Assembly (NCBI GenBank): GCA_034433515.1
Contig: DAOUAL010000065.1
Location: 6,688-70,687 of the forward strand
DNA: 64,000 nt
Direction: 5' to 3'
Origin: Anaerolineae bacterium
GTDB lineage: Bacteria > Chloroflexota > Anaerolineae > UBA4142
In this document: one piece after another, positions 1 through 64,000 of the stretch
Numbering within the stretch: the first letter of the stretch is position 1
How the letters are laid out: every line of letters starts with the position of its first letter
Program-made: the position numbers and the translations under genes
Notes under the pieces: model-generated
Database searches by the model: none
What the model was told of the DNA's origin: nothing
The model's input: only the letters and a program-made list of their open reading frames with translations

Positions 1-1257
1 TCAATGTTCTGGGGCGGCGATGCGTCGTACCTCGATTTTACGAATCCGAAAACCTTCGATTGGTGGAAACACAATGTGCGTGAACAGTTGCTCGAGTACG
101 GCATCATCGGCATCTGGAACGATAACAACGAATACGAAATCTGGGACGATGACGCGCGATGCAACGGTTTTGGCGAAACGGTGCCTGTGGGTCTCGCGCG
201 CCCCTTGCATGCCTTATTGATGGCACGCGCCTCGTACGAAGCGCAACGCGAATTTTATCCGAATGCGCGATTGTATTTGTTGACGCGCTCGGCGTGTCCG
301 GGAACACAACGATACGCGCAAACATGGTCGGGCGACAACTTGTCGTCTTGGGAAACGTTGCAATACAATATTCCGATGGGACTGGGCTTGTCGCTTTCGG
401 GAATGCCTTGCACCGGACACGACATCGGTGGATTCACCGGCTACAAACCATCGCCTGAACTGTTTGTGCGCTGGGTGCAAAATGCCGCGCTGCATCCGCG
501 CTTTGCGATGAACTCGTGGCATCTCGATGGAAGCGTCAACGAACCGTGGATGTATCCCGAGGTCTTGCCGATTATCCGCGAATGGTTCGAGATTCGCTAT
601 CGGTTGATGCCGTACTTGTATGCGCTTTATTTTGAAGCATCGCAAACCGGTCATCCCATCATTCGTCCGCTGGTGTACGAATTTCCGCACGACGAACGCT
701 GTTACATCGAATCGTTCGATTTTATGCTGGGTCCGAATCTGCTCGTTGCTTCGGTATTTGAAGATGGCGTGCGCACACGCCGCGTTTATCTACCCGCAGC
801 GACAGATTGGTACGATTTTTATTCCGGCGAATATCATCGCGGCGGACAAGAAATCGAAATTGATGCGCCGTTGGAACGCATTCCGCTGTTGGTGCGCGCG
901 GGTGGAATGATTCCAATGGGCAAGGCGATGAAATATGTTGGCGCGGAGCCGGATGATTGGCGCCAAGTGTTTGTTTATCCGCACTGCGATGAAGGTCGTG
1001 GCGAATTTACGCTCATCGAAGATGATGGTGTATCGCTCAATTATCGGCACGGCGAGTACGCCCAAGTGCGTTTGAGCGCCGAAGCAACACGTGAAGCGAT
1101 AGCGTTATACGTTGATGTGAGTGGCAATTATCCATTACCGTACGACCATATCGAATTTGTTTTGCCGCGCGGCGAAAATCGGCGCCTTGTGACACGCGGC
1201 AAGGTGTGGACGGATGATCAAGATCGGAAACATATCCAAGTAGATTTGAAGGAGTAG
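1..1257 (+). CDS. Glycoside hydrolase family 31 (alpha-glucosidase/xylosidase-like), C-terminal part; 5' end outside window
   Basis: ORF open to left window edge; GH31 motifs GIWNDNNE, WSGDN..SW, GHDIGGF. Confidence 0.85.
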   Translation, partial: SMFWGGDASYLDFTNPKTFDWWKHNVREQLLEYGIIGIWNDNNEYEIWDDDARCNGFGETVPVGLARPLHALLMARASYEAQREFYPNARLYLLTRSACPGTQRYAQTWSGDNLSSWETLQYNIPMGLGLSLSGMPCTGHDIGGFTGYKPSPELFVRWVQNAALHPRFAMNSWHLDGSVNEPWMYPEVLPIIREWFEIRYRLMPYLYALYFEASQTGHPIIRPLVYEFPHDERCYIESFDFMLGPNLLVASVFEDGVRTRRVYLPAATDWYDFYSGEYHRGGQEIEIDAPLERIPLLVRAGGMIPMGKAMKYVGAEPDDWRQVFVYPHCDEGRGEFTLIEDDGVSLNYRHGEYAQVRLSAEATREAIALYVDVSGNYPLPYDHIEFVLPRGENRRLVTRGKVWTDDQDRKHIQVDLKE

Positions 1258-1263
1258 ATGCCA

Positions 1264-1926
1264 ATGAAATTTTTTCTCGATTCCGCAAAGGTGGACGAAG
1301 TCAAGTACGCGCTGGAAATGTGGAACATTGATGGCGTAACGAGCAATCCGCGCCACGTGCGCCATAGCGGCAAGCCATTTCTCACCGCGATCAATGAAAT
1401 CGGCCGTCTGCTTGCCGGAACGGACAAGACACTTTCGGTCGAAGTGAATCCGCATCACACCGATCCGAAAGCCATGTTCGACGAAGGTGTGAAACTCGCG
1501 GCAATGTGCCCGAACTTTGTCATCAAGCTTCCCGCGACGGAAGCCGGTTTCAAAGCGTTAGCGATGTTGCGCGAAAAAAATATTCGTGTGAATCTCACGC
1601 TGGTTTTTTCGGCGGCGCAAGCACTCCAAGCCGCGCGCCTCGGTGCAATGTACACATCGGTGTTCGTCGGTTGGAAAGAAGCCAACGGCGAAGAGATTTC
1701 GCACCTCGTCGGTGAAATTACGCGCATTTATCGCAACTATGATTTCAAGACCCAGGTTCTGGTGGCCGCGGTTCGCAATGCGCGCCAAATCGTCGAAGCC
1801 GGGATTGCCGGGGCAGACATTGTCACGGCTGGTTTCGACGTGTACAAAGATGCGTTCGATCATCCGTACACGGCGAAAGGTTTGAAATTGTTTAGCGATA
1901 ACTGGGACGCCACCCCGTATCAGTAA
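1264..1926 (+). CDS. Transaldolase / fructose-6-phosphate aldolase family (short type)
   Basis: MKFFLDSAKVDE..GVTSNPRH N-terminus typical of the family; ATG 1264 lies 9 nt after GAAGGAG (ATG 1258 only 3 nt after). Confidence 0.85.
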   Translation: MKFFLDSAKVDEVKYALEMWNIDGVTSNPRHVRHSGKPFLTAINEIGRLLAGTDKTLSVEVNPHHTDPKAMFDEGVKLAAMCPNFVIKLPATEAGFKALAMLREKNIRVNLTLVFSAAQALQAARLGAMYTSVFVGWKEANGEEISHLVGEITRIYRNYDFKTQVLVAAVRNARQIVEAGIAGADIVTAGFDVYKDAFDHPYTAKGLKLFSDNWDATPYQ

Positions 1927-1940
1927 ACGGTGTTCGGCAA

Positions 1941-2037
1941 TCAGTGTTCAGTAAGCAGTGTTCAGTAAGCAGTATTCAGTATTCAGAAACTGTCCCACTG
2001 AATACTGAAAACTGAAAACTACATACTGCATACTGAG
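1941..2037. repeat. Heptamer-periodic tandem array that inverts midway (CAGTGTT/CAGTAAG/CAGTATT then CTGAATA/CTGAAAA); core hairpin 1970-2014
   Basis: Read directly: about 14 units of 7 nt; arms CAGTATTCAGTATTCAG and CTGAATACTGAAAACTG are complementary with 1 mismatch. Confidence 0.8.
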
Positions 2038-2044
2038 GTAACGA

Positions 2045-3406
2045 ATGTCATTCATAAATCCTTCTCCCACTCGCCTCGGTCTGGTTTGTCTGGCTCGTCT
2101 CACATTCGAAGCGCCACTCGCGGAACAATGGTACGCGCAAGCGCGCGCGTTGCTCGGCAAGCTTGACGGCGTGGAATTGTGCGCGATTGAAAAGTTGGTC
2201 ATTGAAACCATTGATGCGGATGCGGCGATTGCAGAGTTGCGCGCGAAACATATTGATGCGCTTGTGATTCTGAGTGGCACGTTTGCGCTCGGTGGACTGG
2301 CGATGCAATTCGCGCAAGCATTCGTGAATATTCCGTTGCTGTTGTGGGCGTGGCAAGAACCCAAAGAGCAAACCGGCAAACTGCGGCTCAACTCGCTCGT
2401 CGGCGTGAATGTCAACGCGAGCAATCTCTACAAACTGGGCCATCGCCCAATGACGCTGTATTCATCACTCGACGATCCGCGTACAGTCGAGACGATTGCC
2501 AAGTTCGCACTCGTCGCCGGCATCGTGCGCGATTTGAAAAATCTGCGTATCGCCTTCATCGGTGGACACGCTACCGGGTTCGATGATCTTGCGGTGGACA
2601 AACTCAACTTGCGGCGCGCAACAGGTGTCCAAGTCGTTGATGTCGGTTTGCAAATTCTCGTCGCAAAAGCCAAGGCGGTGGCGGAAGAGCGTGCGCACGC
2701 CGAGTCGGTGAACTTGCTCAAGCAATTTGATGATGTCGTTGAAATTGGTGCGCGGCAAGGTGATTTGTTCGCCGCGCTCGTCATCGCGCTCACCGAATTT
2801 GCGCACGAAAACAAATTCGGTGCGATGACGCTAAAATGCTGGGGCGACTTGGTCGAAGCGTACGGCATCGCGGGCTGTGGCGTCGTTTCGATTCTGAATG
2901 ATCGCGGCATTTATACCGGCTGCGAAGGCGATATTATGGGCACAATCACAACACTCATCGCGCGCCGAATGACCGGCGTTCATCCATTCCTCACCGATTT
3001 TGTTGCGGTGGATCGTGACACGAACACTGGATTGATGTGGCACGGCGGTTGCGCGCCTATCGGGCTCGCCGACCCGCAACAGCCAAAGCATTTGTTCTCG
3101 CATTTCGCCGGCGGCAAGGGTGTAACGGCGGGGTTCGGACTCAAGCCGGGTCGCGTAACCTTGTTGCGCTTGGGCGATGATGGACGCAACTTGCGGATGC
3201 TCGCGACTACGGCGACTGCACTCGAAACCGAAATGGAAGTGCGCGGCACACTCTCACGCGTCAAGTTCGATAAAGATGGAATGGAATTTCTCAACGAAAT
3301 TCTGAACAATGGCTGGGAACATCATCTCGTGATGGCATACGGCGAAATTCTGCCCGAGTTGGAAATGCTGGCAAGGGCAATGCGAATTCCTTTGACAGTA
3401 AAATAA
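2045..3406 (+). CDS. L-fucose/L-arabinose isomerase family protein
   Basis: 453-aa ORF; C-terminal half (CEGDIMGT, MWHGGC, HHLVMAYG) resembles fucose-isomerase C domain; GAGG 7 nt upstream of ATG. Confidence 0.6.
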   Translation: MSFINPSPTRLGLVCLARLTFEAPLAEQWYAQARALLGKLDGVELCAIEKLVIETIDADAAIAELRAKHIDALVILSGTFALGGLAMQFAQAFVNIPLLLWAWQEPKEQTGKLRLNSLVGVNVNASNLYKLGHRPMTLYSSLDDPRTVETIAKFALVAGIVRDLKNLRIAFIGGHATGFDDLAVDKLNLRRATGVQVVDVGLQILVAKAKAVAEERAHAESVNLLKQFDDVVEIGARQGDLFAALVIALTEFAHENKFGAMTLKCWGDLVEAYGIAGCGVVSILNDRGIYTGCEGDIMGTITTLIARRMTGVHPFLTDFVAVDRDTNTGLMWHGGCAPIGLADPQQPKHLFSHFAGGKGVTAGFGLKPGRVTLLRLGDDGRNLRMLATTATALETEMEVRGTLSRVKFDKDGMEFLNEILNNGWEHHLVMAYGEILPELEMLARAMRIPLTVK

Positions 3407-3410
3407 AAAT

Positions 3411-3435
3411 GCCGTCAGTGGTTGCCACGGACGGC
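3411..3435. other. GC-rich hairpin just after isomerase stop; possible bidirectional terminator
   Basis: GCCGTCAGTGG-TTG-CCACGGACGGC, 10 bp with one A.G mismatch; A/T-rich run on the 5' side (U-tract if read on minus strand), none on plus strand. Confidence 0.4.
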
Positions 3436-3632
3436 AGAGCATCGTTTCACCAAAGGTCTTTGAACTCTTCGTTTATGCAAACTGGCGATATAGCCACGAA
3501 TAGCATCCGCAATCATTTCTGGGCTTCCTCGAAGGTTTGTCCTTCGGCGTTGCACCCAGGTAATGCGGGAACCGAAACGACGTAACTGCCGTCGGGTGGC
3601 TTTTCATAGACAACGGTAAAATTATACGCCAT
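3415..3632 (-). pseudogene. HicB-family antitoxin-like gene, apparently frameshifted in an A-run
   Basis: MAYNFTVVYEKPPDGSYVVSVPALPGCNAEGQTFEEAQK stops at 3513-3515. The adjacent frame continues MIADAIRGYIASLHK.. to TGA 3415-3417. One extra A in AAA 3516-3518 would fuse them. Confidence 0.55.
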
Positions 3633-3717
3633 TGAGACTTTCGTCTGGACATAGTAGGCCTTCTTGCCTCCCGCTTGTGAACTGCAATTATTATAACCGA
3701 GTTTGAAAACAAACGCG

Positions 3718-6700
3718 ATGATAAACCCAAGTTGGCTCTTTCTCGCCCTCTGCGCGTTCCAAACCGCGCTCATCTACTATCAACATTTCACGCCATTCGA
3801 GCGAGAAAACAATTTCCTTTCGATTGGATGGGGCGCCAAAAGTACGCCGCGCTTTTGGGCAATCGTCCTATTCGATATTTGCCTCGGCTTGCTTTTTTAT
3901 TTGCTCGTGCTCAGTGTGCTCCCAGCCGCACTGAACGATTCGGCAACCGCGCGCTTTTGGCGTGTCCTGCCCGTGTGGATTTTTGCGTCGCTCCTTATCT
4001 CGCTTTGGCATTATCATTTCAATCGCACCGTCATCCTCTTTCCGCGTTACGGCGTCATTGCACGACGACTCGTGTGGCTCTTTGGATTTGGTCTGGTCAT
4101 TGTTGCGGTGTTGCTTTACATCGTCGCGCTGGCGGCGATGCCGAACGTGTCGCTTGCCTTGACAGCATGGCGCATATCGTTCGTCCAAATTTTTCCGATG
4201 GCATTGCTCATTGCGCTTGTCATCTTTTTTGTGCGCGCATTCGCGTTTCTCTTACGTGTCATTCCTGGCATTGGCTCCTTCCTACACGCAGCCGTGTCAA
4301 CTTTTGCCGTTGTGTGGACAATGCAACAGTACGGTTGGTTGATGAGCCACACTGCACCGATGGGGTTCGCAGATAGCGAAAGAATGATTACACCGATTAT
4401 TGTTGTCGCCGTGATTGCAATGTGGTTCGTGTGGCGCGCGCCTAGCGCAGAGAAAAACGATGATGCCGTTGAGCCGCCGTCGCTGGTGCTTGACTGCCGA
4501 CCGCCGACCGCCGACCGTGAGGTTCGCGCAACGTTGACTGATAATGGCGCAATACTCGCATCGCCCAACGTCCGTGTTGAAGTAACACGCGCGCCGTTTG
4601 GCGTCATTGTGAAAAACGCGCAAGGCGAAAAGTTGTGGCAACTCGCGGAGAAGGGATTATCGCGCGCTTGGATCATCCAGAAAATCATTTCGATCCCACT
4701 GCTCTACACCGGCAACACGATCAAGATGAACCTGGGAGCGCTCGGGCGACCCATCCATCAAGTCGAAAAAATCAAAGCGGACGCTCAGGCACTATGCCTC
4801 ACGTTTCGCGGCGGATTGCTACGCTTGTCGTTTTACGATTCAAATATTCTCCGCATCGAATTCAAACATTCGTCATCCGTCCTTCGTCATTCGGCGATTT
4901 CATTCAGTATTCCCGACGATTCCCACATCCTGGGTCTCGGTCAACGCTTCAACAAAGTTGACCAACGCGGCGAACAATCGTATTTCTTTGTCGAAGAAGG
5001 TGGCGTGGGGTACGAGTGGATGAAAAATCGTTTACCGATTCTTTATCCAATCTTCAGGCGTTGGTTCGGCGCGCGCGGCTCGTTTCCGAATGGTGAACAA
5101 TGCACCGGCTTTCCGGTTCCGTTTGCACTCGTCGCGCGCGAGTGTGGCGCGAGCGTTGGTTTGTTTTGGAACACGTACAAGCCCTCTTGGTTCCAATCCG
5201 ACCGCCGACCGCAGACAGCCGACGGCGGTCAGCGGTCAGCCGTCAGCCGTCTCACAATTTTAGACAACCAATTTGATTTGTTCTTGTGTGCTGGCCCCCA
5301 ACCCATTGACGTGATTCAACAATACACGGCACTCACCGGTCGCAGTAACACGCCGCCGGCGTGGGCGTTCCTGCCATGGAAGACAAACACGGGCGCGGTC
5401 GTGCAAGACGATGTGCTGACGGACATTCGCAAATTCCGCGAACTCGAAATTCCGCTGGCGCAAGTGGGCATTGAACATTGGCAAGCGGTGCGCGGCTCGT
5501 ACGAATTTGCCAAACAATGGTGGCACGACATTGACGGGCTGATCAAGACGGCGCGCGACAACGGCTACAAGGTTCACATCTGGCATTTTCCGTATATGAA
5601 TGCCGGGTCAGCCACACACGACGAGGGTCTGCAAAAAGGATATTTTGTGCGCAATCGCCTAGGCTTGCCCTATCATCAACGTATCTTTCACGGTATCGCC
5701 GCTGTGATTGATTACACCAATCCGCGCGCGTCGGCGTGGCACGAAAAAATCGTTGCGCAAACTTTTCACGCGCGCGGCATTCACGCAGTAATGACCGATT
5801 ACGCCGAATCCATTCCTCCCGATGCTGTGTTCTATAACGGCGCGTCCGGTCTCGCCATGCGCAATGCCTATCCGGTGATGTACGTGCGTGCGATGCAACG
5901 CGCCGCGAGAAGCATATTGGGCGATAATCATTTGCTTTATCCGCGCGCGGGTTATGCGGGTTCGCAACGCTTCGTTGCCGCGCAATGGCCCGGCGATCAA
6001 GATACGGATTGGGACGAGGGCGATGGTTTACCCGCCGCCGTACGCGCGATGATCAACGCTTCGATCTGTGGCTTTCCGGTTCACGGTTCCGACATCGGCG
6101 GGTGGTACGATTGGTTCGCGCCGATCACGACGAAAGAATTGTACATTCGTTGGGCCGAAGTGGGATGCTATTCGCCGTTGATGCGCGCGCACGGCGGACC
6201 GATCGGGCGCAATCGCGAGCCGTGGAAATTCGATGACGAAACGGTGGAGATTTATCGCGCCTTGTCGCAAGAGCACGTCAAATTGTTTCCGTACTTTTAT
6301 TCGCTGTCGAAACAAGCAACGCGCGACGGCACACCAATCATTCGTCATCCTGCGTTGATCTGGAGCGATTGTGCCGAGTTGTATGCCATCGAAGATTCGT
6401 GGCTGATTGGGGATGCGCTCTACGTCGCGCCGGTGATTCGGCACGGACAGACCCAGCGCGAGGTGATTTTGCCGCCCGGCGATTGGTGGGCGCTGAACGA
6501 AAACAAACCCGTGCGCGGATTATCGCGTCTCGTTGTCAACGCACCGCTGGGCAAAACGCCGATCTTTTTACGACGCGGCTTTATCGTTCCGCGATTCGTG
6601 AAATCGTTCGACACGTTTGACAGGGTGCCAACCGCAAAAGTCGGCTCACTTGACGACGCCATCGAAGCGTGGATTTATCCGAGCGAGACCCAAGCATCGT

Positions 6701-6783
6701 TTGAATTGTTTGATGGAACAAAAATCGTAGAAGGAGAACAACCCAGGAATCGAAAAATAGAGTGGAAGGTTTTCAAATCATAA
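3718..6783 (+). CDS. Membrane-anchored GH31 glycoside hydrolase (N-terminal ~7-TM domain + GH31 catalytic domain)
   Basis: ORF 3703..6783 (ATG at 3718); about 250 aa of hydrophobic helices, then GH31 motifs [26 protein letters not shown]. Confidence 0.8.
4491..4518. repeat. In-frame heptamer array (TGACTGC CGACCGC CGACCGC CGACCGT) inside GH31 gene
   Basis: Read directly; encodes [10 protein letters not shown] at the junction of membrane and GH31 domains. Confidence 0.75.
5198..5253. repeat. In-frame heptamer array with inverted halves (CCGACCG x2.. then CGGTCAG x2..) inside GH31 gene
   Basis: 8 units of 7 nt; arms 5198-5211 and 5226-5239 pair at 12/14; encodes [17 protein letters not shown]. 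Confidence 0.75.
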
Positions 6784-6829
6784 ATCATAAATCTGAAATC
6801 TGAAATCTGAAATCTGAAATCTCAAATTC
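6773..6829. repeat. Tandem heptamer array (TCAAATC, ATAAATC x2, TGAAATC x4, TCAAATT)
   Basis: Read directly; spans the GH31 stop codon and ends 5 nt before RBS AAGGAGG of the next gene. Confidence 0.9.
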
Positions 6830-6842
6830 TATAAGGAGGACT

Positions 6843-7127
6843 ATGGCTCACGCCATTCTCTTGCACGAACCGAACGACGATGTAGGGGTGGCTGTTCGGG
6901 ACCTGAAGAAAGGCGAATCCGTTGGCGCGGTGACGCTCGAAGGGAAATTCGTCGCCGATGTGAAACTCGTTGACGATGTGCCGCTTGGGCACAAGGTCGC
7001 AATGAAAGATATGGCGCCCGGCAAGGATGTGATCGAGTACAATCGGGTCATTGGTGTGGCTACGCAAGCTGTGCTGCGTGGCTCGCACGTGCACACGCAC
7101 AATCTTAGAACCAAGAGGTGGAAATAA
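6843..7127 (+). CDS. UxaA-family sugar-acid dehydratase, small N-terminal (SAF-domain) subunit
   Basis: 94 aa; [14 protein letters not shown]...PLGHKVA...HVHTHN pattern of altronate/galactarate dehydratase N-domain; RBS AAGGAGG. Confidence 0.8.
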
Positions 7128-8293
7128 TGATCAAGCCCCAAGACCTTAAACTGACCGGCTATCGGCGTCCTGATGGACGCTTTGGCGCACGCAATCATGT
7201 CCTCATCATCCCGGTAGATGACATTTCGAACGCCGCTGCGGAAGGCGTGGCGCGTCTCATCAAGGGGACGATGGCGCTGCCGCATCCGTACGGTCGCTTG
7301 CAATTCGGCGCAGATTTGGAGTTGACGTTCCGCACGCTCGCGGGCCAAGGTCGCAATCCGAACTGTGCGGCAGCAATCGTCATCGGCATCGAGCCGAATT
7401 GGACCGAACGCATCGTCAAAGAAATTGCCAAGACCGGCAAGCCGGTCGCAGGATTCAGCATTGAACGTGCCGGCGATCTGAAAACAATCGAAGCCGCGGC
7501 ACGCAAGGCAAAAGACTTGGTTCAGTATGCTACGGAACTCCAGCGCGAACCGTTCACGGTCAAGGACCTGGTAATGTCCACCAAGTGTGGTGAATCGGAC
7601 ACGACTTCGGGACTCGCCTCGAACCCGACGGTGGGGCGTGTGTTTGAACGACTGGCGGACGCAGGCGCTAAATTGATCTTTGGCGAGACGACCGAGGTGA
7701 CCGGCGGCGAAGACATCATTATGGAAAAATGTGTCACGCCAGAAATCGCCGCGCAGTTCAAAGCCGCGTTCGACGATTATCAACATCTCATCGAAAGTCA
7801 AGGCGTGTCATTGTTGGGGTCGCAACCCACCGAAGGAAATATTCGTGGGGGACTCACCACCATCGAAGAAAAAGCGTTGGGCAACATCCAAAAAGCCGGG
7901 CGCTGCACGATTGTGGATTTTTTGAAACCGGCAGAAGAACCGCGCAAACCGGGGTTGTCGTTTATGGACTCGTCGTCTGCCGCCGCTGAAATGGTGACGC
8001 TGTGTGCCGCCGCCGGTTCCATCGTCCACTTTTTTACAACCGGGCAAGGTAATGTCATCGGCAATCCGGTGATTCCGGTGATCAAGTTGTCCGCGAACCC
8101 ACTCACCGTTGCGACGATGTCGGAGCACATTGATGTTGATTTGACCGCGATGCTCCGCATTGAAATGACTCTCGATCAAGCGGCAGACGCCGCACTGTTG
8201 ATGCTCGAAAAAACGATCAACGGTCGCCTGACGGCGGCTGAAGTGTTGCGGCACGACGAGTTTGTGTTGACCAAACTGTATCGCAGCGCATAG
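7127..8293 (+). CDS. UxaA-family sugar-acid dehydratase, large subunit
   Basis: ORF 7118..8293; ATG 7127 overlaps stop of small subunit (TAATG); [31 protein letters not shown] typical of UxaA C domain. Confidence 0.8.
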
Positions 8294-8303
8294 TGCGAAC
8301 CAA

Positions 8304-8341
8304 GACCGAGGACGGATGACCGCATAAATCTGTCCTCGGTC
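8304..8341. other. Intergenic hairpin (10-bp perfect stem GACCGAGGAC/GTCCTCGGTC, 18-nt loop)
   Basis: Read directly between uxaA-like and larA-like genes. Confidence 0.5.
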
Positions 8342-8353
8342 AAGATTCTTCAA

Positions 8354-9601
8354 ATGACCGTATATCAAATTCCGTACGGCAAAACCCAAATCGAATGTGC
8401 GATTCCCGATTCGTTTGAGGTTCAAGTTCTGAAACCAGCGCCAATTCCGCCGGCAACCGATCCGATGCGCGCGGTGTACGATGCCATTGATGCGTCGGAC
8501 TTGGCCGATTTCAAACAGGCAAACGCGGTGGCGATTGCAATCAACGACAAGACGCGCCCGGTGCCGCTGGAAATTTTGGTGCCGCCGCTCTTGCGACGCC
8601 TCCGCGAAATCGGCATTGCCGACAACGCGATCACGTTTATCGTTGCCGTTGGCACGCACGCACCGATGGCAGAAAAAGAATTTGCTGATTTGCTTCCGCC
8701 GGAAATTCTTGCACGCTATCACGTCGTCACGCATGATGGCGATGATAGTGCAAATCTGATGTATTTGGGCAACACATCGCGCGGGACGCCAGTGTGGTGC
8801 AATAAAATCTTTGCTCAAGCCGATTTGCGAATTTCAATCGGCAATCTGGAGCCGCATCAGTTCGTTGGATTTTCCGGCGGTGTCAAAACGGCGGCAATCG
8901 GGTTGGCGGGACGCGAAACAGTGACGCACAATCATTCGATGATGCTTGACCCGCGTGCGAATATCGCACGCTATGACGATAACCCGGTGCGGCAGGACAT
9001 CGAAGAGATCGGCAAGATGATGGGCGTGCATTTCGCGTTGAACGCGGTCATCAACGAGAACAAGCAAATCGTCGCGGTGCTGGCGGGCGATCCGCGCGGG
9101 GTGATGCAGCGCGGGATTCCAATCGTTCTCGATTTGTATCAAGTGAAGGTTGATGCGCCATTCGATTTGGTGATCACGTCGCCGGGCGGACATCCCAAAG
9201 ACATCAATCTATATCAAGCGCAAAAAGCGTTAGCGCACGCAACGTTCGTTACAAAAGAAAATGGCACGGTGATTTTGTGCGCCGCGTGTCCCGAGGGCAC
9301 GGGCAGTAAACATTATGAAGACTGGATCGCCGATAAAACCTCGCACGCGCAAGTGCTCGAAACGTTCAAACGCGAAGGGTATCGTCTTGGCGCGCACAAG
9401 GCGTTTCAAATTTCGCGCGATGCCTCACGCGAGCGCGTGTTGTTCGTAACAACGATGAAGCCGGATTTGGTGCGGCAATTGTTGTTAACGCTGTTGGCCA
9501 GTCTTGATGATGCACTATCGGTTGCGCTGCGCGATTTGCCGGCGAATGCACGCATCGGCATTCTGCCATACGCGAATACGACGATTCCGATGTTGAGGTA
9601 A
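8354..9601 (+). CDS. larA: LarA-family nickel-pincer-dependent 2-hydroxyacid racemase/epimerase (DUF2088)
   Basis: 415 aa; INDKTRPVP, AVGTHAPM, SPGGHPKDINLYQAQKAL motifs characteristic of LarA. Confidence 0.8.
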   Translation: MTVYQIPYGKTQIECAIPDSFEVQVLKPAPIPPATDPMRAVYDAIDASDLADFKQANAVAIAINDKTRPVPLEILVPPLLRRLREIGIADNAITFIVAVGTHAPMAEKEFADLLPPEILARYHVVTHDGDDSANLMYLGNTSRGTPVWCNKIFAQADLRISIGNLEPHQFVGFSGGVKTAAIGLAGRETVTHNHSMMLDPRANIARYDDNPVRQDIEEIGKMMGVHFALNAVINENKQIVAVLAGDPRGVMQRGIPIVLDLYQVKVDAPFDLVITSPGGHPKDINLYQAQKALAHATFVTKENGTVILCAACPEGTGSKHYEDWIADKTSHAQVLETFKREGYRLGAHKAFQISRDASRERVLFVTTMKPDLVRQLLLTLLASLDDALSVALRDLPANARIGILPYANTTIPMLR

Positions 9602-9616
9602 ATGAACTGAGATGTG

Positions 9617-9650
9617 AAAAAAAGAGCGGAGAGAAGATTTCTCTCCGCTC
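9617..9650 (-). terminator. Rho-independent terminator after hdrA-like gene (possibly bidirectional with larA)
   Basis: GAGCGGAGAGAA-GAT-TTCTCTCCGCTC, 12-bp stem; followed on minus strand by a 7-U tract (plus-strand A7 at 9617-9623). Confidence 0.75.
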
Positions 9651-9660
9651 AAATGTTAAG

Positions 9661-11685
9661 TTATGCTGGCACCGGCTCGGCGGCTTCTGCCTCGATATGT
9701 TCGGCGCCATTGCCCCACGTGCCCAAAATGCCTTCGATCTGCGCCAAGATTTGTGTGTTGGTAAAGTGAGAGCCGGTGATCGCGCCCGCCGGACACGCCG
9801 CGACGCACGTCCCGCAACCTTGACACAATGCCGGGTTGACCTCGCTCACCTTGCGATCTTCGATGAAGGTGATCGCGTTGAACGGGCACAGACTGTTGCA
9901 AATGCGACAACCCGAGCATTTCGCTTGATCGACACTGGCGCGGACCGGTTCCAACGTAACTTGCTTTTGACCGATCAGACCCAACACCCGCGCCGCCGCC
10001 GCCGCTCCTTGGGCGACGGAAGAGGGAATATCCTTGGGACCCTGACACACACCCGCGATGAAAATGCCTTCGGTCATCGTAGCGACTGGATCGAGTTTGG
10101 GGTGGCGTTCGATAAACCAACCATTCGCGCTACACGAGATACCAAATTTCTTGGCGACCTCCTTGGAATCGGCGCGTGGTTGCATCGCGGCAGACAGAAT
10201 GACCATATCTACCGGCACCCGCAACTGTCTGCCGGCTAAGGTGTCTTCAACCTGAATGATCAACTTGCCTTCTTCGCCGGGAAAGCGCGGCGCATCGGTT
10301 ACCTCCGCGACTTTGCCACGAATGAAATGCACGCCTTCGTCGAGAACGCGGCGATAAAATTCATCATAGGTTTTGCCCGGCGTACGAATGTCAATGTAAA
10401 AGTTGTACACCTTGGCGCCGGTCTTTTCCTTGACCAAGTGAGCAAATTTTAGACTTTGCATACAACAAATCGCCGAGCAATCTACATTGTATTTAATATC
10501 GCGGCTGCCAACGCAATGGATGATGCCAACGGTCTGTGGCACGGTTACACCATCGCGCAAAACGATTTTGCCACCGGTGGGTCCCGCCGTGTTCGATAAT
10601 CGCTCGAATTCCAAATTCGTGATCACGTTTGCGAGGCGTCCATAGCCGTAATGCGGAATGCGGCGCGCGTCAAAGAGTTCATAGCCGGTCGCTAGAATCA
10701 CATTGCCCACTTGAACGGTGAGCATTTCGTCTTGTTGATTGAAATCAATCGCGCCGGTCGGACAGAATTTTTCGCACGCTTTGCACGTACCACGTTGAAA
10801 GTAAATACAGTTGGCGACATCAATCACCGGATATTTGGGGACGGCTTGCGGGAACGGGGTATAAATGGCTTTGCGTGTGCCCATGCCAACTTCGAACACG
10901 GTATCAATTACTTTTTTGGGGCATTTTTCTTCGCAGACGCCGCAACCGGTGCATTTCTCGGTGTTCACCTTGCGCGCCTTTTTGCGAATCTGCACGGTGA
11001 AATTGCCGACACAACCATCCACCTTTTCAACTTCGCTCCACGTGAGCAAGGTGATGTTGGGATGGGTGCCTGCGGTGAACATCTTGGGCGTGAGAATACA
11101 CGCGGCGCAATCGAGCGTGGGAAATGTTTTATCGAACTGCGCCATATGTCCGCCAATCGAAGGTTCGCGTTCGACGAGATAGACATGACTGCCTTGATCC
11201 GCGATTTCCAACGCGGCTTGAATCCCGGCGATGCCACCCCCCACGATCAGTACGTTGGGATTGATGTCCACGATGATCGGCTCGAGGGGTTGATGATGCA
11301 CCACGCGGCGCACGCCGCCGGCGATCAAGGCTTTGGCTTTTTCGGTGGCAAGGGCTTTGTCTTTGGTGACCCAGGAGACTTGCTCGCGAATCGAAACCAT
11401 TTCGAACAAGTACGGGTTTAGCCCGGCGCGTTTGCACGCATTGCGGAACGTCAATTCGTGCAGGTGCGGTGAGCACGCCGCGACGACGATGCGCGTCAAT
11501 CCCAAATCCTTGATGTCTTTTTCGATGATCTCTTGACCGGGGCTGGAGCACATAAACTTGTACTCGCGGGCTACGCGCACATCGGGCAAATTGTCCTCTG
11601 CCCATTTGGCAACGTCAACAACATCAACCACGCCGGCAATGTTGCTCCCACAATGACAAACATAGACGCCAACTTTTTCTGCCAT
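9661..11685 (-). CDS. hdrA: HdrA-like FAD/FeS flavoprotein (heterodisulfide reductase subunit A paralog 1)
   Basis: MAEKVGVYVCHCGSNIAG, GGGIAGIQAALE, HCVGSRD, C-terminal 2x CX2CX2CX3CP; ATG 11685 preceded by GGAGGA. The longer ORF to 11769 only translates a repeat array. Confidence 0.85.
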   Translation of the reverse strand: MAEKVGVYVCHCGSNIAGVVDVVDVAKWAEDNLPDVRVAREYKFMCSSPGQEIIEKDIKDLGLTRIVVAACSPHLHELTFRNACKRAGLNPYLFEMVSIREQVSWVTKDKALATEKAKALIAGGVRRVVHHQPLEPIIVDINPNVLIVGGGIAGIQAALEIADQGSHVYLVEREPSIGGHMAQFDKTFPTLDCAACILTPKMFTAGTHPNITLLTWSEVEKVDGCVGNFTVQIRKKARKVNTEKCTGCGVCEEKCPKKVIDTVFEVGMGTRKAIYTPFPQAVPKYPVIDVANCIYFQRGTCKACEKFCPTGAIDFNQQDEMLTVQVGNVILATGYELFDARRIPHYGYGRLANVITNLEFERLSNTAGPTGGKIVLRDGVTVPQTVGIIHCVGSRDIKYNVDCSAICCMQSLKFAHLVKEKTGAKVYNFYIDIRTPGKTYDEFYRRVLDEGVHFIRGKVAEVTDAPRFPGEEGKLIIQVEDTLAGRQLRVPVDMVILSAAMQPRADSKEVAKKFGISCSANGWFIERHPKLDPVATMTEGIFIAGVCQGPKDIPSSVAQGAAAAARVLGLIGQKQVTLEPVRASVDQAKCSGCRICNSLCPFNAITFIEDRKVSEVNPALCQGCGTCVAACPAGAITGSHFTNTQILAQIEGILGTWGNGAEHIEAEAAEPVPA

Positions 11686-11696
11686 ATTTCCTCCAA

Positions 11697-11768
11697 GACA
11701 GTGGTCAGTAGTCGGTGGACAGTGGTCAGTTTCCTGTTCACTGACCACTATCCACTGTCCCCTGTCCA
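11697..11768. repeat. Heptamer-periodic array with inverted halves (CAGTGGT.. then CACTGAC..); core hairpin 11717-11753
   Basis: GGACAGTGGTCAG / CTGACCACTATCC pair with 1 mismatch; fills the spacer between the membrane FeS gene and hdrA. Confidence 0.8.
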
Positions 11769-13718
11769 CTACAATGCTTCATTCACCAACTCGATTAAAT
11801 CTTTCACGACCAACCGCGCTTCGCTGCCGGTCGTTTTGACCGCATCGCGGAACAGGGTTACATCTTTGGGGCACGCGGTCACAAAAACCGATACCGTATC
11901 TAGGGTGAGCGCCTCACGAATGCGCGCTTCGCTGGGCCGTTCTTTGACCGTGCCTTCCTCCATCCAAATACGTCCGCCGCCGGCTCCGCAACACAGCGCG
12001 CGATCACCGTGCCGTGGCATCTCGACGAGCCGACAACCGGTCGCTTCGATCACGCGGCGCGGCGCATCGTAGATTCCGTTGTACCGACCGAGATAGCAGG
12101 GATCGTGATAGGTAACGGTGTAAGGGAGTTTCTTGCTGAATTTCAATTTGCCTGAAGTAATCAGCGTGTCCAACAACTCGGCGTAATGCCAGACCTCATT
12201 TGTTATGCGTGGATATTCATGTCTCAACGTGTTGTACGTGTGTGGATCGGTGGTAACAATCGTTTTGAAATTTGCCTTGCTCATCGCCTCCATATTTTTC
12301 TCGACGAGCATTTCAAAGAGACCTTCTTCGCCCACGCGGCGCACATCGTTGCCGGCATTGCGCTCGCCTTCGTACAAAATTCCAAAATCGAGTCCGGCTT
12401 TTTGGAACACGTGCGCAGTCTGGCGCGTGATTTCGATGACGCTGGGACTGTACGATGCATAATCGCCAACGAACCACAGGTACTCGACCGGCTCTTTGCG
12501 TGCATCTTTAATCTTGGGCAGCACCGGTTGTGCCCACTTGGCGCGATTGCGTTCCGATTGTCCAAACGAGTTGCCATAGCGTCCCAGTTTGGCGAGCGCG
12601 TCTTGGAGCATTTCGTCCATTCGCCCTTCGCTGACCAAATAGCGGCGCATATCCACAATCGCTTTGACGCGCTGGATAAACAGTGGGCATTCCTGATCGC
12701 AGGCGTAACACGTGGTACACGACCACAATACTTGCTCCGAGACTACCTCCGGAATTAAGGTTTGCGTTTGGGGTGCTGTGAGATGTTCGCGCAGATTCAT
12801 CATCAATAATTTAGGCGAGAGTGGCAGACCACTGTTGTACGCCGGGCAGACATCTTGACACCGACCGCATTCGGTACACGTGTAGAAATCGAGCATCTGC
12901 CGCCAACGAAATTGATTGACCGTACTCACGCCCACTTTGCCATCAAACTCTGGTGATTTGGGTAAACGACCCGGCGGCGTGAGATCGCGCAGAAAAACGG
13001 CAGGCACCGAGGTAACGATATGAAAATGTTTGCCTGCCGGTAATTCGGTGAGGAAAAAGAGGACAACCCCCAAATGAATCCAGTACGCGATTTCGCCGAC
13101 GATGAATTGCGCGTTGATGTCCAGTGTTGCAAATGGCAAACCGACCAACATCGAAATGGGCCGCCATGCCGCTAATGTATCCTTGCCTAGATTGATGTTG
13201 ATGCCGTTGAATACGAGCAGACTTAGCATAATTGTCATGATGAACGACAAGACCATAATGCCCTGGTTTTTGTGACTGCCCCTGTAGCGTTCGGGATTGA
13301 CGATGATGCGTAGATACAAGGCATAGGTTACGGCGATGATGACAAACAGCGCAAAGAAATCTTGAATTAGTGCGAGCAGACCCCACTCGCCGATGATCGG
13401 TAACTTGAAATGCGGATCAATGAATGCCAACAACCCTTCGGCGATGGCTTGCAGGATAGTGAGCGAGAGCAGGATGAATCCCCAAAAGATGAAAAAGTGT
13501 GCGATGCCGGGAATGCGGACTCGAAACAAGCGGAGTTGACCGGCGACATAGGCGATTACACCTTTGATGCGCTCGCCCCATTGACCAAATGCTTCTGGGC
13601 TGGGTTGTCCACGTCGTAGATTGATCCACAACAAGCGATAGACGCGCCAACCAAACACGCCGCCAGCGAGTAACAATCCGATCAAGACAAGCAGACTTTT
13701 GATCATCTCATAGTTCAT
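11769..13718 (-). CDS. Membrane-bound FeS oxidoreductase: 5-6 TM His-containing domain fused to HdrD/DsrK-like module (2x[4Fe-4S] + 2 CCG)
   Basis: 649 aa; CTECGRCQDVCP, CTTCYACDQECP, HDPCYLGR, CCGAGGG; hydrophobic N-terminal third; RBS GGAGAG. Confidence 0.8.
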   Translation of the reverse strand: MNYEMIKSLLVLIGLLLAGGVFGWRVYRLLWINLRRGQPSPEAFGQWGERIKGVIAYVAGQLRLFRVRIPGIAHFFIFWGFILLSLTILQAIAEGLLAFIDPHFKLPIIGEWGLLALIQDFFALFVIIAVTYALYLRIIVNPERYRGSHKNQGIMVLSFIMTIMLSLLVFNGININLGKDTLAAWRPISMLVGLPFATLDINAQFIVGEIAYWIHLGVVLFFLTELPAGKHFHIVTSVPAVFLRDLTPPGRLPKSPEFDGKVGVSTVNQFRWRQMLDFYTCTECGRCQDVCPAYNSGLPLSPKLLMMNLREHLTAPQTQTLIPEVVSEQVLWSCTTCYACDQECPLFIQRVKAIVDMRRYLVSEGRMDEMLQDALAKLGRYGNSFGQSERNRAKWAQPVLPKIKDARKEPVEYLWFVGDYASYSPSVIEITRQTAHVFQKAGLDFGILYEGERNAGNDVRRVGEEGLFEMLVEKNMEAMSKANFKTIVTTDPHTYNTLRHEYPRITNEVWHYAELLDTLITSGKLKFSKKLPYTVTYHDPCYLGRYNGIYDAPRRVIEATGCRLVEMPRHGDRALCCGAGGGRIWMEEGTVKERPSEARIREALTLDTVSVFVTACPKDVTLFRDAVKTTGSEARLVVKDLIELVNEAL

Positions 13719-13738
13719 CGGAACTCTCCGTTCGTATC

Positions 13739-13801
13739 GGGGGCGAAGGACAGGTGCACGCTTTGCCCGACCACTCTAGCGAAGAAAGTTCCTTCGCCCC
13801 C
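13739..13801. other. Intercistronic hairpin, 12-bp perfect GC-rich arms (GGGGGCGAAGGA/TCCTTCGCCCCC), 39-nt loop
   Basis: Read directly between etfA stop and membrane FeS gene start. Confidence 0.6.
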
Positions 13802-13810
13802 ATGCCCTCG

Positions 13811-14782
13811 TCATCCCTTCGCTTGTTGCACCTTCTCTGTCAGCACGGGTAACAAATCCAGCATATCAATAGACGCGCCGAACTTGGCGAGATCGAAAAT
13901 GGGTGCGCTGGTGTCGGTGTTGACCGCGATGATCAGTTCGCTATCGCCGATGGCTTCGGTATGTTCGGGTGCGCCGCTGATGCCCAGCGCGAGATACAAT
14001 TTGGGTTTGACCGCTTTGCCGGACTTGCCAACCAGCCGCGTCGGCGCGAGCCAACCTTGATCAATCACCGGGCGCGAGGCGCAAACGACGCCACCCAACG
14101 CACGCGCTAATTCTTCCGCTAGTTCGATATTGTCTTGATTCTGAATACCACGCCCAATCGAAACCAAGATGGGTTCGCGCGCAATATCCACATCGCCTAC
14201 CGCCGGCTCGATATACTCTGTGACCGAGACGTGCAAATCGTCGAGTGTGGGTGCATCGAGGCGGACAAGTTCCGGCGATTGTGCGGCACGCCCTTGTTCC
14301 GGTTTGTAGCCGCCCGGTACCATCATCACCAGTGCCGATGGTGCGGGCAGATCGCCTTCTGCCAACAGTTTGCCACCGCAAATTTGGCTGACGAATTTGA
14401 GTGCTGTACCTTCGGCGCGTACGGTGCGGCACGCGCTAACCAACGGCAGACCCAAACGCGTCGAGAGCCACGCCGCCACATCGCCGCCAATGGTTGTATC
14501 GCCGAACAAGACCGCGCGCGGCGCGTGTTCTTTGAGCACGGTTTCCAAGGTGCGTTGGTACGCGTCCGACGAAAAATCGGCGAATGCGGGATGCTCGATG
14601 TACCACACCTGGTCTGCGGCGAGATCGGATGCCAATGGTTCAACATCGTGTCCCAACAACAGGGCGATGACCTTGCCGCCGGTCACGTTTGCCATCGCTC
14701 GTGCCGCCGCCAGCATCACGTACGAAATATCCATCACTTGTCTGCGCAAGTGTTCGATGACAACGCAAATATCTGGGTTCAT
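13811..14782 (-). CDS. etfA: Electron transfer flavoprotein alpha subunit
   Basis: C-terminal LYLALGISGAPEHTEAI..AVNTD..APIF FAD-binding motif; ATG 14782 preceded by AGGAG. Confidence 0.9.
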   Translation of the reverse strand: MNPDICVVIEHLRRQVMDISYVMLAAARAMANVTGGKVIALLLGHDVEPLASDLAADQVWYIEHPAFADFSSDAYQRTLETVLKEHAPRAVLFGDTTIGGDVAAWLSTRLGLPLVSACRTVRAEGTALKFVSQICGGKLLAEGDLPAPSALVMMVPGGYKPEQGRAAQSPELVRLDAPTLDDLHVSVTEYIEPAVGDVDIAREPILVSIGRGIQNQDNIELAEELARALGGVVCASRPVIDQGWLAPTRLVGKSGKAVKPKLYLALGISGAPEHTEAIGDSELIIAVNTDTSAPIFDLAKFGASIDMLDLLPVLTEKVQQAKG

Positions 14783-14815
14783 TGTTTCTCCTCTCAAAGT
14801 ATGAAAATTCCAACT

Positions 14816-15580
14816 TTACAGCACGCCGTGTTCCTTGAAAATTTCTACCAACCGCGTTGCCACCGTGTCGGCGTCGCCTTCGATCATCGTGGCGCGCGTG
14901 CTGACTTGAGGCTGGAACAATCGCACCGCGAGTGGCGCACCGGCAGTTTCCAATTCCATCGCCGGGAATTTTTCAAGGGTGGCACTTTTCATGGTCGCAC
15001 GGATTTTGCTGATGGGAACATAGCGCGGTGGTTTTTCGGCGGCTTGGATGCCCAGGACGGCTGGCAACATCACTTGCATTTCCGCGATCAAGCCGCCGGG
15101 AAATTCTTTGCGAATCTGGACGCTACCATCACAGACTATCACGCCGGAAACGTATCCGACATACGGCAGACCCAGATGCTCTGCCAGTTGCGGACCGACT
15201 GCGCCATCCAGATCGTTGTGGGCTTGGACGCCGGTGAGAATGAGTTCAGGGCGCAGGGTTTTGATAAAGTTGGCAAAGACACGTGCCAAGGCATGATTGT
15301 TCACTCCACGTTGCCAATTCCCAGTGAGTTTGACCAGCCGATCCGCACCTTTGGCAGCAGCGGTGAACAACACCTCATCAATACCTTCGATGTCTGGTGC
15401 AACAACCGTTACCGTGCCTGTGCCTTTCTCTTTGAGCAGAATCGCTTGTTCGATAGCGTGATCATCAAACTCGTTGAGTTTCAAGCGTAATGCGTCAGAG
15501 TCGAGTTTGGTGCCGCTGGCATCAATGACCAGTTCTTCAACGAGATCGGGAACCATCTTGATGGGGACGACTAGATTCAT
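14816..15580 (-). CDS. etfB: Electron transfer flavoprotein beta subunit
   Basis: MNLVVPIKMVPD.. typical EtfB N-terminus. ATG 15580 follows GAAGAGG. The upstream ORF extension only translates the octamer array. Confidence 0.9.
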   Translation of the reverse strand: MNLVVPIKMVPDLVEELVIDASGTKLDSDALRLKLNEFDDHAIEQAILLKEKGTGTVTVVAPDIEGIDEVLFTAAAKGADRLVKLTGNWQRGVNNHALARVFANFIKTLRPELILTGVQAHNDLDGAVGPQLAEHLGLPYVGYVSGVIVCDGSVQIRKEFPGGLIAEMQVMLPAVLGIQAAEKPPRYVPISKIRATMKSATLEKFPAMELETAGAPLAVRLFQPQVSTRATMIEGDADTVATRLVEIFKEHGVL

Positions 15581-15597
15581 CGTTATACCTCTTCGAG

Positions 15598-15725
15598 TTT
15601 CATCGTTGGGTCGTTGCATCGTTAGATCGTTGGGTCGTTGTATCGTTGCATCGTTAGATTGTTGCCTCCTTTGCCACGAGGTTGAACGAATCAACGCTGT
15701 AACGAACCGACGATGCAACGATTCG
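15598..15725. repeat. Octamer-periodic array (nnnTCGTT x8) followed by its inverse (nnCAACGn x5)
   Basis: Read directly; TCGTTGCATCGT (15611-15622 and 15643-15654) is the exact complement of ACGATGCAACGA (15710-15721). Confidence 0.85.
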
Positions 15726-15726
15726 C

Positions 15727-16926
15727 TTATCCGATAGACTCGGCTAACAATTCAACAATGTCGCGCACTTCCATCCCGCTTGCTTCGCGCACGGTCTTGA
15801 CCGCATCTTCAAAACGAGGTGGCTCGTACGGACACGCGACCACGAGGGTGGTTGCTTCTACGGCAATTGCTTCGCGGACGCGCCACTCTGAAGTTCGCGT
15901 GTGCGCCTTTTCCCAATGGAAACCTTCCAGCCACATACCGCCACCACCGCCGCCACAACACAAACTGGTTTCGCGCGTGTGCGACATTTCAACAAGGGTA
16001 ATGCCAGGAATGGCTTGCAACAGACGGCGGGGCTCGTCGTAAACCTTGTTGGCGCGACCCAAGTAACACGGATCGTGAAAAGTAATTTTGCCAGTCTCGA
16101 CCGGCTTGAGCATGGGCTGGAGTTGATCGAGGCGTTCGACTAGAAACTGGGTCACGTGGCGGACGGGATAAGTGATGTCGAGTGTGGGATAGACGTTTTT
16201 GAACGCGTTGAACGCGTGTGGATCCGTAGTGATGATTTCGTTGAAACTGTACTTGCGGAAGGCTTGCCCATTCTTGGTGGCGAGCATTTCAAATAAACCG
16301 CGTTCACCGGCAAGTCGTTGCGAATCACCGTCACCGACTTCTTCTGGACCCAGAATGGCAAAATCTACCTTGAGCGCGTTAAGAATCTTTGCCAAGGCAC
16401 GGCTGGTGGCTTGAACGCGTGGATGGTACGAAGCATAATCACCAACATACCACAACACGTCTGCCGATTTCTTGTCCTTGCCGAAAATGGGGACGGTGGC
16501 TTGGAGGCCCTTGGTCCAGTCCGCACGTTTGCGGGGCGATTGACCCAGGACATTGCCATAGCGTTGCGAGTTTTCGAGCGCGAGTTGGAGTTCGGCGGGG
16601 ACTTGGGCGGCGAGGAGCATTTCTTCTTTGGCGCGCGTCATTAATTTCTCGGTGAGCGGAATGCCGGACGGGCAGACTTCGGTGCAGGCGTAACACGCGA
16701 CGCACATCCAAACGGTGTCCGTTTTCATCACGCGATCAAAAATTTCGGAACGCAAGGCGGCGATCATGCGCCCCGGCGGATAATCCATCACATAACCAAA
16801 GGGACACACCCCGCTACACATACCGCATTGCAAACACATGCGGATGCGTTCGCCGGTGGGCGGGGTTTGCAGACTGGTGTAGAACGCCTCGTTGAACGAA
16901 GGATTGGTTAGCGTAGGAATCGTCAT
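15727..16926 (-). CDS. Soluble HdrD/GlcF/DsrK-like FeS protein (2x[4Fe-4S] + 2 CCG domains)
   Basis: CLQCGMCSGVCP, CVACYACTEVCP, HDPCYLGR, CCGGGGG; clear paralog of residues ~270-649 of the 11769-13718 product; RBS GAGGAGG. Confidence 0.8.
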   Translation of the reverse strand: MTIPTLTNPSFNEAFYTSLQTPPTGERIRMCLQCGMCSGVCPFGYVMDYPPGRMIAALRSEIFDRVMKTDTVWMCVACYACTEVCPSGIPLTEKLMTRAKEEMLLAAQVPAELQLALENSQRYGNVLGQSPRKRADWTKGLQATVPIFGKDKKSADVLWYVGDYASYHPRVQATSRALAKILNALKVDFAILGPEEVGDGDSQRLAGERGLFEMLATKNGQAFRKYSFNEIITTDPHAFNAFKNVYPTLDITYPVRHVTQFLVERLDQLQPMLKPVETGKITFHDPCYLGRANKVYDEPRRLLQAIPGITLVEMSHTRETSLCCGGGGGGMWLEGFHWEKAHTRTSEWRVREAIAVEATTLVVACPYEPPRFEDAVKTVREASGMEVRDIVELLAESIG

Positions 16927-16938
16927 CTAAAAACCTCC

Positions 16939-17148
16939 TCAATTGCGCTCGAGCGAATCGGTTGAGTTACTTGAGCAAAGGTAGATAGAACTACGGCCGC
17001 CGGCAGTGTGGCGGTAGGGATGGGGTGGGGGCAAAACGATGGCAAGGGTTGGCGTGGGGGTTGGTGTGGCAACGGGAGCGCAGGCAACGCCAATGCAGGC
17101 GATCAGTACAGCACAGCCCAAAACGCACAGGCGCAGGGTGTTGCGCAT
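16939..17148 (-). CDS. Small putative lipoprotein (69 aa)
   Basis: MRNTLRLCVLGCAVLIAC: signal peptide with lipobox-like LIAC, then TPTPTP linker. RBS GGAGGTG is 7 nt upstream. Its stop overlaps the RBS of the next gene. No recognised family. Confidence 0.35.
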   Translation of the reverse strand: MRNTLRLCVLGCAVLIACIGVACAPVATPTPTPTLAIVLPPPHPYRHTAGGRSSIYLCSSNSTDSLERN

Positions 17149-17294
17149 ATATCCCACCTCCCTTGGGAAAAACCATTTCCCATCTATAGTTTACAATGTT
17201 TGGTGTGGCACGACCATACGGGACGGAGGGTATTTTTGAAATACTCTGCGCATGGTAGGGGGAAACTAGGAGGAAACAATAAGCGGGGTGACGG

Positions 17295-17942
17295 TTAGGC
17301 TTTGACAATGCCCGCGCGAATGGCGTACTTGATTAATTCAGCGGTGTTGTGCACGCCAAGTTTTTCCATAATGTTGCTGCGATGCGTGTCCACCGTTTTG
17401 ACGCTGATTCCCAGACGGTCGGCAATCTCGCGGTTGATCAACCCTTCGGCGATGAGTTGCACGATTTGAATCTCGCGGTCCGTCAGCATGGGTGAGGGTT
17501 GGCTGGCTTTGGCGGATTCGGCGAGTGCGTTGACGAGCGCAGAGGTAATACTGGGTTGCAGATAAGCACCGTGTTCATACACGGTGCGAATCGCGGTGGT
17601 CAGTTCGTTGGCGCGTGCATCCTTGGTAATGTAGCCGACCGCGCCGGCATGCAAGAGCGGCAAGATATATTCCTTGTTCTCGTGTTGGGTCAAGACCAGA
17701 ATGCGCGTCAAAGGGGATCGGGCGTGAATCTCGCGCGTTGCGTCCAAGCCATTCATTCCCGGCATCGCAATATCCATCAACACAACGTCTGGCTTGAGCC
17801 GAAGGACCGCCTCAATGGCATGCTTGCCATCTGCCGCTTCGCCGACCACTTGCATATCTTCGCGGCGCGCGAGCAAGGCGCAAATCCCTTCGCGTACAAT
17901 GGCGTGATCATCCACCACGAGAACACGAATCGGTTGTGCCAT
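17295..17942 (-). CDS. NarL/LuxR-family response regulator (REC + HTH)
   Basis: VLVVDDH..DVVLMDIAMPGMNG receiver; C-terminal LTDREIQIV..GL.NREIA..L.IS.KTV.THR LuxR HTH. Confidence 0.9.
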   Translation of the reverse strand: MAQPIRVLVVDDHAIVREGICALLARREDMQVVGEAADGKHAIEAVLRLKPDVVLMDIAMPGMNGLDATREIHARSPLTRILVLTQHENKEYILPLLHAGAVGYITKDARANELTTAIRTVYEHGAYLQPSITSALVNALAESAKASQPSPMLTDREIQIVQLIAEGLINREIADRLGISVKTVDTHRSNIMEKLGVHNTAELIKYAIRAGIVKA

Positions 17943-17943
17943 C

Positions 17944-19860
17944 TCATCCTCCTCCGCGATCTGGTGTTGGGATAGGTACGCTCAAATGAACGGTGGTGCC
18001 TTCGCGCAGAATCGAAGAAATATTCACAGTGCCACCGATGGCGCTCATCCGCTCTTTCATACCAACGATTCCCAAACCGCGTTGGCTATCGGTCAAGACG
18101 AGGTTTGGATCAAATCCTTTACCATTGTCCTTGATCCAAACTTGAACCTGGGTGGGTTCAAACGCAATGGTGAGTTCGGCGCGCGTTGCCCGTGAGTGTT
18201 GTGCAATATTGTTGATGGCTTCTTGCACCACACGAAACAGGGCTGTCTCGATGGGAGGCGGCAAACGGCGCGGTTCACCAATTTGATGAATCGTGGGACG
18301 AATGCCTAATCCATTCAAGCGTCTGTCGGCATACCAACCGATTGCCGGGATCAAACCTAGGTGATCAAGCATCGTGGGGCGCAGATCCAGAATCATCCGC
18401 CGAATTTCTTTGAGTGCGGTTGTGGTGAGTTCGTGCATGCGCTCCAACTGCGGTTTGAGATTAGCCGAGGGCGGTGCTTCGGCGGCATTGTCGAGAGCGT
18501 ATGCCAAACCGGTCAGGATCTGGCACGTTTCATCGTGGAGTTCGCGTGAGATCCGTTTGCGTTCTTCCTCTTGCGCCGTGAACACCCGATTCAGCAATTC
18601 GCGCCGGATTTGTTCCTTGCTTTGCAGTTCCTCGTACAGTTGCCGGATTTCGGCGGTGGCGCGTTCGCAGGCGGCGGTCCGCTCACGGACGCGCGCATCG
18701 AGTTCGCGATTCCAATTTTGGATTTCGGAGATGGATGCTTTGAGACGCACCCGCATGGCATCGAAGGATTGCGCCAATTTGCCAATTTCATCTTTGCCTT
18801 GGATCCCCAAGGGGGTGTCCAGATCACCGGCGGTAATCCGTTGCGTGGCGGCGGTCAATGCTTGAACGGGCGTGATGACACTCCGCGTGGTCAAATAGAC
18901 CAACCCGAGCGCGCCGGCAAGCATAATGATCATCAAGCCAAAGATGCGCATCTGTAATTGATGGATCGAGGCGAACACCTCATCTTCGCTTTGATGAACG
19001 GTAACCCCCCACTGCGCCCGTTCGAGCGGTGCCAAGGCGATGATTTCCCGAGTGCGCTGTGGGGAGGCAGAGTAGTGACAACGGTGGCAGGTGGATACGG
19101 TTTGGCGTTGCTCGCGAATCAGCGTGGCAAGATTGCCGTTGTGATCATTGTGCGTGCCGATACGTTCACTCTGCGTGCTCGCCAGGATGATGCCATCCAA
19201 ATCAACCAAATCAATGTAACCGGTTGCGCCTAGTCCGATGGGTTGCGTGAAGGTTCGCAAGTTGGGCTTGTTCAGATCAATGCTGATGACCAGCACACCG
19301 GTCACCTGCCCGTCTGCAGCGCGAATCGGTGCGGCGGCAAGGACAGCAGTGGTATTGGCATCAAGCGTGTGCAGATAGGGCGAGACGGCAAAATTGCGCC
19401 CATTGAGGACGGCTTGGATTGTGGGGCATTCAGCAAAGGAGAGCGAAGCGGGCAGGGGAGGATAAGTGGCGATGAGTTGTCCGGTCGGATCGAGCAGAAA
19501 AAGGTGGGTGGCATAGAGGCGCAGGCGTTGGAAAGCATCGGCAAGTTTTTCCATCGTGTGCGGCTGATCGAGTGCGTTGAACTGGGCAGCCGTGTACAGC
19601 ATCACATCCTCGACACTGCCGAGGATGTAATCAATGTGACGCGCCGTGCTTTGTGCCAAGACCAAGCGTTCTTGCAGAGTGCGTTGATTATTTTCGTCGA
19701 GTGCGGTGGTGCCCAGGTACGCAAACAAGCCCACGAGGGAAAGCGTGCCAATCACAACCAGCGTTGCCATCTTGGCACCCAGTCCCACGCTGGACCACAA
19801 TTGCGAGAGCGGGCGCATCAAGAAGGCTTCCCACTCTTGTGCGATGATCCGCCAGCGCAT
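17944..19860 (-). CDS. Sensor histidine kinase (2 TM, ~250-aa extracytoplasmic domain with CXXCH, HAMP, HisKA_3, HATPase)
   Basis: TM at ~31-50 and ~305-325; H-box RISRELHDETCQ; N/G boxes EAINNIAQH, DNGKGF, GLGIVGM; RBS GGAGGG. Confidence 0.9.
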   Translation of the reverse strand: MRWRIIAQEWEAFLMRPLSQLWSSVGLGAKMATLVVIGTLSLVGLFAYLGTTALDENNQRTLQERLVLAQSTARHIDYILGSVEDVMLYTAAQFNALDQPHTMEKLADAFQRLRLYATHLFLLDPTGQLIATYPPLPASLSFAECPTIQAVLNGRNFAVSPYLHTLDANTTAVLAAAPIRAADGQVTGVLVISIDLNKPNLRTFTQPIGLGATGYIDLVDLDGIILASTQSERIGTHNDHNGNLATLIREQRQTVSTCHRCHYSASPQRTREIIALAPLERAQWGVTVHQSEDEVFASIHQLQMRIFGLMIIMLAGALGLVYLTTRSVITPVQALTAATQRITAGDLDTPLGIQGKDEIGKLAQSFDAMRVRLKASISEIQNWNRELDARVRERTAACERATAEIRQLYEELQSKEQIRRELLNRVFTAQEEERKRISRELHDETCQILTGLAYALDNAAEAPPSANLKPQLERMHELTTTALKEIRRMILDLRPTMLDHLGLIPAIGWYADRRLNGLGIRPTIHQIGEPRRLPPPIETALFRVVQEAINNIAQHSRATRAELTIAFEPTQVQVWIKDNGKGFDPNLVLTDSQRGLGIVGMKERMSAIGGTVNISSILREGTTVHLSVPIPTPDRGGG

Positions 19861-19887
19861 TCAGAACCCTCCGGATGCGCGAATCAG

Positions 19888-20721
19888 TCAGCGAGAGGGT
19901 AAGTTGTGATGAGGCAAGGGCTGACCGAACAGATTCTGGGTCAACATGAGGTTGCGTTCAACGACCAGCAAGCGTTCAAGTTGATATTGGTCCAAGGTCC
20001 AAAGGTGTTTGCCGCACACCGTGCATTGACAGAGCAGATAACCTGGCATGTCAGTCGCCAAATAGGTCAATTGGTCTGGTTCGTCTGTGCCGCAAAACGA
20101 ACAGGTCAATCGCCAATAACTCCATTCCAAGTCGCACCGCGAGCACAAGAGTTTGCGTTCGCCGGTTTTCTTCTCGAGCGCGGCAAAATCGGGCGCGCCG
20201 CCGCACAGAGGGCAAAAGGGATGATACCACATACTATTGTCCACATAGCCGCCGAGCAGTCGGGCATATTTGCGGAGGGTGGGATGGAGGGCTTGATTGA
20301 AAACAAAGGCGAGGAGCGCGCGTGGCAGACCGGCTTGCTCCCCTTGCGGGACCACCCCCTTGTCCCAATAACTCTTGACGCAAGTGATCAAGTGTTGGTG
20401 TTCTTGGCATAGCCAATCTCGGATGGCTTCGAGCGTGGAGGCATAATGAGGAAAATGTTTGGCGGTAATGATGCAGACCTGATGACACAAGATCGTAAAG
20501 GTCAAGGGGTAGAGTGTGAATTCATTCCACTGTAAAATAGGTTGACCGGCTCTCAAGCGTGCCGCCGCATCTTGGGCTTGGCGCTCATAATCACAGTAGC
20601 GGGGCGCGGTGCGGGCTTGGATGTTTAGCAGGGCTAACCAGTACGCAACCAGATGACCAAGGTGCGGTTGCAGCACAGCTTGGTTCTGCAATGCCTCCCG
20701 GATTCTGTCATAGCCCACCAT
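19888..20721 (-). CDS. FdhE-like protein (four CXXC motifs)
   Basis: CPLCGG, CSRCDLEW, CSFCGT, CTVCGK in the spacing typical of FdhE C-terminal half. Confidence 0.65.
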   Translation of the reverse strand: MVGYDRIREALQNQAVLQPHLGHLVAYWLALLNIQARTAPRYCDYERQAQDAAARLRAGQPILQWNEFTLYPLTFTILCHQVCIITAKHFPHYASTLEAIRDWLCQEHQHLITCVKSYWDKGVVPQGEQAGLPRALLAFVFNQALHPTLRKYARLLGGYVDNSMWYHPFCPLCGGAPDFAALEKKTGERKLLCSRCDLEWSYWRLTCSFCGTDEPDQLTYLATDMPGYLLCQCTVCGKHLWTLDQYQLERLLVVERNLMLTQNLFGQPLPHHNLPSR

Positions 20722-20729
20722 CGGACCCC

Positions 20730-21191
20730 TTAGGCAGTTTGGCGTGCGGCGGCTAACTCCACGCGTGCAAAATGCAGACGTTCCAAAGCGATGGATGCGA
20801 CTTGGCGCATCAAGTTATAGCCCATTTTGGAGTCAATCTCGCAGAGGGCGCGCAAGGCAGGCGCGTCCACTTTGAGAATGCGACTAGGGCTTGCCACGCG
20901 TGCGGTCGCCGTCAGGGTGTAAGGTTCAATCAACGCCGAGATGCTAAAGGCTTCCCCTACATTGACTTCACCCACCAGGAACTCTTCACGCGCATCGCCG
21001 CTGGCGGCATAATAGAGGTCAATGTTCCCGTCCATCAACAAGTACAACGCTTCAACCGGTTGACCTTCGCGGAAGAGGACGGTGCCGGTATCGGCAAAAA
21101 TTTCTTCCGACACCATTGCAATCGCTTTTTGCTGATCCTCGTTGAGACAGCAAAAAAAGGGATAGCGGCGCAGTACTTCGGGGGAGATCAT
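20730..21191 (-). CDS. Stand-alone CAP/cNMP-binding-like effector domain protein (no HTH)
   Basis: 153 aa; LRRYPFF...LFREGQPVEALYLLMDG...GEAFSISALI beta-barrel pattern; ATGA overlap with protease gene. Confidence 0.75.
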   Translation of the reverse strand: MISPEVLRRYPFFCCLNEDQQKAIAMVSEEIFADTGTVLFREGQPVEALYLLMDGNIDLYYAASGDAREEFLVGEVNVGEAFSISALIEPYTLTATARVASPSRILKVDAPALRALCEIDSKMGYNLMRQVASIALERLHFARVELAAARQTA

Positions 21192-21667
21192 TTTCCGGCT
21201 CCTTCCTTGTGATCGAGTTGTTGTAGAACGAGTTGAACGGCATGCGGGACGGCAGCGGCAATGGCTGGCGACAACGTTTCCGAAAAATCGTACACGGCTT
21301 GCGCTTCGATGGCAACGATTTCGATTTGGTGTGGCAAAACCGCACCCATCCGGCGTCCCACCTGGATCGCTGTTTGCAAGGTGGTCTCGTGCGCCGAAGC
21401 GAGATGACTCGTGGCATCGTTGGGCAAATCTTCTAAGCGAAAATAACTCACGGTGCCCGGCGGCGCGCGCCCGGTCTTGATCGCATCTATGATGATGGTG
21501 CGATCATAGCCGATGAGACGTTCCATCAAACTCAAGCCGCCGCCGGCATGAAAATCTATTTCGATGGTTGGGTCGGCGATTTGATCGCGGACGCGCTCAG
21601 CAACCCGCCAGCCCACGCCATCATCGCCGAGTAGTGGATTACCTAGACCCAGTACGAGTGTACGCAT
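21188..21667 (-). CDS. [NiFe]-hydrogenase maturation endopeptidase (HycI/HoxW/FrhD family)
   Basis: MRTLVLGLGNPLLGDDGVG..; GGLSLME..; alternative upstream start at 21688. Confidence 0.8.
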   Translation of the reverse strand: MRTLVLGLGNPLLGDDGVGWRVAERVRDQIADPTIEIDFHAGGGLSLMERLIGYDRTIIIDAIKTGRAPPGTVSYFRLEDLPNDATSHLASAHETTLQTAIQVGRRMGAVLPHQIEIVAIEAQAVYDFSETLSPAIAAAVPHAVQLVLQQLDHKEGAGK

Positions 21668-21668
21668 C

Positions 21669-22124
21669 TTAGGTGCGTGCGGCGGCAAGTTGGATGCGCG
21701 TAAAATAAAGTCGTTCCATGGCGGCGGCAGCGACTTGGCGCATCAGAATATAACCCAGTTTGCAATCGTTTTCGCAAAGCGCACGCAACCCTGCTGCGTG
21801 AATGCGAATCATTTGACACGCCGTCGTGGCACGGGCAGTGTGAGTTAGGGTGTGCGGCGGAATGAGCGCGGAAATGGCAAAGGGTTCGCCCGGGTTCACC
21901 TCGTCAACGTGAATCTGCGCGTGCGGATCGAGCGGCGAATTGAAAGACAACGCCACGCTTCCTTCGAGCAAGAGATAAAAAGCGTCTGCGGTTTGACCTT
22001 CTTCAAAGAGGATTGTCCCCGCCGGTGCTTGCACATGTTCCGCAATGATCGCGATGGATTTCAATTCGCGTTCATCGAGCCCGGCGAAAAAAGGATAGCG
22101 GCGTAATAGTTCCAGCGAAATCAT
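21669..22124 (-). CDS. Stand-alone CAP/cNMP-binding-like effector domain protein (paralog)
   Basis: 151 aa; roughly half the residues identical by eye to the 20730-21191 product; RBS GGGGAG. Confidence 0.75.
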   Translation of the reverse strand: MISLELLRRYPFFAGLDERELKSIAIIAEHVQAPAGTILFEEGQTADAFYLLLEGSVALSFNSPLDPHAQIHVDEVNPGEPFAISALIPPHTLTHTARATTACQMIRIHAAGLRALCENDCKLGYILMRQVAAAAMERLYFTRIQLAAART

Positions 22125-22149
22125 TTTTCAACTCCCCAAGCCAAGCGCG

Positions 22150-22184
22150 GAGGAACAGATGAACGCGACATTCATCTGTCCCTC
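22150..22184. other. Intercistronic hairpin after mvhA (14-bp stem, 1 mismatch, 7-nt loop)
   Basis: GAGGAACAGATGAA-CGCGACA-TTCATCTGTCCCTC read directly; no U-tract. Confidence 0.55.
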
Positions 22185-22195
22185 CTCGCCTTTGC

Positions 22196-23662
22196 TCAAC
22201 AATGTTGTCTGAGCACTTGGACCACACTTCCTTGGGCATCTCGAATGGTGATTTGCAGTGGCATCTGCCCCGGTAAGGAATGCGTGGCGCAACCAAAACA
22301 AGGATCGTATGCGCGGAATGCCATCTCCACACGATTCAGGATACCTTCGCTGATGACCACGCCTTGTTTGATGAAACTCTGTGCCGCCTTTTTGATGCTC
22401 ATACTGATTGGTGCATAGTTGTTCGTCGTACCCACGATGAGATTCACTTTGGTGAGAATGCCACGCTCATCCGTCCAGTAGTGATGGGTCAACGTGCCGC
22501 GTGGCGCTTCGACAATGCCCACTCCTTCGGTTGGCGTCGCCGTCGGAATCGTGCGGAAATTATCCGAGGTGATTTCCGGATCGCTTGCCAATTCGACCCA
22601 GCGCTCCGCCGCGTACAGTAGTTCGATGAGGCGCGCCCAATGCGTGGCAAGGCGTTGATGCACCGGCTTGCCGCCGAGCGTCGCGTAGAATTTTTCGTAC
22701 TCGGCTTGCGCCAACGGGGTTGCCATCCCGTCCGCCGCATTCAAGCGCGATAGTGGTGTGGCGCAGTACACGCCGGACTCTTTGCCGTCCACAAAACCTT
22801 TCCAACCGATTTTCTTGAGGTACGGGAATTTCAGGTACGTCCACGGCTCCACGTGTTCGGCGATCCAATCGGTGTACTCGTTGGGCGCGTACTTGCCGAT
22901 CCGTTTGCCTTCCGGATCCACCACGCTGATGTTGCCCTCGTAAAAGTTCACGCGATTTCGATCGTCCACCATCCCGATGCTGTACGTCCGGTGAGTGTAG
23001 GCATCGCCCAGGATGAGATCCACGTATGCCTTGTTGCCCAACACAATATCGCTGAACAGTTTGAGCGAGAATTGTCCAAACTCGACTGCCCAATGACCCA
23101 TCTTGAGGATTTCGTCGCGTTGTTCGGCCGTGATGCCTTTGCTCAAGCCACCGGGAATCGAGGTGCAAGGATGCACTTTGCGCCCACCAATCATTTCGAT
23201 GACGGTGTGCCCGGCTTTACGCGCTTGAATCACCTTGCCACCAATTTCCAGTCCGACTTTGTGTATCACGCCCAGAATGTTGCGCTCGGCGACCGGCGCA
23301 TCGGGTCCCATCACAAAATCGGGGCCGCCCAGGGCGTAGAAATGAGTGGCGTGATCGGTAACGTAGAACGCGCTGTACAACAATTCACGCAAAAGTTTGG
23401 CAGGGCGCGGTGGGTCAACGTGATAAACGGCATCGCATGCTTTTGCCGCCGCCATATGATGGGCTTCCGGACAAACACCGCAGATGCGTCCGGTCAGCAC
23501 CGGCATTTCTTCCACCGGTCTGCCCACGCAAAATTGTTCAAAGCCACGCAGTTCTGGAATTTGAAAGTACGTGTTGGCGACGTTGCCATTGTCATCCAAA
23601 AAAATTTCGATCTTGCCATGACCTTCCAGCCGTGTAATCGGATCTATGGTGATGCGTTGCAT
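22196..23662 (-). CDS. mvhA: [NiFe]-hydrogenase large subunit, MvhA-like (group 3c type)
   Basis: N-terminal RICGVCPEAHH and C-terminal DPCFGCATH Ni-binding motifs; sits with mvhD/mvhG/hdrABC. Confidence 0.9.
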   Translation of the reverse strand: MQRITIDPITRLEGHGKIEIFLDDNGNVANTYFQIPELRGFEQFCVGRPVEEMPVLTGRICGVCPEAHHMAAAKACDAVYHVDPPRPAKLLRELLYSAFYVTDHATHFYALGGPDFVMGPDAPVAERNILGVIHKVGLEIGGKVIQARKAGHTVIEMIGGRKVHPCTSIPGGLSKGITAEQRDEILKMGHWAVEFGQFSLKLFSDIVLGNKAYVDLILGDAYTHRTYSIGMVDDRNRVNFYEGNISVVDPEGKRIGKYAPNEYTDWIAEHVEPWTYLKFPYLKKIGWKGFVDGKESGVYCATPLSRLNAADGMATPLAQAEYEKFYATLGGKPVHQRLATHWARLIELLYAAERWVELASDPEITSDNFRTIPTATPTEGVGIVEAPRGTLTHHYWTDERGILTKVNLIVGTTNNYAPISMSIKKAAQSFIKQGVVISEGILNRVEMAFRAYDPCFGCATHSLPGQMPLQITIRDAQGSVVQVLRQHC

Positions 23663-23664
23663 AA

Positions 23665-24660
23665 CTATTCTCCTTCAACCTTGCCATTCCAGGCACTTTT
23701 GCTGGCGCGCAGCAGGGAACCCGCCATTCCAAAACGATAAAACATGCCGGCCGGGTCAGGGATGCCATCCAAAATCTTTTCGATCTCTTTGGGATCGCGT
23801 GAGTCTATGACCGAGGCAACCGCGCTCAACAAGCGTGCCCCTTGATCAAGCGTGCCTTCGGTGGGACCGTAGCAACCCACACAGGGCATCCCGGCAGTAG
23901 GGCAAGCCGCTCCACACCCACTGCGCGTGGCAGAGCCATTGCACAAGATACCTTGCTCCAACAAACAGACTTCTGGATCAGGTTTGAAATCTTGAATGCG
24001 AAGGAATTGTTTGATCTTTTTCTCACTGCGCGTTCGTTTGCATTCTTCGCACACGCTCGATTGTCCTGCACCGATCACAGCCCCTTTGGGGGGTAATTCG
24101 GCTTTGCCTTGCAACACTTGGATCACCAGATCAATCACCGCCGCAATCTGATGCGATTCCGGCGGACAGCCCGGCATATAGTAATCTACCGGCACTACTT
24201 GATTGAGCGACTTGACGACCGGGTACATTTCCGGAATCGTGACTTGACCCTCGGGCGCATTCCAACTCGAGTGTGGCAAGACGTGATTGGGATTGTCAGT
24301 CGAAAGGGTGTTGTACACGGTGTCGAAGATGGCTTGCTTGGAGGAAAGATTGCCGAGCGCCGGAATGCCACCCTCGGTGGCGCAGGCACCAAACGCCACC
24401 AGGATTTGCGATTTACGTCGGAGCAAGCGTGCGAGGTGGGCGTTCTCGTCATTGCGAATCGCGCCATTGAACAAGGTCAGCAAGATGGACTTGTCTTCCA
24501 TCGCTTCCACGTCTTTGTATTTGGCGTCCATAGCGACGGGCCAAAAGACCACCTCAAAGTTGGCATCTACATCCAAGATTTTTTCGTGGATGTTGAGGAC
24601 GGCGATCTCGCAACCGCCACACGATGCTGACCAATACATTGCGAACTTGGGCTTGCTCAT
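23665..24660 (-). CDS. mvhG: [NiFe]-hydrogenase small subunit, MvhG-like (no Tat signal)
   Basis: MSKPKFAMYWSASCGGCEIA..; ATG 24660 after GGAGG, ATGA overlap with mvhD stop. The longer ORF to 24819 is an Arg-rich spurious extension. Confidence 0.85.
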   Translation of the reverse strand: MSKPKFAMYWSASCGGCEIAVLNIHEKILDVDANFEVVFWPVAMDAKYKDVEAMEDKSILLTLFNGAIRNDENAHLARLLRRKSQILVAFGACATEGGIPALGNLSSKQAIFDTVYNTLSTDNPNHVLPHSSWNAPEGQVTIPEMYPVVKSLNQVVPVDYYMPGCPPESHQIAAVIDLVIQVLQGKAELPPKGAVIGAGQSSVCEECKRTRSEKKIKQFLRIQDFKPDPEVCLLEQGILCNGSATRSGCGAACPTAGMPCVGCYGPTEGTLDQGARLLSAVASVIDSRDPKEIEKILDGIPDPAGMFYRFGMAGSLLRASKSAWNGKVEGE

Positions 24661-25148
24661 ACGTGCGCCTCCTTCCCGACAGGTTGCGGGTGTTTTTCCT
24701 CTGCGCCGTGCGGCCGTTTTCCGTCGGCTTTCCAGTTCAACGGACCCAAGGCGCGTACATCCTCCACCATCTTGGTCGCCTGTTCGGCAAAGTAGGCGCC
24801 TTCGGCGGCACTCGCCCAAATCAGTTTCAGCCGTTCGGGCTCAATGCCGAGTTGGGTGATCAGACGTTTGAGCAACAGATAGCGGCTTTGAGTTTTATAG
24901 TTCTGCTCTAAATAGTGACAATCGCCGGGATGACAACCGCTAATCAGGACCCCATCGGCGCCGGAGGCAAATGCTTTCAGTACGAAGGTGGGGTCTAGCC
25001 GCCCGGAACACATCAAACGAATCAGGCGGAGATTGGGCGGGTATTTCATCCGCCCCAATCCTGCCATATCTGCCGCGCGATAACTGCACCAGTTGCAGGT
25101 AAAACCGATGATTAAGGGTTCAAATTTTTCAGCCATAGTTCTCTCCAT
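24657..25148 (-). CDS. mvhD: MvhD (methyl-viologen-reducing hydrogenase delta subunit) family protein
   Basis: IIGFTCNWCSY..AG....YP.N...IR..CSGR......L.AF..GADGVL..GCH.GDCHY signature. Confidence 0.9.
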   Translation of the reverse strand: MERTMAEKFEPLIIGFTCNWCSYRAADMAGLGRMKYPPNLRLIRLMCSGRLDPTFVLKAFASGADGVLISGCHPGDCHYLEQNYKTQSRYLLLKRLITQLGIEPERLKLIWASAAEGAYFAEQATKMVEDVRALGPLNWKADGKRPHGAEEKHPQPVGKEAHV

Positions 25149-25186
25149 TTTTCCCTCGTTTGTTCAGATGGAAGAGGGCAAGTCGT

Positions 25187-25246
25187 GACGCGGGAGCAGT
25201 CTGGGAGATGCGGACCCTCGTCAGTAGCGCATGCTACTCCCGCGTC
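25187..25246. other. Intercistronic hairpin (10-bp perfect arms GACGCGGGAG/CTCCCGCGTC, nested AGTAGC/GCTACT stem)
   Basis: Read directly between hdrA stop and mvhD start. Confidence 0.55.
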
Positions 25247-25251
25247 CTCCT

Positions 25252-27279
25252 TCACACCGGGATGGGTTCCAATGCAGTGATGGGAACACCGTTGGGGAGC
25301 AACAGACCCGTTAATTGCGCCATCACTTGTTGATTGCTAAAGACGGTGCCGCGAATGGCGCCGGCCGGGCACGCGGCAACACACGTGCCACATCCCTGAC
25401 ACAATGCTGGGTTCACCTCCGAGTAAGCACGCGAGCCGTTCTGTTTTTCAACAAATGTAATTGCATTGAACGGACAGAGATTATTACAGATGCGACAGCC
25501 GGAACATTTCTCTTTATCAATCTCTGCCCGCACCGGTTCCAGCGCGATTTCTCTTTGTTGAATCTTGCCGATGACCCGGGCTGCTGCGGCTGCGCCTTGG
25601 GCAACCGCCGCTGGAATATCTTTGGGTCCCTGCGCACAGCCGGCGATATAGATGCCTTCCGTCATCGTCGCCACCGGATCGAGTTTGGGATGCTTTTCGA
25701 TAAACCAGCCGTTCATACTGCACGAGATCCCAAACAGTTGTGCAACTTGCTTGGCATCGCGGCGTGGCTCTAGCGCGACGGACAGGATGACCATATCTAC
25801 CGGGATACGCCGCTGTTTGCCGATGAGGGTATCTTCGACTTGGATGATCAGTTTGCCTTCCTCGCCCGGCAAACGGGCGGCATCGGTTACTTCGGCAACG
25901 CGCCCCCGTACGAACAAGGTACCTTCTTCCAGCACCCGTTGATAAAACTCGTCATAGTCTTTGAACGCCGTGCGAATATCCATATAAAAGTTGTACACGG
26001 TGGCGCCGGTTTTTTCCTTGACCAGATGCGCAAATTTCAAACTCTGCATACAACAAATGTTGGAGCAGTAATTGTTGTACCGCTTGTCCCGGCTACCGAC
26101 GCAATGAATGATGCCCACCGTTTTGGGTACAGTTACGCCATCGCGCAAAACCACTTTGCCGCCGGTGGGTCCCGCCGCATTCGTCAAGCGTTCAAACTCG
26201 AGACTGGTGAACACGTTGGCAAGCCGACCATAGCCGTACTGCGGAATGCGGCGCGGATCAAAGAGATCGTACCCGGTTGCCAAGATGATGTTGCCCACTT
26301 GGAGCGTGATCGTTTCATCGCGTTGTTTGAAATCAATCGCGCCGGTTGGACAGAATTTTTCGCACGCCTTGCAGGTGCCTTTTTGGAAATAGGTGCAGTT
26401 TTCGCGATCAATCACCGGATATTTGGGGACGGCTTGCGGGAAGGGTTTATAAACCGCCTTGCGATAACCCAGCCCGGCTTCGAAAACTTGGTCCACGACT
26501 TTTTTGGGACACTTGTCTTGACACACGCCGCACCCGTTGCACAAATCGGTGTTGATGTAGCGGGCTTTCTTTTTCACCGTCACGGTGAAATTGCCGACAT
26601 AGCCATCTACATTGGTTACTTCGCTGTAACTGAGCAACGTGATGTTGGGATGATTACCCACCGAGACCATCTTGGGGGTGAGAATACACGCGGAACAGTC
26701 GAGCGTGGGGAAGGTTTTATCGAACTGCGCCATATGTCCGCCGATCGAAGGTTCACGCTCGACGAGGTACACCGGCGTGCCGCTGTCTGCGATTTCCAGG
26801 GCGGCTTGAATGCCGGCAACGCCTCCGCCAACGATCAGGGTAGCCGGATGAATAGGGACGCGCAATGGTTCCAAGGGTTCGTGATATTGAACACGTTCCA
26901 CGGCGCCGGCAATCAACGCCATGGCTTTTTCGGTGGCGGCGAGGGGATCGGTATGCACCCAGGAGACTTGTTCGCGAATCGAAACCAGTTCGCACAAATA
27001 GCCATTCAAGCCGGCGCGCGCGCACGCATTGCGAAAGGTTTGTTCGTGCAGGTGGGGCGAACAGGCGGCAACGACGACGCGCGTCAACCCTAGTTCTTTA
27101 ATGTCCTTTTGAATCATCTCTTGGCCCGGGCTGGAGCACATGAATTTGTAATCGCGTGCCACGACTACACCGCGATCTTTCAGACGTTCGCCAGCCCAGC
27201 GGGCGGTATTTTCGCAATCAACCATTCCATTGATATTACTGCCACAATGGCAAACGTACACACCAATGCGTTGAGTCAT
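25252..27279 (-). CDS. hdrA: Heterodisulfide reductase subunit A (paralog 2)
   Basis: MTQRIGVYVCHCGSNING, HCVGSRD, C-terminal ferredoxin motifs; highly similar to the 9661-11685 product along its full length. Confidence 0.9.
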   Translation of the reverse strand: MTQRIGVYVCHCGSNINGMVDCENTARWAGERLKDRGVVVARDYKFMCSSPGQEMIQKDIKELGLTRVVVAACSPHLHEQTFRNACARAGLNGYLCELVSIREQVSWVHTDPLAATEKAMALIAGAVERVQYHEPLEPLRVPIHPATLIVGGGVAGIQAALEIADSGTPVYLVEREPSIGGHMAQFDKTFPTLDCSACILTPKMVSVGNHPNITLLSYSEVTNVDGYVGNFTVTVKKKARYINTDLCNGCGVCQDKCPKKVVDQVFEAGLGYRKAVYKPFPQAVPKYPVIDRENCTYFQKGTCKACEKFCPTGAIDFKQRDETITLQVGNIILATGYDLFDPRRIPQYGYGRLANVFTSLEFERLTNAAGPTGGKVVLRDGVTVPKTVGIIHCVGSRDKRYNNYCSNICCMQSLKFAHLVKEKTGATVYNFYMDIRTAFKDYDEFYQRVLEEGTLFVRGRVAEVTDAARLPGEEGKLIIQVEDTLIGKQRRIPVDMVILSVALEPRRDAKQVAQLFGISCSMNGWFIEKHPKLDPVATMTEGIYIAGCAQGPKDIPAAVAQGAAAAARVIGKIQQREIALEPVRAEIDKEKCSGCRICNNLCPFNAITFVEKQNGSRAYSEVNPALCQGCGTCVAACPAGAIRGTVFSNQQVMAQLTGLLLPNGVPITALEPIPV

Positions 27280-27280
27280 T

Positions 27281-28261
27281 TTATTTCTCCTCCGGCATCA
27301 CTGGCATCGGGAGTGCTTCTTTCGATTTGTGGGATTTGCGGGCGAGCGGCTCTTCCGCCGGCGGCGGGACTTGGACGCCGATGCGTGATAACGCCGGGCG
27401 CGCATCCACCACTTCGGCGCCAATCCCCAACGTTGCCGCATCCAACCCGAATGCCAAGCCCATCATCTGGGTAAAGTACAGCACCGGCATCTGATAATTG
27501 GTTTTGTAGTACCGATTCATCGCGCCTTGAAAACCATCGAGGTTCAATTGACACATCGGGCAAACGGTGGCGATGAGATCGGCGTTGTAATCGGCGGCAC
27601 CCTTGACCAATTGATGAATCAAATCAAAGGCCACCGATTCGCTGATCTGGGTCATATGCCCGCCGCAACAATGCGCCTTCATGGGATAATCCACCACTTC
27701 GGCACCCAGGGTCTTGAGCAGTTTATCGAGCGCGGTGGGATATTCCGGATCATCAATCTGCCCATAAAATGCCGGGCGCCCAATCAAGCAGCCATAGTAC
27801 GGCGCAATGCGCAGTCCTTTGAGGGGCTTGGTCACGCGTTGGGCAATGGCGGCATAGCCCACATCGTTGACAAGTACATCCAACAAATGGCGTGTCTTGA
27901 TGGTGCCGGGTTGGTAACTCAATCCGCCTTCAGCGAGCGCGGTGTTTACTTTGGCGGCAAGCGATGCATCTTCGCCGAGATACTTGTCGGCTTTGCTCAA
28001 ATTGAGATAGCACGCACTACACGGTGCAATCATTTCGCGATAGCCATTCATCTTGGACGCCAACGCCAGACTGCGGGCGATCAGGGCGTACGCCGCCATC
28101 CGGTTGAGCGCGATATATTCGGTGGCACCGCAACAGTTCCAATCATCTACCTCAACAAGTTCAATGTCGAGGGCTTGCGCGGCGGCGAGCGTAGATTGCC
28201 AGTAAGGATAACCCGCCGCGCCTTTTTCCAATGAACAGCCGGGATAGATCAGATACTTCAT
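27281..28261 (-). CDS. hdrB: Heterodisulfide reductase subunit B
   Basis: MKYLIYPGCS, DDWNCCGA, AHCCGGH (two CCG domains). Confidence 0.9.
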   Translation of the reverse strand: MKYLIYPGCSLEKGAAGYPYWQSTLAAAQALDIELVEVDDWNCCGATEYIALNRMAAYALIARSLALASKMNGYREMIAPCSACYLNLSKADKYLGEDASLAAKVNTALAEGGLSYQPGTIKTRHLLDVLVNDVGYAAIAQRVTKPLKGLRIAPYYGCLIGRPAFYGQIDDPEYPTALDKLLKTLGAEVVDYPMKAHCCGGHMTQISESVAFDLIHQLVKGAADYNADLIATVCPMCQLNLDGFQGAMNRYYKTNYQMPVLYFTQMMGLAFGLDAATLGIGAEVVDARPALSRIGVQVPPPAEEPLARKSHKSKEALPMPVMPEEK

Positions 28262-28857
28262 GCGTTACCTCCCAGGATGTGCGCGTCGTCTTGTGCTTCC
28301 AATTCTTTGGCTTTGGCAAGAATCGCTTTCAAACCGTCTATCCCTTTGATGCGTTTGGGGGTGAAACTTAAACGCCCTTTGGTGACCATACTGATGCCCA
28401 TATCGGCGATTTTGAACACGCCAAACGGATTGTGCTTGAGCATATGCCGCGACATCAAGCCGAGTTCAAACGCGCGTCCGTAACTCTCGACGGTGGAGAC
28501 AAAGGTCTTGGAGAAATCGGGGGCGATGGATTCGTCAAACAATTGAGTTTTGACCGAGAGACGTTTCAGGGTGTACATCAAATCGGTAACATGGACTTGT
28601 TGGGGACACCGCACCATGCAATAGTAACACGAGACACAGAACCATGGGGTGTTGCTACGCAGGACGGCTTCTTTCATCCCGGCGCGCACCATCGCAAAGA
28701 TTTCGCGAGGGGTATGTTCCATATCTGAGCCAGAGGGACATGAGCCACCGCACGTACCACATTGAATACACATGACGAGGTGTGGTTCGCCGGGTGTGGC
28801 GGCAACAACTTGATCCAAAAAGGTAGTTGGCGGTGCATTGGGCGCAATCGCGTGCAT
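28258..28857 (-). CDS. hdrC: Heterodisulfide reductase subunit C
   Basis: CIQCGTCGGSCP and CVSCYYCMVRCP; ATG 28857 is 8 nt after GGAGG (ORF track start 28875 overlaps that RBS). Confidence 0.85.
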   Translation of the reverse strand: MHAIAPNAPPTTFLDQVVAATPGEPHLVMCIQCGTCGGSCPSGSDMEHTPREIFAMVRAGMKEAVLRSNTPWFCVSCYYCMVRCPQQVHVTDLMYTLKRLSVKTQLFDESIAPDFSKTFVSTVESYGRAFELGLMSRHMLKHNPFGVFKIADMGISMVTKGRLSFTPKRIKGIDGLKAILAKAKELEAQDDAHILGGNA

Positions 28858-29032
28858 AACGTTTTCCTCCATCAAAATCTATAGACCAGTGACTTGCGGG
28901 ATTAATCGGAAACCCAAAGAGGGACGTAACTTCGTTGTTTCGTCCCGCCGCTTGTCTCTAGTGTATGCTATCTTGGCGCGACTGACTATCGGTAAAATTC
29001 TGTATTTTGGAATTACAGAGTTTCTGTATCCA

Positions 29033-29072
29033 TGAAAGAAACAAAACCTGCCAGACGATTGTCTGACAGGTT
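29033..29072 (-). terminator. Rho-independent terminator after response regulator 2
   Basis: AACCTGTCAGAC-AATC-GTCTGGCAGGTT on minus strand (12 bp, 1 mismatch), followed by UUUUGUUUCUUUC. Confidence 0.7.
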
Positions 29073-29095
29073 AAGCCGGCTGGCGCTGCTCTTTA

Positions 29096-29746
29096 TTACA
29101 CGTCCAAGATGCCTTCGCGAATCGCATACTTGATGAGTTCCGCGCTGTTGCGCACCCCCAATTTTTCCATAATGTTGGAACGATGCGTATCCACCGTTTT
29201 GACGCTGATGGACAACTGTTCCGCAATTTGCCGGCTACTCAATCCTTCGGCGATGAGACGCACAATTTGAATTTCGCGTTCGGTGAGGAGGATGGAGTGG
29301 GTGGCATTGGCATCCTGCGATTCGGCGAGGGCGGTAACCACGCGACTGGCGATTTCCGGCGGAAGATATGCCCCGGTGGTATGCACGGCGCGAATGGCTT
29401 GCAGGACCTCTTGCGCGCGGGCGCGTTTGCTGATGTAACCCACCGCACCGGCTTGAAGCAAGGGCATGATATATTCCTTGTTCTCGTGCTGCGTCAACAC
29501 CAACACACGTGTGGCGGGAAATTGTTTGTGAATTTCGCGCGTGGCTTCCAACCCATTCATCACCGGCATCGTAATATCCATCAGCACCACGTCAGGACGC
29601 AATCGCGCGACCGCCTCAATCGCTTGTTTGCCATCCACGACCTGGCCCACAATTTCGATATCTTTGCAACGCGCGACTACCGCGCTAATCCCATCGCGCA
29701 CAATGGCATGATCATCAGCTAACAACACTCGAATTACTTTGGACAT
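29096..29746 (-). CDS. NarL/LuxR-family response regulator (paralog 2)
   Basis: Collinear with 17295-17942 product; same REC and LuxR HTH motifs. Confidence 0.9.
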   Translation of the reverse strand: MSKVIRVLLADDHAIVRDGISAVVARCKDIEIVGQVVDGKQAIEAVARLRPDVVLMDITMPVMNGLEATREIHKQFPATRVLVLTQHENKEYIMPLLQAGAVGYISKRARAQEVLQAIRAVHTTGAYLPPEIASRVVTALAESQDANATHSILLTEREIQIVRLIAEGLSSRQIAEQLSISVKTVDTHRSNIMEKLGVRNSAELIKYAIREGILDV

Positions 29747-31679
29747 GATCTGGTTCCTTTGGTTCGTCTTCTGACCCCATCGCGTTCAAGGGCACGGTGA
29801 TTTGAACGAGCGTTCCCACGCCGGGCGCCGAACGCAAAGTCAATTGACCGCCGATGGCATCAATGCGTTCTTGCATCCCCAGCAAGCCCAAACCCCGGCG
29901 GCTACTCGTCGGCTCAAGCACCGGATTGAGTTCAAAACCGCGTCCATCATCTGCAACGGTGACTTGGAGATGATCGGGGTAAAAATTGAAAACGATTTCC
30001 GCCCGGAGGGCGTCCGAATGCCGCGCGATGTTGTTGATCGCTTCTTGCACCACGCGAAAGAGCGCGGTCTCGATGGCGGGGGGCAAACGACGCGATGTGC
30101 CAGTCTCACGCAGGACAAAACGAATATCCTTTTCGCTCAAGCGCGATTCGGCGTACCAGCGAAGCGCGGGAATCAAGCCCAGATGATCGAGCATCGTGGG
30201 ACGCAAGTCTAAAATGATGCGATGCAATTCTTCCAATGCCGTGTTTGCCAAGGTGTGCATGCGTTCCAATTGCGATTTGATTTCCGGTTCGGTCGTCATT
30301 TCGGCGACATCGTCCAAGGCATACGTCAAACCGGTCAAGACCTGACAGGTTTCGTCGTGTAGTTCACGCGAGATGCGTTTGCGTTCTTCTTCTTGCGCCG
30401 AAAAAACGCGGCGGACCAGTTCGCCACGCATCTGCTCTTTGTGTTGCAACTCGGTATATAACTGGCTGATCTTTTCTTTGGCTTGTTCAATGGCTTCGGT
30501 TCGTTCGCGGACGCGCGCATCCAGTTCCCGATTCCACATTTGGATTTCGGAGATGGACGCTTTGAGGCGTTCGCGCATGGCATCAAACGATTGCGCGAGT
30601 GTGCCAATCTCATCCTGACCTTGAATTTTCAACGGTGTGTCCAAATCGCCGGCAGCGATGCGGCGCGTTGCCGCCGTGAGGGCTTGGACGGGAATGATCA
30701 CGCTTTGGGTGGTCAAGTAAACCAATGCAAGTGCGCCGGCAAGCATAATGATCATCAAGCCAAAGATGCGCATCTGCAATTGACGAATAGACGCAAATAC
30801 TTCATCTTCGCTTTGCCGGACCATCACGCCCCACGGGGCATGTTCAAGGGGCGCAAATGCCATAACCTGGCGTGTGGGCAAAGAATAGGCGTCGGACGGG
30901 GTGTGGCAGTCGTGGCATTGGCTTACGCGAACGCGCCGCTCTTGAATCATCGTGGCAAGACTGGCTTGGTGATCGCTCTGCATACCCACACGATCTTTTT
31001 TTGTACTCGCCAGAATCGTACCGCCGAGATCAATCAAATCAATCTGCCCGGTCTCGCCCAGTCCCACCGGGTCGCTGAACGTGTGAACTGTCGGATTCAG
31101 CAGATCAATGCTGATAACCAGCGCGCCGGTTACACGCCCTTCGGCGTCACGAAGCGGTGCGGCGGCAAGCGTGGCAGAGCCCGCTTCATCGAGGGAGCGC
31201 AGATACCGCGAGGTTGCAAAGGGGCGTCCGTTTAATGCGGCTTGGACGGAGGCGAATTGACTAAAGGTGACCTTGGGGTTGAGGGGAGGATAGGCGGCAA
31301 CCAGATTGCCGGCTTGATCGAGCAGAAAGACGCGCGTGGCGTAGAAACTCAATCGCTGATAGGCAGCGGCAAGGTTCTCCGGATTGTGTTGTGGATCGCG
31401 CCAACCCGGTTGTGCTACGATATCGGTTAGGACATTTTCGATGGCGCTGAGAATATAGTCAATGTGGCGCGCGGTGGTCTGTGCTAGGATCGTACGTTCT
31501 TGGAGGGTGCGTTGGATATTTTCGTTCAGTGCCGTTGTCCCCAGATATGCAAACAAACCCAACAATGACAGCGTGCCCACGACGACAATCACTGCCATCT
31601 TCATCCCTAGCCCGACACTGAACCAGAGGCGTAAGATGGCGTGTTGGATGACACGGACAAGTGATGGCCTGGAGCGCAT
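29715..31679 (-). CDS. Sensor histidine kinase (paralog 2; CXXCH-containing extracytoplasmic domain)
   Basis: Collinear with 17944-19860 product. ATG 31679 is 8 nt after GGAGG (ORF track start 31697). The 3' end overlaps the RR start by 32 nt. Confidence 0.9.
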   Translation of the reverse strand: MRSRPSLVRVIQHAILRLWFSVGLGMKMAVIVVVGTLSLLGLFAYLGTTALNENIQRTLQERTILAQTTARHIDYILSAIENVLTDIVAQPGWRDPQHNPENLAAAYQRLSFYATRVFLLDQAGNLVAAYPPLNPKVTFSQFASVQAALNGRPFATSRYLRSLDEAGSATLAAAPLRDAEGRVTGALVISIDLLNPTVHTFSDPVGLGETGQIDLIDLGGTILASTKKDRVGMQSDHQASLATMIQERRVRVSQCHDCHTPSDAYSLPTRQVMAFAPLEHAPWGVMVRQSEDEVFASIRQLQMRIFGLMIIMLAGALALVYLTTQSVIIPVQALTAATRRIAAGDLDTPLKIQGQDEIGTLAQSFDAMRERLKASISEIQMWNRELDARVRERTEAIEQAKEKISQLYTELQHKEQMRGELVRRVFSAQEEERKRISRELHDETCQVLTGLTYALDDVAEMTTEPEIKSQLERMHTLANTALEELHRIILDLRPTMLDHLGLIPALRWYAESRLSEKDIRFVLRETGTSRRLPPAIETALFRVVQEAINNIARHSDALRAEIVFNFYPDHLQVTVADDGRGFELNPVLEPTSSRRGLGLLGMQERIDAIGGQLTLRSAPGVGTLVQITVPLNAMGSEDEPKEPDHVQSNSSVVS

Positions 31680-31787
31680 GCGACAACCTCCAGCCATGCG
31701 CCAAATGGCGAAACGCGCAATGGACTGTTAATTCTATTCTATCCCATCTAGGGGCTAGCGTCAAAGAGGAGGAACGTTTGTGTAACG

Positions 31788-34334
31788 TTAGCGGGTGAAT
31801 CCGATGTTCGGCTCAAGGATACGGGCTGGATCCCATCGCGCTTTCAGTCCTCGCATCAAGTCGAAACATTCTGGATGATAGCCCCACCGATCAATTTCGG
31901 TGATCCATGGGTCTGGCATCGTCATGAGTATGCCGTAGCCATTCATCGAGAGGGCAGATTGGCGCAAATGCTCAATCCAGGTTTTTGCTTCGCTGAATTG
32001 CTCGTGCTGAATCGTTGTGTAAATTAGACTGCTCGCGATGTCAATCAAGAATGAACTGGTTTCGAGTACATCAGATTGTTCGTGCACGAATTGTTGCACA
32101 CGTTGGGGAGGAATGCCTATTCGCATTTGCCAAGTATCGGATTCAACCCGACTCAAAAGATTCGCCCATCGGTCGGTGCCGGTCAACTCGTTGGTCTGCG
32201 AATACCTTGCACCGGCTTTTTCGATGGTATCGCGCACCTGTGCTAGTTCAGCATCTACCTCCTCTGCCAGACCTTCAGCGGTGTATGCCAACACATAGCG
32301 CGATGCCGGTGAACTTGGAATGCCTTGGGTCAACACAATTGCCGATGCCACTAGGGCGTGGGCTAGCAATTGTTTGCCTAATGCCAACCCGGCTTGCAAT
32401 GCGTCAACCGATATGAGCAGTGTTCGCTGGCAACGTGGACGCGGAAAAAGTTTGAGCGTAACGTCTGTGAGCAGTCCCAGCGTGCCAAACGAACCGACAA
32501 AAATTTTTGGCAAATCATATCCCGCAACATTTTTCACGACCGGTCGCCCAGCGCGGATGATACGTCCATCTGCGAGTACGACCGTCGCCGCCAAAAGTTG
32601 ATCGCGAATCGAACCGTAGAGCAAGCGTTGAGGTGAATTGATGTTCGCGGCGATGAGTCCGCCGACAGTGGCATTGTGCCAAGGTGCGACCAAAGCCACT
32701 TGGCGATGATGCTTGCCTAGAAACGCTTGAACGTGAGCGAGCGGGGTGCCAGCACCAACTTGGATATACAAATCGTCGGGCGCATATTTTTTTATGCCGG
32801 TCAATGCGCTTGTTTCGAGTGTGACTGCATCTTTGACGCGACGGTTGATGTACACGGGTTGTTTGTGCGTAGATAACGCCGTCAAACCGCGCGCGGCTTC
32901 TTCGGCAGTGGTCGGAATGAACACATCACCCAGCATCTCACCCGATGGTGCCGGCTTGTTGTAAGCCGGCATTTTCGATGGAAAAATTTTTCCCGGGTTC
33001 ATCAAGTTCGTCGGATCAAAAACTTGCTTGATGTCCCCCAGCGCGCTCAACTCGGCATCGTTGAACATCAATGGCATATATTCGCGCTTTTCGATGCCAA
33101 TGCCATGTTCGCCGCTAATCGCGCCATCGTGCAGAACCACTTGCTCTAAAATTTCGCCGGCGGCTTGCATCACGCGCGCGATTTCTTCATGGTTCGAGGT
33201 ATCAACTAAAATGGATGGATGCAAGTTGCCATCGCCGGCGTGAAAGACGTGCCCCACGCGCAGTCCGTTCCGTTCGCAAATTTCGTTCGCCGCTTCCAAC
33301 GTCTCAGCAATGCGGCTGCGCGGCACGGTACAGTCAACAGTGAAATGCGGATAAGCGCCGCCGGCACTTTTGCGGCCGTACCAAATCGCGTTACGTTCTT
33401 CTGCGGTGTGCGCAATGCGCAGAGCGAACGCGCCGTGCTGTTCCAGAATCTTGGCGATCTCGTTGATCTGCGGCGATAAACTTGCCGGGTAGCCATCCAC
33501 TTCGACGATGAGCATTGCCCCGGCGTTCACCGGCAATCCCGGATGCACAAATTCTTCGACGAGGCGCATGATGCGTTGATCCATCATCTCCAACGTCGCT
33601 GGCACCAAGCCCGCGGCGATGACTGCCGAAACCGCATCGCCAGCGGTGCGAATCGAGTCGAACGCCGCCATCATCGTTTGCACGCCGATCGGTTGGCGCA
33701 ACAAGCGCGCTTGAATTTTTGTGATGAGGCAGAGCGTCCCTTCGCTGCCAGTGACGATTCCGCAAAAATCATATTCGGGTGCGTCGAGCGCATCGCTGCC
33801 GATGTTTACGATGCGTCCGTCCGCCAAAACGATTTCCAACGCGGTGATGTACTTGGTTGTAACGCCGTACTTGAAGCAATGCGGTCCGCCGGCATTTTCA
33901 GCAACGTTCCCGCCAAGGGTCGCCACGCGCCCGCTGGATGGATCGGGCGGATAGTACAAGCCCTTTGCCTTGACGATGTTATCGAGCGTGAGATTGACCA
34001 TCCCCGGTTCAACGACAACGATACGCGCCGCCGGATCAAATTCGATCAAGCGATCCATCTGCGCAAACTCGACGATGATGCCGCCGTGTTCGGCAACCGC
34101 GCCGCCGGAGCGTCCAGTGCCAGCGCCGCGTCCGATGAGCGGCACCTTGTTTTGAAACGCCCAACGCGCAAGCCGGCTCACTTCTTCGGCTGTGCGTGGA
34201 AAGACGACCGCGTCCGGCGTGCCGCGTTCCAACGCCGAATCCATTTCGTAGGGAATCATTTCGGCCGGATCGGTGAGGATTTGCTCCGGCTTGAAGATGG
34301 TTCGGAGAAACTGTTCGAGGGTTGTTTTCAACAT
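31788..34334 (-). CDS. Fused FAD-linked oxidase: GlcD-like (FAD_binding_4 + C-terminal oxidase domain) + GlcE-like second FAD-binding domain
   Basis: 848 aa; N-terminal half PLIGRGAGTGRSGG.., GEHGIGIEK typical of GlcD/D-lactate dehydrogenase; second half repeats a PCMH-type FAD domain (VGAGT.., NVAGYDL). Confidence 0.8.
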   Translation of the reverse strand: MLKTTLEQFLRTIFKPEQILTDPAEMIPYEMDSALERGTPDAVVFPRTAEEVSRLARWAFQNKVPLIGRGAGTGRSGGAVAEHGGIIVEFAQMDRLIEFDPAARIVVVEPGMVNLTLDNIVKAKGLYYPPDPSSGRVATLGGNVAENAGGPHCFKYGVTTKYITALEIVLADGRIVNIGSDALDAPEYDFCGIVTGSEGTLCLITKIQARLLRQPIGVQTMMAAFDSIRTAGDAVSAVIAAGLVPATLEMMDQRIMRLVEEFVHPGLPVNAGAMLIVEVDGYPASLSPQINEIAKILEQHGAFALRIAHTAEERNAIWYGRKSAGGAYPHFTVDCTVPRSRIAETLEAANEICERNGLRVGHVFHAGDGNLHPSILVDTSNHEEIARVMQAAGEILEQVVLHDGAISGEHGIGIEKREYMPLMFNDAELSALGDIKQVFDPTNLMNPGKIFPSKMPAYNKPAPSGEMLGDVFIPTTAEEAARGLTALSTHKQPVYINRRVKDAVTLETSALTGIKKYAPDDLYIQVGAGTPLAHVQAFLGKHHRQVALVAPWHNATVGGLIAANINSPQRLLYGSIRDQLLAATVVLADGRIIRAGRPVVKNVAGYDLPKIFVGSFGTLGLLTDVTLKLFPRPRCQRTLLISVDALQAGLALGKQLLAHALVASAIVLTQGIPSSPASRYVLAYTAEGLAEEVDAELAQVRDTIEKAGARYSQTNELTGTDRWANLLSRVESDTWQMRIGIPPQRVQQFVHEQSDVLETSSFLIDIASSLIYTTIQHEQFSEAKTWIEHLRQSALSMNGYGILMTMPDPWITEIDRWGYHPECFDLMRGLKARWDPARILEPNIGFTR

Positions 34335-34335
34335 T

Positions 34336-34974
34336 TTACAATGGTTCGCCGGGATGAATCGAACCGGCTAACCACGCTTTACCTTCGGCGTACAATTTTT
34401 CGATGGCGGGTCCGCGCAAGCCGGGCAGATGTTCTTTCACTATGAATCCATTCTTCACTTGCACGTACGCCAGATGGCGATAACCTTCCGGAAATCGCGC
34501 AAGCAATTCGGCATCGAGTTTCAAGGTTGCCGCTGGGTCAACGGGGTCAAGGCGATCTTTTTCGTAAATGGGCTGACGTCGAATGATACCCCACCGACCG
34601 GCGCGCTTTTCCAAGAAATCGTAAAAGCGTCCCCAGCATACCACATCTACCAGAACGCCGTCAACCGGCGCACGTTGATTGATCGTCATCTTGACTTGGG
34701 AGACGGCACGATTGCCCACCATGTCGCACGTCCAACCGCCAAGGGTATGCAAGATGTTGACGCCCTTGTTGAAACCCTCACGACTTGCTTCGATAAATTT
34801 CTGCGCGGGTCCCTGAAACCATGTTGCCGTCATCCAACCATCCGAATGCCAGACGGTCGCAAAGCGCTCCCAATCGCCGGCGTCGCGCCACAAGACCCAG
34901 TTCTCAATGATCTCGCGGATAGCAAGTTTATCAAAGGTTAGATCGTTCACTCTCCTCCTTCGAGAATGATCCAT
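34336..34974 (-). CDS. SnoaL-like / NTF2-fold protein
   Basis: 212 aa; IENWVLWRDAGDWERFATVWH..DG pattern of SnoaL_4-type proteins; 1-nt gap to downstream gene. Confidence 0.55.
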   Translation of the reverse strand: MDHSRRRRVNDLTFDKLAIREIIENWVLWRDAGDWERFATVWHSDGWMTATWFQGPAQKFIEASREGFNKGVNILHTLGGWTCDMVGNRAVSQVKMTINQRAPVDGVLVDVVCWGRFYDFLEKRAGRWGIIRRQPIYEKDRLDPVDPAATLKLDAELLARFPEGYRHLAYVQVKNGFIVKEHLPGLRGPAIEKLYAEGKAWLAGSIHPGEPL

Positions 34975-34990
34975 GAATGGACATGAATTG

Positions 34991-35036
34991 TTTGAAAACT
35001 ACTCCCGACAGATTTGTTAACTCTATCGGGAGTAGT
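34991..35036 (-). terminator. Terminator after esterase gene
   Basis: ACTACTCCCGA / TCGGGAGTAGT 11-bp perfect stem, 17-nt loop; UUUUC follows on minus strand. Confidence 0.6.
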
Positions 35037-35076
35037 CCCTTTCTTCCTTTTATCACTGCTGCGAGGAATCTGTCAA

Positions 35077-36654
35077 CTATTTTGGATTCGCACACGTAAA
35101 GTTTGCCGCGTCGTTGATGTCGCCGCTACCCTTGTACGTTTCAACTTGCGGATACGCGCAGAGTGGGCGGGTCAAATCTACCTTACCAGCCGTCGTATGT
35201 GATGCGGGAATAGATTCAGGCGCCTGACCTTTTTCCACCCAGTTCGAGATGGCAGTAAGCAGGTCGGCTGTGCTAGGCGTACCGCCATCTCCACCACCGC
35301 AGTGTCCCATCCCGGGTGACATAAAGAGGCGCACGAAGGTTTGGGCGTTGGCGGCGCCACCTTGCATGGCGACCACGCTCTCATAATAGTTGACGGTGTT
35401 GCGTGGCGCGATGTTCTGATCGTTCCAACCGTGGTACAAGATCAACTTGCCGCCGGCATTCTTGAAACTGCCAATGTCCGGGTCGGTTGAGTTCAGCACG
35501 GCGCGCAATTTGGCATCGGCATCGTACAAAAGTTGGAAGGTCTTGGGATCGGCAAAGTCAAATGTTTTCCAATCCCAGTTCATATCGGCAAAGTAAAAGT
35601 ACTTGAAGTACGCCAGCGGCGGTCCCCCGGCGTTGTAAATGCGATTCGCCCACAGCAACTCACTGCCGACTTCGTAGGGGAACCAAAACTGTTTGCCCGT
35701 CGTTGGGTCTTTGAGTCCGCCGTAGATGGCTTTGACGGTGGCGACTTGGGCTGGTGTTAGACATTCGTTGTTGTCAGCACCGGTGCACTGAATCTTGGCG
35801 GGATCAAAGTTGCATTTGCGCGGGTCTTGGATAATTCCATCCTTGACATTATCCAATTCATCACAAGCGGCGAGTGCCGCTTTATGGAGCGCCGGTAATT
35901 TTTCCGACGGGAGGCGGCTGGCAGCATCGCGATTGTTCAGCCACTGCGCCCATTGTTCGCCGGGCCACATGTGGGTCACATTGTTCGCTGGCGCGCCAGC
36001 CACAACACCATTGTAATCCATCGGATAGCGTTGAACTTCGGACAGGGCTTGCCCACCGCCGCCCGAACAACCGGTAAAGTACGAATACTTGGGTGCTTGA
36101 CCATAGTATGCTTGGATGATCATCTTGGCATTCAGCGTCATCACATGAATGCCGCGCGAGGCAAAGTCCACGAGCAATTCCGGGCGCCCCATCGCCCAAC
36201 TGCCATTGCCGCCGACATGCCCGGTGTCCGTACTGGCTGTGGCATAGTTGAGGCGGAGTGCGGTGTTCATTGCATTGTAGTTGATCGAACCTGCCAAGCC
36301 GCCATTGCCAACCCCGTTGAACTTGCCGTTCCAGTTTGCCGACATCGGCATCCAGACCTCAAACCGGACTTCGGGTTCCACCACACCGGCGACGCGGCAG
36401 AATGCCTGGGTCGGTGTAATCGGCGCGGTCATATAGGGTGGAACAAAAGCTTTACCCGCCTCGCGCGTTTCTGCCAATGTGATCGTCGTCTGCGGCAAAT
36501 CGAGATACTTGAGACTCTCGCACAGACCAGCAACTTGGACATTCGGAGCGGGTTGAATTGGCGTAGCTGACAGTGCCGGTGTTGCCAACAGTCCCGTCAA
36601 AGCAACGAGTGACAAACCGAGTGCGCTGGAAGCGAACCACATCGTACGTTTCAT
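35077..36654 (-). CDS. Tannase/feruloyl esterase family hydrolase, secreted
   Basis: FTGCSGGGGQAL nucleophile motif, PGMGHCGGG; signal peptide MKRTMWFASSALGLSLVALTGLLATPALSA; ATG 36654 after GGAGGAG. Confidence 0.8.
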   Translation of the reverse strand: MKRTMWFASSALGLSLVALTGLLATPALSATPIQPAPNVQVAGLCESLKYLDLPQTTITLAETREAGKAFVPPYMTAPITPTQAFCRVAGVVEPEVRFEVWMPMSANWNGKFNGVGNGGLAGSINYNAMNTALRLNYATASTDTGHVGGNGSWAMGRPELLVDFASRGIHVMTLNAKMIIQAYYGQAPKYSYFTGCSGGGGQALSEVQRYPMDYNGVVAGAPANNVTHMWPGEQWAQWLNNRDAASRLPSEKLPALHKAALAACDELDNVKDGIIQDPRKCNFDPAKIQCTGADNNECLTPAQVATVKAIYGGLKDPTTGKQFWFPYEVGSELLWANRIYNAGGPPLAYFKYFYFADMNWDWKTFDFADPKTFQLLYDADAKLRAVLNSTDPDIGSFKNAGGKLILYHGWNDQNIAPRNTVNYYESVVAMQGGAANAQTFVRLFMSPGMGHCGGGDGGTPSTADLLTAISNWVEKGQAPESIPASHTTAGKVDLTRPLCAYPQVETYKGSGDINDAANFTCANPK

Positions 36655-36794
36655 TTTGATCTCCTCCAGTTTGTTCATCTGAAAACATTTAGCTAAACGA
36701 TGTGTCCTGCCGGGCACGGCACCGAATTGCTTGGCTGTTCACCTCCTTGGACGACTCGCCGATGGATCGCAGTCGTCGCGGCTTTACAAACCCG

Positions 36795-36823
36795 TTGACT
36801 TGCTTGACCGCACGTGCTAAAAT
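36795..36823 (+). promoter_or_regulatory. Sigma70-like promoter for iclR-family gene
   Basis: TTGACT (36795-36800), 17-nt spacer, TAAAAT (36818-36823). Confidence 0.5.
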
Positions 36824-37625
36824 GACATCCAGAAACCAAAGGGAGGCATCTCAATTGCCGCAACCACCTACGCGTGCCGTAGATCGAGCGCTTGAAATTC
36901 TCTTGTGTTTTAATCAAGATGAACCGGAACTGACGCTGACGCAGATTTCCGAGCGGGTTGGTGTGCACAAGAGTACGGTCTATCGTTTGCTGACCACGCT
37001 TGAGAATAAACGTTTCATTCAACGGGTTGAGGCGAACGGTACGTATCGTCTCGGACTGGGTTTGGTCAGACTAGGCGCGCTCGTTCTCAAAAGTAACAAC
37101 ATTCATCGTCAAGCCACGCCGTACATGCATCGTCTCTCCGCCGAGTACCGGGAAACCGTTGATTTGGCGATCTTGGACGGCGCCGAAGTGGTTTATCTCC
37201 AGGTTGTCGAAAGTCCGCAACGCGTGAAACTGGCAACCGCGCCGGGCGAACGGCTGCCGGCTTTTTGCACGGCGACAGGGAAAGCCTTTCTTGCCTTTTT
37301 GCCGGAAGCGCAAGTTCGAACGATTCTCAAGCGTGGAATGTCCAAGTACACCGAACACACGATCACCTCAATACCCCGGCTCCTCGAAGAGTTGCGTAAA
37401 ACTCGCGAGCGCGGGTTTGCCATCTCGGAACAAGAATTTGAAGCCGGGATCAATGCCGTCGCCGCACCGATCCTCGATGCCAACGCATACCCCTTGGCGG
37501 CGATGGCAATCGTCGGTCCAGCATTTCGATTGCCGTTGGAACGATTGATGCAAGTGGGCAAAACTTTGCGCGAAACCACTGATGCGATTGCGCGGGACAT
37601 TGGCCTAGCCCTGCAATTTTCATAG
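36822..37625 (+). CDS. IclR-family transcriptional regulator
   Basis: AVDRALEILLCF...LTLTQISERVGVHKSTVYRLL wHTH + C-terminal IclR effector domain. In-frame TTG 36855 (8 nt after GGGAGG) is a likely true start, because ATG 36822 overlaps the -10 box. Confidence 0.85.
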   Translation: MTSRNQREASQLPQPPTRAVDRALEILLCFNQDEPELTLTQISERVGVHKSTVYRLLTTLENKRFIQRVEANGTYRLGLGLVRLGALVLKSNNIHRQATPYMHRLSAEYRETVDLAILDGAEVVYLQVVESPQRVKLATAPGERLPAFCTATGKAFLAFLPEAQVRTILKRGMSKYTEHTITSIPRLLEELRKTRERGFAISEQEFEAGINAVAAPILDANAYPLAAMAIVGPAFRLPLERLMQVGKTLRETTDAIARDIGLALQFS

Positions 37626-37643
37626 ATCGTTCATTGACCAACT

Positions 37644-37678
37644 AAAAAAGCCAACAGGTAGCCACCTGTTGGCTTTTT
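37644..37678. terminator. Bidirectional rho-independent terminator
   Basis: AAAAAA-GCCAACAGG-TAGCCA-CCTGTTGGC-TTTTT between convergent iclR and yezD-like genes. Confidence 0.85.
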
Positions 37679-37721
37679 CAGCCAGAGAGGAGGGTTGAAA
37701 TTGGTCAGGATTAAAGAATCG

Positions 37722-37919
37722 CTATTTGTCTTCCTGGTTCTTGAGCGTGATAGGCGAAATTTGTGAACGCGTTGAAAGTCGGAGAGTCTCGGTGGTGGTG
37801 ATTTCAACGATATGACCCTGATGCACTCGAAAAATAATCTCGCCATGATCCAATCCATTGAGCGTCGTGCGGTTGATCTGCACGAGGCGGATGATTTCAT
37901 CGGCAAGCGTCTGACTCAT
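37722..37919 (-). CDS. YezD/DUF2292-like small protein
   Basis: 65 aa; ..GLDHGEIIFRVHQGHIVEITTTETLRL resembles the YezD family core. Confidence 0.5.
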   Translation of the reverse strand: MSQTLADEIIRLVQINRTTLNGLDHGEIIFRVHQGHIVEITTTETLRLSTRSQISPITLKNQEDK

Positions 37920-37949
37920 CGCATCCTCCCTAACTGGCTCCGTACGCTT

Positions 37950-39038
37950 TCAAACGACAACTTGAGCAGGATTTAATGCTTTGTACTTGCCCTTGTTGGC
38001 AGTGATTTCAAACGCCTCCGGTAATTTGTCGAGTCCTTGCAACACGTGCGTGATCGTTGGCTTGAGCGTAACCTGCCCAGTCGCAACAAGATGCACGGTG
38101 TACTCCATCAACTGGCGATTCGTCGGCGCGGGGAACAAGTACTTGATCGCTTGTGCGCGCAGTTGATTTAAATCCAAATCCACCGCACCATCGAACATTG
38201 CCACTTGGACCACTTTGCCCACATCGCGTACGACTTTGAACGCTTGCTTGAGCGTTGCCGCGCCGGCGAGTCCTTGTTTCGTGCTTCCCCCCGCCGCTTC
38301 AAACACGACATCCGCGCCTTTACCCCGGGTCAATTCCAGAATGCGCTTGACCGGGTCATCGGTGCGTGCGTTGATCGTTACATCCGCGCCAAACTTTTTT
38401 GAAAGTTCCAAAATGTCATCGCGGACATCAACGGTGATTGCCATCCCAGCACCCGACGCTTTGGCAATTTGCAAAACGGCGAGTCCCATCGTGCCTTGAC
38501 CAAAGATGACGATGGTGTCGCCCATTTGGAGTTCAGCGGTGTGTACAGCATCGGTTGAGCCGGTGAGCGCTTGGATGCACGCGCCTTCATTGTCCGATAC
38601 GTTCGCCGGCAGTTTGACAAAAATTTCCGCCGGTGCGCTGACGTACTCGGCAAAACAGCCCGGGATCTGCCGACCAACGGCGGGACCTTTGCGGCAATAA
38701 TCCGATTGCCCCGATAAACACAACGCGCATTGGTAGCACGGCATCCGCGAACGTCCACTTGCCACGCGATCACCCACTTGAAGACTTGTTACGCCTTCGC
38801 CCACTTGGACAACCACGCCGGCAAATTCGTGTCCCAGCAATTGGACCGGCGCGTGTTGGGCAATTGCCTCGCGCACGTAATCGGCACCAAGCGTTTCTTC
38901 GCCACGCGCACGAATGACTTCGGTTACACTCGGTTGTGTTACGGTTACCTTGACAACAACTCCGCCCGGTTGCACTTGAGGGTCGGGTACCTCGTCCAAA
39001 CGCATGTCATTGATTGCATAGAATCGCCACGCTTTCAT
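37950..39038 (-). CDS. Zinc-dependent alcohol dehydrogenase (MDR family)
   Basis: GHEFAG catalytic Zn motif, CYQCALCLSGQSDYC structural Zn motif, GQGTMG NAD motif; ATG 39038 after AGGAG. Confidence 0.8.
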   Translation of the reverse strand: MKAWRFYAINDMRLDEVPDPQVQPGGVVVKVTVTQPSVTEVIRARGEETLGADYVREAIAQHAPVQLLGHEFAGVVVQVGEGVTSLQVGDRVASGRSRMPCYQCALCLSGQSDYCRKGPAVGRQIPGCFAEYVSAPAEIFVKLPANVSDNEGACIQALTGSTDAVHTAELQMGDTIVIFGQGTMGLAVLQIAKASGAGMAITVDVRDDILELSKKFGADVTINARTDDPVKRILELTRGKGADVVFEAAGGSTKQGLAGAATLKQAFKVVRDVGKVVQVAMFDGAVDLDLNQLRAQAIKYLFPAPTNRQLMEYTVHLVATGQVTLKPTITHVLQGLDKLPEAFEITANKGKYKALNPAQVVV

Positions 39039-39109
39039 TTCGTTGATTGCTCCTATCTTAATTTGGTCTTGCGCACAAAATTTTATCTCTGTGCTCTCTG
39101 TGGCGCACA

Positions 39110-39481
39110 CTAGTTCTTCGCCGGAATGTTGTGTTCGGTCAACGCAATGCCTTCGCGCATTTCTTTGATGTCAACCGACAATGACAAATAGCCGTCCTTG
39201 AACCGATGACCGAAAAATTCTTTGAGCACCGCCATCACACGGCGCGCCGCGTCTTGCTGTACTTCTACCGGGCGTCCTTCGCGAATCAACAAACCGACGT
39301 GAACGAACGCATACGCCGGATCGCCGTCCGCAATTCGATAATCGGTGAGACGTACCGCGCGACTTTTGATGCCTTTCAAGTTCACCGCGCCGGTTGCCAC
39401 GAGTTCATCGTGCAAACGTGCTAGAACCGGTTGCACGTCAAAGTTGAGATTGTCAGTATATTCGAGCGTGAGATGTGGCAT
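39110..39481 (-). CDS. 5-carboxymethyl-2-hydroxymuconate isomerase (CHMI) family tautomerase/isomerase
   Basis: MPHLTLEYTDNL.. N-terminal Pro start and length (~123 aa) typical of CHMI; RBS GAGGAAG. Confidence 0.75.
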   Translation of the reverse strand: MPHLTLEYTDNLNFDVQPVLARLHDELVATGAVNLKGIKSRAVRLTDYRIADGDPAYAFVHVGLLIREGRPVEVQQDAARRVMAVLKEFFGHRFKDGYLSLSVDIKEMREGIALTEHNIPAKN

Positions 39482-39512
39482 ACTCTTCTTCCTCACTGAT
39501 GTTAGCAGTTTC

Positions 39513-39584
39513 ACCGCCGAGTACGCCGAGTTCGCCGAGAAAATTATTTTTTAAAAACCCCGCGTTCTCTGCGCGCTCGGCGGT
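39513..39584. repeat. 9-mer tandem array (CGCCGAGnn x3) with distal inverted copy
   Basis: CGCCGAG at 39515, 39524, 39533; ACCGCCGAG (39513-39521) complementary to CTCGGCGGT (39576-39584). Confidence 0.75.
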
Positions 39585-39587
39585 AAA

Positions 39588-40547
39588 TCATTCCTCAATC
39601 GGCGGTGTGCCGCGTTTGTGGAATGCTTCAATCGTTTTCAAGCCCCACGCCTGTCCCTTTTTGCGTTCGGCTTCGCTCCACACAATCGGTTTCCAATCGG
39701 GCGCAAGAATCAAACGCGCACCCGCCGTTGCAATTTCAAAACGATTGCCGCCCGGCTCGTACACGTACAGAAAGAACGTTTGCTGAATCGCGTGCTTATG
39801 CGGACCACTTTCGATGAACACGCCGTGCTCAAGACAAATATCCGCCGCACGCAAAATATCCTCGCGATTGTCCACCGCGTATGTAATGTGATGCAAGCGT
39901 CCGTGTGCGCCGTAATAGTCTTCCGAAATCGCCACCTCGTACGATTTGTTGCACACCGTGACCCACGCCGCCTTTTCCGAACCATCGTCAAAAATGATTT
40001 GTTCGGTCAGGCGACAGCCCAACACATCTTGCATAAATTGCCGATTGGCGCGCACATCGGCGGCGAGCAAGTTAATGTGATCAATCCGACGCAAACCGAC
40101 GCCGTGGTGCGGAAATCGCGACGCTTGATTCTTGAGCGCGGGACGCCGTTCGGGTGTCGGCGTATACCATTCAGTCTCGTAATAAATTTCGATGTTGTGT
40201 CCGTCCGGATCGGTGAATTGGTACGTTGCGCCATGTCCCAGATCACCATCGCTCCAGCCCTTGCCCAAGCCGGATTTTTCGATTGCCGCTACACGGCGTT
40301 GCAATGCTTGTGGACTCGACGCGCGAAACGCATAATGGCCCAAGCCGGGTTTCGCGGAGGCGGTCAATTTCAAACTGTGATGTTCGTAATCATCCCAGCC
40401 GCGCAGATACACTGAATCCCCTTGCCGCGCGGTCTCGTACATTCCCATCACATCCACGAAAAAGTGGCGGCTCTCTTCTAACTTGGGCGTTAGCAATTCG
40501 ACGTGCGCCAGATGCGCTAAATCGTAAATCGGTTCTGGTGGTTCCAT
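39588..40547 (-). CDS. Type I extradiol ring-cleavage dioxygenase (VOC superfamily; catechol/homoprotocatechuate 2,3-dioxygenase-like)
   Basis: Two VOC modules; LAHVELLTP..S..FF..V.G, HHSL.L, HINL, HHITY, metal-ligand pattern of catechol 2,3-dioxygenases. Confidence 0.8.
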   Translation of the reverse strand: MEPPEPIYDLAHLAHVELLTPKLEESRHFFVDVMGMYETARQGDSVYLRGWDDYEHHSLKLTASAKPGLGHYAFRASSPQALQRRVAAIEKSGLGKGWSDGDLGHGATYQFTDPDGHNIEIYYETEWYTPTPERRPALKNQASRFPHHGVGLRRIDHINLLAADVRANRQFMQDVLGCRLTEQIIFDDGSEKAAWVTVCNKSYEVAISEDYYGAHGRLHHITYAVDNREDILRAADICLEHGVFIESGPHKHAIQQTFFLYVYEPGGNRFEIATAGARLILAPDWKPIVWSEAERKKGQAWGLKTIEAFHKRGTPPIEE

Positions 40548-40548
40548 A

Positions 40549-41181
40549 TTACTGCTTCCGATTTCGTTCCACGTACTCGCGCAAGCCGTGAAGATCGTAC
40601 GAGGTTTGACCGGCGACAAGTTTCTCGCGCAAGCGTGCCTCGCGTTCAAAACGATCCTGAGATGCTTTAAGCACCTGTGCTATCCGTTCGCGCTTGACGC
40701 ACACGGCGCCATCCGTATCTAGGATGACAATATCGTTCGGCGCGATGGTGGTACCCCCCACTGTAACTGGCACATTCAGTTCGCCGATTTTCGTTTTACT
40801 CGCGCCCTTGACGCGGATAAAGCGCGTCCAAATCGGCAGGCCCAGTTTCACGAGTTCTTCGACATCGCGCACCGCCGCATCCACCAGAATCGCCGCCGCA
40901 CCGTGCACCTTAACTTGCGTTGCCAACAATTCACCAACCAGTGCGACCGGGGCTGGTTCCGGCATTGTCAGTACCAACACATCGCCGGGTTGAATGTGTT
41001 CAATGACCGCGTGCACCATCAAATTATCATCTTGACCACACAGCACGGTGCGCGCAGGCCCCGCCGTGCGACTGCCGGGGATGATTTGAATCAGTGGCAC
41101 ATCAATTAAACCTTCGCGCCCGGCCGCTTCGTAAACCGTGGCGACCCCCAGTTCGCTCAAGCGTTTCATTTCATCGCTCAT
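40549..41181 (-). CDS. RraA-family protein, probable HMG/CHA-type pyruvate aldolase
   Basis: ATVYEA..R.G......I.P......GPA.TV, GD.LV......A..GEL......GAA...VD...RD motif order of RraA/LigK/GalC family; ATGA coupling. Confidence 0.75.
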   Translation of the reverse strand: MSDEMKRLSELGVATVYEAAGREGLIDVPLIQIIPGSRTAGPARTVLCGQDDNLMVHAVIEHIQPGDVLVLTMPEPAPVALVGELLATQVKVHGAAAILVDAAVRDVEELVKLGLPIWTRFIRVKGASKTKIGELNVPVTVGGTTIAPNDIVILDTDGAVCVKRERIAQVLKASQDRFEREARLREKLVAGQTSYDLHGLREYVERNRKQ

Positions 41182-41894
41182 AAACTTTTCACCACCCACG
41201 GCAGCGTGCGTTGCAATGCTTCGGCATATTTGATTTCTTCCCTTCCGGAAATTCGGCGGGCGTGATTGCCACGCCGTGCGGCGAGTTCGGTATAGTACGT
41301 TTGCAAATAACTTTGCGCTTGCATTGCTTGCATCGCCTTGATTTTCTTGTCCATCACCGGCGTGATGTCAACAAAAGTATTCGGTACAAATTCGCACAAC
41401 TCCGGTTGATGTGGCTCGAACAGATACAAGTCTGGGGGAACGATTCGCTTGAACGCGCTTGCTACACCCGCACCCGATGCGAGCAAGCGCGCTTTGTGCA
41501 CGGCTTGATAGGCAACCGGATGATCGGGGTTGAAGGGATCCACCGGTGTGTGCGTGAGCACAATGTCCGGCTGTAGTTCGCGGAAGAGTTCGATCAACTG
41601 CTCCATCGCCGCATCGGTGAGGGTGAGTGGATAATCGCCCACGTCGAGGGCGCGAAATGTTGCGCCGACGGCTTCGGCAGCGGCGGTGGCTTCCGCGTGA
41701 CGAATGCGCTTGACGTTTTCGATGGTTTGTCCCGGCTCTTTCCACAATTCGCCGGACTCGCCGCGTTCGCCGTACGATAAGGCGACGACGGTGGCGGTGC
41801 CGCCTTGTGACGTAATCACCGCAATCGTTCCCGCCGCGCGCCACACAAAATCGGCGGAATGCGCGCCGACGACGAGGAGATTCTTTTTGCTCAT
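41178..41894 (-). CDS. PIG-L/LmbE-family hydrolase (GalB-like candidate 4-oxalomesaconate hydratase)
   Basis: LLVVGAHSADFVW...ALSYGERGES...THTPVDPFNPDH; ATGA overlaps at both ends. Confidence 0.7.
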   Translation of the reverse strand: MSKKNLLVVGAHSADFVWRAAGTIAVITSQGGTATVVALSYGERGESGELWKEPGQTIENVKRIRHAEATAAAEAVGATFRALDVGDYPLTLTDAAMEQLIELFRELQPDIVLTHTPVDPFNPDHPVAYQAVHKARLLASGAGVASAFKRIVPPDLYLFEPHQPELCEFVPNTFVDITPVMDKKIKAMQAMQAQSYLQTYYTELAARRGNHARRISGREEIKYAEALQRTLPWVVKSL

Positions 41895-43030
41895 TCGGAC
41901 ACCCTTTTGATTTCGTCGTTCACATATTCCATATCGAACCACCATTTGTTCTGCGGATGGGCTTGACCCGGCTTGAGCAGACCAGCGGCTCTAATCGCAA
42001 TAGTTTGAGCCAGCCGCGAATGCATCACCGCGTGGCGTACCAAATTATGAGGCAGGGTGGTGGGATTGCTCCACGGACAACTCTTGACGCACCGATTACA
42101 CATCGTTCCTTTTTTATTGGTGAAATTGAAACTGGCACAGCGTCGTACATCCAACTTCCATGTTTCGTAACCGTTGTACATCACTTTATCGCCGGACGAG
42201 ATCGCATGGCTGGGACAATTCTCTGCACAAATTTTGCATTTCTGACAAAAACTCTGCAAGCCGAAATCAATCGGTTTGTCCGGCACCAGCGGCATATTCG
42301 TCAAGATGGCGGCGGCTTTGAACGCGAGACCCCAAAATGGATTCAGAATAATTCCAACGCGGCTTACTTCACCGATGCCTGCCGCAAGCAACAAGGGTGG
42401 GAATAATACGGAATAACGATTGACGAACGAAGGTCCGTACTGCGCTGATGCATCCCAGCCTAACCGTCGAATATAATTTGCCATCGTTTCGACAACCATG
42501 CCAAGGTGTTGGTACGCTTGGAAACTAATCGGATCACCGACCCAATCCGATCCTTGCGAAGCGTGCATCGTGTTCCAATCTTTGCGCATGACGATGATGA
42601 TGGCATTCTCGTACTGGGGTTCAATCGGATTACCTTGTTTGTCGTGGCTCTAGTAGGCGGACAGCGGTACTTGGCAGGTGCCAACGATGTCGGCTTTCAA
42701 GAAATAGCCGGTCGCTTTGATGTGGCGTGTCAGAACTTGTGGGATTGGTGCGTGTTCCGGTGCGCCCGGCTTGGCTGGCATCAAGGCGATGTGATCAATA
42801 ACATCTTTTTGTGCCGCCGAGAGTGGATATTTGCCGGGCAAGATTTTCTGCACACCTTTTTGAACGACAGGCCCATATTCACCGCGTGCGGCCAGACCAT
42901 ACGCCGTGTTGCGCAGATCAATGCGTTGGACATTATCGGTGATAAGGTTGGTGGGCTTGTCCACGCGCTTGAGGCGATCCATTGGAAAAGGTCCCAATTG
43001 TTCTTGACTGTGCAAAATATCTGATTTCAT
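41891..43030 (-). pseudogene. Reductive dehalogenase (RdhA)-like gene, cytoplasmic type, interrupted by one in-frame TAG at 42650-42652
   Basis: ORFs 42650-43030 and 41891-42589 share a frame (1140 nt). FCQKCKICAENCPSHAI and CNRCVKSCPWSNP are RdhA-type FeS motifs. No twin-arginine signal. Confidence 0.65.
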
Positions 43031-43041
43031 TGCTTGCTTAG

Positions 43042-43096
43042 GGAATGTGGCGATGACGGATAAGGTCGGCGTTGATGTTAGTCATCGCCACATTCC
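43042..43096. other. 16-bp perfect inverted repeat GGAATGTGGCGATGAC / GTCATCGCCACATTCC, 23-nt spacer
   Basis: Read directly between SBP stop and rdhA-like start. Confidence 0.6.
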
Positions 43097-43118
43097 AGTT
43101 ACTCGTTGAAAGGATTAG

Positions 43119-44483
43119 TTAGCGTTTGTCAAACGCGGGAGCCGGGTAAGCCAGTTTGGCAGTGGCGTGTTCCAGAGGCCAAACGATTTCGAGTTTGCCC
43201 TTCTGCCATTGCACCATCGGGTTCAGCACTTTGCCTGTGCCATCCGCGTTGAAGGTGACTGGCCCGATCACTGTCGTCATATTGGTAGCGGCAATGGCAT
43301 CACGAATTTTATCGCGATCCAATGTGCCGGCTTTTTCGATCGCGGCGGCGAGAATTTGGACGCAGGCATACGCAGGACCGGTCAACAAATCGGCGGGGCG
43401 CTTGAATTCTGCTTGGTACGCCGCGTTGAGTTTATCCACCCCCGGGAATTTCATTGCATTGTGCCAACCCGGGAAGATCGCCACATAGTCACCGTTCTTG
43501 CCGAGGTTGGTGCTCCACGTCACATTTTCCGGTGCGCGGATGATCAAACTAAACTTGGGCGTCCAAGCATTTTCGACCATTTGCTTGAACAGAGCTTCGC
43601 CGCTGGGTTGATTGGGCAACGCCAGAAGCAGCTCTGCCCCAGCCGACTTGGCTTTGAGAATCATGGCGGTAAAGTCGAGATTGCCAACGGCGTACTGCTC
43701 GTCCACCACCACGGTATATCCGTTCTTGGCGGCATTTTCTTTCCACAACGCTTGTTGCTCAAGCCCCCAATCCGATTTTTCTGCAAAGATCGCAACTTTG
43801 AGTGGTCGTTGACCTTCGGGGATCAGCGCGTTGAGAATTGTGAAGGTATCCGGTCCTTGTTGCACCGATTTGGGGAACGGTGAGAAGACATACTTGTAGC
43901 CCTTTTGGTGAATCGCGTTCAGCGCGAAAGCGATACCGAGGTACGGAACCTTGTTCTTTTCGGCGATGGCGGTTGTCGCGACATGCATATCACTGGCGGC
44001 ACCTCCTAGGTACGCTACCACTTTTTGATCGGAGAACAGGGTCTCTAACTTGCTCACCGCTTTGGTGGGGTCAGATTCATCATCGTACACGGTCAGGCGT
44101 AACGGAATCTTTTTATCGTATTCCTTGACATAGATTCCGCCCGTTGCATTGATGTCATTCACTGCATAGGTGTACCCTGGCTTGACTTGTTGACCCAGAG
44201 AACCAAATTTGCCCGTGAGTGGGATGGACGCGCCGATCTCGATGTAAGCAGGTGCCGGCTTGGGCGTGGGTGCCGCAGTGGGGGGAACCGTTGGGGGCTT
44301 GGTGGCTGGCACCGGCGTGGGCGCAACGCTAGAAGCAGAACTCGAGGCTGGCGGTTGAGTCGGTGCCGCTGTTGGCGGAACTGGCGTGGGGGCTGGCGTT
44401 GGCGTGGCACACGCAGCGATAACGACCACAAGAGCCACGAGGCAAACGATCCGTACGACCCAATTCAAATGACGCTTGTTCAC
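43119..44483 (-). CDS. ABC transporter substrate-binding lipoprotein (LivJ/HAAT-type, family 4 SBP)
   Basis: GTG 44483 is 7 nt after GAGGAGGAAAG; signal + lipobox VIAAC; long P/T/A linker; then Peripla_BP_6-like body (IGASIPLTGKF..). Confidence 0.85.
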   Translation of the reverse strand: MNKRHLNWVVRIVCLVALVVVIAACATPTPAPTPVPPTAAPTQPPASSSASSVAPTPVPATKPPTVPPTAAPTPKPAPAYIEIGASIPLTGKFGSLGQQVKPGYTYAVNDINATGGIYVKEYDKKIPLRLTVYDDESDPTKAVSKLETLFSDQKVVAYLGGAASDMHVATTAIAEKNKVPYLGIAFALNAIHQKGYKYVFSPFPKSVQQGPDTFTILNALIPEGQRPLKVAIFAEKSDWGLEQQALWKENAAKNGYTVVVDEQYAVGNLDFTAMILKAKSAGAELLLALPNQPSGEALFKQMVENAWTPKFSLIIRAPENVTWSTNLGKNGDYVAIFPGWHNAMKFPGVDKLNAAYQAEFKRPADLLTGPAYACVQILAAAIEKAGTLDRDKIRDAIAATNMTTVIGPVTFNADGTGKVLNPMVQWQKGKLEIVWPLEHATAKLAYPAPAFDKR

Positions 44484-44617
44484 AGTTCTTTCCTCCTCTT
44501 CGTTAAGAATGGTAGACTGACATTGTCCACTGGTGTTCGACAAACGAGTGTTTTGTGATCTTCTATCCCCCCTTTCCCTTTTGGATGGCATTGCAGAGAT
44601 GCCATCACGTTCGGGTT

Positions 44618-45562
44618 TCAAGCCAGTTGCACTTGTTTTTTGACTGCGCCCCGGCTCAATCGTTTTTGAATCTTGCTCCAGATGCTCACAAAGCCGCCGG
44701 GCAAGAACAAGACCACGAGAATAAAGAGTGTGCCGAAGATAATCACGTGGAATTCCGCAAAGTTCAGTGCCAAGAGTTCTCGCAGGATGACGAAAAACAC
44801 CGCACCGATGACGGGACCTACAATCGTGCCCACGCCACCGATGTATGCCATCATCATCGAATCAAACGTCCATTCCGGACCAAAGGTCAATTGCGGATAG
44901 TAACCGACGTGATAAAAAGCAAAGGCACCGCCGGTCAGCCCGCCAAAGAACGCGCTAATGCTCAACGCAAGTAGTTTGTGCTTTAACGCGCTGACCCCCA
45001 GCGATTCCGCCGCATCTTCTTCTTCGCGGACGGCCATAATTCCCAGCCCAAGCCAGGAATTCACCAGGACATAGGCGGTTCCAACCGTGAATAGCGCTAC
45101 GCCCAAGAACAAATAGTATCGCGGAACAAGCGAATACACTGCCAAGTCTTGGACGGGGATCGAGGAGATGGTCGAGAAGGTGTTTCCTACTGTGATGTAG
45201 AGAATCTGCGAAAGGGCGAGCGTGCCGATGGCAAAGTACACCCCTCTCAGGCGGAAGGCAGGCACACCGATGATGAGCGCCAATGCGACTGCAACCAAGG
45301 CACCGACCAACATGGTGGGAAGGATATGCCATCCCGCAAACCACAGCATTCGTGTAACGAGCGTTCCCGAGCCAAAAAATGCGGCATGACCCAGGTTCGT
45401 TTGTCCGCTAAAGCCGCCCAAGATGTTCCAACTCGAAGCGATGGACACATACAAAAGGACATAGACGGCGAGGTTGAGTATGCTCTCTGCTGTGATGAAC
45501 ATTGGCACGCTGGCGAGAAGTACAATGAGAAGGATGACTAGAATGGCTTGGATTTTATTCAT
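44618..45562 (-). CDS. HAAT-family ABC permease (LivM-type)
   Basis: 314 aa polytopic; GQTNLGHAAFFG.G motif. Confidence 0.85.
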   Translation of the reverse strand: MNKIQAILVILLIVLLASVPMFITAESILNLAVYVLLYVSIASSWNILGGFSGQTNLGHAAFFGSGTLVTRMLWFAGWHILPTMLVGALVAVALALIIGVPAFRLRGVYFAIGTLALSQILYITVGNTFSTISSIPVQDLAVYSLVPRYYLFLGVALFTVGTAYVLVNSWLGLGIMAVREEEDAAESLGVSALKHKLLALSISAFFGGLTGGAFAFYHVGYYPQLTFGPEWTFDSMMMAYIGGVGTIVGPVIGAVFFVILRELLALNFAEFHVIIFGTLFILVVLFLPGGFVSIWSKIQKRLSRGAVKKQVQLA

Positions 45563-45565
45563 GGG

Positions 45566-46450
45566 TTATCCTTCCTTTGTACCGAACAAACCTTGCGGTC
45601 TAAAAATCAAAACCAGGAGAAACAGAACGAGTCCGATGACCTCCTTGTATGTGAGACTGAGAAAATGACCTGTTGCCGATTCGGTCAAGCCCAGGATGAT
45701 GCCACCCACAAAAGTTCCCGTAATGCTGCCCAAACCGCCCAGCACCATCACGACCAAACTTTTGAGCGTCCAACTCATCCCCATCCCCGGATCAATCGAA
45801 TAGCCCACGCTGACTAGCGTGCCGGCTATCCCCGCCAAAGCGGCGCCCATCACAAACGACAAGAGAGAGACCTGTTGAATGTCAATCCCCATCAACGTGG
45901 CGGCTTCCCAGTTTTCAACGGTGGCACGCAACGCTTTGCCGGTGTAGGTTCGGCGCAAGAACAGTTGCAAGCCAACGATCAGTACGAACGCGATGACCAT
46001 GCTGGCAACCCGGACGAGCGGGAAACGCACCTCCGCCAAAGTGAATACAGCGCCAGAATACGATGCTGTGATGCTCCGCGTGTCTGCCGTCCAAAGCCGA
46101 AGGGCGATATTCTGCAAAATCAGCGATAGCCCAAAGCCGACCAGGAGGGTGTTTTGTATCTTGACTCCTTCGGTGAGTTTGACCATCCGACTAAAGAGCA
46201 ATCTGTAGAAAATCGCTCCGATCACGAACAACGAGACAATCGCCATGGGCAGAGAAACAAAGGGGTCAATTTTCCAAAGTGTAAAGAGCCAGAAACTGAC
46301 ATAGCCCCCTAACATCAAGAATTCGCCGTGGGCAACATTGAGAAATTTGGTAACGCCAAACACCAGGGATAGGCCGACTGCCGCCAAGCCGTACAACGCG
46401 CCCATTAGAATTCCGTAAACCAAGTTTTGAGCGAGACCTTCAAACATCAT
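45566..46450 (-). CDS. HAAT-family ABC permease (LivH-type)
   Basis: 294 aa polytopic; FLNVAHGEFLMLG motif. Confidence 0.85.
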   Translation of the reverse strand: MMFEGLAQNLVYGILMGALYGLAAVGLSLVFGVTKFLNVAHGEFLMLGGYVSFWLFTLWKIDPFVSLPMAIVSLFVIGAIFYRLLFSRMVKLTEGVKIQNTLLVGFGLSLILQNIALRLWTADTRSITASYSGAVFTLAEVRFPLVRVASMVIAFVLIVGLQLFLRRTYTGKALRATVENWEAATLMGIDIQQVSLLSFVMGAALAGIAGTLVSVGYSIDPGMGMSWTLKSLVVMVLGGLGSITGTFVGGIILGLTESATGHFLSLTYKEVIGLVLFLLVLIFRPQGLFGTKEG

Positions 46451-47157
46451 TGGGAATCTCCTAGGTACGCACTGCGGACAGATTCGAAGGACAACAGGTC
46501 ATCGCCAGTCCCTTGCCCAACGATCCGACCGTTCTCGATCACGTACGCCCGGTTCGTTAATTCCAAAGCCGCCCGGACGTTTTGTTCGATCAATAAGACG
46601 GTTACGCCTTGCCGATTGATTTCCTTGATCATCTGAAACATTTGCTCGACCAGAATCGGCGCGAGACCGAACGAAGGTTCATCCAGCATCAAGAGTCTGG
46701 GCTTGGACATTAACGCTCTGCCGATGGCGAGCATTTGGCGTTCGCCGCCGCTCAGTGTGCCCGCGCGTTGATGTTTGCGTTCTTCCAGTCGTGGAAAGAT
46801 GCTGTACACCCACTTGAGGGTTTCGTCTTTCGCCTTCCGAGCTTGTGCAACGAATGCCCCCAATTCCAGATTTTCCAAGACACTCATCGCGGTAAAGATC
46901 TTGCCGCCTTCAAGCACCTGAGAGATGCCCAGTTCTACAATTTTGTGCGCTGGCATTTTGCCCAGATCGTTTCCATCGAAAATAACACTGCCTGCGGCGG
47001 GCTTGAGCAATCCGCTGATGATGCGCAACGTCGTGGTCTTGCCAGCGCCGTTGGGTCCTACCAAGGCAACCAGTTCTCCGTCGTTGACTTGCATCGAAAT
47101 GCCCCATAGCGCTTGGAGGTCTTCGTAATAGGCGTCAATGGCTTCGAGTTTAAGCAT
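46447..47157 (-). CDS. ABC ATP-binding protein (LivF-type)
   Basis: Walker A GPNGAGKTT, signature LSGGERQ, Walker B LLMLDEPS. Confidence 0.9.
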   Translation of the reverse strand: MLKLEAIDAYYEDLQALWGISMQVNDGELVALVGPNGAGKTTTLRIISGLLKPAAGSVIFDGNDLGKMPAHKIVELGISQVLEGGKIFTAMSVLENLELGAFVAQARKAKDETLKWVYSIFPRLEERKHQRAGTLSGGERQMLAIGRALMSKPRLLMLDEPSFGLAPILVEQMFQMIKEINRQGVTVLLIEQNVRAALELTNRAYVIENGRIVGQGTGDDLLSFESVRSAYLGDSQ

Positions 47158-47878
47158 GCGCCCTCCCTAGATAAACATCAATGACTTGGGGGTTATGGAT
47201 GATCTCGTTGGGCGAACCTTCCGCAATCTTCGCGCCCATGTTCAGCACGACGACACGATCCGATAATCCGCAAATCACCTTGACAATGTGTTCTACCATC
47301 AAGATGGTTATCCCAGCATCCCGGATCTGCCGGATCAAGGCACACGCGTCATCGGCTTCTTTGGGATTCAGCCCTGCCATCAACTCATCCAACAAAAGCA
47401 GTTTCGGTTTGGCTGCCAACGCGCGCGCTAATTCCAAACGCTTGCGTTGCATCAGCGTGAGGTCTTTGGCAAGCATTTTGGCTTTATCTGCCAACCCCAC
47501 GCGTTCCAAACTTGCCATGGCTTGTTGGGACGCCGCTTTCAGACTGCGGTTCGCTTCTCTGCCGTACACACTGCCGACCATCACATTTTGCAGCGCGGTG
47601 AAATCGAGGAAGGGTTTGACCAACTGAAATGTCCGCGCAATCCCCTTGGCACACATCTGACTGCGCGGCTTGCCAGTAATGTTTTCTCCGCCATACAGCA
47701 CCGTTCCAGAATCCGGTTTCAGAAAACCGGTCAACAGGTTCAACAGTGTGGTCTTGCCCGATCCATTGGGTCCAATGAGACCAACAATCTCGCCTTCACT
47801 AACATCAAACGTTACGTCGTTGACGGCTTTCAGTCCCCCGAAGGATTTGCTCAACCCTTCGATTTTCAACAAGTGCAT
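47150..47878 (-). CDS. ABC ATP-binding protein (LivG-type)
   Basis: Walker A GPNGSGKTT, Walker B LLLLDE, C-terminal LivG-type tail. Confidence 0.9.
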   Translation of the reverse strand: MHLLKIEGLSKSFGGLKAVNDVTFDVSEGEIVGLIGPNGSGKTTLLNLLTGFLKPDSGTVLYGGENITGKPRSQMCAKGIARTFQLVKPFLDFTALQNVMVGSVYGREANRSLKAASQQAMASLERVGLADKAKMLAKDLTLMQRKRLELARALAAKPKLLLLDELMAGLNPKEADDACALIRQIRDAGITILMVEHIVKVICGLSDRVVVLNMGAKIAEGSPNEIIHNPQVIDVYLGRAHA

Positions 47879-47937
47879 TTTTCCTCCCCATTGAGAAGTT
47901 ACGTTTGGATCTTTTGGCAGAGCCGAACAGGATGTCT

Positions 47938-48186
47938 CTATGATTCTTTGGGTTGCTTTTCTTCACCGGAGGGTGTTGGCTGGGCGGCCCCAGCTTGCGC
48001 TTTAAATTCCGATTCTTCAACGTAGATGATCGCTTGTACCGGGCAGTTGGCTTCGCAGGTTCCGCACTCGACACAAAGTGTTACGTTGATATGGGATTGT
48101 GTTTCACCTTCGGTGATGGCGTTACTCTGGCAACCAGCGACACACGCTCCGCACAAGATACATTCCGCTGTAACTACATATGGCAT
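47938..48186 (-). CDS. 2x[4Fe-4S] ferredoxin
   Basis: CILCGACVAGC and CVECGTCEANCP; 82 aa. Confidence 0.8.
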   Translation of the reverse strand: MPYVVTAECILCGACVAGCQSNAITEGETQSHINVTLCVECGTCEANCPVQAIIYVEESEFKAQAGAAQPTPSGEEKQPKES

Positions 48187-48222
48187 TTGCTTACTCCCAT
48201 CTATTTTTAGCAGGTTGCCATG

Positions 48223-48987
48223 CTATCCCATATAAACGCCCTGCCGATCAATGACCTCGCGGATCAAGCGTAATTGCTCCGCGGTCGGCGGCTCGGTAAA
48301 CGGAATATGCGCCGGCACCTGTGGTGTAAATCCCATTGTCTTCAAAACATCGTCTAACGTATTCCCAGGATGGATCGAAATAATCGTCATTTGTTTTGTC
48401 AAGGGGTCGAAACCGAAAATTGCCTTGTCGGTGATCACACGGCTGGGACCACCGGACAGACCCACGCGTATGCGACTATCTCCGCCCTCCAGATAACCCG
48501 GGCTTGTGATGAACGCGATGGTTTGCCTGAGTTTGCGTGCTTCGTGGCGTATGATAATGACCGTCTTTTTTGCCAACGATGCAATATCGTTCGCGCCACC
48601 ACTTCCAATCATATGCCGGAATTTTCCGCGCGGGTCACCAACCAGGGTCGTGTTCAGGTTTCCGTACTGATCAACTTCCAACCCACCGAGAAAGCCAACA
48701 TCCACGCGACCTTTGTGGAGCACCGTGCCCAGAATGTCCGTGAAACTGCTCAACACTTTGGCGCGATACCACACTCGCGGGTCTGCCAGCCCCACGCCGG
48801 TTTCAATCGGTTCGGCATCAATCACACCCAGTTCGAACAACATGGTCATATGGGGTGCGTGCGTCTGTTTTGCGAGAAATGTTGCCACGACGGGCAAGCC
48901 CAACCCCACGGCGACGATTTGGTGATCCTGCAATTCACGCGCGCCGGCAACTGCCATCAATTCAGAATGTGTATATTCAAGACCCAT
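48223..48987 (-). CDS. CoA-transferase subunit B (glutaconate/3-oxoacid CoA-transferase family)
   Basis: ..MLFELGV.., GSGGANDIA motif; follows subunit A gene. Confidence 0.8.
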   Translation of the reverse strand: MGLEYTHSELMAVAGARELQDHQIVAVGLGLPVVATFLAKQTHAPHMTMLFELGVIDAEPIETGVGLADPRVWYRAKVLSSFTDILGTVLHKGRVDVGFLGGLEVDQYGNLNTTLVGDPRGKFRHMIGSGGANDIASLAKKTVIIIRHEARKLRQTIAFITSPGYLEGGDSRIRVGLSGGPSRVITDKAIFGFDPLTKQMTIISIHPGNTLDDVLKTMGFTPQVPAHIPFTEPPTAEQLRLIREVIDRQGVYMG

Positions 48988-48999
48988 AGGTGACCTCCA

Positions 49000-49899
49000 T
49001 CAATAACCCAGGATCGGATCGGCGCGTAAACCATTCAAGTGCTTCATTCCACCCACCAGTTCAAGATACTCCCAATGATCCTTTGTGCCGTACACATATT
49101 TGTCGAGGTATGCCTTGAGATTTTCCGGCGTGCTAGTGCCTTCGACATACTTGACGATTTCCTCGGTATCATAGTCATAGCAACGATACACCGACGTGGG
49201 ATGCGCCGCGAAAGGCAATTGCACAACATGCGAAACAAGAAAACCCGGAATCGCTACTTGTTCTGGTGTGCGACGGGTCATCTCGACCGAAACCAATTCT
49301 TCGGTAAGGATAATCGTACGCTGGGCGGCTCTGGCTTGTTCCACGTTATCCCAGCGTGGACCCAGGATGATCGCATTGCCTTCCTCATCGGCTTGTTGCA
49401 CCTGGACGATGGCAACATCCGGTATCAACGGCTTGAGCGCGAGCCATTGCTCGCCGGTGAACGGATCGTCAATCATCGCGACGTGCGACGCGTCTTGTTC
49501 TTGCAATCGTTTGAGCAGGTCTGATCCCTTGAGCGAGCGAATTGGAATGAAGGGCAAGCCCAGCGACCCGGCGAGATAACGAAAAGTAATCGAAAGACTG
49601 CTGTATTCTTCCGCGATGAGCGTACCATTTTCAATCGCGCGATTTACACAAGCCAATCGTCCAAAACGATCTAGTGAGCCGCCACCGTAGATGAGACGTT
49701 CCACCGCCCCCGCACCTACCAAGAGATCGCCATCCATCGCGCCAACACAGTGCGAGATCGTCAATCCTTTGATGCCTTGACGAATGACCTCGCGCGCAAA
49801 TGCCATATTGCAGCGCGTGATGGCAAATCCAGACAAGGCAATGTGTGAGCCGGACGGGATTGATGCGACTGCTTCAGCAAGCGTTGTAACTTTGGACAC
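49000..49899 (-). CDS. CoA-transferase subunit A
   Basis: LAEAVASIPSGSHIALSGF.., GctA-like N-terminus. Confidence 0.8.
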   Translation of the reverse strand: MSKVTTLAEAVASIPSGSHIALSGFAITRCNMAFAREVIRQGIKGLTISHCVGAMDGDLLVGAGAVERLIYGGGSLDRFGRLACVNRAIENGTLIAEEYSSLSITFRYLAGSLGLPFIPIRSLKGSDLLKRLQEQDASHVAMIDDPFTGEQWLALKPLIPDVAIVQVQQADEEGNAIILGPRWDNVEQARAAQRTIILTEELVSVEMTRRTPEQVAIPGFLVSHVVQLPFAAHPTSVYRCYDYDTEEIVKYVEGTSTPENLKAYLDKYVYGTKDHWEYLELVGGMKHLNGLRADPILGY

Positions 49900-49908
49900 G
49901 CACGCCTC

Positions 49909-50373
49909 CTATCTCAACACGGGTCGTTGTTCAAAGGTAACCAGCAACAAATGGCAGCCGTCTGCTTCCACTTTGATTTCGGCGGGTTCCACTGGACGAT
50001 CTAATTTTTCCTCGATCGCAAAAGCGATGAGATTGGCTGGCACACACGTGAATGGCGGGATGTCATATTGCGCCAAACGCTCCTCGACGGCGCGGTGAAT
50101 ACACCCTTCCACTTGGACACGCAGGAGACGCCCCTCTTCGACGAAAGAAATTTTGGCGACAATGCCCTCATCCTTCAACGCTTTTTCGATGGCGCGAATA
50201 AAATCGCTGATCTCGTTCGTTGTGAGTTGGGGCAACACTTGGGATTTGAAATGTTCACGCCCAACCGAGACGGTGCGAAAGCGTGCGCCCAAGCCGCGTT
50301 CGTCCCAGAACGCTTTTTGGAGATCGAACATCAAATCGTTTGCATAATTTTGGGGAATGGATGGGTTACTCAT
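49909..50373 (-). CDS. Hypothetical protein (weak V4R/hydrocarbon-binding-like resemblance)
   Basis: 154-aa ORF tightly packed in operon (4-nt overlap upstream); function not recognised. Confidence 0.5.
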   Translation of the reverse strand: MSNPSIPQNYANDLMFDLQKAFWDERGLGARFRTVSVGREHFKSQVLPQLTTNEISDFIRAIEKALKDEGIVAKISFVEEGRLLRVQVEGCIHRAVEERLAQYDIPPFTCVPANLIAFAIEEKLDRPVEPAEIKVEADGCHLLLVTFEQRPVLR

Positions 50374-51056
50374 GCTTGCCCCTCTTCTGGTTTTTTGTAA
50401 TACGGCACACTGAACTTTTCCCTAAAGACCAACTCGTGAATTGGCAAGCGTGGACGCGGGCGATGCGGTCGCACCGGATGACCCAGTGCAATGATGCTGA
50501 CGGCTTTGTATCCTTCCGGGATGTCGAACAAGGCTTTGACGCGCTCTTCATCGCGGACATCAATACACGGGGCAATGACCCAGCATGCGCCCAAGCCCAA
50601 CGCCGCGATCATCAACAACATATTTTCGATGGCGGCGGAAACATCGTAGGGCATGTCCCAGACATGCTTTTTGCCGCAGACAATGATATTGACCGGCGCG
50701 TCTGCCAAGAATGCCGACACCGAACCCGACGTCAGTTTTTCGAACGCCGCCTTTTTCTTTGCTTCGTCTTTCAGGTTGGCAAAACGTTCCTGCATCTTTT
50801 GCGTCACAAACTCGGCGGTGAAACGACGCCCGCTTCCGCCGCCGGCAATCGCCCCCAGTTTCTTGCGTGCTTCCGGGTCTTTGACGATGATGAACCGCCA
50901 CGGTTGTGCGTCTTCGCCGGAGGGGGCTTGGCGACCCATTTCCAAAATCAGATCCAAGTCTTGGTCCGAAACCGGCTCTTGGGTATAATCGCGAATACTG
51001 CGACGATCCAAAATGATTTTCTTCGCCGCTTCGACTAGATTAAACGTCTCAGTCAT
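50370..51056 (-). CDS. Nitroreductase-family flavoprotein
   Basis: RRSIRDYT..PVS...L..IL...R.APSG...QPWRFI.V motif. Confidence 0.85.
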   Translation of the reverse strand: MTETFNLVEAAKKIILDRRSIRDYTQEPVSDQDLDLILEMGRQAPSGEDAQPWRFIIVKDPEARKKLGAIAGGGSGRRFTAEFVTQKMQERFANLKDEAKKKAAFEKLTSGSVSAFLADAPVNIIVCGKKHVWDMPYDVSAAIENMLLMIAALGLGACWVIAPCIDVRDEERVKALFDIPEGYKAVSIIALGHPVRPHRPRPRLPIHELVFREKFSVPYYKKPEEGQA

Positions 51057-51308
51057 TTATTCCTCCTTGAATGTTATTTCGATTGACCCGCCCGACACCG
51101 GTGGGAAAAAGCATAAACGACACGTTGTCGGCACGAGATCGTCTAATTCCTTTTGCACACCATTGATCACAATCAGTCCAACCGCGTCGGGATTCAAACC
51201 GAGTTGGGCGATCACTTGACGGGCCGGCGTCGCCTGCTCGAGTATGAGCGTTTGTCTTCGGGGCAGATCGGGCAATAATCCACCGAATAATTCGATCTCG
51301 ACAGCCAA
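51057..51308 (-). CDS. MoaD/ThiS-family ubiquitin-fold protein with 9-aa extension beyond the Gly-Gly
   Basis: ..VINGV....D.V......L.FFPPVSGG followed by SIEITFKEE; tail codons carry the RBS of the next gene. Confidence 0.65.
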   Translation of the reverse strand: MAVEIELFGGLLPDLPRRQTLILEQATPARQVIAQLGLNPDAVGLIVINGVQKELDDLVPTTCRLCFFPPVSGGSIEITFKEE

Positions 51309-51316
51309 GCGATCAC

Positions 51317-53026
51317 CTAAAGCGCAGCAAACACCGCATCCAATTCTGCATCGGGCACGTCAAAGACCGCATTGTGCGGCGGCAGTGGTTCTTCGCGCAT
51401 ATATTCGGGAATGCGATAATCTGCCGATGTGAAACCCGCGCGGCGATTGAATTCCAATTCTGTTCGCAACACATCGCGATGTGCGCGATCCGCATCCTCT
51501 TTTGTCCAACCCCAACCGTAAATGCCGTTGATCATATCAACCAACAATTGCGGATCGGCGAGGATGGGCGGGCGCGCGAACAGACACAAGCCGGTGCTAT
51601 CGAGCATGGCGGCGGTGATTTGCAACTTGAGCGATAATTCTTTTTGTCCTTGCACCGCGAGTGGATTGACTTCTTTGCGAGCCCCGAACGCGTTCCCGGC
51701 GGTGTGATCCGCCCCTTGCGGCGAGGTGGCGTACGTTACGCCGTTGCCTTTGAGACTACGCGGATCGTACCCTGGTATCGCTTGACCTAGCACCGCGGGC
51801 ACGCGCCGGATTCCCAGAATGCGCCCGGTAACAACGGCACCATTACCGAGCATACGACCCACGATGGTACCTTCGCCAACTTGTTTCAACAACGCAAAGA
51901 TGCTTGCTGGATCCCCAAACTTGGCAAGCCCAGCTTCGATCGCCACGCCGATGGCCGCACCCGTTTCAATTGTGTCCAAACCGAAATCGTTGCACAGGTA
52001 ATTCAGTCTGGCAATGTCATCCAGATTATCCAAGCCAAGGTTTGAGCCGAGCAACGCAATCGTTTCGTACTGCAACGTGCCAACAATCGGCTGTCCTTGT
52101 TCATCCACGTATTGATTGCGGCACGCAATCACGCAACCCGGCATACAATGTGTTCCGATTTTGCCTTCGCGCGCCAGAATCAATTCGCGCAGTTTCTCGC
52201 CGCGCAAATTGGCGGATGCTTCGAAATTTCCGCTCGAAAAATTGCGCGTGGGCAGTGAGCCGATTTCGTTGACCGCCGCGACGATGGAAGCAGTGCCATA
52301 CAAATGTTGTGAACCTTTTTGACCGGTCTTGGGATCGTTAATCAACTCAGTCGCAAAGCGTTTTGAGGCGGTGCGAAAAAGTTCTGCATTGGCGAGTGGC
52401 ACAGAGCCGCGTGCGCGGTCAATGACGATAGCTTTCAAACCTTTACTGCCCATCACAGCACCCAGTCCGCCGCGCGCGGCGTGATTACTGCGTTGATCAC
52501 GTTCGCCGGTGGACGCGATGCTTGCGCCGGTCATCAGATACTCGCCGGCTTGCCCAATCGAAATGACGGTGCTGTCCGCGCCAAATCGTTCTTGCAATTT
52601 ATCCGCGGTTGCGTACGTGCCGAGTCCGTGCAGATCGTCGGCGGGCAAAATTTCTGCCGTGTCGCTACCGATATGCAACAAGTACCACGCGCCGCGCTTG
52701 GCTTGCCCTTCGACAACAATCGCTTTGATTCCGAGTTTTGCCAGCGTATCACCACCGGTGCCGCCGGCATTCGCTTCCTTGATCCCGCCGGTCAGTGGGC
52801 TTTTGGCGCCGACAGACAAGCGTCCCGCCGTCGTTACATTGACTCCTGCGAGCAAGCCGGGCGCAAAAATCAGTTTGTTATGCGGACCCAACGCATCGCA
52901 CGTGGGCGGAACTTCTTCCAGGATTATTTTCGATGTGAGCGCACGACCGCCGAGTCGTTCGTACTTTGCTAGCACCGGCTCAAATTGAGTTTTGAGTTGC
53001 GTCATATGAACGCGAACAAGTTTCAT
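51317..53026 (-). CDS. Aldehyde:ferredoxin oxidoreductase (AOR family, tungsto/molybdopterin)
   Basis: LGGRALTSKI, N.L.FA.G.L.G....GR..V.AKSPLTG, GG.G N-terminal domain; 569 aa. Confidence 0.9.
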   Translation of the reverse strand: MKLVRVHMTQLKTQFEPVLAKYERLGGRALTSKIILEEVPPTCDALGPHNKLIFAPGLLAGVNVTTAGRLSVGAKSPLTGGIKEANAGGTGGDTLAKLGIKAIVVEGQAKRGAWYLLHIGSDTAEILPADDLHGLGTYATADKLQERFGADSTVISIGQAGEYLMTGASIASTGERDQRSNHAARGGLGAVMGSKGLKAIVIDRARGSVPLANAELFRTASKRFATELINDPKTGQKGSQHLYGTASIVAAVNEIGSLPTRNFSSGNFEASANLRGEKLRELILAREGKIGTHCMPGCVIACRNQYVDEQGQPIVGTLQYETIALLGSNLGLDNLDDIARLNYLCNDFGLDTIETGAAIGVAIEAGLAKFGDPASIFALLKQVGEGTIVGRMLGNGAVVTGRILGIRRVPAVLGQAIPGYDPRSLKGNGVTYATSPQGADHTAGNAFGARKEVNPLAVQGQKELSLKLQITAAMLDSTGLCLFARPPILADPQLLVDMINGIYGWGWTKEDADRAHRDVLRTELEFNRRAGFTSADYRIPEYMREEPLPPHNAVFDVPDAELDAVFAAL

Positions 53027-53195
53027 CAATCCTCCGATATAGAACGACGCGGAACATCCGCCGCGATGAGTCTATCGCGCGGTTCCGCGCCCTTGTTTCA
53101 GATTCTGTGAGTTGACATCCTTGTCATTAAACCACTTTCCGCAATCTTGATTTGTGATTGAACAAGTTGTGAATCAACACTCGCAACGATTGGGT

Positions 53196-54161
53196 TTACG
53201 GCGGATACGCCACGGTGTAGATATGTTTGCCGCCGTTGAGCGGACCTTTGAGGAGTTCGTCAATTTCTTTGGGATCGCGTTGCGTAACTTTTTCGGTGGG
53301 CGGCAGACAGCCCGGCGGGAATCGGGTCATGATGTCATTAATCAGCCGGCACATGTAATCCATCAGCGCATTCAGTCCCGGCTTAGCTTTTTCGGCATTC
53401 GCCAACGTCGGTCGTCCGATGACGCCTTCGGGATACACTTGCACTTCGGTTCCGCCCAAGCCAACGTGTTCATGTCCTTTGATTGGAAGGTGATACACTT
53501 CGCCACCTTTATCAACGTGACCTGGCGGCAAGAATCCTTCCGGCTTGGTGTCCACCGCAAGATTCATTTGCATGAATTCAGGGAACAGCGCCAGCGAGTA
53601 CGAGGCTTCGACTTCGCAGGCGTGTTGGAACGGTGTCTCGAAGGGTCCGCCGTGCGCCTTGTCCTTGAGGTAATCGTGAATCACGGTGGGCCAATGGAGC
53701 GAAATCAAAATGCACGGCACTTGATATTTCTTTGCCCATTGATGAAGCGCGAGCGGAATCACTTCTTCTTGCCCGTGACCGTTGAGGAAAATTTGTTTGC
53801 GAAAACCCATGTTCCATAACCCGGCGATGATCGCACGCAATTGTCCCAGAAAAATGTCTTCTGGCACAACGATTGTGCCGGGCATCCCCAGATGGTTGTA
53901 CGGGTGCGAACCGTACCACACGGGCTCGGCAATGGTGCACCCCATTTTGAGTGCCACTTGCTCCGCCATGCGCGTGACCAAGAACGTGTCTTCGCCCAGC
54001 GGTTGCGCCGCGCCGTGACATTCCGTACTGCCGACCGGGATGATGATCAAATCGTTTTTCTTGAGTCGTTCATTGATCTCGGTCATGTTCATGGTTTGCA
54101 AATACAAACCGCTAGGCCGTTCCATATGACCGCCGGCGGGGGGAATTTGCCAATCACTCAT
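53196..54161 (-). CDS. Creatininase-family amidohydrolase
   Basis: IIIPVGSTECHG..PLGED motif; ATG 54161 after AAGGAGGG. The ORF-track extension to 54371 overlaps the upstream gene. Confidence 0.8.
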   Translation of the reverse strand: MSDWQIPPAGGHMERPSGLYLQTMNMTEINERLKKNDLIIIPVGSTECHGAAQPLGEDTFLVTRMAEQVALKMGCTIAEPVWYGSHPYNHLGMPGTIVVPEDIFLGQLRAIIAGLWNMGFRKQIFLNGHGQEEVIPLALHQWAKKYQVPCILISLHWPTVIHDYLKDKAHGGPFETPFQHACEVEASYSLALFPEFMQMNLAVDTKPEGFLPPGHVDKGGEVYHLPIKGHEHVGLGGTEVQVYPEGVIGRPTLANAEKAKPGLNALMDYMCRLINDIMTRFPPGCLPPTEKVTQRDPKEIDELLKGPLNGGKHIYTVAYPP

Positions 54162-54255
54162 TGTGCCCTCCTTAGCACATCCTCGAACATTGGGTTTTGC
54201 GCCGTGTCCATTTTGTCCGCCCTGAACGATGGACACGGTGCCGATGTTACTTAAA

Positions 54256-55170
54256 TCAAGCCACCGGGATGCGCATATCGCTGGCGCGCTTGCCGGATTG
54301 TTTGGCTTCGGGATAATACGTGCTGACCATCTCGACGACGATGGCGGCTTGTTCTGCCATGCGCTTACCATCGTTCGCCGAAGTCATTTCGCCGTGACCA
54401 CCGACGACCGAATTGCCGGTCTTGCAGTGCACGGGCGCCGCCACGCGCACGATTTCTGGTGCTTCGTACACGCGAATGAACCCACCCGAGCCGGGAGGAT
54501 TATCGGTGTGAACGTCAATGGGAACTTGGACGGCGGCGCGCAACGCCGCGATCATTGGGATCTGTAGATCGCGCACCGGATTGATGCTATCTGCGCCTAG
54601 ATTCTCCAACAGTTTGAACGAGGCGGGATTACAATGTCCTAGATGGGCTGAACATTTGAAGACGATTTCCTTCGGCAATGCGCCGTCTTTGCGCATCTCA
54701 TTAACGACCCACAACATTCCTTCGTCGTAGATCAAAAAGCCACGCACGCCTAAATCATAGCCGCGCTTGATGTCCTCGATGCCGCGCAACACCTGCTCCA
54801 TCCCGCGCAGACGATAACTGATGCGGACACCCTGTGGCGAGAGAACTGTGGCACCAGTGTCGTACGTGGCACGCGGACCAACCGACATCAGCAACTCGGC
54901 ACCGTACTGATTGCACAGCCGGCAGTACTCTTTGATTTCCTGACGGGTGTGGCGGAACATGCCGTACGTTTCGGTTACACGGTTGATGGTGATGTCCATT
55001 TTGGTCGCGGTGTCCAACAGAGCCGCTACCGCATCGGCGGAATTCACGGTGGGACATTCGATGCGATACGCCGCGCCATCGGGAAAACGTGCCTTGGACG
55101 TGGGCATATCGAACAAATCACCCGGCGGCAGTCCTAACTTTTGAACGTACTTGCGAGTCTCTTCAAACAT
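54256..55170 (-). CDS. Hypothetical protein, family not recognised
   Basis: 304-aa ORF with normal composition, between cupin and creatininase-family genes. Confidence 0.55.
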   Translation of the reverse strand: MFEETRKYVQKLGLPPGDLFDMPTSKARFPDGAAYRIECPTVNSADAVAALLDTATKMDITINRVTETYGMFRHTRQEIKEYCRLCNQYGAELLMSVGPRATYDTGATVLSPQGVRISYRLRGMEQVLRGIEDIKRGYDLGVRGFLIYDEGMLWVVNEMRKDGALPKEIVFKCSAHLGHCNPASFKLLENLGADSINPVRDLQIPMIAALRAAVQVPIDVHTDNPPGSGGFIRVYEAPEIVRVAAPVHCKTGNSVVGGHGEMTSANDGKRMAEQAAIVVEMVSTYYPEAKQSGKRASDMRIPVA

Positions 55171-55194
55171 GGTTTACTCCTTCAAGATTTTGAT

Positions 55195-55557
55195 TCAACC
55201 CATGTGTTGTGGCAACGGCGGGCAATACACCCAGACAATTCTGAGGGGCTCATCGCCGATGTTTTCCACACGATGTTTTTTCCCGATGGGCGAATAAAAG
55301 GCCGTCTCCGGTCCGATCTCCCACTCGCCTTCGCCCTCGATGACGATTTTGGCGCGTCCGCTGATGAGGAACAATACTTCTTCCGATTCGGTATGCACAT
55401 GATCGGGAATCATGCTACCCACTTCGGTGATGTTCATTCCCATCGAAACATTCTTCACGCCGCCGAACTTGGGGGCGAGTAAAAGTTTAGATGTGCGCGG
55501 CGGTATTCGATATTCACCTTCGACGTCCGCGGCTTTGACAAAGGGTACTTGGCTCAT
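55195..55557 (-). CDS. Cupin-domain protein
   Basis: G..IPDHVHTESEEVLFLISG...I....E......A.Y.P.G..H.V.N two-motif cupin signature. Confidence 0.8.
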   Translation of the reverse strand: MSQVPFVKAADVEGEYRIPPRTSKLLLAPKFGGVKNVSMGMNITEVGSMIPDHVHTESEEVLFLISGRAKIVIEGEGEWEIGPETAFYSPIGKKHRVENIGDEPLRIVWVYCPPLPQHMG

Positions 55558-55739
55558 ACATCATCCTTTCGAATCAAGGTATCCGGCGATGCCGGTCAAT
55601 CGAATCAGCAAATTCTCTGTCTGAAACAAAAAAGCACCTCCCCAAACATTATACGAATTGGTTAGTGCCCTAGTCCTGATCGGTGCAGCTGGTACGATTG
55701 GCTTGGGACATCGTCTCGCGCTCCGTTGAAATAAGTTTC

Positions 55740-55795
55740 ATCAGATAAAACTGTATTTTATCTGATAGTATAGCATAATTGTTTGAGTTTGTCAA
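55740..55795 (-). promoter_or_regulatory. Near-consensus sigma70 promoter plus abutting palindromic operator
   Basis: Minus strand: TTGACA (55795-55790), 17 nt, TATACT (55772-55767), then ATCAGATAAAA-TACAG-TTTTATCTGAT (55766-55740). Confidence 0.65.
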
Positions 55796-56378
55796 GCATT
55801 TTGCGGCTCAAGTCTTGATGTCATTGCGCAAAGCCGCGTTTTGCCGACGAAGCACTCTCATCCTACTTTGAAAGATTGCTTTGCTCCCCACGTGGCCAGT
55901 CGCTCGCAATGACAAGATGGTGCGTCTTAGGCAAGGGTGATGGTGTGAGACGCTTTACTAGATGTGGATAGCAAGGCAATGACGTCGTCGCGCCGACACG
56001 TATGGAGCGAGTCCTTGTCCCTTTTAGGACAAAAGGTTGTCCCTTTCTTCCCTTGCTTTCAATAGTCTTTTCGGACAATAATAAAGTGCTAGTTTTGTCC
56101 ATTTGTTTTGCTCCGGTTCGCCACAATGCCGTGGAGGAATGTTCTCTTGGAGTTCTTTAGCCACGATCCAATTTGGACTCATTACCACACTAGCACTCGA
56201 GCGCGTTGGTAGTCTCTGGCTCGCCGTAACACCTACGCACGCGGGCGTGTTTCGGTGCGTCTCTTTCAATTCATCTAAAAAAGGCAGACGGCTAGTGCCA
56301 AAACAATTTAATCTTGTGGGGTTGGGGAGTACTTGGCAAAGACGCGGTGCGCATCTTCCTTGGCGAACTTCCAACGAA

Positions 56379-57370
56379 ACGTTTGATGTGAAATGACCTC
56401 TGGACATCTCTGCCCAAGCGGCGTAAACGATTACCATCTTAGGCGGGAGGGGTCTCGTGTACATTTCGATCGCAGACTTGATGCTGGTTACCTTTGTGCT
56501 GGTCGATAACTGGTATCAACGCAAAGGCGCACGTTGGCTCGGCCGCACCATCGGGTCAAAGCCGGAATTCAGTGACAGCGAGATGCTGACCTTGATGTTG
56601 GCGATTGACTTTTTCGGGTTACCAGCGAACGGCGTTTTGTGGAATTCGTCCGCGCCAACTATTTGGCCTTGTTTCCCAAGTTACTCGATCAGAGCCAGTA
56701 CAATCGGTGCGCGCGTAGTTTGCGATACTTGCTGGACGCGCTCCGGAAAGAGTGGGCTGCCGAGTTGGGCCTCCAGTTTGAACGACCCTTTCTGCTTGAT
56801 ACGACGCCCGTCATCGCTGTCGGCTCTCGGCGGGACAAGCGCCACAGTAACTTTCGTGGTTCAGCCAACGGCGGCTATTGTGCGGCGCGGCGGCTGAAAT
56901 ACTTTGGCTACAAGTTGGTCATGCTGACGACGCTGGCTGGCACGCCGTATGCGTTTGAACTCGTGCCCGCCAATACTGACGAGCGCGACGCCGCAGACGA
57001 GATTCTGGAGACCCTTCCGCCCGACAGCAATGCTTGGTCGGACAAGGGTTTCATCGGCGAAGAATGGCAAGCCGCCTGGTCTCGGCAAGGGGGCCGCGTC
57101 TGGACGACCAAACGCGAGAATCAAAAGGTTCAGAATCCCCTCGAGTTTGACCGTCTGCTGAACCGCGTCCGCGAGCGCATCGAAGGCGCGTTTGATATTT
57201 TGAAAGAAGGCGGTCGCTTGGTGGAACATACCTTGGCCCACACGGTCGGGGGACTCTACGCGAATTATCGCCAAGATTGCCAGTGTGATCTTCCGCCTAT
57301 TCTTCCGCCGATTCTTCAGCATCGACGTCTTGACCTACACGGTCAGCACGTGACATTTCACATCAAACGT
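56379..57370 (+). mobile_element. IS982-family insertion sequence, transposase inactivated by at least 2 frameshifts
   Basis: Perfect 17-bp terminal IRs ACGTTTGATGTGAAATG (56379-56395) / CATTTCACATCAAACGT (57354-57370). Tnp pieces in 3 frames (FVLVDNWY, LLDTTP, YFGYKL, SDKGF, RERIEGAF, then ARIIAKIASV..IDVLTY). Confidence 0.8.
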
Positions 57371-57408
57371 ATGATACTCCGTAAATCCCCAAGATTTCGG
57401 AGGTCTCC

Positions 57409-58597
57409 ATGAACAAACGCCACATCAAGCATACCAAACCTGTCGATTCTGCACAAGTTCGCTCGGCATTGATCAGTCTCCTCATAGACACCCTCCCATT
57501 GGACTTGAAGGTGCGTGATCTGGATGAAGAGACACGGGGACATTCTGTTGTATGCCTCGTTTCATCAAACGACGATTCAGCCTGTTTGGAACTGAGGGTC
57601 TCCTCGGGTACAACCACGCGCCATCATCTCACCGCTAACTTGGGCGATAGCCCGTGACCTGCGGCGATTGGAACAGCAACTGAATCAAGCGCTGCGCACT
57701 CCACTACCGCGTTCCTTTCGCCGACACTTGATAGTCGTCCGTTATGATGTAGCGCTTGGTCGAACTGTCGTATTACGGCAAACCGCACCGCCACCCGCAA
57801 GAGGTGCGCCGGGGTCCTGCCAAGGCAGGCACGACCTATTTTCATTCGTATGCTACGATTGCCGTCGTCCATGACGATCAACGCGATGAACGCGCCTTGA
57901 CGTTCATCTGGGCCAAAGAATCGCTGACGGCAGTCGTGCTCCGCTGGCTGAAATACGTGCGTTTATTGGGTCTGCAGGTGCGCGGGGTGTATTTGGACAA
58001 GGGTTTCGCACGGGTCGAGCTCTTTCGGCTCTTGCGACGACATTGCATCCCCTATGTCATTCCGGTGCCGCTATGCGGGCAAGGACTCAAAGTGCTCTGC
58101 CAGGGGCGACGCAGCGATCAGCGCCGCTACACCTTCAAGGCGGGCACGGCGGAAGCGTATATCACCGAGATTGTCCTGGTGCGGCGGTATCGTGCCGGGC
58201 GGTGCGGGTGGCATGGTGTAGATGGGTTGGTGTATGCGGGGTCTATCGCATCGAGCGGTGCGACCCTCATCAGGTGCATCAACTCTATAGTTGGCGGTTT
58301 GGCATTGAGAGTGGCTATCGGCAGAGGCACCACGTGCGTGCGCGCACCACGTCGCGTCATCCCGGATTGCACCTCCTCTTCGTTGGGTTGGCGTGGCTAA
58401 TCCTGAATTGCTATATGGCATTCCGCCAAGTCTGGTTGACGATACGGCACGCGGAGCGTGGGCATCGGGTTTACAAGGTCTGGCTGACGTTGCAACGCCT
58501 GGCGCGGCTATTGGTGCGCGTGATTGAGCAGTTATTGGGAACGCCACCGATGCACCAAGTTGCACATAGCAAAATCGAACTTGATCCAATTTCGTGA
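57409..58597 (+). mobile_element. Decayed IS4/ISH3-like DDE transposase gene (fragments in 4 frames)
   Basis: Fragments 57409-57657, 57668-57874, 57756-58400, 58043-58597; KAGTTYFHSYATIAVV, YLDKGF, YSWRFGIESGYR (YREK-type signature); element ends not identified. Confidence 0.65.
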
Positions 58598-58795
58598 TCT
58601 ACTGAGGCTGGATTCTAGCCGACGCAGGTCGGCTTCGGGTAGTGGTCGCAAGCGTTCACGCGGAAAACGCGACCATTCATCGAAATCGAAAGAGCGTGAA
58701 TGCTTGCGATTGCAGTGGTTTTAACCGCCTGTCAAGGGACTTGGCAACAGCCATGCTAGTGAGGTAGGGGTAAACACCAACCGCGCGCGAATAAT

Positions 58796-58824
58796 TTGAC
58801 ACCCTTTTGGGAACAGGGTAGAAT
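58796..58824 (+). promoter_or_regulatory. Sigma70-like promoter for acd-etfBA operon
   Basis: TTGACA (58796-58801), 17 nt, TAGAAT (58819-58824); RBS AGAGGAGG before ATG 58858. Confidence 0.6.
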
Positions 58825-58857
58825 GACATTGACCCCACCCAGAGGAGGCATTCAAAG

Positions 58858-60000
58858 ATGATTGATTTCTCCCTAACCGACGAACAAAAAGCACTCCAAG
58901 AACTTGCACGCGATTTTGCCCAAAAGGAGGTTGCCCCCGTTGCTACGGAACTCGATCGCACCGGCACTTTTCCACACGATCTTCTCCAAAAAGCCCACAA
59001 ACTTGGTCTTTTGAACCTCACCATCGAAGAAGCGTATGGGGGAGGCGGGCAAGGTTGGCTCGAAGCATGCCTGGTGGGGGAAGAATTCGCGGCGGCGTGT
59101 GCCGGCTTTACCACCGCTGCCAATGCGAACGAACTTGCCTTGACCCCTTTGCATCTTGCAGCGACGGACGAACAAAAGCGTAAATTCATTCCCCCAATCG
59201 CCAAGGATGGTGGGTATGCTGCCTTTTGTGTGACGGAACCGGGAGCGGGAAGTGATGTAGTCGCTATGCGGACGCGCGCGGTGAAAAAGGGTGACGAGTA
59301 CATCCTCAATGGCACCAAACATTTCATCACGAATGGTGATGTGGCGCAATTACTGACCGTCTTTGCCGTAACCGACCCGGAGAAAAAGCATCGTGGACTG
59401 TCGCTCTTTGCGGTTCCCGCCGATTTGCCCGGCATCACCCGTCGCCATATGGGCGAAAAAATGGGACATCGCGCGTCGGATACGGCAGAAATTGTTTTCG
59501 AAGAGGTGCACGTCCCGGCAGAGAACCTGATCGGCAAAGAAGGCGAAGGTTTCAAGATCGCGATGGAAACGTTTGACCGGACGCGCATTGGCATCGGCGC
59601 GGCAGGGGTGGGTGTGGCGCGCGCGGCGTTGGAAGCGTCCATCAAATTTGTCAAAGAGCGTCAGCAATTTGGTCAACCGGTCGCCAACTTTCAGGGTTTG
59701 CAATTTATGCTCGCCGATATGGCGATGAAAATTGAAACTGCGCGCTTGGCGGTGTACTATGCGGCGTGGCAAGTGGATCACAAAATGCCGTACGCGTACC
59801 AATCAGCCATTGCCAAAGCGTACGGGTCGGACGTGGCGATGCAAGTCACCACCGATGCCGTGCAGTTGCATGGCGGGTACGGTTATTACGCCGAATACAA
59901 AGTGGAAAAATATATGCGGGATGCCAAGTTGCTCCAGATTTACGAAGGTACGAATCAAATTCAACGCGTCATCATTGCGAGGACGTTGTTGAAAGATTAG
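58858..60000 (+). CDS. Acyl-CoA dehydrogenase (short/medium-chain, butyryl-CoA dehydrogenase-like)
   Basis: FCVTEPGAGSD, G.K.FITNG, QIYEGTNQIQR signatures. Confidence 0.9.
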   Translation: MIDFSLTDEQKALQELARDFAQKEVAPVATELDRTGTFPHDLLQKAHKLGLLNLTIEEAYGGGGQGWLEACLVGEEFAAACAGFTTAANANELALTPLHLAATDEQKRKFIPPIAKDGGYAAFCVTEPGAGSDVVAMRTRAVKKGDEYILNGTKHFITNGDVAQLLTVFAVTDPEKKHRGLSLFAVPADLPGITRRHMGEKMGHRASDTAEIVFEEVHVPAENLIGKEGEGFKIAMETFDRTRIGIGAAGVGVARAALEASIKFVKERQQFGQPVANFQGLQFMLADMAMKIETARLAVYYAAWQVDHKMPYAYQSAIAKAYGSDVAMQVTTDAVQLHGGYGYYAEYKVEKYMRDAKLLQIYEGTNQIQRVIIARTLLKD

Positions 60001-60010
60001 GCGAGGAATT

Positions 60011-60259
60011 ATGAGTCGTGATTTCATTCTGATCTTTAGCGGCGGAATGGTGTCGCTCATCACTACATTGGTGGTGTTGTTTGTCATGGATTATTTTTAT
60101 CGGCGGGAACAACTCAAAGCCGCCAAGCCGGAATCGGTGCATCCCGTCGAAGCGTTGATGACGCCAGCCACACCCTCCGTCGCGACCAAACCTGAACCAT
60201 TGCAACCGCCAGAATCGAAAGTGGTGTTGGTGCAAGAAGAAACACCGACATCGCATTGA
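60011..60259 (+). CDS. Small single-pass membrane protein, unknown function
   Basis: 82 aa; one TM (ILIFSGGMVSLITTLVVLFVM), P/E-rich tail; weak RBS GAGGA; fills the acd-etfB gap. Confidence 0.4.
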   Translation: MSRDFILIFSGGMVSLITTLVVLFVMDYFYRREQLKAAKPESVHPVEALMTPATPSVATKPEPLQPPESKVVLVQEETPTSH

Positions 60260-60281
60260 TCTTGCATAAGGAGAATCGGGA

Positions 60282-61058
60282 ATGAACATTGTGGTGCTCA
60301 TCAAACGTGTGCCCGACACCGAAACGCGTATCCAGTTGAAAGATGGCAAGGTCGTAACCGAAGGCATCTCCTGGATCATCAGCCCGTACGATGAGTACGG
60401 AATCGAAGAAGCGTTGCGGATTGTCGAAAAGCACGGAGGCAAAGTTACGCTTGTGTGTCTGGGACCCGAAGAAGCCAAGGAAACCATTCGCAAAGGGTTG
60501 GCACTGGGCGCAGACGAGGCGATTCACATCAATGACCCGGCATTGCTGAATGGCGATGCCTCAACCACTGCCAAGGTGCTGGCGGCAGCCCTCAAGACGT
60601 TGCAGTACGATTTGGTACTTGCCGGCAAGCAAGCCGTGGATGAAGACAATGCCCAAGTCGCTGTGCGCGTCGCCGAATTGTTGGGCTTGCCGCATGTGAA
60701 TTCGGTCATCAAATTGGAATTTAGCGACGACAAGAAATCGGCAAAATGTTTGCGCGAGGTGGACGGCGATCGCGATTTGGCGGAGACCAGTTTGCCCGCG
60801 ATCATCACCGCGCAACAAGGTTTGAATGAACCACGCTACCCGTCGCTCAAAGGCATTATGGGCGCGAAAAAGAAACCGATCAAGGATGTCAAAGCGGCTG
60901 ATCTGGGACTTGACCCAGCATCGTTGGCATCCAAATTGGAGACGGTGAAACTCGATCCGCCGCCTGCACGACCGCCGGGCAAGATTATCCCGGGTGATCC
61001 AACCACCGCGGCAAAAGAGTTGGTGCGCTTACTTCATGAAGAAGCGAAGGTGATTTAA
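60282..61058 (+). CDS. etfB: Electron transfer flavoprotein beta subunit (copy 2)
   Basis: MNIVVLIKRVPDTE.., NEPRYPSLKGIM; RBS AAGGAGA. Confidence 0.9.
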   Translation: MNIVVLIKRVPDTETRIQLKDGKVVTEGISWIISPYDEYGIEEALRIVEKHGGKVTLVCLGPEEAKETIRKGLALGADEAIHINDPALLNGDASTTAKVLAAALKTLQYDLVLAGKQAVDEDNAQVAVRVAELLGLPHVNSVIKLEFSDDKKSAKCLREVDGDRDLAETSLPAIITAQQGLNEPRYPSLKGIMGAKKKPIKDVKAADLGLDPASLASKLETVKLDPPPARPPGKIIPGDPTTAAKELVRLLHEEAKVI

Positions 61059-61059
61059 G

Positions 61060-62040
61060 ATGAGCAACACTATTCTCATTGTCGCAGAAGAACGCGACGG
61101 CGCTCTGCGCAAAGTTTCGTACGAACTTGTGACTGTCGCCAATGACATTGCCAAAGGATTGGGTGGCGCGGTAGAAGCGGTGGTAATGGGGAACAACGTT
61201 GGCGCGTGTGCGGAATCGCTTGCCAAGACTGGGATTGCCAAAGTGTACCATGCCGATGGTGCCGCGCTGGCGAATTTTGCGCCGGAAGTTTTCTCGACAA
61301 CGCTCGCCAATATCATCACCCAAGCACAACCGGCGCTCGTGTTGACGCCGGCGACCGGCTGGGGCAAGGAATTGGGTGCGCAAGTTGCCGCCAAACTCGA
61401 TTGGGGTTTGGTTACCGATTGCACCGGCTATCAGGTTGAGAATGGCACACTCATCTTCAAGCGGCCGGTGTATGCTGGCAAAGCGATTGCCACTGTCAAA
61501 GCCAAATCGTTGCCGGTGATGGCGAGTATTCGTCCAAACATTTTTCCGCCGGTCGAACCCGGCTCATCTGCCGCGCCCATCGAAAAAATCGAGCCGGCAA
61601 ATGTCGCCGCGCGTTCCAAGGTGATCGAAAAAGTCAAGAAGGAAGCGGCGGTTGTTGATCTCAACGAAGCCAAGATCGTGGTGTCGGGCGGACGCGGCGC
61701 CAAGAGCGCGGAAGGTTTTGTGCCGATTCACGAACTTGCCAAGGTGCTGGGCGCGGCGGTGGGTGCCTCGCGTGCGGCGGTGGATGCGGGCTGGATTGAT
61801 TACAGCACGCAAGTGGGGCAGACCGGAAAGACGGTTGCACCACAGTTGTACATCGCGCTGGGAATTTCGGGCGCCATTCAACACTTGGCAGGGATGTCAT
61901 CGTCCAAGGTAATTGTTGCGGTGAACAAAGACCCGGACGCGCCGATTTTCAAAGTGGCGGATTACGGCATCGTGGCGGATATGTTCGAAGTGTTGCCGGT
62001 TATGACCGAAGAGTTCAAGAAATTGATGGCGCAGAAATAG
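61060..62040 (+). CDS. etfA: Electron transfer flavoprotein alpha subunit (copy 2)
   Basis: GRGAKS.E, LYIALGISGAIQHLAGM, AVNKDPDAPIF. Confidence 0.9.
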   Translation: MSNTILIVAEERDGALRKVSYELVTVANDIAKGLGGAVEAVVMGNNVGACAESLAKTGIAKVYHADGAALANFAPEVFSTTLANIITQAQPALVLTPATGWGKELGAQVAAKLDWGLVTDCTGYQVENGTLIFKRPVYAGKAIATVKAKSLPVMASIRPNIFPPVEPGSSAAPIEKIEPANVAARSKVIEKVKKEAAVVDLNEAKIVVSGGRGAKSAEGFVPIHELAKVLGAAVGASRAAVDAGWIDYSTQVGQTGKTVAPQLYIALGISGAIQHLAGMSSSKVIVAVNKDPDAPIFKVADYGIVADMFEVLPVMTEEFKKLMAQK

Positions 62041-62050
62041 GTCTGGACAT

Positions 62051-62096
62051 ACGCCCGTCTCGGTAGAACACCGGGGCGGGCGTGTGCGTTTATTTG
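62051..62096 (+). terminator. Probable rho-independent terminator after etfA copy 2
   Basis: ACGCCCG...CGGGCGT stem with inner pairing, followed by TTTATTTG. Confidence 0.5.
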
Positions 62097-62111
62097 TAAC
62101 GCTGTTTGAGT

Positions 62112-62642
62112 ATGCCTCTCGATTCACCGTTCGACTGTTTGCACGCACTCTGCATCTTTGAAATCCTGCGCGATTATCATCCTGTTCTTGTCGGTACGTT
62201 TCCTCTTGGCATTGATGTCCCCGGGAGCGACCTTGACCTAATTTGCGAGGTTCACGATTTCACTGAGTTTGAGCAGGTGGTGCGTGCCGCATTCGATCAA
62301 CAGAGCGGTTTTCAGGTTACGTCGGAAATCGTGCGCGGCATTCCATCGTTGATCGTCAATTTCAATTATGCTGGCTTTCCCATTGAGATTTTTGCGCAAC
62401 CCAAACCGGTGACTGAACAATACGCCTATCGTCATCTGTTGGTGGAAGCGCGCTTGTTAGCCATCGGTGGAGCGGCGGCGCGCGCGGCGATTCGGGCGAT
62501 GAAACTGGCTGGCATCAAAACCGAACCGGCATTTGCACAGTATTTCAAACTGGAGGGCGATCCGTACGCGGTACTGGCGCAGTTGTCGTATGTGAGTGAT
62601 GATGAATTGCGTGATATGGTTAGGAATGTCGAAAATAGATAA
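62112..62642 (+). CDS. DUF4269-like (nucleotidyltransferase-fold) protein
   Basis: LVGTFPLGIDVPGSDLDLIC pattern; ATG 62112 (ORF track begins at TTG 62106). Confidence 0.55.
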   Translation: MPLDSPFDCLHALCIFEILRDYHPVLVGTFPLGIDVPGSDLDLICEVHDFTEFEQVVRAAFDQQSGFQVTSEIVRGIPSLIVNFNYAGFPIEIFAQPKPVTEQYAYRHLLVEARLLAIGGAAARAAIRAMKLAGIKTEPAFAQYFKLEGDPYAVLAQLSYVSDDELRDMVRNVENR

Positions 62643-62666
62643 AGACGTTACTCAAGTTTCTATCAT

Positions 62667-63470
62667 CTATTCTCCGCTCTTTAACGCTCGTTCGATTTCC
62701 TCGCGGTACACGCCCCACATTCGCTTCGGCAACAATTTGCCAATTTGCACCATCACCTGTTTTGCCGCTTCGCGGTCGCGTTCGGCACGGGACAATGTGT
62801 TAGGGACATTGAGCATAAACGGCGCACCAAAATTCACGGTCAAATGATTGTCGTCATCTTCAAAACCCCCGACGGGCAAAAAGGGAATTCGATTGTGGCT
62901 CAGCAAAAGGAGGAACAAGCCCGTTCCTTTCGGCGGGTTACACAAGGCAAGATTTTCGCCGGTGTGACCCTCTGGCGCCATCCCCACCAGTTGCGGTGTT
63001 TCACCACGCGTGAGTGCTAGCACACGACGGACCGCAATCGCGCCGGTACCTTTGTATTCGTCAATCACCGGTGGCAACGTCAGAATCCCATACGCCTTGG
63101 CAAGTTGTCCAAATGCCCAACGCGTGAGCGGTTGTTTGATGCGTCGTTGCCAACCCTTGGGATACCACCATTCGCGTACCATCACACCACGGATCTCGCG
63201 CAGATCGGTTCGATGTTGGGCGATAGCAGACACCGCCAGCGCACCGATCCACCACGCACCCAAGCCGGGGCGGTCGTAATGATTCATCACCAAAATAAAA
63301 TTACCGGTGGGGGGAATGTGATGCGCATTCAAGATACGCGGAGGCACCGGGGCATCTCGTATCATCAGCGTGCACGTTCGACTCAACGAGGCGGGACGCC
63401 CCAGCAAGGCGCGCAGAAAGGGCAAGACCATTCGCCATGAATGGCGATAGAGAGGTCGAGGTTGATTCAT
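62667..63470 (-). CDS. PlsC-like acyltransferase family protein (atypical motif I)
   Basis: VMNHYDRPG, MAPEGHTG (block III-like), IPFLPVG; ATG 63470 forms an ATGA overlap with the upstream paralog stop. Confidence 0.65.
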   Translation of the reverse strand: MNQPRPLYRHSWRMVLPFLRALLGRPASLSRTCTLMIRDAPVPPRILNAHHIPPTGNFILVMNHYDRPGLGAWWIGALAVSAIAQHRTDLREIRGVMVREWWYPKGWQRRIKQPLTRWAFGQLAKAYGILTLPPVIDEYKGTGAIAVRRVLALTRGETPQLVGMAPEGHTGENLALCNPPKGTGLFLLLLSHNRIPFLPVGGFEDDDNHLTVNFGAPFMLNVPNTLSRAERDREAAKQVMVQIGKLLPKRMWGVYREEIERALKSGE

Positions 63471-64000
63471 TGGGATATGCCCGTATGTAGCGTTTGTTGA
63501 ATATCTTGGCGATAGACTCCCCACATTCGTTCGGGTAGCAGTTTGCCGATCTGAACCATTACTTGCTGTGTACTTGCAGTATCCCGTGCGAGTTTCGCTA
63601 AGTGGGGTGAGACCTCCAGCGTAAATGGTTTCCCAAAGTTCACGGTGAGCACTTGATCGTCGTCTTCAAAAATTCCGACTGGTAAAAGGGGAATTGTGTT
63701 TCGGGTGAGCAATAATAACATTTGTCCTGTCCCGCGCGGTGGTTGGCACAGTCCTAGATTCTCGCCGGTGTTGCCTTCGGGTGCCACGCCGATCAACTCG
63801 GGTGGATTACGGCGGGTGAGTCCCAAAGCACGGCGCAGCGCAGCGGCTCCTTGCCCACGATACGCATCCGAATCTAATAACGCCGGCGGCAAGCCGATGC
63901 AGTCGTACGTTTTAGCGAACTGTCCAAAGAACCAGCGCGTGAGTGGTTGAATGATCCAATGTCCGATCCCGTGGGCATAATGCCATTCGCGCGCCATCAT
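63467..64000 (-). CDS. PlsC-like acyltransferase family protein, paralog; 5' end outside window
   Basis: Collinear with 62667-63470 product (VAPEGNTG, IPLLPVG, KLLPERMWGVYR); ORF open to right window edge. Confidence 0.65.
   Translation of the reverse strand: MMAREWHYAHGIGHWIIQPLTRWFFGQFAKTYDCIGLPPALLDSDAYRGQGAAALRRALGLTRRNPPELIGVAPEGNTGENLGLCQPPRGTGQMLLLLTRNTIPLLPVGIFEDDDQVLTVNFGKPFTLEVSPHLAKLARDTASTQQVMVQIGKLLPERMWGVYRQDIQQTLHTGISQ

Follow-up and report, generated by a model that had tools for sequence, protein, structure and literature searches.

An Anaerolineae ETF operon with an EMO homologue, an HdrB3-like protein and a full-length HdrA: a possible route from a bifurcating hydrogenase to menaquinone

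Results and discussion

Operon layout

The locus described here raises the question of where a full-length HdrA would deliver its electrons in an Anaerolineae bacterium, a host that presumably lacks CoM and CoB. The window, i.e. the whole stretch of 64,000 nt analysed (Anaerolineae bacterium, GTDB lineage UBA4142, GCA_034433515.1, contig DAOUAL010000065.1, positions 6,688-70,687, forward strand), contains six minus-strand ORFs that were all found where a first-pass annotation had located them, together with their Shine-Dalgarno sites, cysteine motifs and terminator (Table 1). The etf operon is genuine. Its intergenic gaps, from the 69-aa ORF to hdrA, measure 12, 146, 33, 92 and 83 nt, and a GGAG/GAGG-type ribosome-binding site is found at every start codon. 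According to Pfam and NCBIfam profile matches, the predicted products are an ETF, a membrane menaquinone reductase, a soluble adaptor-like Fe-S protein (sCCG) and a full-length HdrA (HdrA_etf). The identities of these parts and their cofactor-ligand patterns are direct observations.

Table 1. Features of the etf operon, its flanks and the hydrogenase cluster (positions in the window)
Feature	Positions	Strand	Description or evidence
Intrinsic terminator closing the etf operon	9624-9650	-	12-bp GC-rich hairpin, then T7
HdrA_etf, full-length HdrA	9661-11685	-	674 aa from ATG; NCBIfam HdrA2, 814 bits
Hairpin between EMO gene and hdrA	11686-11768	-	RNA folding
Membrane CCG protein, EMO/EtfD/FadF/DgcB family	11769-13718	-	649 aa; match to 9OJN
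EtfA	13811-14782	-	323 aa; PF01012 and PF00766 (FAD-binding ETF_alpha domain); solved-structure matches
EtfB	14816-15580	-	254 aa from ATG; PF01012
sCCG-etfB intergenic region, structured repeats	15581-15726	-	Sequence, RNA folding
Soluble CCG protein (sCCG), HdrB3-like	15727-16926	-	399 aa; Pfam Fer4 and CCG
69/72-aa ORF, signal-peptide/lipobox-like N-terminus	16939-17148/17157	-	ORF list; no family match
LuxR-type response regulator	17295-17942	-	Pfam; directly upstream of operon
dCache/HAMP/HisKA_3 sensor kinase	17944-19860	-	Pfam; directly upstream of operon
HycI	21188-21688	-	Pfam/NCBIfam
cNMP-binding protein	21669-22124	-	Pfam/NCBIfam
MvhA	22196-23662	-	Pfam/NCBIfam; group 3c L1/L2 motifs
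MvhG	23665-~24650	-	Pfam/NCBIfam
MvhD	24657-25148	-	Pfam/NCBIfam
HdrA_mvh	25252-27279	-	Pfam/NCBIfam
HdrB	27281-28261	-	Pfam/NCBIfam; 10 canonical Cys
HdrC	28258-28875	-	Pfam/NCBIfam

The 69-aa ORF, which had been annotated as a putative lipoprotein, does have a lipobox-like N-terminus, but its standing as a gene is doubtful. It matched no Pfam or NCBIfam family, and a counterpart was found only in L004, a contig of the same species; tblastn of all other loci gave no match. Between the window and L004 the ORF differs by numerous non-synonymous substitutions and by an indel that shifts its frame, diverging more than the flanking non-coding DNA, of which the 146-nt stretch upstream is 100% identical. 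The ORF lies outside the conserved module.

The operon ends in a terminator with a folding energy of -21 kcal/mol (z -6.7). A second, very stable hairpin (-38.1 kcal/mol, z -5.4) separates the EMO gene from hdrA; it lacks a U-tract, its 3' end lies just ahead of the hdrA ribosome-binding site and its repeat is local only. The gap between the sCCG gene and etfB, containing about eight tandem NAACGAYN octamers and inverted copies, also folds into a stable RNA (-45 kcal/mol, z -4.1), and eight of the ten matches to the repeat pattern fall inside it (1.3 expected). The LuxR-type regulator and sensor kinase, 65% and 69% identical to the pair ahead of hdrC, probably control the operon; the same pair precedes the sCCG gene in L004, L005, L006 and L012.

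The membrane protein and its soluble paralogue

Over its full length the 649-aa protein matches Mycobacterium smegmatis EtfD/EMO (PDB 9OJN, E 3.6e-110), in line with the earlier proposal that ETF plus a membrane FeS/CCG protein represents an ETF:menaquinone oxidoreductase arrangement. The membrane domain, first described as having 5-6 helices and histidines, has five hydrophobic segments, corresponding to five TM helices, and retains the heme-ligand residues H74, H215 and H233. All eight cubane cysteines are conserved, while those of the distal cluster are replaced (pattern D-N-x-D-x...CCCC-D). Besides a 5-TM NarI-like cytochrome b domain, the protein is predicted to have two cubane clusters and a single non-cubane cluster.

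EMO has been characterised biochemically and structurally (bioRxiv 10.64898/2026.08.18.745454; PMC13083937): ETF docks on the CCG/NCB domain, and the ETF FAD reaches the non-cubane clusters (10.64898/2026.08.18.745454). Like EMO of Syntrophus aciditrophicus (SaEMO) and EtfD of M. smegmatis, the Anaerolineae protein is a single polypeptide with the cytochrome b domain, an HdrC-like domain for the two cubane clusters and an HdrB-like CCG/NCB domain. It also shares the three heme-ligand histidines, the histidine capping the proximal non-cubane cluster and a gene adjoining etfBA. Unlike them, it has lost all distal-cluster (FeS4/D1) cysteines, and the last cysteine of its C-terminal CxxC is an aspartate; such a distal-cluster-less type is mentioned as a FadF/DgcB-like subtype in PMC13083937. 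The Syntrophus and mycobacterial systems lack a soluble paralogue and HdrA, whereas the Anaerolineae operon encodes both.

The C-terminal part of the membrane protein is, as the first-pass annotation recognised, a paralogue of sCCG (37% identity over 379 residues, E 7e-76). sCCG scored 193 bits against the cytoplasmic part of EtfD 9OJN and 51 bits against HdrC, its likeness to HdrC (E 1e-17) exceeding that of the membrane protein (E 5e-8). The cysteines of its N-terminal CCG motif are replaced by D/G/D/D/A, and the histidine of DPH is retained. From this pattern, sCCG is predicted to join an HdrC-like 2x[4Fe-4S] domain to a CCG domain of HdrB type in which one non-cubane site is left; in effect, it is the cytoplasmic domain of EMO minus the membrane part. 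Its clade is sister to sHdrB3, the HdrC-HdrB fusion of type II sHdr clusters. With this placement it is more than a second HdrD, as which the previous HdrD/DsrK-like label had cast it.

The best solved match to EtfB is ETF beta of M. methylotrophus. EtfB lacks the GADTxATS and DGDTAQVG stretches common to three bifurcating EtfB structures, so it is probably of the non-bifurcating, AMP-binding type and the ETF probably a plain carrier.

HdrA and a hydrogenase in the same window

HdrA_etf aligned with HdrA from M. thermolithotrophicus (5ODC) over residues 4-654 with 675 bits. It retains every domain of the archaeal bifurcating enzyme, and all of its cofactor motifs are intact.

Positions 21188-28875 of the same strand encode an HdrC-HdrB-HdrA-MvhD-MvhG-MvhA-HycI cluster. 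It had escaped the first-pass annotation, and with it MvhDGA, the group 3c [NiFe] hydrogenase that is the usual partner (L1/L2 motifs from PMC6085437). This cluster is likely the hydrogenase partner of the etf operon. MvhDGA directly follows HdrA in relatives; here it lies 10 kb upstream of HdrA_etf. As in MvhAGD-HdrABC of hydrogenotrophic methanogens, the window thus encodes a full-length HdrA, a group 3c MvhA, MvhD and canonical HdrB (10 Cys) and HdrC. It differs in that HdrA_etf is grouped with HdrB3-like, ETF and EMO proteins instead of HdrBC, which some relatives (e.g. L094) lack altogether.

Conservation of the gene order

Gene order was compared across 74 assessable related EMO loci; since the loci lack phylogenetic independence, the numbers below exaggerate how many independent observations there are. 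HdrA follows the EMO gene directly (<=110 bp downstream) in 19 loci and the sCCG gene in three more, and HdrCBA is <=5 kb away in nine. MvhD-G-A usually comes next after HdrA. The remaining 43 loci have no nearby Hdr gene, so the EMO/ETF pair works without HdrA elsewhere. The same order, often with overlapping stop and start codons, was found in MAGs labelled Actinobacteria, Planctomycetota and Gemmatimonadetes; conservation of etf-EMO-hdrA beyond this genome, which had been named as a check, is therefore observed, and several bacterial phyla have the gene set, in most cases together with a [NiFe] hydrogenase. In L094 (labelled Actinobacteria) it reads MarR-sCCG-EtfB-EtfA-EMO-HdrA-MvhD-MvhG-MvhA-HycI, with overlapping codons and no hdrBC genes in the cluster, so a module CCG protein must there replace HdrC. 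In L093 and L095, hdrCB and regulator genes are interleaved among the mvh genes within the one cluster. Almost all occurrences of sCCG are at loci with an HdrA-type gene: about 30 loci with HdrA or sHdr genes have it and about 11 assessable loci lacking such genes do not, one exception aside.

No acyl-CoA dehydrogenase recurred as a neighbour among the related loci, and the genome has a separate acyl-CoA dehydrogenase/EtfBA set, which weakens the syntrophic fatty-acid framing first given to the operon. That set, at 58858-62040 in the window, had been overlooked.

It had also been stated that no characterised complex of such composition is known. This holds for the whole, not for the EMO part. 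A 2021 preprint (10.1101/2021.08.23.457424) notes in passing an Anaerolineae ETF/HdrD/HdrA2B2C2/group 3c hydrogenase arrangement. Its accessible portion describes the same neighbourhood and makes the same suggestion of electron bifurcation, as a brief genomic remark restricted to the Chloroflexi supergroup; the EMO and B3 homologies, the hdrBC-less variant and the occurrence in other phyla, given here, do not appear in that portion.

A candidate electron path and its alternatives

We propose, with a probability of about one half, that an Mvh-HdrA bifurcating hydrogenase sends its high-potential electrons to menaquinone by way of the HdrB3-like/ETF/EMO output module. Electrons from H2 would pass through MvhAGD to the FAD of HdrA, the putative bifurcation site. 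The low-potential electron would leave through the HdrA ferredoxin domains to ferredoxin, and the high-potential one would enter the HdrC-like clusters and single non-cubane cluster of sCCG, then the FAD of the non-bifurcating ETF, and finally the membrane protein, through whose non-cubane cluster, cubane clusters and hemes b it would reach menaquinone and reduce it. Menaquinone would in effect stand in for CoM-S-S-CoB as the high-potential acceptor. The path should in principle be reversible, so that H2 could be formed from ferredoxin together with ETF or menaquinol. In favour of the path are the identities of EMO and HdrA_etf, the HdrC likeness, clade and co-occurrence of sCCG, which fit an adaptor, the gene order, the type II sHdr precedent, the ETF without bifurcating motifs and the separate acyl-CoA dehydrogenase/ETF set. 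From the sequences we infer physical association of the proteins, the choice of the CCG protein that would dock on HdrA, the direction of electron flow and the involvement of ferredoxin. The more general suggestion of the first-pass annotation, a module that couples ETF to quinone as well as to a low-potential carrier, is plausible.

Some features count against the path. In 43 of the related loci EMO and ETF do without HdrA. In the window, hdrA is followed by a terminator rather than by mvhDGA and preceded by a very stable hairpin, and the model has no mechanistic account of an ETF placed between two HdrD-like proteins. Moreover, the canonical 10-Cys HdrBC of many clusters and of this genome implies an additional thiol/disulfide partner that the simple model ignores.

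Two further known systems resemble the proposed one. In sulfur oxidisers, type II sHdr clusters (shdrC1B1AHB3-etfAB-emo) contain a B3-EtfAB-EMO module with a proposed electron route to menaquinone (PMC11094781). There too, a soluble HdrC-HdrB fusion with one non-cubane site, EtfAB and EMO make up an output module that is linked to a flavoprotein of the HdrA family, and the two kinds of B3 protein group as sister clades. The Anaerolineae operon differs in its bifurcating-type HdrA with ferredoxin domains and in a [NiFe] hydrogenase partner in place of sHdrC1B1/H, LbpA, lipoate ligases and sulfur transferases. In the NADH-dependent EtfABCX/FixABCX, as described in the abstract of PMC10734219, the electrons of a mid-potential donor are likewise divided between ferredoxin and menaquinone, and an ETF takes part. 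There, however, the ETF itself bifurcates by means of a second FAD in EtfB, and a flavoprotein of the ETF-QO type serves as quinone reductase; in the Anaerolineae operon EtfB lacks the shared bifurcating motifs, the reductase is HdrDE-like and HdrA is the candidate bifurcation site.

The same complex might run in reverse, which we regard as possible though unlikely. ETF, reduced by substrate dehydrogenases or by menaquinol via EMO, would then feed sCCG/HdrA and, together with reduced fermentation ferredoxin, drive H2 evolution by Mvh (confurcation). HdrA/Mvh chemistry is reversible in principle. A reverse redox loop is the setting in which the Syntrophus EMO acts, the window has many fermentative and ferredoxin-linked genes (aldehyde:ferredoxin oxidoreductase, CoA transferases, sugar-acid enzymes), and cultured Anaerolineae grow better alongside hydrogenotrophic partners. 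Fermentative or syntrophic Anaerolineae could in that case shed mid- and high-potential electrons as H2. However, no conserved neighbour is a substrate dehydrogenase for the ETF, and H2 uptake is more intuitive in the MAGs labelled Actinobacteria, Gemmatimonadetes or Planctomycetota and at the Anaerolineae locus L001, which adjoins respiratory cytochromes. Sequence cannot settle the direction.

Alternatively, two independent systems may merely share a neighbourhood and regulators: an ordinary EMO, with sCCG as accessory, serving catabolic dehydrogenases, and an Hdr-Mvh with its own disulfide substrate. EMO-family proteins do act with ETF alone in β-oxidation and amine catabolism (DgcB/FadF, TMADH-type loci, category D), about 3.6 kb of regulator genes part EMO from hdrCBA in nine loci, and the terminator and hairpin flank hdrA in the window. 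We nevertheless consider this quite unlikely, given the tight adjacency, including codon overlaps, across widely diverged loci and MAGs with other phylum labels, the near-absence of sCCG where there is no HdrA-type gene, and the same coupling to a different HdrA in type II sHdr clusters. In L094, moreover, HdrA would have only the module CCG proteins as a high-potential outlet.

It is improbable that hdrA_etf has no special role in this genome and is merely a copy that was displaced or duplicated recently, parted from mvhDGA by rearrangement, with its operon-end position a relic. The window does contain two HdrA genes 13 kb apart with 74% identity, and MvhA is 91-93% identical to the MvhA following HdrA_etf in L005/L012, while MvhD and MvhG reach only 66-70%, which suggests recombination. 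Yet the HdrA_etf orthologues of three genome-collection loci are 90-99% identical (90-92% in L005 and L012), compared with 84-86% for the neighbouring EMO, indicating purifying selection; its motifs are intact, and L043 and L087 have, independently, clusters with two HdrA genes.

Finally, although the B3-etfAB-emo module is shared and the same query recovered genuine sHdr-like loci, a sulfur-oxidising type II sHdr system is highly improbable, since HdrA_etf is of the 674-aa methanogen type rather than the ~350-aa sHdrA, sCCG falls in the sister clade outside the sHdr clade, and the window's annotated ORFs include no sHdrH, LplA-like ligase or sHdrB1-type gene.

With transfer from the Mvh-HdrA hydrogenase to menaquinone as the preferred reading, the gene set may show the electron acceptor of bacterial "heterodisulfide reductases".

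Layout of the etf operon

The first-pass annotation described a minus-strand series of genes with GGAGG-type ribosome-binding sites and a terminator after hdrA. ORFs and Pfam/NCBIfam domains bear this series out (9661-17148), a GGAG/GAGG-type site is found at every start, and the terminator is present (table). The two CCG proteins, the soluble HdrB3-like protein (sCCG) and the membrane protein (TM-CCG), are paralogues as claimed, with 37% identity (E 7e-76). The 69-aa 'lipoprotein' was likewise found as an ORF, but its membership in the unit was rejected because it is not conserved. Among the compared loci, this ORF occurs only in L004, a contig of the same species, where non-synonymous changes and a frameshifting indel have built up in it. 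Nowhere else in the region do the window and L004 diverge as much as in this ORF, while the 146 nt of non-coding DNA upstream of it are 100% identical (within 16939-17300). This spacer may be the promoter/operator of an operon putatively controlled by HK1/RR1, the sensor kinase and LuxR-type regulator encoded upstream.

Features of the window discussed in the text
Feature	Coordinates	Strand	Description
Dehydratase and LarA-family genes	6843-9601	+	Convergent with hdrA; split SAF + UxaA/GarD-type sugar-acid dehydratase and LarA-family protein (540 bits vs NCBIfam cut-off 462, nickel-pincer malate racemase LarAH5); no evident link to etf operon
Terminator	9650-9624	-	12-bp GC hairpin, then T7; closes operon
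HdrA_etf	9661-11685	-	674 aa; HdrA2 match 814 bits (Pfam/NCBIfam)
EMO-hdrA spacer	11686-11768	-	Long GC-rich hairpin, -38 kcal/mol, z -5.4; ends immediately 5' of hdrA ribosome-binding site
TM-CCG/EMO	11769-13718	-	649 aa; Fer4 + CCG (Pfam/NCBIfam)
etfA-EMO spacer	13719-13810	-	Long GC-rich hairpin, -36 kcal/mol, z -1.3, not significant
EtfA	13811-14782	-	323 aa; ETF + ETF_alpha (Pfam/NCBIfam)
EtfB	14816-15580	-	254 aa; ETF domain (Pfam/NCBIfam)
sCCG-etfB spacer	15581-15726	-	Filled by ~8 tandem NAACGAYN octamers and inverted copies; stable fold, z -4.1
sCCG	15727-16926	-	399 aa; Fer4 + CCG (Pfam/NCBIfam)
Small ORF	16939-17148	-	69 aa
Hairpin, small ORF region	17164-17182		Abuts ribosome-binding site
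FdhE-like protein	19888-20721	-	277 aa, Cys-rich; weak FdhE central-domain match, E 2e-5, below Pfam cut-off
cNMP-domain proteins	20730-21191, 21669-22124	-	~150 aa, cNMP-binding domain only; flank HycI
HdrC, HdrB, HdrA, MvhD, MvhG, MvhA, HycI	21188-28875	-	Companion cluster, same strand as etf operon
MvhD + MvhAG	22196-25148	-	Not adjacent to HdrA_etf
hdrBC	27281-28875	-	Accompany HdrA_mvh
GlcD-like FAD-linked oxidase	31788-34334	-	848 aa; just upstream of HK2/RR2-hdrCBA unit; C-terminal ~400 residues without Pfam match at E <= 0.001
Aldehyde:ferredoxin oxidoreductase	51317-53029	-	Tungsten-enzyme family; possible source of reduced ferredoxin in organism
DDE transposase	56639-57412	+
Acyl-CoA dehydrogenase	58858-60000	+	Second ETF set
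EtfB2	60282-61058	+	Second ETF set
EtfA2	61060-62040	+	Second ETF set

None of the structures in the three spacers carries a U-tract. Judging from predicted folding, those of the EMO-hdrA and sCCG-etfB spacers could bring about differential mRNA stability or partial attenuation, and the EMO-hdrA and etfA-EMO hairpins might act in processing, stability or attenuation. Genome-wide REP-like elements were rejected as an explanation of the repeats, which within the window are confined to their own spacers. The L004 copy of the octamer repeat region is apparently different.

The membrane protein is an EMO-family subtype

An ETF beside a membrane FeS/CCG protein had been read as the arrangement of ETF:menaquinone oxidoreductases, and homology points the same way. 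Residues 11-634 of TM-CCG align to EtfD/EMO of M. smegmatis (MsEMO, PDB 9OJN; E 3.6e-110), including the membrane domain, a 5-TM NarI-like domain with five hydrophobic segments that aligns with 9OJN residues 10-336. The gene adjoins etfB-etfA, an adjacency kept in nearly all related loci. Conservation was assessed over 140 family representatives at 50% identity. The heme-ligand histidines H74, H215 and H233 were present in 139, 130 and 140 of them, respectively, and both cubane motifs (two CX2CX2CX3C; C281/284/287/291 and C334/337/340/344) were invariant (140/140). In the proximal non-cubane site, whose Cys lie in the C-terminal CCG half, C541, C576, C577, C616 and H493 are conserved, and the fifth Cys, the last of the C-terminal CxxC, is Asp in the subfamily. 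H74, H215 and H233 together with His493 match the three heme-ligand histidines and the cluster-capping His of both MsEMO and the Syntrophus aciditrophicus EMO (SaEMO).

At the distal cluster site (FeS4/D1), every Cys of the N-terminal CCG half of TM-CCG has been lost, with D419, N454, A455, D491 and T494 in their place, a pattern common to about 35-40 of the 140 representatives. The SaEMO paper describes this site as variable, and its cysteines are also absent from FadF and DgcB (PMC13083937). Because the loss matches that in FadF and DgcB, TM-CCG was assigned to an EMO-family subtype without the distal cluster; that earlier report also led us to reject the loss as a novelty. EMO/EtfD is already characterised, and the subtype is not new in itself.

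The operon ETF and its possible donors

The best solved match of the operon EtfB is the non-bifurcating M. methylotrophus protein (1O94, 103 bits). Typing by bit scores to solved ETFs was dropped, since EtfA scores were equal for bifurcating and non-bifurcating structures, and EtfB motifs were compared instead in five pairwise alignments. The stretches DRAFxGADTxATS and GRQAIDGDTAQVG, common to the bifurcating EtfB structures 5OL2, 4KPU and 6FAH, are absent from the operon EtfB, which has GNWQRGVNNHALA and GVQAHNDLDGAVG instead. The second-FAD EtfB site of bifurcating ETFs (Bcd-Etf, Car, Ldh-Etf, Fix/EtfABCX) is thus not found in it. With few references the comparison is indicative, not decisive, of a one-FAD carrier, which is what the ETF partner of EMO is in Syntrophus.

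The window encodes a second set comprising an acyl-CoA dehydrogenase, EtfB2 and EtfA2, which points to separate ETFs for β-oxidation and the Hdr/EMO module. EtfB2 shares only 30% identity with the operon EtfB and resembles housekeeping, non-bifurcating proteins. When all neighbouring ORFs were clustered without bias, neither an acyl-CoA dehydrogenase nor any other dehydrogenase proved to recur beside the Hdr-linked clusters, and TMADH/GcvT/HODM genes were found only beside DgcB-like loci that lack sCCG. Given the separate set and the lack of a recurrent acyl-CoA dehydrogenase, the earlier framing in terms of syntrophic fatty-acid oxidation gained no specific support. GlcD-type dehydrogenases are known ETF donors, and the GlcD-like oxidase of the window is a candidate electron input to ETF.

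Two HdrA copies and one hydrogenase

Residues 4-654 of HdrA_etf, the HdrA that ends the etf operon, match the M. thermolithotrophicus HdrA (5ODC) with 675 bits, and the N-terminal, FAD, inserted and C-terminal ferredoxin domains are all present. The second HdrA of the window (HdrA_mvh), part of the HdrCBA-Mvh cluster, is 74% identical to it, with matched Cys positions. In this companion cluster, HdrB has all 10 Cys and MvhA has the group 3c hydrogenase motifs L1/L2. No hdrBC genes occur within the etf operon. Each unit is preceded by a sensor kinase/LuxR regulator pair (HK1/RR1 and HK2/RR2), and the two pairs are paralogous (65% and 69% identical). Orthologues of HdrA_etf in L004 and in L005 and L012, from the closest species-level relatives (EMO identity 84-86%), are 90-99% identical and form their own clade; HdrA_mvh falls together with the HdrA of other Anaerolineae encoded in HdrCBA-Mvh clusters.

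The MvhA of the window shares 91-93% identity with its counterpart encoded after HdrA_etf in L005 and L012. The MvhD and MvhG of the window are only 66-70% identical to theirs, no closer than to those of distant Anaerolineae, and the gene order of the window is a permutation of that in L012. Such relationships suggest that hdrA_etf was split from its hydrogenase genes by a recombination or rearrangement whose breakpoint lay between mvhG and mvhA. In this genome, both HdrA paralogues would have to share one MvhDGA set, possibly as a mixed HdrA dimer.

The small cNMP-domain-only proteins recur right after the EMO gene or mvhA in L007, L011, L012, L015, L016, L026 and L044, and may have a conserved regulatory or accessory role. 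The FdhE-like protein, encoded between the hydrogenase cluster and a sensor kinase gene, had a tblastn match only in L004.

Conservation of the gene order

The proposed synteny search for etfB-etfA-EMO-hdrA showed conservation beyond this genome. It covered 95 loci from a genome collection, an alignment-based metagenome scan and contigs encoding named homologues; window proteins were mapped onto the first 92 by tblastn, and called genes were used for L093-L095. Scanning the genome collection with a single protein retrieved only nine loci, all from Chloroflexota, and the breadth came only from the alignment-based metagenome scan. NCBI-named homologues belong to Planctomycetota, Actinomycetota, Gemmatimonadetes and Anaerolineae MAGs.

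Gene order was counted in 74 loci that encode the EMO subtype without the distal cluster and extend at least 1.1 kb downstream. In 19 of these, no more than 110 bp separate the EMO stop from the start of a full-length HdrA, three have EMO-sCCG-HdrA, and in nine HdrC-HdrB-HdrA follow after about 3.6 kb of regulator genes. No Hdr gene lies nearby in the remaining 43, which take in an sHdr-like set and a DgcB-like set. In most HdrA-linked loci, MvhD-MvhG-MvhA come after HdrA wherever the contig extends, directly 3' of it in L005, L012, L026, L037, L047, L094 and others. The full order in L005 and L012 is HK-RR-sCCG-EtfB-EtfA-EMO-HdrA-MvhD-MvhG-MvhA. L094, labelled Actinobacteria, holds a compact operon with overlapping stops and starts (MarR-sCCG-EtfB-EtfA-EMO-HdrA-MvhD-MvhG-MvhA-HycI) and no hdrBC. 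Two loci (L043 and L087) read EMO-HdrA-HdrC-HdrB-HdrA-MvhDGA, with two HdrA copies as in this genome, and in L093 and L095 hdrCB and a regulator cassette are interleaved among the mvh genes.

The order in the DgcB-like set is EMO-EtfB-EtfA; sCCG is absent, and TMADH-like, GcvT and N-demethylase genes are present. In seven loci with this order (L050, L055, L058, L065, L073, L078 and L079), homologues of the Cys-poor EMO subtype adjoin TMADH/DgcA-like OYE-FAD enzymes and GcvT-like and heme-dependent N-demethylase-like proteins, a predicted multi-pass membrane transporter is also nearby, and the soluble CCG protein is always absent. By gene content, they look like methylated-amine catabolic islands.

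Among all assessable loci, sCCG was accompanied by HdrA or sHdr genes in about 30 and occurred without them in one; where sCCG was absent, these genes were present in none and absent in about 11, counts that are descriptive only because the loci are related to one another. The co-occurrence holds across four different cluster architectures.

The soluble CCG protein and sHdrB3

Among solved structures, sCCG matches the cytoplasmic part of EtfD best (193 bits) and HdrC next (about 50 bits). It shows cysteine losses as in TM-CCG and retains the DPH histidine. This soluble HdrC-HdrB fusion with a single non-cubane site, encoded beside etfAB-emo, resembles sHdrB3, an HdrC2 and HdrB2 fusion able to bind only one non-cubane cluster (PMC11094781). 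sHdrB3 is encoded in the type II clusters shdrC1B1AHB3-etfAB-emo of sulfur oxidisers, with EtfAB and EMO as the proposed electron route to menaquinone; the B3-etfAB-emo module has thus already been described for sHdr (PMC11094781).

A sulfur-oxidising sHdr system was rejected on the type of HdrA and the tree position of sCCG. Type II sHdr has a short sHdrA (~350 aa, 6TJR) without ferredoxin domains, whereas HdrA_etf, with 674 aa, is full length relative to 5ODC. Neighbour-joining placed the sHdr-linked B3 proteins together in one clade and sCCG in its sister clade, with all hydrogenase/HdrA-linked copies. The metagenome scan did recover sHdr-like clusters (L023, L052, L059, L064, L071, L072 and L074), in which sCCG-EtfBA-EMO is surrounded by an HdrB1-like gene, a ~355-aa HdrA-like gene, a 257-aa hypothetical and LplA-like ligases; the sHdrA-like protein of L059 scores 286 bits to 6TJR. 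No sHdrH, sHdrC1B1, LbpA, lipoate ligase or sulfur transferase was found among the larger ORFs of the window that were scanned, a set that took in only a minority of the ORFs below ~150 aa, the size of LbpA, TusA and DsrE.

A putative output line to menaquinone

In the simplest reading of the gene content, sCCG, EtfAB and EMO would connect the HdrA flavoprotein to menaquinone as an output line. Sulfur chemistry feeds this line in type II sHdr, whereas here the Mvh hydrogenase would. Electrons from H2 would pass through MvhAG and MvhD to the FAD of HdrA; one would then go to ferredoxin and the other through sCCG, the ETF FAD and EMO to menaquinone, which would take the place of heterodisulfide. 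We infer the direction of electron flow, the involvement of ferredoxin and the physical association of the components. It is likelier that sCCG, rather than EMO, substitutes for HdrC, because it is more HdrC-like, it tracks HdrA-type genes and B3 has been proposed to replace HdrC2B2 in sHdr. By analogy with EMO, the capping His suggests an electron-transfer rather than a catalytic role. The canonical HdrBC in many clusters implies a further partner, which the output line leaves unexplained.

MvhAGD, HdrA, the HdrB3-like protein, EtfAB and EMO might even constitute one membrane-attached supercomplex, an H2:ferredoxin/menaquinone bifurcating (or confurcating) hydrogenase, a tentative proposal to which we give roughly one chance in three. 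Such a complex would occur in Chloroflexota and in MAGs with Actinomycetota, Planctomycetota and Gemmatimonadota labels, menaquinone would emerge as a high-potential partner long sought for the Hdr-Mvh enzymes of bacteria, and ETF would be indispensable as a single-electron relay linking two HdrD-like proteins.

A 2021 preprint (10.1101/2021.08.23.457424) already reports that genes for group 3c hydrogenase, HdrA2B2C2, 'HdrD', ETF and 'ETF-QO' cluster in Anaerolineae and that the cluster might bifurcate. In agreement with the first-pass annotation, literature searches found no characterised Etf/HdrA/Mvh complex. Nor did they find a description of the cluster's parts as identified here, the hdrBC-less HdrA-MvhDGA form, the spread of the cluster beyond Chloroflexota, the sister relationship of sCCG with sHdrB3 or menaquinone as a hypothetical high-potential acceptor.

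Many bacteria, presumably without CoM or CoB synthesis, carry HdrABC/MvhADG-type genes, and, the DsrC and methylene-THF cases aside, few substrates that such bacterial enzymes reduce are known. In the present loci, the link of a full-length HdrA, via a B3-type adaptor, to a structurally understood ETF:menaquinone oxidoreductase is tight and recurs. This linkage and the HdrBC-less clusters provide a concrete, testable candidate acceptor, the quinone pool via ETF. If this is true, there would be a direct connection between respiration and flavin-based bifurcation from H2, the output module of type II sHdr would extend to hydrogen metabolism, and the role of group 3c hydrogenases would be explained in Anaerolineae and other widespread uncultured bacteria.

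Follow-up and report, generated by a model that had tools for sequence, protein, structure and literature searches.

The locus described here raises the question of why the gene for a [NiFe]-hydrogenase maturation protease should be bracketed by two genes encoding small proteins with the fold of a CAP-type effector domain. It is part of a 64,000-nucleotide stretch of contig DAOUAL010000065.1 from an Anaerolineae bacterium, which was analyzed as a whole and is referred to below as the window. An earlier note, made from the sequence alone, had described the two proteins (here CNB1 and CNB2) as paralogous, stand-alone domains lacking the arginine that binds the cNMP phosphate, and had suggested a role as sensor, chaperone or subunit that has not been described.

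Gene content of the hdrCBA-mvhDGA operon

CNB1 and CNB2 bracket the protease gene in the terminal part of an hdrCBA-mvhDGA operon, all genes of which are read from the minus strand. The proximal part of the operon (25252..28875) comprises the ORFs of HdrC (28258-28875), HdrB (27281-28261) and HdrA (25252-27279); the same three hdr genes, called with the Pfam domains CCG, Fer4 and FAD_oxidored, are found upstream of mvhDGA in related loci. They are followed by the genes for MvhD (24657..25148; PF02662, 173.6 bits), for the MvhG/VhuG small subunit (23665..24660; PF01058; NF045875, 230.9 bits), whose likely start, MSKPKF at 24660, was inferred from homologous ORFs beginning MSKPKFAMYW, and for an MvhA/VhuA-type large subunit of a group 3c [NiFe]-hydrogenase (22196..23662; PF00374; NF041785 VhuA, 398 bits). 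The latter carries, after the motif DPCFGCATH, a 27-aa C-terminal extension (SLPGQMPLQITIRDAQGSVVQVLRQHC; 22199-22279, minus strand), which presumably serves as substrate for the protease.

The protease gene (21188..21667, minus strand) encodes a HybD/HycI-type [NiFe]-hydrogenase maturation endopeptidase of 159 aa (PF01750; TIGR00072, 121.8 bits). The protein matches the HybD structures 1CFZ and 2KML of the PDB at E 6e-12 and retains the metal-ligand positions of HybD (D16, D63 and H95, which are invariant). These matches confirm that it is indeed a hydrogenase protease that the two CNB proteins flank. Its start was placed at the ATG at 21667, on the basis of the sequence near the CNB1 stop codon and the N-termini of homologs; the TTG at 21688 given in the ORF list overlaps CNB1. 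The stop codon of CNB1 lies 1 nt ahead of this ATG, and the stop codon of the protease gene overlaps the start of CNB2 (ATGA).

A strong terminator-like hairpin (29045..29072, minus strand; 12-bp stem and T-run), located between the upstream response regulator gene and hdrC, delimits the operon on its 5′ side. Scanning of the minus strand from 28875 to 19888 for terminators revealed a single weak site (28791-28774, 5 bp, inside hdrC). The gene that begins 8 nt after CNB2 (19888..20721, minus strand) encodes an FdhE-like protein with four CxxC motifs, with sub-threshold matches to TIGR01562 and PF24859 and a match to the FdhE homolog in PDB entry 2FIY (E 1.3e-6); the succession of a CNB gene and an FdhE-like gene is repeated in two other loci (L012 and L016). 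Neither hyp genes nor a third CNB paralog were found in the window.

CNB1 and CNB2 are single-domain paralogs

CNB1 (21669..22124, minus strand; 151 aa) and CNB2 (20730..21191, minus strand; 153 aa) are 53% identical over 150 residues without a gap (E 8e-57), and have in common the start MIS.E.LRRYPFF and the end RL.F.R..LAAAR. Both match PF00027 (cNMP_binding) with scores (53.6 bits for CNB1 and 45.7 bits for CNB2) above the curated Pfam gathering threshold of 27.5 bits. Domain searches with the two proteins detected no HTH_Crp_2, other HTH or second domain; the C-helix is the last element of each (ending at residue 151 or 153), no winged HTH comes after it, and their NCBIfam matches cover the effector half only and lie far under the cut-offs.

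The AF2 model of CNB1 (pLDDT 93.7, pTM 0.86) contains the eight-stranded β-barrel, N-terminal helices and B/C helices of the CAP_ED fold, with a 30-residue C-helix at positions 121-150. A Foldseek comparison with the PDB yielded 640 matches at E≤0.001, the best 50 of which are all CNB-domain or CRP-family structures. The earlier description of the two ORFs, including their paralogy, the barrel pattern of PF00027, the absent HTH and the reading as stand-alone CAP effector domains, was therefore correct. With dN/dS values of 0.12-0.15 (CNB1) and 0.07-0.16 (CNB2), both are real genes under purifying selection. In an NJ tree they fall into different clades, CNB1 clustering with genes located directly after mvhA and CNB2 with genes located directly after the protease gene.

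The phosphate-binding cassette is degenerate throughout the family

The segment of CNB1 equivalent to the phosphate-binding cassette comprises residues 77-99 (NPGEPFAISALIPPHTLTHTARA, translated from 21828..21896, minus strand). The corresponding segment of CNB2 is NVGEAFSISALIEPYTLTATARV (translated from 20895..20963, minus strand) and, since the two proteins align without gaps, its register is that of CNB1. It had been proposed that the conserved Arg is replaced by Tyr or His (position 91) and that the cassette has gained two residues. Two independent profile alignments (HMMER to 2PQQ and hhalign to E. coli CRP) ruled this out as a mis-registration: no 2-residue insertion is necessary, the CNB loop is one residue shorter than that of CRP, and the G79-E80 pair of the earlier alignment falls opposite the 'GD' ahead of F-G-E (G67-D68 of CRP). 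The canonical Gly-Glu (G71-E72 of CRP) corresponds to A83-I84 in CNB1 and S83-I84 in CNB2, and the canonical Arg (R82 of CRP) aligns with L93, the next position, [ST], being occupied by T94. The match to PF00027 thus stands but the register proposed with it does not, and the arginine is missing as claimed, although at L93 and not at position 91.

Column statistics for 242 family members revealed no case of Glu or Asp at position 84 (0/242) and none of Arg or Lys at position 93 (0/242); in the subfamily Gly-Glu is replaced by [AG]-[IV], and Arg by Leu, Tyr or Phe, while S85 and P90 are invariant. The cassette of cAMP/cGMP receptors, F-G-E-[LIV]-A-L...R-[ST]-A, in which Glu serves the ribose 2′-OH and Arg the phosphate, is not found in these proteins. 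Because acidic residues at the Glu position and basic residues at the Arg position are absent from all 242 members, binding of cAMP or cGMP by CNB1 and CNB2 is very unlikely. The case is stronger than that made originally, since the ribose-binding Glu is missing as well, and it bears out the view that the ligand is probably neither of these nucleotides; any ligand that the CNB proteins may have is predicted to be a different compound.

A survey of the alignment columns found no family-wide set of Cys or His residues suggestive of haem or FeS. Cys117 is present in 112/122 members resembling the window proteins and in 0/120 of the Gmet_1532-like members, and is thus lineage-specific; His91 and His95 are clade-specific, CNB2 having Tyr and Ala at these positions. 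The possibility of a metal, haem or FeS site common to the family was rejected on these grounds. Three regions of the proteins are the most strongly conserved: the helices at the N-terminus, the loop equivalent to the cassette (G-E-x-F-[AG]-I-S-A-L-I-x-P-[HY]) and the last part of the long C-helix.

Relationship to Gmet_1532 and other known proteins

The closest solved structure to CNB1 is PDB entry 3MDP (TM 0.84/0.95, rmsd 1.2 Å, 44% identity; profile E 2.6e-42 over residues 1-140), an unpublished structure of Gmet_1532 of Geobacter metallireducens, deposited by the JCSG in 2010 as a 'putative cyclic nucleotide-binding protein'. Both window proteins contain the motifs used to define the subfamily (MISPE.LRRY.FF and G-[EA]-x-[FL]-[AG]-[IV]-S-[AS]-L-I-x-P-[HY]), and on this basis we assign them to a distinct subfamily with Gmet_1532 as its structural prototype. 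At E≤1e-30 this 3MDP-like subfamily comprises 163 clusters at 50% identity. Like the window proteins, Gmet_1532 stands alone, begins with MISPE.LR.Y.FF and has an equally degenerate cassette (FGVSSLIKPYHY; Glu replaced by Val, and Arg by Tyr). It differs from them in being shorter (141 aa) and in lacking both the C-terminal FTRVQLAAAR and Cys117. Moreover, its gene is located not in a hydrogenase operon but at the end of the operon for benzylsuccinate β-oxidation (bbs), after the genes for ETF and a CCG-type FeS oxidoreductase.

Canonical CNB domains (E. coli CRP, the R subunits of PKA and PKG, MlotiK1) share the barrel and helices with the window proteins (Foldseek E 1e-9 to 1e-11) as well as PF00027, but they keep the Gly-Glu and Arg-[ST] pairs that are replaced in CNB1 and CNB2, and are part of proteins with an HTH, kinase-inhibitor or channel moiety, which CNB1 and CNB2 lack. 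The same fold senses signals other than cNMPs in CooA, DNR, FNR, CprK, NtcA and PrfA, and the best matches of the CNB proteins in sequence and fold include DNR and GlxR. Those six regulators are DNA-acting proteins with a C-terminal wHTH, whereas the window proteins stop at the C-helix. The R subunits of PKA, which act in trans on a catalytic partner and are the textbook example of such a CNB protein, serve as our working analogy. Mycobacterial Pat (Rv0998/MSMEG_5458), in which a CNB domain is fused to a GNAT domain, likewise controls an enzyme and not DNA; it binds cAMP through a canonical cassette. The window contains no GNAT gene, in contrast to Pat, but CNB and GNAT genes are adjacent in nine related loci.

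With their position beside the gene of an endopeptidase (HybD/HycI/HoxW) the CNB genes resemble the genes of operon-encoded accessory chaperones such as HyaE/HybE, HupG/H and HoxL, and like many hydrogenase accessory genes they are lineage-specific and non-universal. The CNB fold is unrelated to that of any hydrogenase accessory factor known to us.

Genetic context of the CNB genes

We found 266 genomic loci of the CNB family, of which 80 were examined and 73 were informative. The gene immediately upstream of the CNB gene was that of the protease in 46/73 loci and mvhA in 10/73, together 56/73; ten loci have mvhA followed by the CNB gene with no protease gene nearby. Independent metagenome contigs have the same gene order. 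Among Anaerolineae-type Chloroflexota, hdrCBA-mvhDGA operons recurrently include the CNB gene as an accessory gene; its normal place is directly behind the gene for the HybD-type endopeptidase specific to MvhA, to which it is often translationally coupled. Of the loci selected for the presence of mvhA, 22/58 (38%) carry a CNB gene in cis and 62% do not, so in many close relatives the gene is dispensable or encoded elsewhere. In 10/80 loci and in L003 the CNB gene is followed by maturation genes (hyp) read in the same direction. Taken with the 56/73 and 22/58 loci, this places the family beside both structural and maturation genes of hydrogenases, and the association that the earlier note had staked its reading on is present.

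The family is not confined to hydrogenase loci. In Geobacter and Geotalea the bbs operon ends with a member gene, which adjoins those for ETF and a CCG-type FeS oxidoreductase; the domain is also fused to NrfD, the membrane subunit of a Mo-oxidoreductase, and further members are found in HdrA-MvhD-formate dehydrogenase loci, near a NuoF/G-like pair and in orphan loci. The placement within a hydrogenase operon is therefore recurrent but not exclusive.

No conserved gene was found downstream of the CNB gene, which is usually the last of the operon. The minorities are the hyp genes (ten loci) and a conserved 188-aa GNAT, encoded within tens of nt after the CNB or protease::CNB gene in nine loci (L038, L040, L044, L051, L063, L072, L080, L084 and L171). 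Linkage to two-component genes was observed only in the nearest relatives of the window (L001 and L005) and is absent from most loci, and a functional connection with the flanking two-component systems was accordingly set aside. Nor did a comparison of the MvhA tail with the presence of the CNB gene reveal firm co-variation: loci with and loci lacking the gene do not differ in conservation of the 27-aa tail, and Arg at tail position 13 (17/22 with the CNB gene vs 15/34 without it) shows a weak bias in counts uncorrected for phylogeny.

Natural fusions of the protease and the CNB domain

In at least 12 protein clusters (P0243, P0403-P0409, P0411, P0413, P0416 and P0477) the CNB domain is joined to the C-terminus of the endopeptidase itself (HycI::cNMP_binding architecture). 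The fusion proteins share 32-83% identity with P0243, and their linkers differ; following the linker, M[ILV]SPE[IL]LR.Y.FF is kept in 11/11 aligned fusions. Two fusion alleles differ at 79/960 nt with the frame intact, and the three fusions whose context was read all occupy the slot of MvhA-to-[protease::CNB] in Hdr-Mvh operons. In the AF2 model of one natural fusion both domains are well folded (pLDDT 92.4), while the pTM of 0.65 means that no fixed interface between protease and CNB domain is predicted. Among the sensor, chaperone and subunit roles suggested for the CNB proteins, the fusions point to the maturation protease as the putative partner.

Possible functions of the CNB proteins

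We propose, with a probability of roughly 45%, that the CNB proteins have no catalytic activity of their own but serve the endopeptidase/pre-MvhA maturation step as a regulatory or adaptor partner. They would act by protein-protein contact when maturation of the Mvh large subunit reaches its last and irreversible step, in which the 27-aa C-terminal extension would be removed from MvhA after Ni insertion. CNB2 would perform in trans the role of the fused domain in cis. CNB1, whose clade seems to track MvhA and not the protease, may dock on pre-MvhA, or pair with CNB2 via the C-helix, the dimerizing element of CRP-family proteins. A more specific form of this proposal, in which the CNB protein would be a ligand- or redox-gated regulatory subunit of the endopeptidase, so that pre-MvhA cleavage makes Hdr-Mvh maturation conditional on a metabolite, is doubtful.

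A serious rival, to which we give less credence than to a maturation partner, is suggested by the occurrence of members in bbs, NrfD-fusion and Hdr-Fdh operons: the CNB proteins may be general sensors of small molecules or redox state, which dock on assembled anaerobic redox complexes (Hdr-Mvh in this case) and tune their activity, the adjacency to the protease gene reflecting operon packing. This would explain the neighborhood of ETF and the CCG-type FeS oxidoreductase at the bbs operon end in Geobacter and Geotalea, the fusion to the NrfD subunit, and the loci with HdrA-MvhD-formate dehydrogenase or the NuoF/G-like pair. The N-terminal helices, cassette loop and C-helix tail, which are the most conserved parts of the family, also make up the allosteric switch of canonical CNB domains. 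On the other hand, the recurrent fusion partner in Hdr-Mvh operons is the protease and never an Hdr or Mvh subunit, the CNB gene tracks the position of the protease gene in 46/73 loci, and hyp genes come next after it in a subset of loci. The fusions also argue against the CNB protein as an additional, structural subunit of mature Hdr-Mvh in bacteria, which would occupy the mvhB slot of methanogens and have no ligand-dependent role, as we know of no mature [NiFe]-hydrogenase that includes its maturation protease. Although CNB is the last structural-operon gene in most loci and CNB1-type genes come directly after mvhA, such a subunit is unlikely for a protein that contains no cofactor motif (Cys117 being lineage-specific, 112/122 vs 0/120) and for which 62% of the close MvhA relatives have no gene in cis.

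The database name 'Crp/Fnr family transcriptional regulator', the best NCBIfam similarity (the effector domain of FtrB), the histidine kinase/response regulator pairs that flank the window operon and follow the gene in L001, and the long, dimerizing-type C-helix of the AF2 model would all suit a truncated CRP/FNR-type co-regulator of transcription, working via these flanking pairs or in heterodimers with full-length CRP/FNR. This is quite unlikely for proteins with no HTH: the window contains no full-length CRP/FNR gene, the two-component pairs adjoin the gene in the nearest relatives only and are missing from most loci, and a fusion to the protease or NrfD is unexpected for a transcription co-factor. 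It is still harder to envisage a split Pat-like system, in which the GNAT acetyltransferase encoded by the next gene would be under the control of the CNB protein. The 188-aa GNAT follows the CNB or fusion gene in nine loci and the NCBIfam comparison shows a weak resemblance to the CNB portion of Pat, but the GNAT gene is absent from the window and from most loci, and in L095 it follows the protease gene with no CNB gene detected. Finally, the above-threshold match to PF00027 is what an ordinary cAMP/cGMP receptor would give; with both the phosphate and the ribose anchor hydrophobic in 242/242 members, this is scarcely credible.

Implications for hydrogenase maturation

To our knowledge, C-terminal processing of the large subunit of [NiFe]-hydrogenases is regarded as self-sufficient, being performed by a small dedicated endopeptidase that recognizes the Ni-loaded precursor, and we know of no description in which this step involves a partner of the endopeptidase or a regulatory domain fused to it. 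Open-access papers on hydrogenase together with cNMP-binding, 3MDP, Gmet_1532, bbs, Anaerolineae Hdr-Mvh and the maturation protease contained no description of the CNB family, and no function or publication was found for Gmet_1532 in the same literature. The claim that the role has not been described is upheld to the extent that no describing paper was found among open-access sources; the family itself is not wholly new, as the structure 3MDP had been solved. The CNB proteins probably assist or control hydrogenase maturation, and such a role appears to be undescribed.

The presence of a conserved protein with a ligand-binding fold beside the endopeptidase, as its putative partner, and the repeated fusion of the two suggest that Hdr-Mvh maturation or assembly is assisted or regulated in many uncultured Anaerolineae/Chloroflexota, the module concerned being the electron-bifurcating Hdr-Mvh. 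The results also supply a functional context for the orphan structural-genomics structure 3MDP and correct hundreds of annotations that read 'Crp/Fnr transcriptional regulator'. If the proteins are instead general sensors, the family would serve several anaerobic redox enzymes (Hdr-Mvh, Hdr-Fdh, NrfD-type Mo enzymes and bbs/ETF) as a portable module for their regulation, and this too would be undescribed. If cleavage of pre-MvhA is gated by a ligand or redox state, hydrogenase biogenesis would be subject to a post-translational checkpoint, and the CNB fold would gain a new class of ligand.

Organization of the operon in the window

ORF and HMM analysis of the window revealed a single long minus-strand operon, composed of hdrC (28258-28875), hdrB (27281-28261), hdrA (25252-27279), mvhD (24657-25148), mvhG (23665-24660), mvhA (22196-23662), the gene of CNB1 (151 aa; 21669-22124), the gene of a hydrogenase maturation protease (HybD/HycI-family endopeptidase; 21188-21667), the gene of CNB2 (153 aa; 20730-21191) and a gene encoding an FdhE-like Cys-rich protein (19888-20721). 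The protease ATG begins 1 nt past the CNB1 stop codon, the CNB2 start overlaps the protease stop (ATGA), and the FdhE-like gene starts 8 nt after the CNB2 stop. A terminator scan detected a strong terminator-like hairpin 5′ of hdrC (29072-29045); the sole same-strand site that it lists within the operon is a weak one inside hdrC (28791-28774).

On both sides the operon is bordered by paralogous pairs of a Cache-HAMP-HisKA_3 histidine kinase and a LuxR-type response regulator (29715-31697 and 29096-29746; 17944-19860 and 17295-17942; all minus strand). The two regulators are approx. 69% identical to each other, as inferred from locus L005 (Chloroflexota MAG contig JBBITT010000024), which is approx. 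99% identical to the window. A similar pair follows the CNB gene in locus L001 and is absent from most loci. Downstream of the operon lies a second Hdr-like/ETF cluster (9661-16926, minus strand), encoding a CCG/4Fe-4S oxidoreductase (15727-16926), putative EtfB (14816-15718) and EtfA (13811-14797), both assigned by eye and from an ETF gene in the corresponding position of L001, a 649-aa ORF (11769-13718) and an HdrA-like FAD/FeS protein (9661-11769). The L001 counterparts of the ETF and CCG genes lie immediately upstream of hdrA-mvhDGA-CNB. A 2.9-kb contig binned in a “Chitinophagales” MAG (CAYJNF010000535.1, locus L007) carries mvhG-mvhA-CNB1 78-92% identical to the window, and is probably a mis-binned Chloroflexota contig.

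Structure of the CNB proteins and loss of the cyclic nucleotide anchors

The description of the two proteins in the earlier note, as stand-alone CAP-effector-domain paralogs on either side of the hydrogenase protease, proved correct. CNB1 and CNB2 share 53% identity in an ungapped alignment of 150 residues (E 8e-57), both exceed the PF00027 gathering score, and Pfam detected no other domain; matches to NCBIfam were confined to the effector half of CRP/FNR-type models, far under the cut-offs. No third paralog was found within the window. Both genes are under purifying selection (dN/dS of 0.07-0.16 against orthologs in other MAGs).

An AlphaFold model of CNB1 (40 homologs; pLDDT 93.7, pTM 0.86) shows the CNB β-barrel, N-terminal helices and a 30-residue C-helix with which the protein ends. 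Among solved structures, PDB 3MDP stands nearest in sequence as well as in fold (profile E 2.6e-42, 44% identity, TM 0.84/0.95, rmsd 1.2 Å), a structural-genomics entry of 2010 for Gmet_1532 of Geobacter metallireducens, on which we found no literature and no published function among open-access papers. The next-best matches were CRP-family effector domains (GlxR, Mtb CRP, DNR, Clr) and PKA/PKG domains.

When 1.84 billion cluster representatives were searched exhaustively with the family profile, the subfamily proved to comprise 163 clusters (E<=1e-30); the 4101 clusters at E<=1e-10 are generic CNB domains. A typical member is a stand-alone protein of 141-163 aa from Anaerolineae/Chloroflexota MAGs, labelled in databases “Crp/Fnr family transcriptional regulator” or “CRP-like cAMP-binding protein”, names that are not justified, since a DNA-binding domain is absent. 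Conservation peaks in the N-terminal helices (1-26), the cassette-equivalent loop (77-99) and the C-helix tail (140-150). Among the best profile matches were also P0241 (840 aa), P0242 (532 aa) and P0270/P0350/P0364 (approx. 660 aa), some of which consist of 3-5 subfamily CNB copies in tandem, while others join tandem CNB domains to a PlsC-type acyltransferase.

The 2-residue insertion previously proposed for the phosphate-binding cassette was not borne out: a HMMER alignment of the family profile with the canonical CNB domain 2PQQ requires none, and hhalign against E. coli CRP introduced a single one-residue gap, on the family side, so that, relative to CRP, the loop has lost one residue instead of gaining two. 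In this register G79-E80, earlier taken as the canonical Gly-Glu, correspond to the “GD” preceding F-G-E (CRP G67-D68), the true Gly-Glu (CRP G71-E72) aligns with A83-I84, and the canonical Arg-Ser (CRP R82-S83) with L93-T94. The replacement of Arg by Tyr/His was thus wrongly assigned, as Tyr/His91 precedes the Arg position by two residues. Asp or Glu at column 84 and Arg or Lys at column 93 each occur in 0 of 242 family members, which places the predicted loss of cNMP binding on firmer ground than the original argument, both anchors being gone. Degenerate cassettes are common among CRP/FNR proteins. Ser85 and Pro90 are invariant in all 242 members; a search for a family-wide Cys/His site found none.

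Genomic association with the maturation protease

A genome scan (one genome per species) yielded 266 loci, of which the best 80 were examined and the 73 with at least 600 nt of upstream sequence were counted. The CNB gene was immediately preceded by the Mvh protease in 46 of the 73, and by MvhA, with no protease between, in 10; MvhA was further upstream in one, three loci were of an HdrA-MvhD-formate-dehydrogenase type, and 13 lacked any Hdr/Mvh gene. The usual order, also found on independent metagenome contigs, ends with the CNB gene (hdrCBA-mvhDGA-protease-CNB); hyp maturation genes follow it on the same strand in 10/80 loci and in L003. Other two-copy arrangements are MvhA-CNB-CNB without a protease, and a divergent third type placed after the post-protease copy. 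In a rough neighbor-joining tree, CNB1 groups with genes directly following MvhA and CNB2 with those following the protease; the two copies in the window thus belong to two ancient clades and did not arise by a recent tandem duplication.

In the reverse test, 80 metagenome loci were picked solely by MvhA similarity (68-87% identity). Among the 58 with enough downstream sequence, the CNB gene was present in 22 (38%) and missing in 36; as an accessory in cis, then, it is common without being obligatory. The 27-aa C-terminal extension of MvhA (window 22199-22279; loci L088-L167) is highly conserved (SLPGQMPL..TIRD..G..V.VL.Q.C) whether the CNB gene is present or absent. Arg at tail position 13 occurred in 17/22 MvhA-selected loci with the CNB gene vs 15/34 without it, counts uncorrected for phylogeny.

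The representative search also identified a single protein in which the endopeptidase is followed by a CNB domain, the 319-aa P0243, with HycI and cNMP_binding domains. P0243, used in turn as query, recovered 12 clusters (90% identity level) of this architecture (P0243, P0403-P0409, P0411, P0413, P0416 and P0477), with 32-83% identity to P0243 and linkers of varying length. All 11 aligned fusions retain the ancestral M[ILV]SPE[IL]LR.Y.FF immediately past the linker, and none departs from the others at the metal-ligand positions of the protease. One fusion is represented by two alleles that differ at 79/960 nt with the frame intact, and is therefore no assembly error. In an AF2 model of a natural fusion both domains are well folded, but the pTM is 0.65 and no fixed interface is predicted. 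Three fusions lie directly after mvhA in hdr-mvh operons, in the slot of the separate protease and CNB genes. The fusions, this slot and the downstream hyp genes suggest that the CNB2-type proteins, at least, function together with the endopeptidase and its substrate, pre-MvhA. In the P0243/P0391 lineage (L168 8-448; L169 1499-2272), unlike in loci L170-L172, the fusion gene is preceded by that of a DUF554 membrane protein, not mvhA.

Members outside hydrogenase operons

Gmet_1532 (L085 9001-9426) and its Geotalea daltonii ortholog (L087 7321-7746) are each the last gene of a bbs (benzylsuccinate β-oxidation) operon, preceded by ETF-α/β and a 654-aa CCG-type FeS oxidoreductase, and back-to-back with the bss (benzylsuccinate synthase) cluster. 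In Ca. Aquidulcis (contig DYJA01000004.1) a subfamily domain forms the C-terminus of the NrfD membrane subunit of a molybdopterin oxidoreductase (530-532 aa; L001 15568-16456, L012 approx. 7487-7930; also P0355 and P0392); a stand-alone CNB protein (P0040, 159 aa) and an FdhE-like gene follow. The CNB-FdhE-like adjacency recurs in the window and in L016. Further members are the PlsC-type acyltransferase fusions and multi-CNB repeats described above; a few follow a large protein (approx. 830-940 aa, unannotated here) or have unrelated neighbors. In one clade (L046, L049, L053, L055, L061; CNB at approx. 8001-8468), with no Hdr/Mvh nearby, the gene always follows such a large protein, whose N-terminus looks hydrophobic.

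Possible function

These proteins are shown to have the CNB fold, to have lost both cNMP anchors, to lack an output domain and to be under purifying selection; their genes are tightly syntenic and translationally coupled with that of the endopeptidase, and fusion to it recurs. We tentatively favor, with a probability of roughly 45%, a mode of action through protein-protein contact at the endopeptidase/pre-MvhA step, as regulator or adaptor. A regulator would be modelled on the PKA R-subunit; CNB1 may dock on MvhA or pair with CNB2 via the C-helix, and any ligand would be hydrophobic or otherwise non-nucleotide-like.

In view of the bbs, NrfD, PlsC, large-protein and GNAT contexts, a wider role as a general sensor of redox complexes, a portable module that regulates or senses for anaerobic redox enzymes, is possible, if doubtful. 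That a gene frequently missing downstream of MvhA encodes a structural subunit of mature Hdr-Mvh is unlikely, and that single-domain proteins of this kind are transcriptional co-regulators is improbable. A conserved 188-aa GNAT acetyltransferase, absent from the window, is encoded within tens of nt 3′ of the CNB gene or protease::CNB fusion in nine loci (L038 962-1528, L040 8502-9068, L044, L051, L063, L072, L080, L084, L171 5989-6555), an adjacency that recalls mycobacterial Pat, a CNB-GNAT fusion; a function as partner of the GNAT is very improbable. A true cNMP receptor, in a subfamily devoid of both anchors, can scarcely be credited.

The CNB domain itself and the solved structure of one subfamily member are already known. 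In Hdr-Mvh operons of Chloroflexota the subfamily has a dedicated link with the [NiFe]-hydrogenase maturation endopeptidase, to which it is repeatedly fused; this appears undescribed, and we found no account of it in open-access papers. The finding holds up, is conserved and can be tested directly, and we propose that these proteins may have a role in hydrogenase maturation.

Follow-up and report, generated by a model that had tools for sequence, protein, structure and literature searches.

The DNA segment examined here, within a window of 64,000 nucleotides (the whole stretch analysed) from an uncultured Anaerolineae bacterium, probably encodes an Anaerolineae version of a gallate-type meta-cleavage route. 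The last two enzymes of the route are most likely the usual ones, while ring opening and isomerisation are most likely performed by unrelated enzyme families. The observations behind this reading are the families to which the proteins belong, their catalytic residues, the coupling of the genes, a conserved gene order and a genome that lacks the canonical enzymes. We found no published account of such a route.

Organization of the locus

The following features were assigned (positions are those of the window):

34336..34974, minus strand: SnoaL_4 (NTF2-like) protein (PF13577), directly after the esterase gene
35077..36654, minus strand: secreted tannase/feruloyl-esterase-family aryl-ester hydrolase (PF07519, E = 5e-112)
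36856..37625, plus strand: IclR-family regulator (HTH_IclR and IclR_C), transcribed away from the esterase gene and towards the operon
37722..37919, minus strand: small DUF2292-like ORF, the last gene of the operon (PF10055, E = 1.6e-4, just under the cutoff)
37950..39038, minus strand: Zn-dependent medium-chain (MDR) dehydrogenase (ADH_N and ADH_zinc_N), directly after the CHMI gene
39110..39481, minus strand: CHMI-family (tautomerase superfamily) isomerase, 123 aa (PF02962, E = 1e-29; PDB 4jcu, 1otg)
39588..40547, minus strand: type I (VOC) two-domain extradiol dioxygenase, 319 aa (Pfam Glyoxalase, TIGR03211)
40549..41181, minus strand: GalC/LigK-type 4-carboxy-4-hydroxy-2-oxoadipate (HMG/CHA) aldolase, RraA-like fold, 210 aa (NF006731)
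41178..41894, minus strand: GalB-type 4-oxalomesaconate (4-carboxy-2-hydroxymuconate) hydratase, PIG-L/LmbE fold, 238 aa (PF02585)
41891..43030, minus strand: cytoplasmic RDH-like cobalamin/FeS gene (TIGR02486, 158 bits), translationally coupled to the hydratase gene
43119..47878, minus strand: LIV-type ABC transporter, comprising a lipoprotein binding protein, two permeases and two ATPases (Peripla_BP_6, two BPD_transp_2, two ABC_tran)

All genes named in the first-pass annotation lie on the minus strand except that of the IclR regulator, and those of the operon run in the order RDH-like, PIG-L, RraA-like, dioxygenase, CHMI, MDR dehydrogenase and DUF2292-like ORF; the last two had gone unmentioned between the CHMI gene and the operon end. 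Several starts in the ORF list were moved to later positions: PIG-L to 41894, RraA-like to 41181, dioxygenase to 40547, CHMI to 39481 (Met-Pro), tannase to 36654 and IclR to about 36856. Reading the sequence at the junctions, we found that the stop codon of the RDH-like gene and the ATG of the PIG-L gene share an ATGA overlap (41894-41891), that the PIG-L stop and the RraA-like ATG do the same (41181-41178), and that a single base separates the RraA-like stop from the dioxygenase ATG. The DUF2292-like ORF is followed, at about 37645-37680, by a hairpin and then a run of T. The first-pass annotation had described an ATGA-coupled PIG-L/RraA-like pair, then a type I VOC extradiol dioxygenase, then a CHMI-family isomerase; this layout was confirmed.

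At its 5′ end the operon extends into the ABC transporter and the RDH-like gene, which is a pseudogene carrying an in-frame TAG at 42650-42652, while the four-gene core is intact. The transporter is a candidate uptake system: homologous binding proteins occur in 12 of 18 related loci. Comparison of the binding protein with the PDB pointed to no ligand, which counts against the gallate reading. The best PDB matches of the Zn-dependent dehydrogenase are archaeal threonine dehydrogenases, at an E value of only 1e-43, and among the 18 Chloroflexota loci it recurs only at L004, a 96% identical relative; it is a lineage-specific addition.

The hydratase and aldolase are of the GalB and GalC types

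The PIG-L protein aligns over its full length (residues 4-237, E = 8e-64) with PDB 5cgz, deposited as '4-oxalmesaconate hydratase' (GalB), and the two have the AHSAD and DHP motifs in common, whereas the best deacetylase match reaches only 4e-7; its gene is the sole close copy in the genome. The RraA-like protein scores 194.6 bits against the NF006731 equivalog (cutoff 179) and matches the HMG/CHA aldolase 3noj at 1.7e-43, compared with about 1e-11 to 1e-5 for RraA proper. In an ungapped alignment it retains the catalytic Arg123, Asp124 and Glu199 as well as Asn71, His75, Lys147, Arg195 and Arg40, in the numbering of the P. putida F1 aldolase, whose residues served as reference (PMC5065237). 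The earlier view of the two as look-alikes of GalB and GalC/LigK was thus upheld. This grouping with GalB and HMG/CHA aldolase speaks against a deacetylase and an RNase E regulator, the other identities considered.

A VOC dioxygenase clade and a CHMI-family isomerase

The dioxygenase gene has no second copy of its kind in the genome; its product belongs to a distinct clade and is proposed to be a gallate-type ring-cleavage enzyme. With HPCD of Brevibacterium fuscum and the XylE catechol 2,3-dioxygenase it shares the two-domain VOC fold, the 2-His-1-carboxylate triad and equivalents of Tyr257 and His248. However, the catalytic His of other type I extradiol dioxygenases (the second-sphere acid-base His200 of HPCD) is replaced by Tyr203 in 84/84 clade members, in which H157, H220, E271, Y261, H252 and Tyr203 are all invariant; relatives with His at the Tyr203 position are 55% identical or less. 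HPCD and XylE also differ in their genomic partners, and the carboxylate-binding Arg243 and Arg293 of HPCD align with Ser and Gly here. The closest solved structure is PDB 9wgj (323 aa, deposited as 'Catechol 1,2-dioxygenase'; E = 9e-116, versus 4e-35 for HPCD), which likewise has Tyr at the His200 position but Ser in place of the His250 of the protein encoded here; we found neither a paper nor substrate information for it, nor a published substrate for any enzyme of the Tyr clade. The protein scores 349 bits against TIGR03211, the NCBI catechol 2,3-dioxygenase equivalog (cutoff 320), an observation that counts against the gallate reading, as does the dehydrogenase gene right after the CHMI gene. 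Gallate and 3-O-methylgallate are the candidate substrates, with protocatechuate as an alternative.

The CHMI-family protein is proposed to substitute for the PrpF-type oxalomesaconate tautomerase (GalD). Like E. coli 5-carboxymethyl-2-hydroxymuconate isomerase (HpcD/HpaF, 1otg), it belongs to PF02962, has an N-terminal proline, catalytic in that enzyme, and would catalyse the same type of reaction, from dienol to 2-oxo-3-ene, but it scores only 73 bits against an equivalog cutoff of 215 and lies in a gallate-type instead of a homoprotocatechuate cluster. All but one of the 17 Chloroflexota orthologues keep the Met-Pro start, the exception having Val-Pro in its tblastn translation, and in these 17 the CHMI start falls 2-119 nt past the dioxygenase stop. 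CHMI and PrpF never occurred together in any dioxygenase-clade locus compared. We know of no assay of CHMI-family enzymes on oxalomesaconate.

Conservation of the gene set

The order PIG-L–RraA–VOC–CHMI is kept in 17 of the 18 Chloroflexota loci. The dioxygenase clade also lies beside GalB/GalC-type genes elsewhere, Alphaproteobacteria included: 22-23 of the 45 Pseudomonadota loci had such genes within 10 kb, as did 4-5 of the 17 from Acidobacteriota. Bradyrhizobium and Microvirga are among the cultured bacteria with this dioxygenase. The Acidobacteriota order is LigM - VOC - GalB - GalC - PrpF, in which the LigM O-demethylase (753 bits, cutoff 580) and PrpF (the OMA tautomerase equivalog; 525 bits, cutoff 440) both score as equivalogs, and these flanking genes place the VOC enzyme in the GalA/DesB position. 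The host genome, which is 96% complete, contains no gene of the LigB or PrpF family. Since both are missing, VOC and CHMI stay fixed beside GalB/GalC in Chloroflexota and orthologues of the dioxygenase fill the GalA slot in Acidobacteriota, the patchwork route with a non-orthologous dioxygenase and isomerase, as first put forward, is supported. The genome also encodes a haem-copper oxidase, making O2-dependent chemistry plausible.

The esterase and its regulator

The tannase-family protein carries a Sec-type signal peptide (MKRTMWFASSALGLSLVALTGLLATPALSA) together with an HC motif and the nucleophile motif GCSGGG, and its gene starts at 36654, about 1.07 kb from the operon end at 37722, in agreement with the initial description of a secreted esterase with a divergent IclR gene about 1 kb downstream. 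The proposed tie to the pathway gains support from recurrence: relatives also have tannase-family or BD-FAE esterases, and SnoaL_4 genes, in their clusters, and this is the genome's sole tannase-family member. The protein shows no greater similarity to true tannases than to feruloyl esterases or MHETase. Its PDB matches (FaeB 6g21, 1e-68; MHETase, 6e-59; A. niger tannase, 1e-26) in fact place it nearer to the latter two than to the solved tannase, which counts against the gallate reading. The IclR protein scores 170 bits in the pcaR_pcaU subfamily, below the cutoff, and a promoter-like TTGACT-17-TAAAAT for its gene can be read at 36795-36823; homologues lie within 10 kb in six related loci, and some relatives have a LysR regulator instead. 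SnoaL_4 homologues (73-87% identity) occur in 7 of the 18 Chloroflexota loci, in several right behind the CHMI gene (for example, L002).

Alternative readings

The absence of DUF1932-type or Zn-dependent dehydrogenases from 13 of the 18 Chloroflexota clusters fits a trihydroxy substrate. Protocatechuate 4,5-cleavage would also fit: NAD_binding_2/DUF1932 dehydrogenase-like genes (27/83 loci) and LigI-like Amidohydro_2 genes (nine loci) lie near the dioxygenase, in other phyla. A type I protocatechuate 4,5-dioxygenase would then be followed by the Zn-dehydrogenase behind the CHMI gene, which as a LigC analogue would oxidise the semialdehyde to 2-pyrone-4,6-dicarboxylate (PDC); some lactonase would convert PDC to oxalomesaconate, leaving the remaining steps to CHMI, GalB and GalC. 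LigM also produces protocatechuate from vanillate, and four Amidohydro_2 genes lie elsewhere in the genome. We nevertheless consider this scheme unlikely, if the most credible of the alternatives: outside the window that dehydrogenase is found only in the 96%-identical relative, the host genome (96% complete) lacks a DUF1932 gene, the 18-kb operon lacks a PDC hydrolase and none of the 18 Chloroflexota clusters has a LigI-like gene. The RDH-like gene, coupled to that of the hydratase, raises the very doubtful prospect of a halogenated protocatechuate or hydroxybenzoate as substrate, with a dehalogenating route formed by the RDH-like enzyme and the dioxygenase. Cleavage beside the carbon that bears the halogen would yield an acyl halide, followed by PDC or oxalomesaconate, and gallate esters would play no part. 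Intact RDH-like homologues adjoin the four-gene core in 10 of the 18 Chloroflexota loci, but the copy here is mutated beside an intact core, no Acidobacteriota or Pseudomonadota dioxygenase-clade locus has one, and esterases and LigM indicate plant phenolics.

Two further readings start from the nearest named enzymes. If the VOC enzyme acted like HPCD, a detectable homologue, then CHMI, the signature isomerase of the homoprotocatechuate pathway, would have 5-carboxymethyl-2-hydroxymuconate as its substrate, as it does in E. coli, with GalB/GalC homologues replacing HpaH/HpaI. This is less probable still, given the weak CHMI equivalog score, the loss of both HPCD arginines, a cluster without aldehyde dehydrogenase or OPET decarboxylase, and the fact that in other phyla OMA tautomerase and LigM are partners of the dioxygenase clade. 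Least probable of all is an ordinary catechol or alkylcatechol 2,3-dioxygenase, with GalB/GalC nearby by coincidence or in a mixed catabolic island. The TIGR03211 score and the labelling of all named homologues as catechol 2,3-dioxygenase agree with it; however, the genome (96% complete) has no DmpG-type aldolase, the GalB/GalC association spans three phyla, and known catechol 2,3-dioxygenases retain the His that is Tyr in every clade member.

Proposed route and its relation to known pathways

The gallate-type route thus preferred would share its four chemical steps, without a dehydrogenase, with that of Pseudomonas putida KT2440 (GalA, GalD, GalB, GalC). The hydratase is homologous to GalB and the aldolase to that of P. 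putida F1, an enzyme type represented by GalC, whereas LigB-type GalA and PrpF-type GalD have as their counterparts the VOC enzyme and the CHMI-family tautomerase; the IclR regulator, attached esterase, ABC transporter and RDH-like gene also set this locus apart. Sphingobium sp. SYK-6, which performs protocatechuate 4,5-cleavage and syringate degradation (LigAB, DesB, DesZ, LigC, LigI, LigU, LigJ, LigK, LigM), shares the conversion of oxalomesaconate through CHA to pyruvate and oxaloacetate, and its LigK-type aldolase and LigM-type demethylase both have counterparts beside the same dioxygenase clade in Acidobacteriota. Its hydratase LigJ, however, is an amidohydrolase and not a PIG-L protein, its ring-cleavage enzymes are all of the LigB type, and its LigC and LigI are absent from the window.

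In the scheme that follows, we infer the substrate and product of the dioxygenase, the substrate of the tautomerase, the specificity of the esterase and the ligand of the transporter. The secreted hydrolase, under divergent IclR control, would release an aromatic acid from plant esters, to be taken up possibly via the adjacent ABC transporter. The VOC dioxygenase would cleave a 3,4,5-oxygenated benzoate (gallate, perhaps 3-O-methylgallate or another 5-substituted protocatechuate) between C4 and C5, giving the dienol 4-carboxy-2-hydroxymuconate (oxalomesaconate); because C5 carries oxygen, this product would be tricarboxylic and a dehydrogenase step dispensable. The CHMI-family tautomerase may then perform the dienol to 2-oxo-3-ene shift carried out elsewhere by PrpF-type GalD/LigU, after which the GalB-type hydratase would add water to form 4-carboxy-4-hydroxy-2-oxoadipate, the presumed substrate for cleavage by the GalC-type aldolase. 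In this way the four-gene set would most likely break down plant phenolics of the gallate type, with pyruvate and oxaloacetate as end products.

Organization of the locus

The genes and signals read at this locus are listed below, in window coordinates.

Features of the locus
47900-55600, minus strand: upstream part of the same gene train (cupin, U32-like, creatininase-like, AOR, ThiS-like, nitroreductase, a 154-aa unknown, CoA-transferase A/B)
43030-41891, minus strand: RDH-like (cobalamin/FeS) gene, with an in-frame TAG (amber) codon at 42650-42652
41894-41178, minus strand: PIG-L gene
41181-40549, minus strand: RraA-like gene
40547-39588, minus strand: two-domain VOC dioxygenase gene
39481-39110, minus strand: CHMI-family gene
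39038-37950, minus strand: Zn-dependent dehydrogenase gene
37919-37722, minus strand: small DUF2292-like ORF
about 37645-37680: hairpin and T run, between the operon end and the IclR gene
36856-37625, plus strand: IclR gene, divergent from the esterase gene
36654-35077, minus strand: tannase/feruloyl-esterase-family gene, divergent from IclR

The gene set that the first-pass annotation placed here was found in full (PIG-L, RraA-like, VOC, CHMI, tannase-family and divergent IclR genes), and direct reading of the PIG-L/RraA junction confirmed the ATGA coupling that it had reported. An ATGA overlap was also read at the RDH/PIG-L junction, a single base separates the RraA stop from the dioxygenase start, and the start codons of the locus genes lie later than mechanical ORFs imply. 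Two genes between the CHMI gene and the operon end were missing from that annotation, namely the DUF2292-like ORF and the Zn-dependent dehydrogenase, which resembled only generic MDR enzymes when compared with known proteins. A scan for terminators and promoters returned counts at chance level inside the operon, and so speaks neither for nor against internal signals.

RDH-like homologues lie beside the four-gene core in 10 of the 18 Chloroflexota loci. Gene calls were read for three of these, and there the protein is intact at 365-392 aa; the window copy, upstream of the hydratase gene, is broken by the amber codon. Relatives have pieces of the upstream train close to the core (AOR in five loci, CoA-transferases in three, creatininase-like and nitroreductase genes in two each). 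In the ABC substrate-binding protein encoded at 43119-44400 (minus strand), a Pro/Thr/Ala-rich linker of about 60 residues separates a lipoprotein-like signal from the binding domain; the protein's PDB matches were generic Leu/Ile/Val-binding proteins only, which point to no ligand.

The hydratase and the aldolase

The PIG-L protein aligned with GalB, the 4-oxalomesaconate hydratase of P. putida (5cgz), over residues 4-237 of 238 (E 8e-64), whereas the best deacetylase structure, diacetylchitobiose deacetylase, was the next PDB match at E 4e-7. The AHSAD and DHP motifs are identical in the two hydratases, and by analogy with MshB-type enzymes they are probably the Zn ligands. The protein is thus predicted to be a genuine GalB-type 4-oxalomesaconate hydratase. 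No NCBIfam model recognizes it, the best match being BshB1, far below cutoff.

The RraA-like protein aligned without gaps to the HMG/CHA aldolase of P. putida F1 (3noj, E 1.7e-43) and scored 194.6 bits on the NF006731 equivalog (cutoff 179), while the stricter TIGR02798 model (ligK_PcmE) was not reached (182 vs 304.5). In the P. putida F1 enzyme, Arg123 is essential and Asp124 and Glu199 are metal ligands (PMC5065237); these align to R105, D106 and E181 here. N71, H75, K147, R195 and R40 of the same published residue list are also kept, and the protein is, as judged from these residues, a genuine HMG/CHA (GalC/LigK-type) aldolase. The GalB-like and GalC-like identities proposed in the first-pass annotation therefore stand, with neither protein placed among deacetylases or RNase E regulators.

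The same annotation had suggested that a non-orthologous dioxygenase and isomerase stand in for the LigB-type and PrpF-type enzymes, and this agrees with the host assembly (3.68 Mb, 96% complete), in which no LigB-family gene (PF02900 match nowhere), PrpF gene (PF04303), DUF1932 dehydrogenase or DmpG-type aldolase was found. This segment contains the genome's only dioxygenase of this type, its only GalB-type hydratase and its only tannase-family gene; one haem-copper oxidase is present in the genome as well.

A dioxygenase clade with tyrosine at the catalytic histidine position

The window dioxygenase contains two Glyoxalase (VOC) stretches, and its H157, H220 and E271 align with His155, His214 and Glu267 of homoprotocatechuate 2,3-dioxygenase (HPCD), the 2-His-1-carboxylate metal triad. 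The equivalents of HPCD Tyr257 and His248 are likewise kept. The second-sphere catalytic His (His200 in HPCD, His199 in the catechol 2,3-dioxygenase XylE) is replaced by Tyr203, whose position in the pocket is taken from sequence alignment only. Both the triad and Tyr203 are invariant in the collected clade (84/84 sequences). Among the 1.8 billion cluster representatives searched, the Tyr was confined to the query's own cluster and to fragments; the His is kept in a sister cluster at 55% identity and in intact full-length relatives at 32-46% identity. The closest solved structure, 9wgj (E 9e-116), is labelled 'catechol 1,2-dioxygenase' and has the Tyr too. Its sequence features thus indicate that the enzyme belongs to a distinct VOC clade.

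The dioxygenase also passes the catechol 2,3-dioxygenase equivalog TIGR03211 (349.5, cutoff 320.2). A classical catechol meta-pathway was considered for the host genome and rejected because the DmpG-type aldolase is absent, and the neighbours are instead GalB and GalC homologues.

The putative tautomerase

On carboxylated hydroxymuconates, CHMI-family enzymes carry out dienol to 2-oxo-3-ene shifts. Hydration requires such a shift first, as is known for LigU and GalD, the PrpF-type tautomerases. The window protein scored 103.5 bits on PF02962 (cutoff 26.5) but only 73 on NF011605 (cutoff 215), the equivalog for HpcD/HpaF proper; it is thus of the same family as the HpcD/HpaF 5-carboxymethyl-2-hydroxymuconate isomerases, yet far below their equivalog cutoff. 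In every case the CHMI orthologue starts directly downstream of the dioxygenase gene. A Met-Pro start, which supplies the N-terminal catalytic proline, is present in 16 of the 17 (the remaining one begins Val-Pro). To our knowledge, all characterized oxalomesaconate (OMA) isomerases are of the PrpF type. A 117-aa ORF that recurs after the dioxygenase in Alphaproteobacteria was considered as a hidden tautomerase and rejected, being unlike CHMI or any PDB chain.

The esterase

The esterase scored 375.6 bits on PF07519, the tannase/feruloyl esterase family, and its sequence shows a signal peptide, the nucleophile motif GCSGGG and GMGHC (the HC motif). None of the NCBIfam tannase models matched it, and in the PDB it lies nearer to fungal feruloyl esterase B (FaeB, 1e-68) and MHETase (6e-59) than to the solved tannase of A. 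niger (1e-26).

A different esterase of about 303 aa (BD-FAE/Abhydrolase_3) lies no farther than 10 kb from the dioxygenase in 8/18 Chloroflexota loci (L001:7705-8619, L002:7660-8571, L003:7698-8615 and 5 more). In three loci whose gene calls were read it lies directly upstream of PIG-L, a place where it is missing in the window. Galloyl esterase, methyl esterase, and lactonase for intermediates of the 2-pyrone-4,6-dicarboxylate (PDC) type are candidate activities of this protein.

Neighbourhoods of the dioxygenase in other genomes

With one genome scanned per species, the dioxygenase clade turned up at 594 loci or more, of which 80 were kept; these at least 594 species genomes belong to Chloroflexota, Acidobacteriota, Alphaproteobacteria and Deinococcota. 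Chloroflexota metagenomes contain very many homologues at 77-96% identity.

Genes within 10 kb of the dioxygenase (loci with the gene/loci compared; Chloroflexota, Acidobacteriota, Pseudomonadota)
PIG-L: 17/18, 4/17, 22/45
RraA-like: 17/18, 5/17, 23/45
CHMI: 17/18, 0/17, 0/45
PrpF: 0/18, 5/17, 1/45
LigM (O-demethylase): 0/18, 4/17, 0/45
LigI-like Amidohydro_2: 0/18, 3/17, 6/45
BD-FAE esterase: 8/18, 1/17, 0/45
Tannase-family gene: 3/18, 0/17, 0/45
SnoaL_4: 7/18, 0/17, 0/45
RDH-like gene (intact in the loci with gene calls read): 10/18, 0/17, 0/45

The order PIG-L, RraA, VOC, CHMI is fixed in the Chloroflexota loci; the one locus with no PIG-L or RraA match lies on a short contig that ends about 300 bases from the dioxygenase. 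Among the loci compared, CHMI and PrpF never occurred together. The Acidobacteriota order, as in locus L067, is LigM - VOC - PIG-L - RraA - PrpF, with LigM at 753 bits on the NF047885 equivalog (cutoff 580) and PrpF at 525 on the OMA tautomerase equivalog NF033377 (440), and here the VOC enzyme fills the place of GalA/DesB, the LigB-type gallate dioxygenases, in an otherwise canonical cluster. In a quick tree, the only one reported, the 18 Chloroflexota dioxygenases formed one supported clade and the Acidobacteriota and Pseudomonadota sequences were intermixed, which suggests lateral spread of the dioxygenase.

Several Pseudomonadota loci also carry a gene for a TctC binding protein, together with an unannotated one of about 315 aa. 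The latter is no more than 10 kb from the dioxygenase in 18/45 loci (L057:8903-9850, L028:8911-9993 and 16 more) and, in the two that were read, sits between the dioxygenase gene and the RraA-like gene. It showed only weak NMT1/periplasmic-binding-like similarity (E about 1e-3) and is a candidate for the missing isomerase or for a decarboxylase.

A NAD_binding_2/DUF1932 dehydrogenase-like gene was present within 10 kb in 27/83 loci (L016:8949-9887, L019:8850-9905, L034:10861-11883, L071:13615-14553 and others) and adjoins the dioxygenase in several; its best PDB matches, 4ezb and 3qsg, are uncharacterized structural-genomics proteins. A third layout was observed in Deinococcota and candidate phyla (L040:9968-14726, from a Meiothermus MAG, and L017 and L030), with VOC, an internal GntR, DUF6282, PIG-L, RraA and the DUF1932 dehydrogenase; LigM lies near the cluster in L017 and L030.

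A proposed gallate-type route with replaced enzymes

The conserved core comprises four activities without a dehydrogenase or lactonase, and so matches exactly what a gallate route requires. We therefore propose such a route from this core and the dienol chemistry of CHMI-family enzymes. The esterase would release an aromatic acid, which would enter the cell and be cleaved by the VOC dioxygenase to OMA, since cleavage beside a hydroxylated carbon would yield the tricarboxylic dienol directly. The CHMI-type tautomerase would then convert OMA to its keto form, the GalB-type hydratase would turn this into CHA (4-carboxy-4-hydroxy-2-oxoadipate), and the GalC-type aldolase would split CHA into pyruvate and oxaloacetate.

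The same genes could also be read as a version of protocatechuate 4,5-cleavage, in which the Zn-dependent dehydrogenase or the DUF1932 protein may be the analogue of the dehydrogenase LigC. However, that version needs a lactonase and the operon has none, and 13/18 Chloroflexota clusters lack a DUF1932-type or Zn-dependent dehydrogenase. The gallate-type route with replaced enzymes is supported by comparative genomics. Cleavage of 3-O-methylgallate is known to give PDC, and because the LigI-like and LigM genes of other phyla fit 3-O-methylgallate, the clade may accept both gallate and its 3-O-methyl ether. Whether the Tyr203 clade is an unrecognized, widespread class of type I extradiol dioxygenase, with Tyr for the catalytic His, specialized for gallate and 3-O-methylgallate and partnered in Anaerolineae with a CHMI-family OMA tautomerase, is in our judgement an evenly balanced question.

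We know of no characterized gallate ring-cleavage enzyme outside the LigB type. Our literature search, of incomplete coverage, turned up neither a VOC-type gallate dioxygenase nor a CHMI-type OMA tautomerase; a related structure is already deposited. It also found no paper on 9wgj and no relevant work on tannase or gallate in Anaerolineae.

Implications

If true, a single short pathway would contain two non-orthologous replacements, the VOC-type dioxygenase and the CHMI-type tautomerase. The natural replacement of His by Tyr at the key second-sphere position bears on O2 activation and on the choice of the cleaved bond in extradiol dioxygenases. Since cultured Bradyrhizobium and Microvirga strains carry orthologues, the prediction is directly testable.

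As the dioxygenase scores above the cutoff of the catechol 2,3-dioxygenase equivalog and NCBIfam offers no model for the hydratase, both are systematically mislabelled, and annotation pipelines will name this route a deacetylase plus catechol meta-cleavage (window 41178-41894 and 39588-40547). Gallate and methylgallate are funnel points for hydrolysable tannins and syringyl lignin. If the Tyr203 clade is indeed specialized for gallate and 3-O-methylgallate, thousands of 'catechol 2,3-dioxygenase' calls in metagenomes would be markers of tannin or syringyl-lignin breakdown. The proposed route would also assign aerobic polyphenol catabolism to the abundant, mostly uncultured Anaerolineae and to soil Acidobacteriota.
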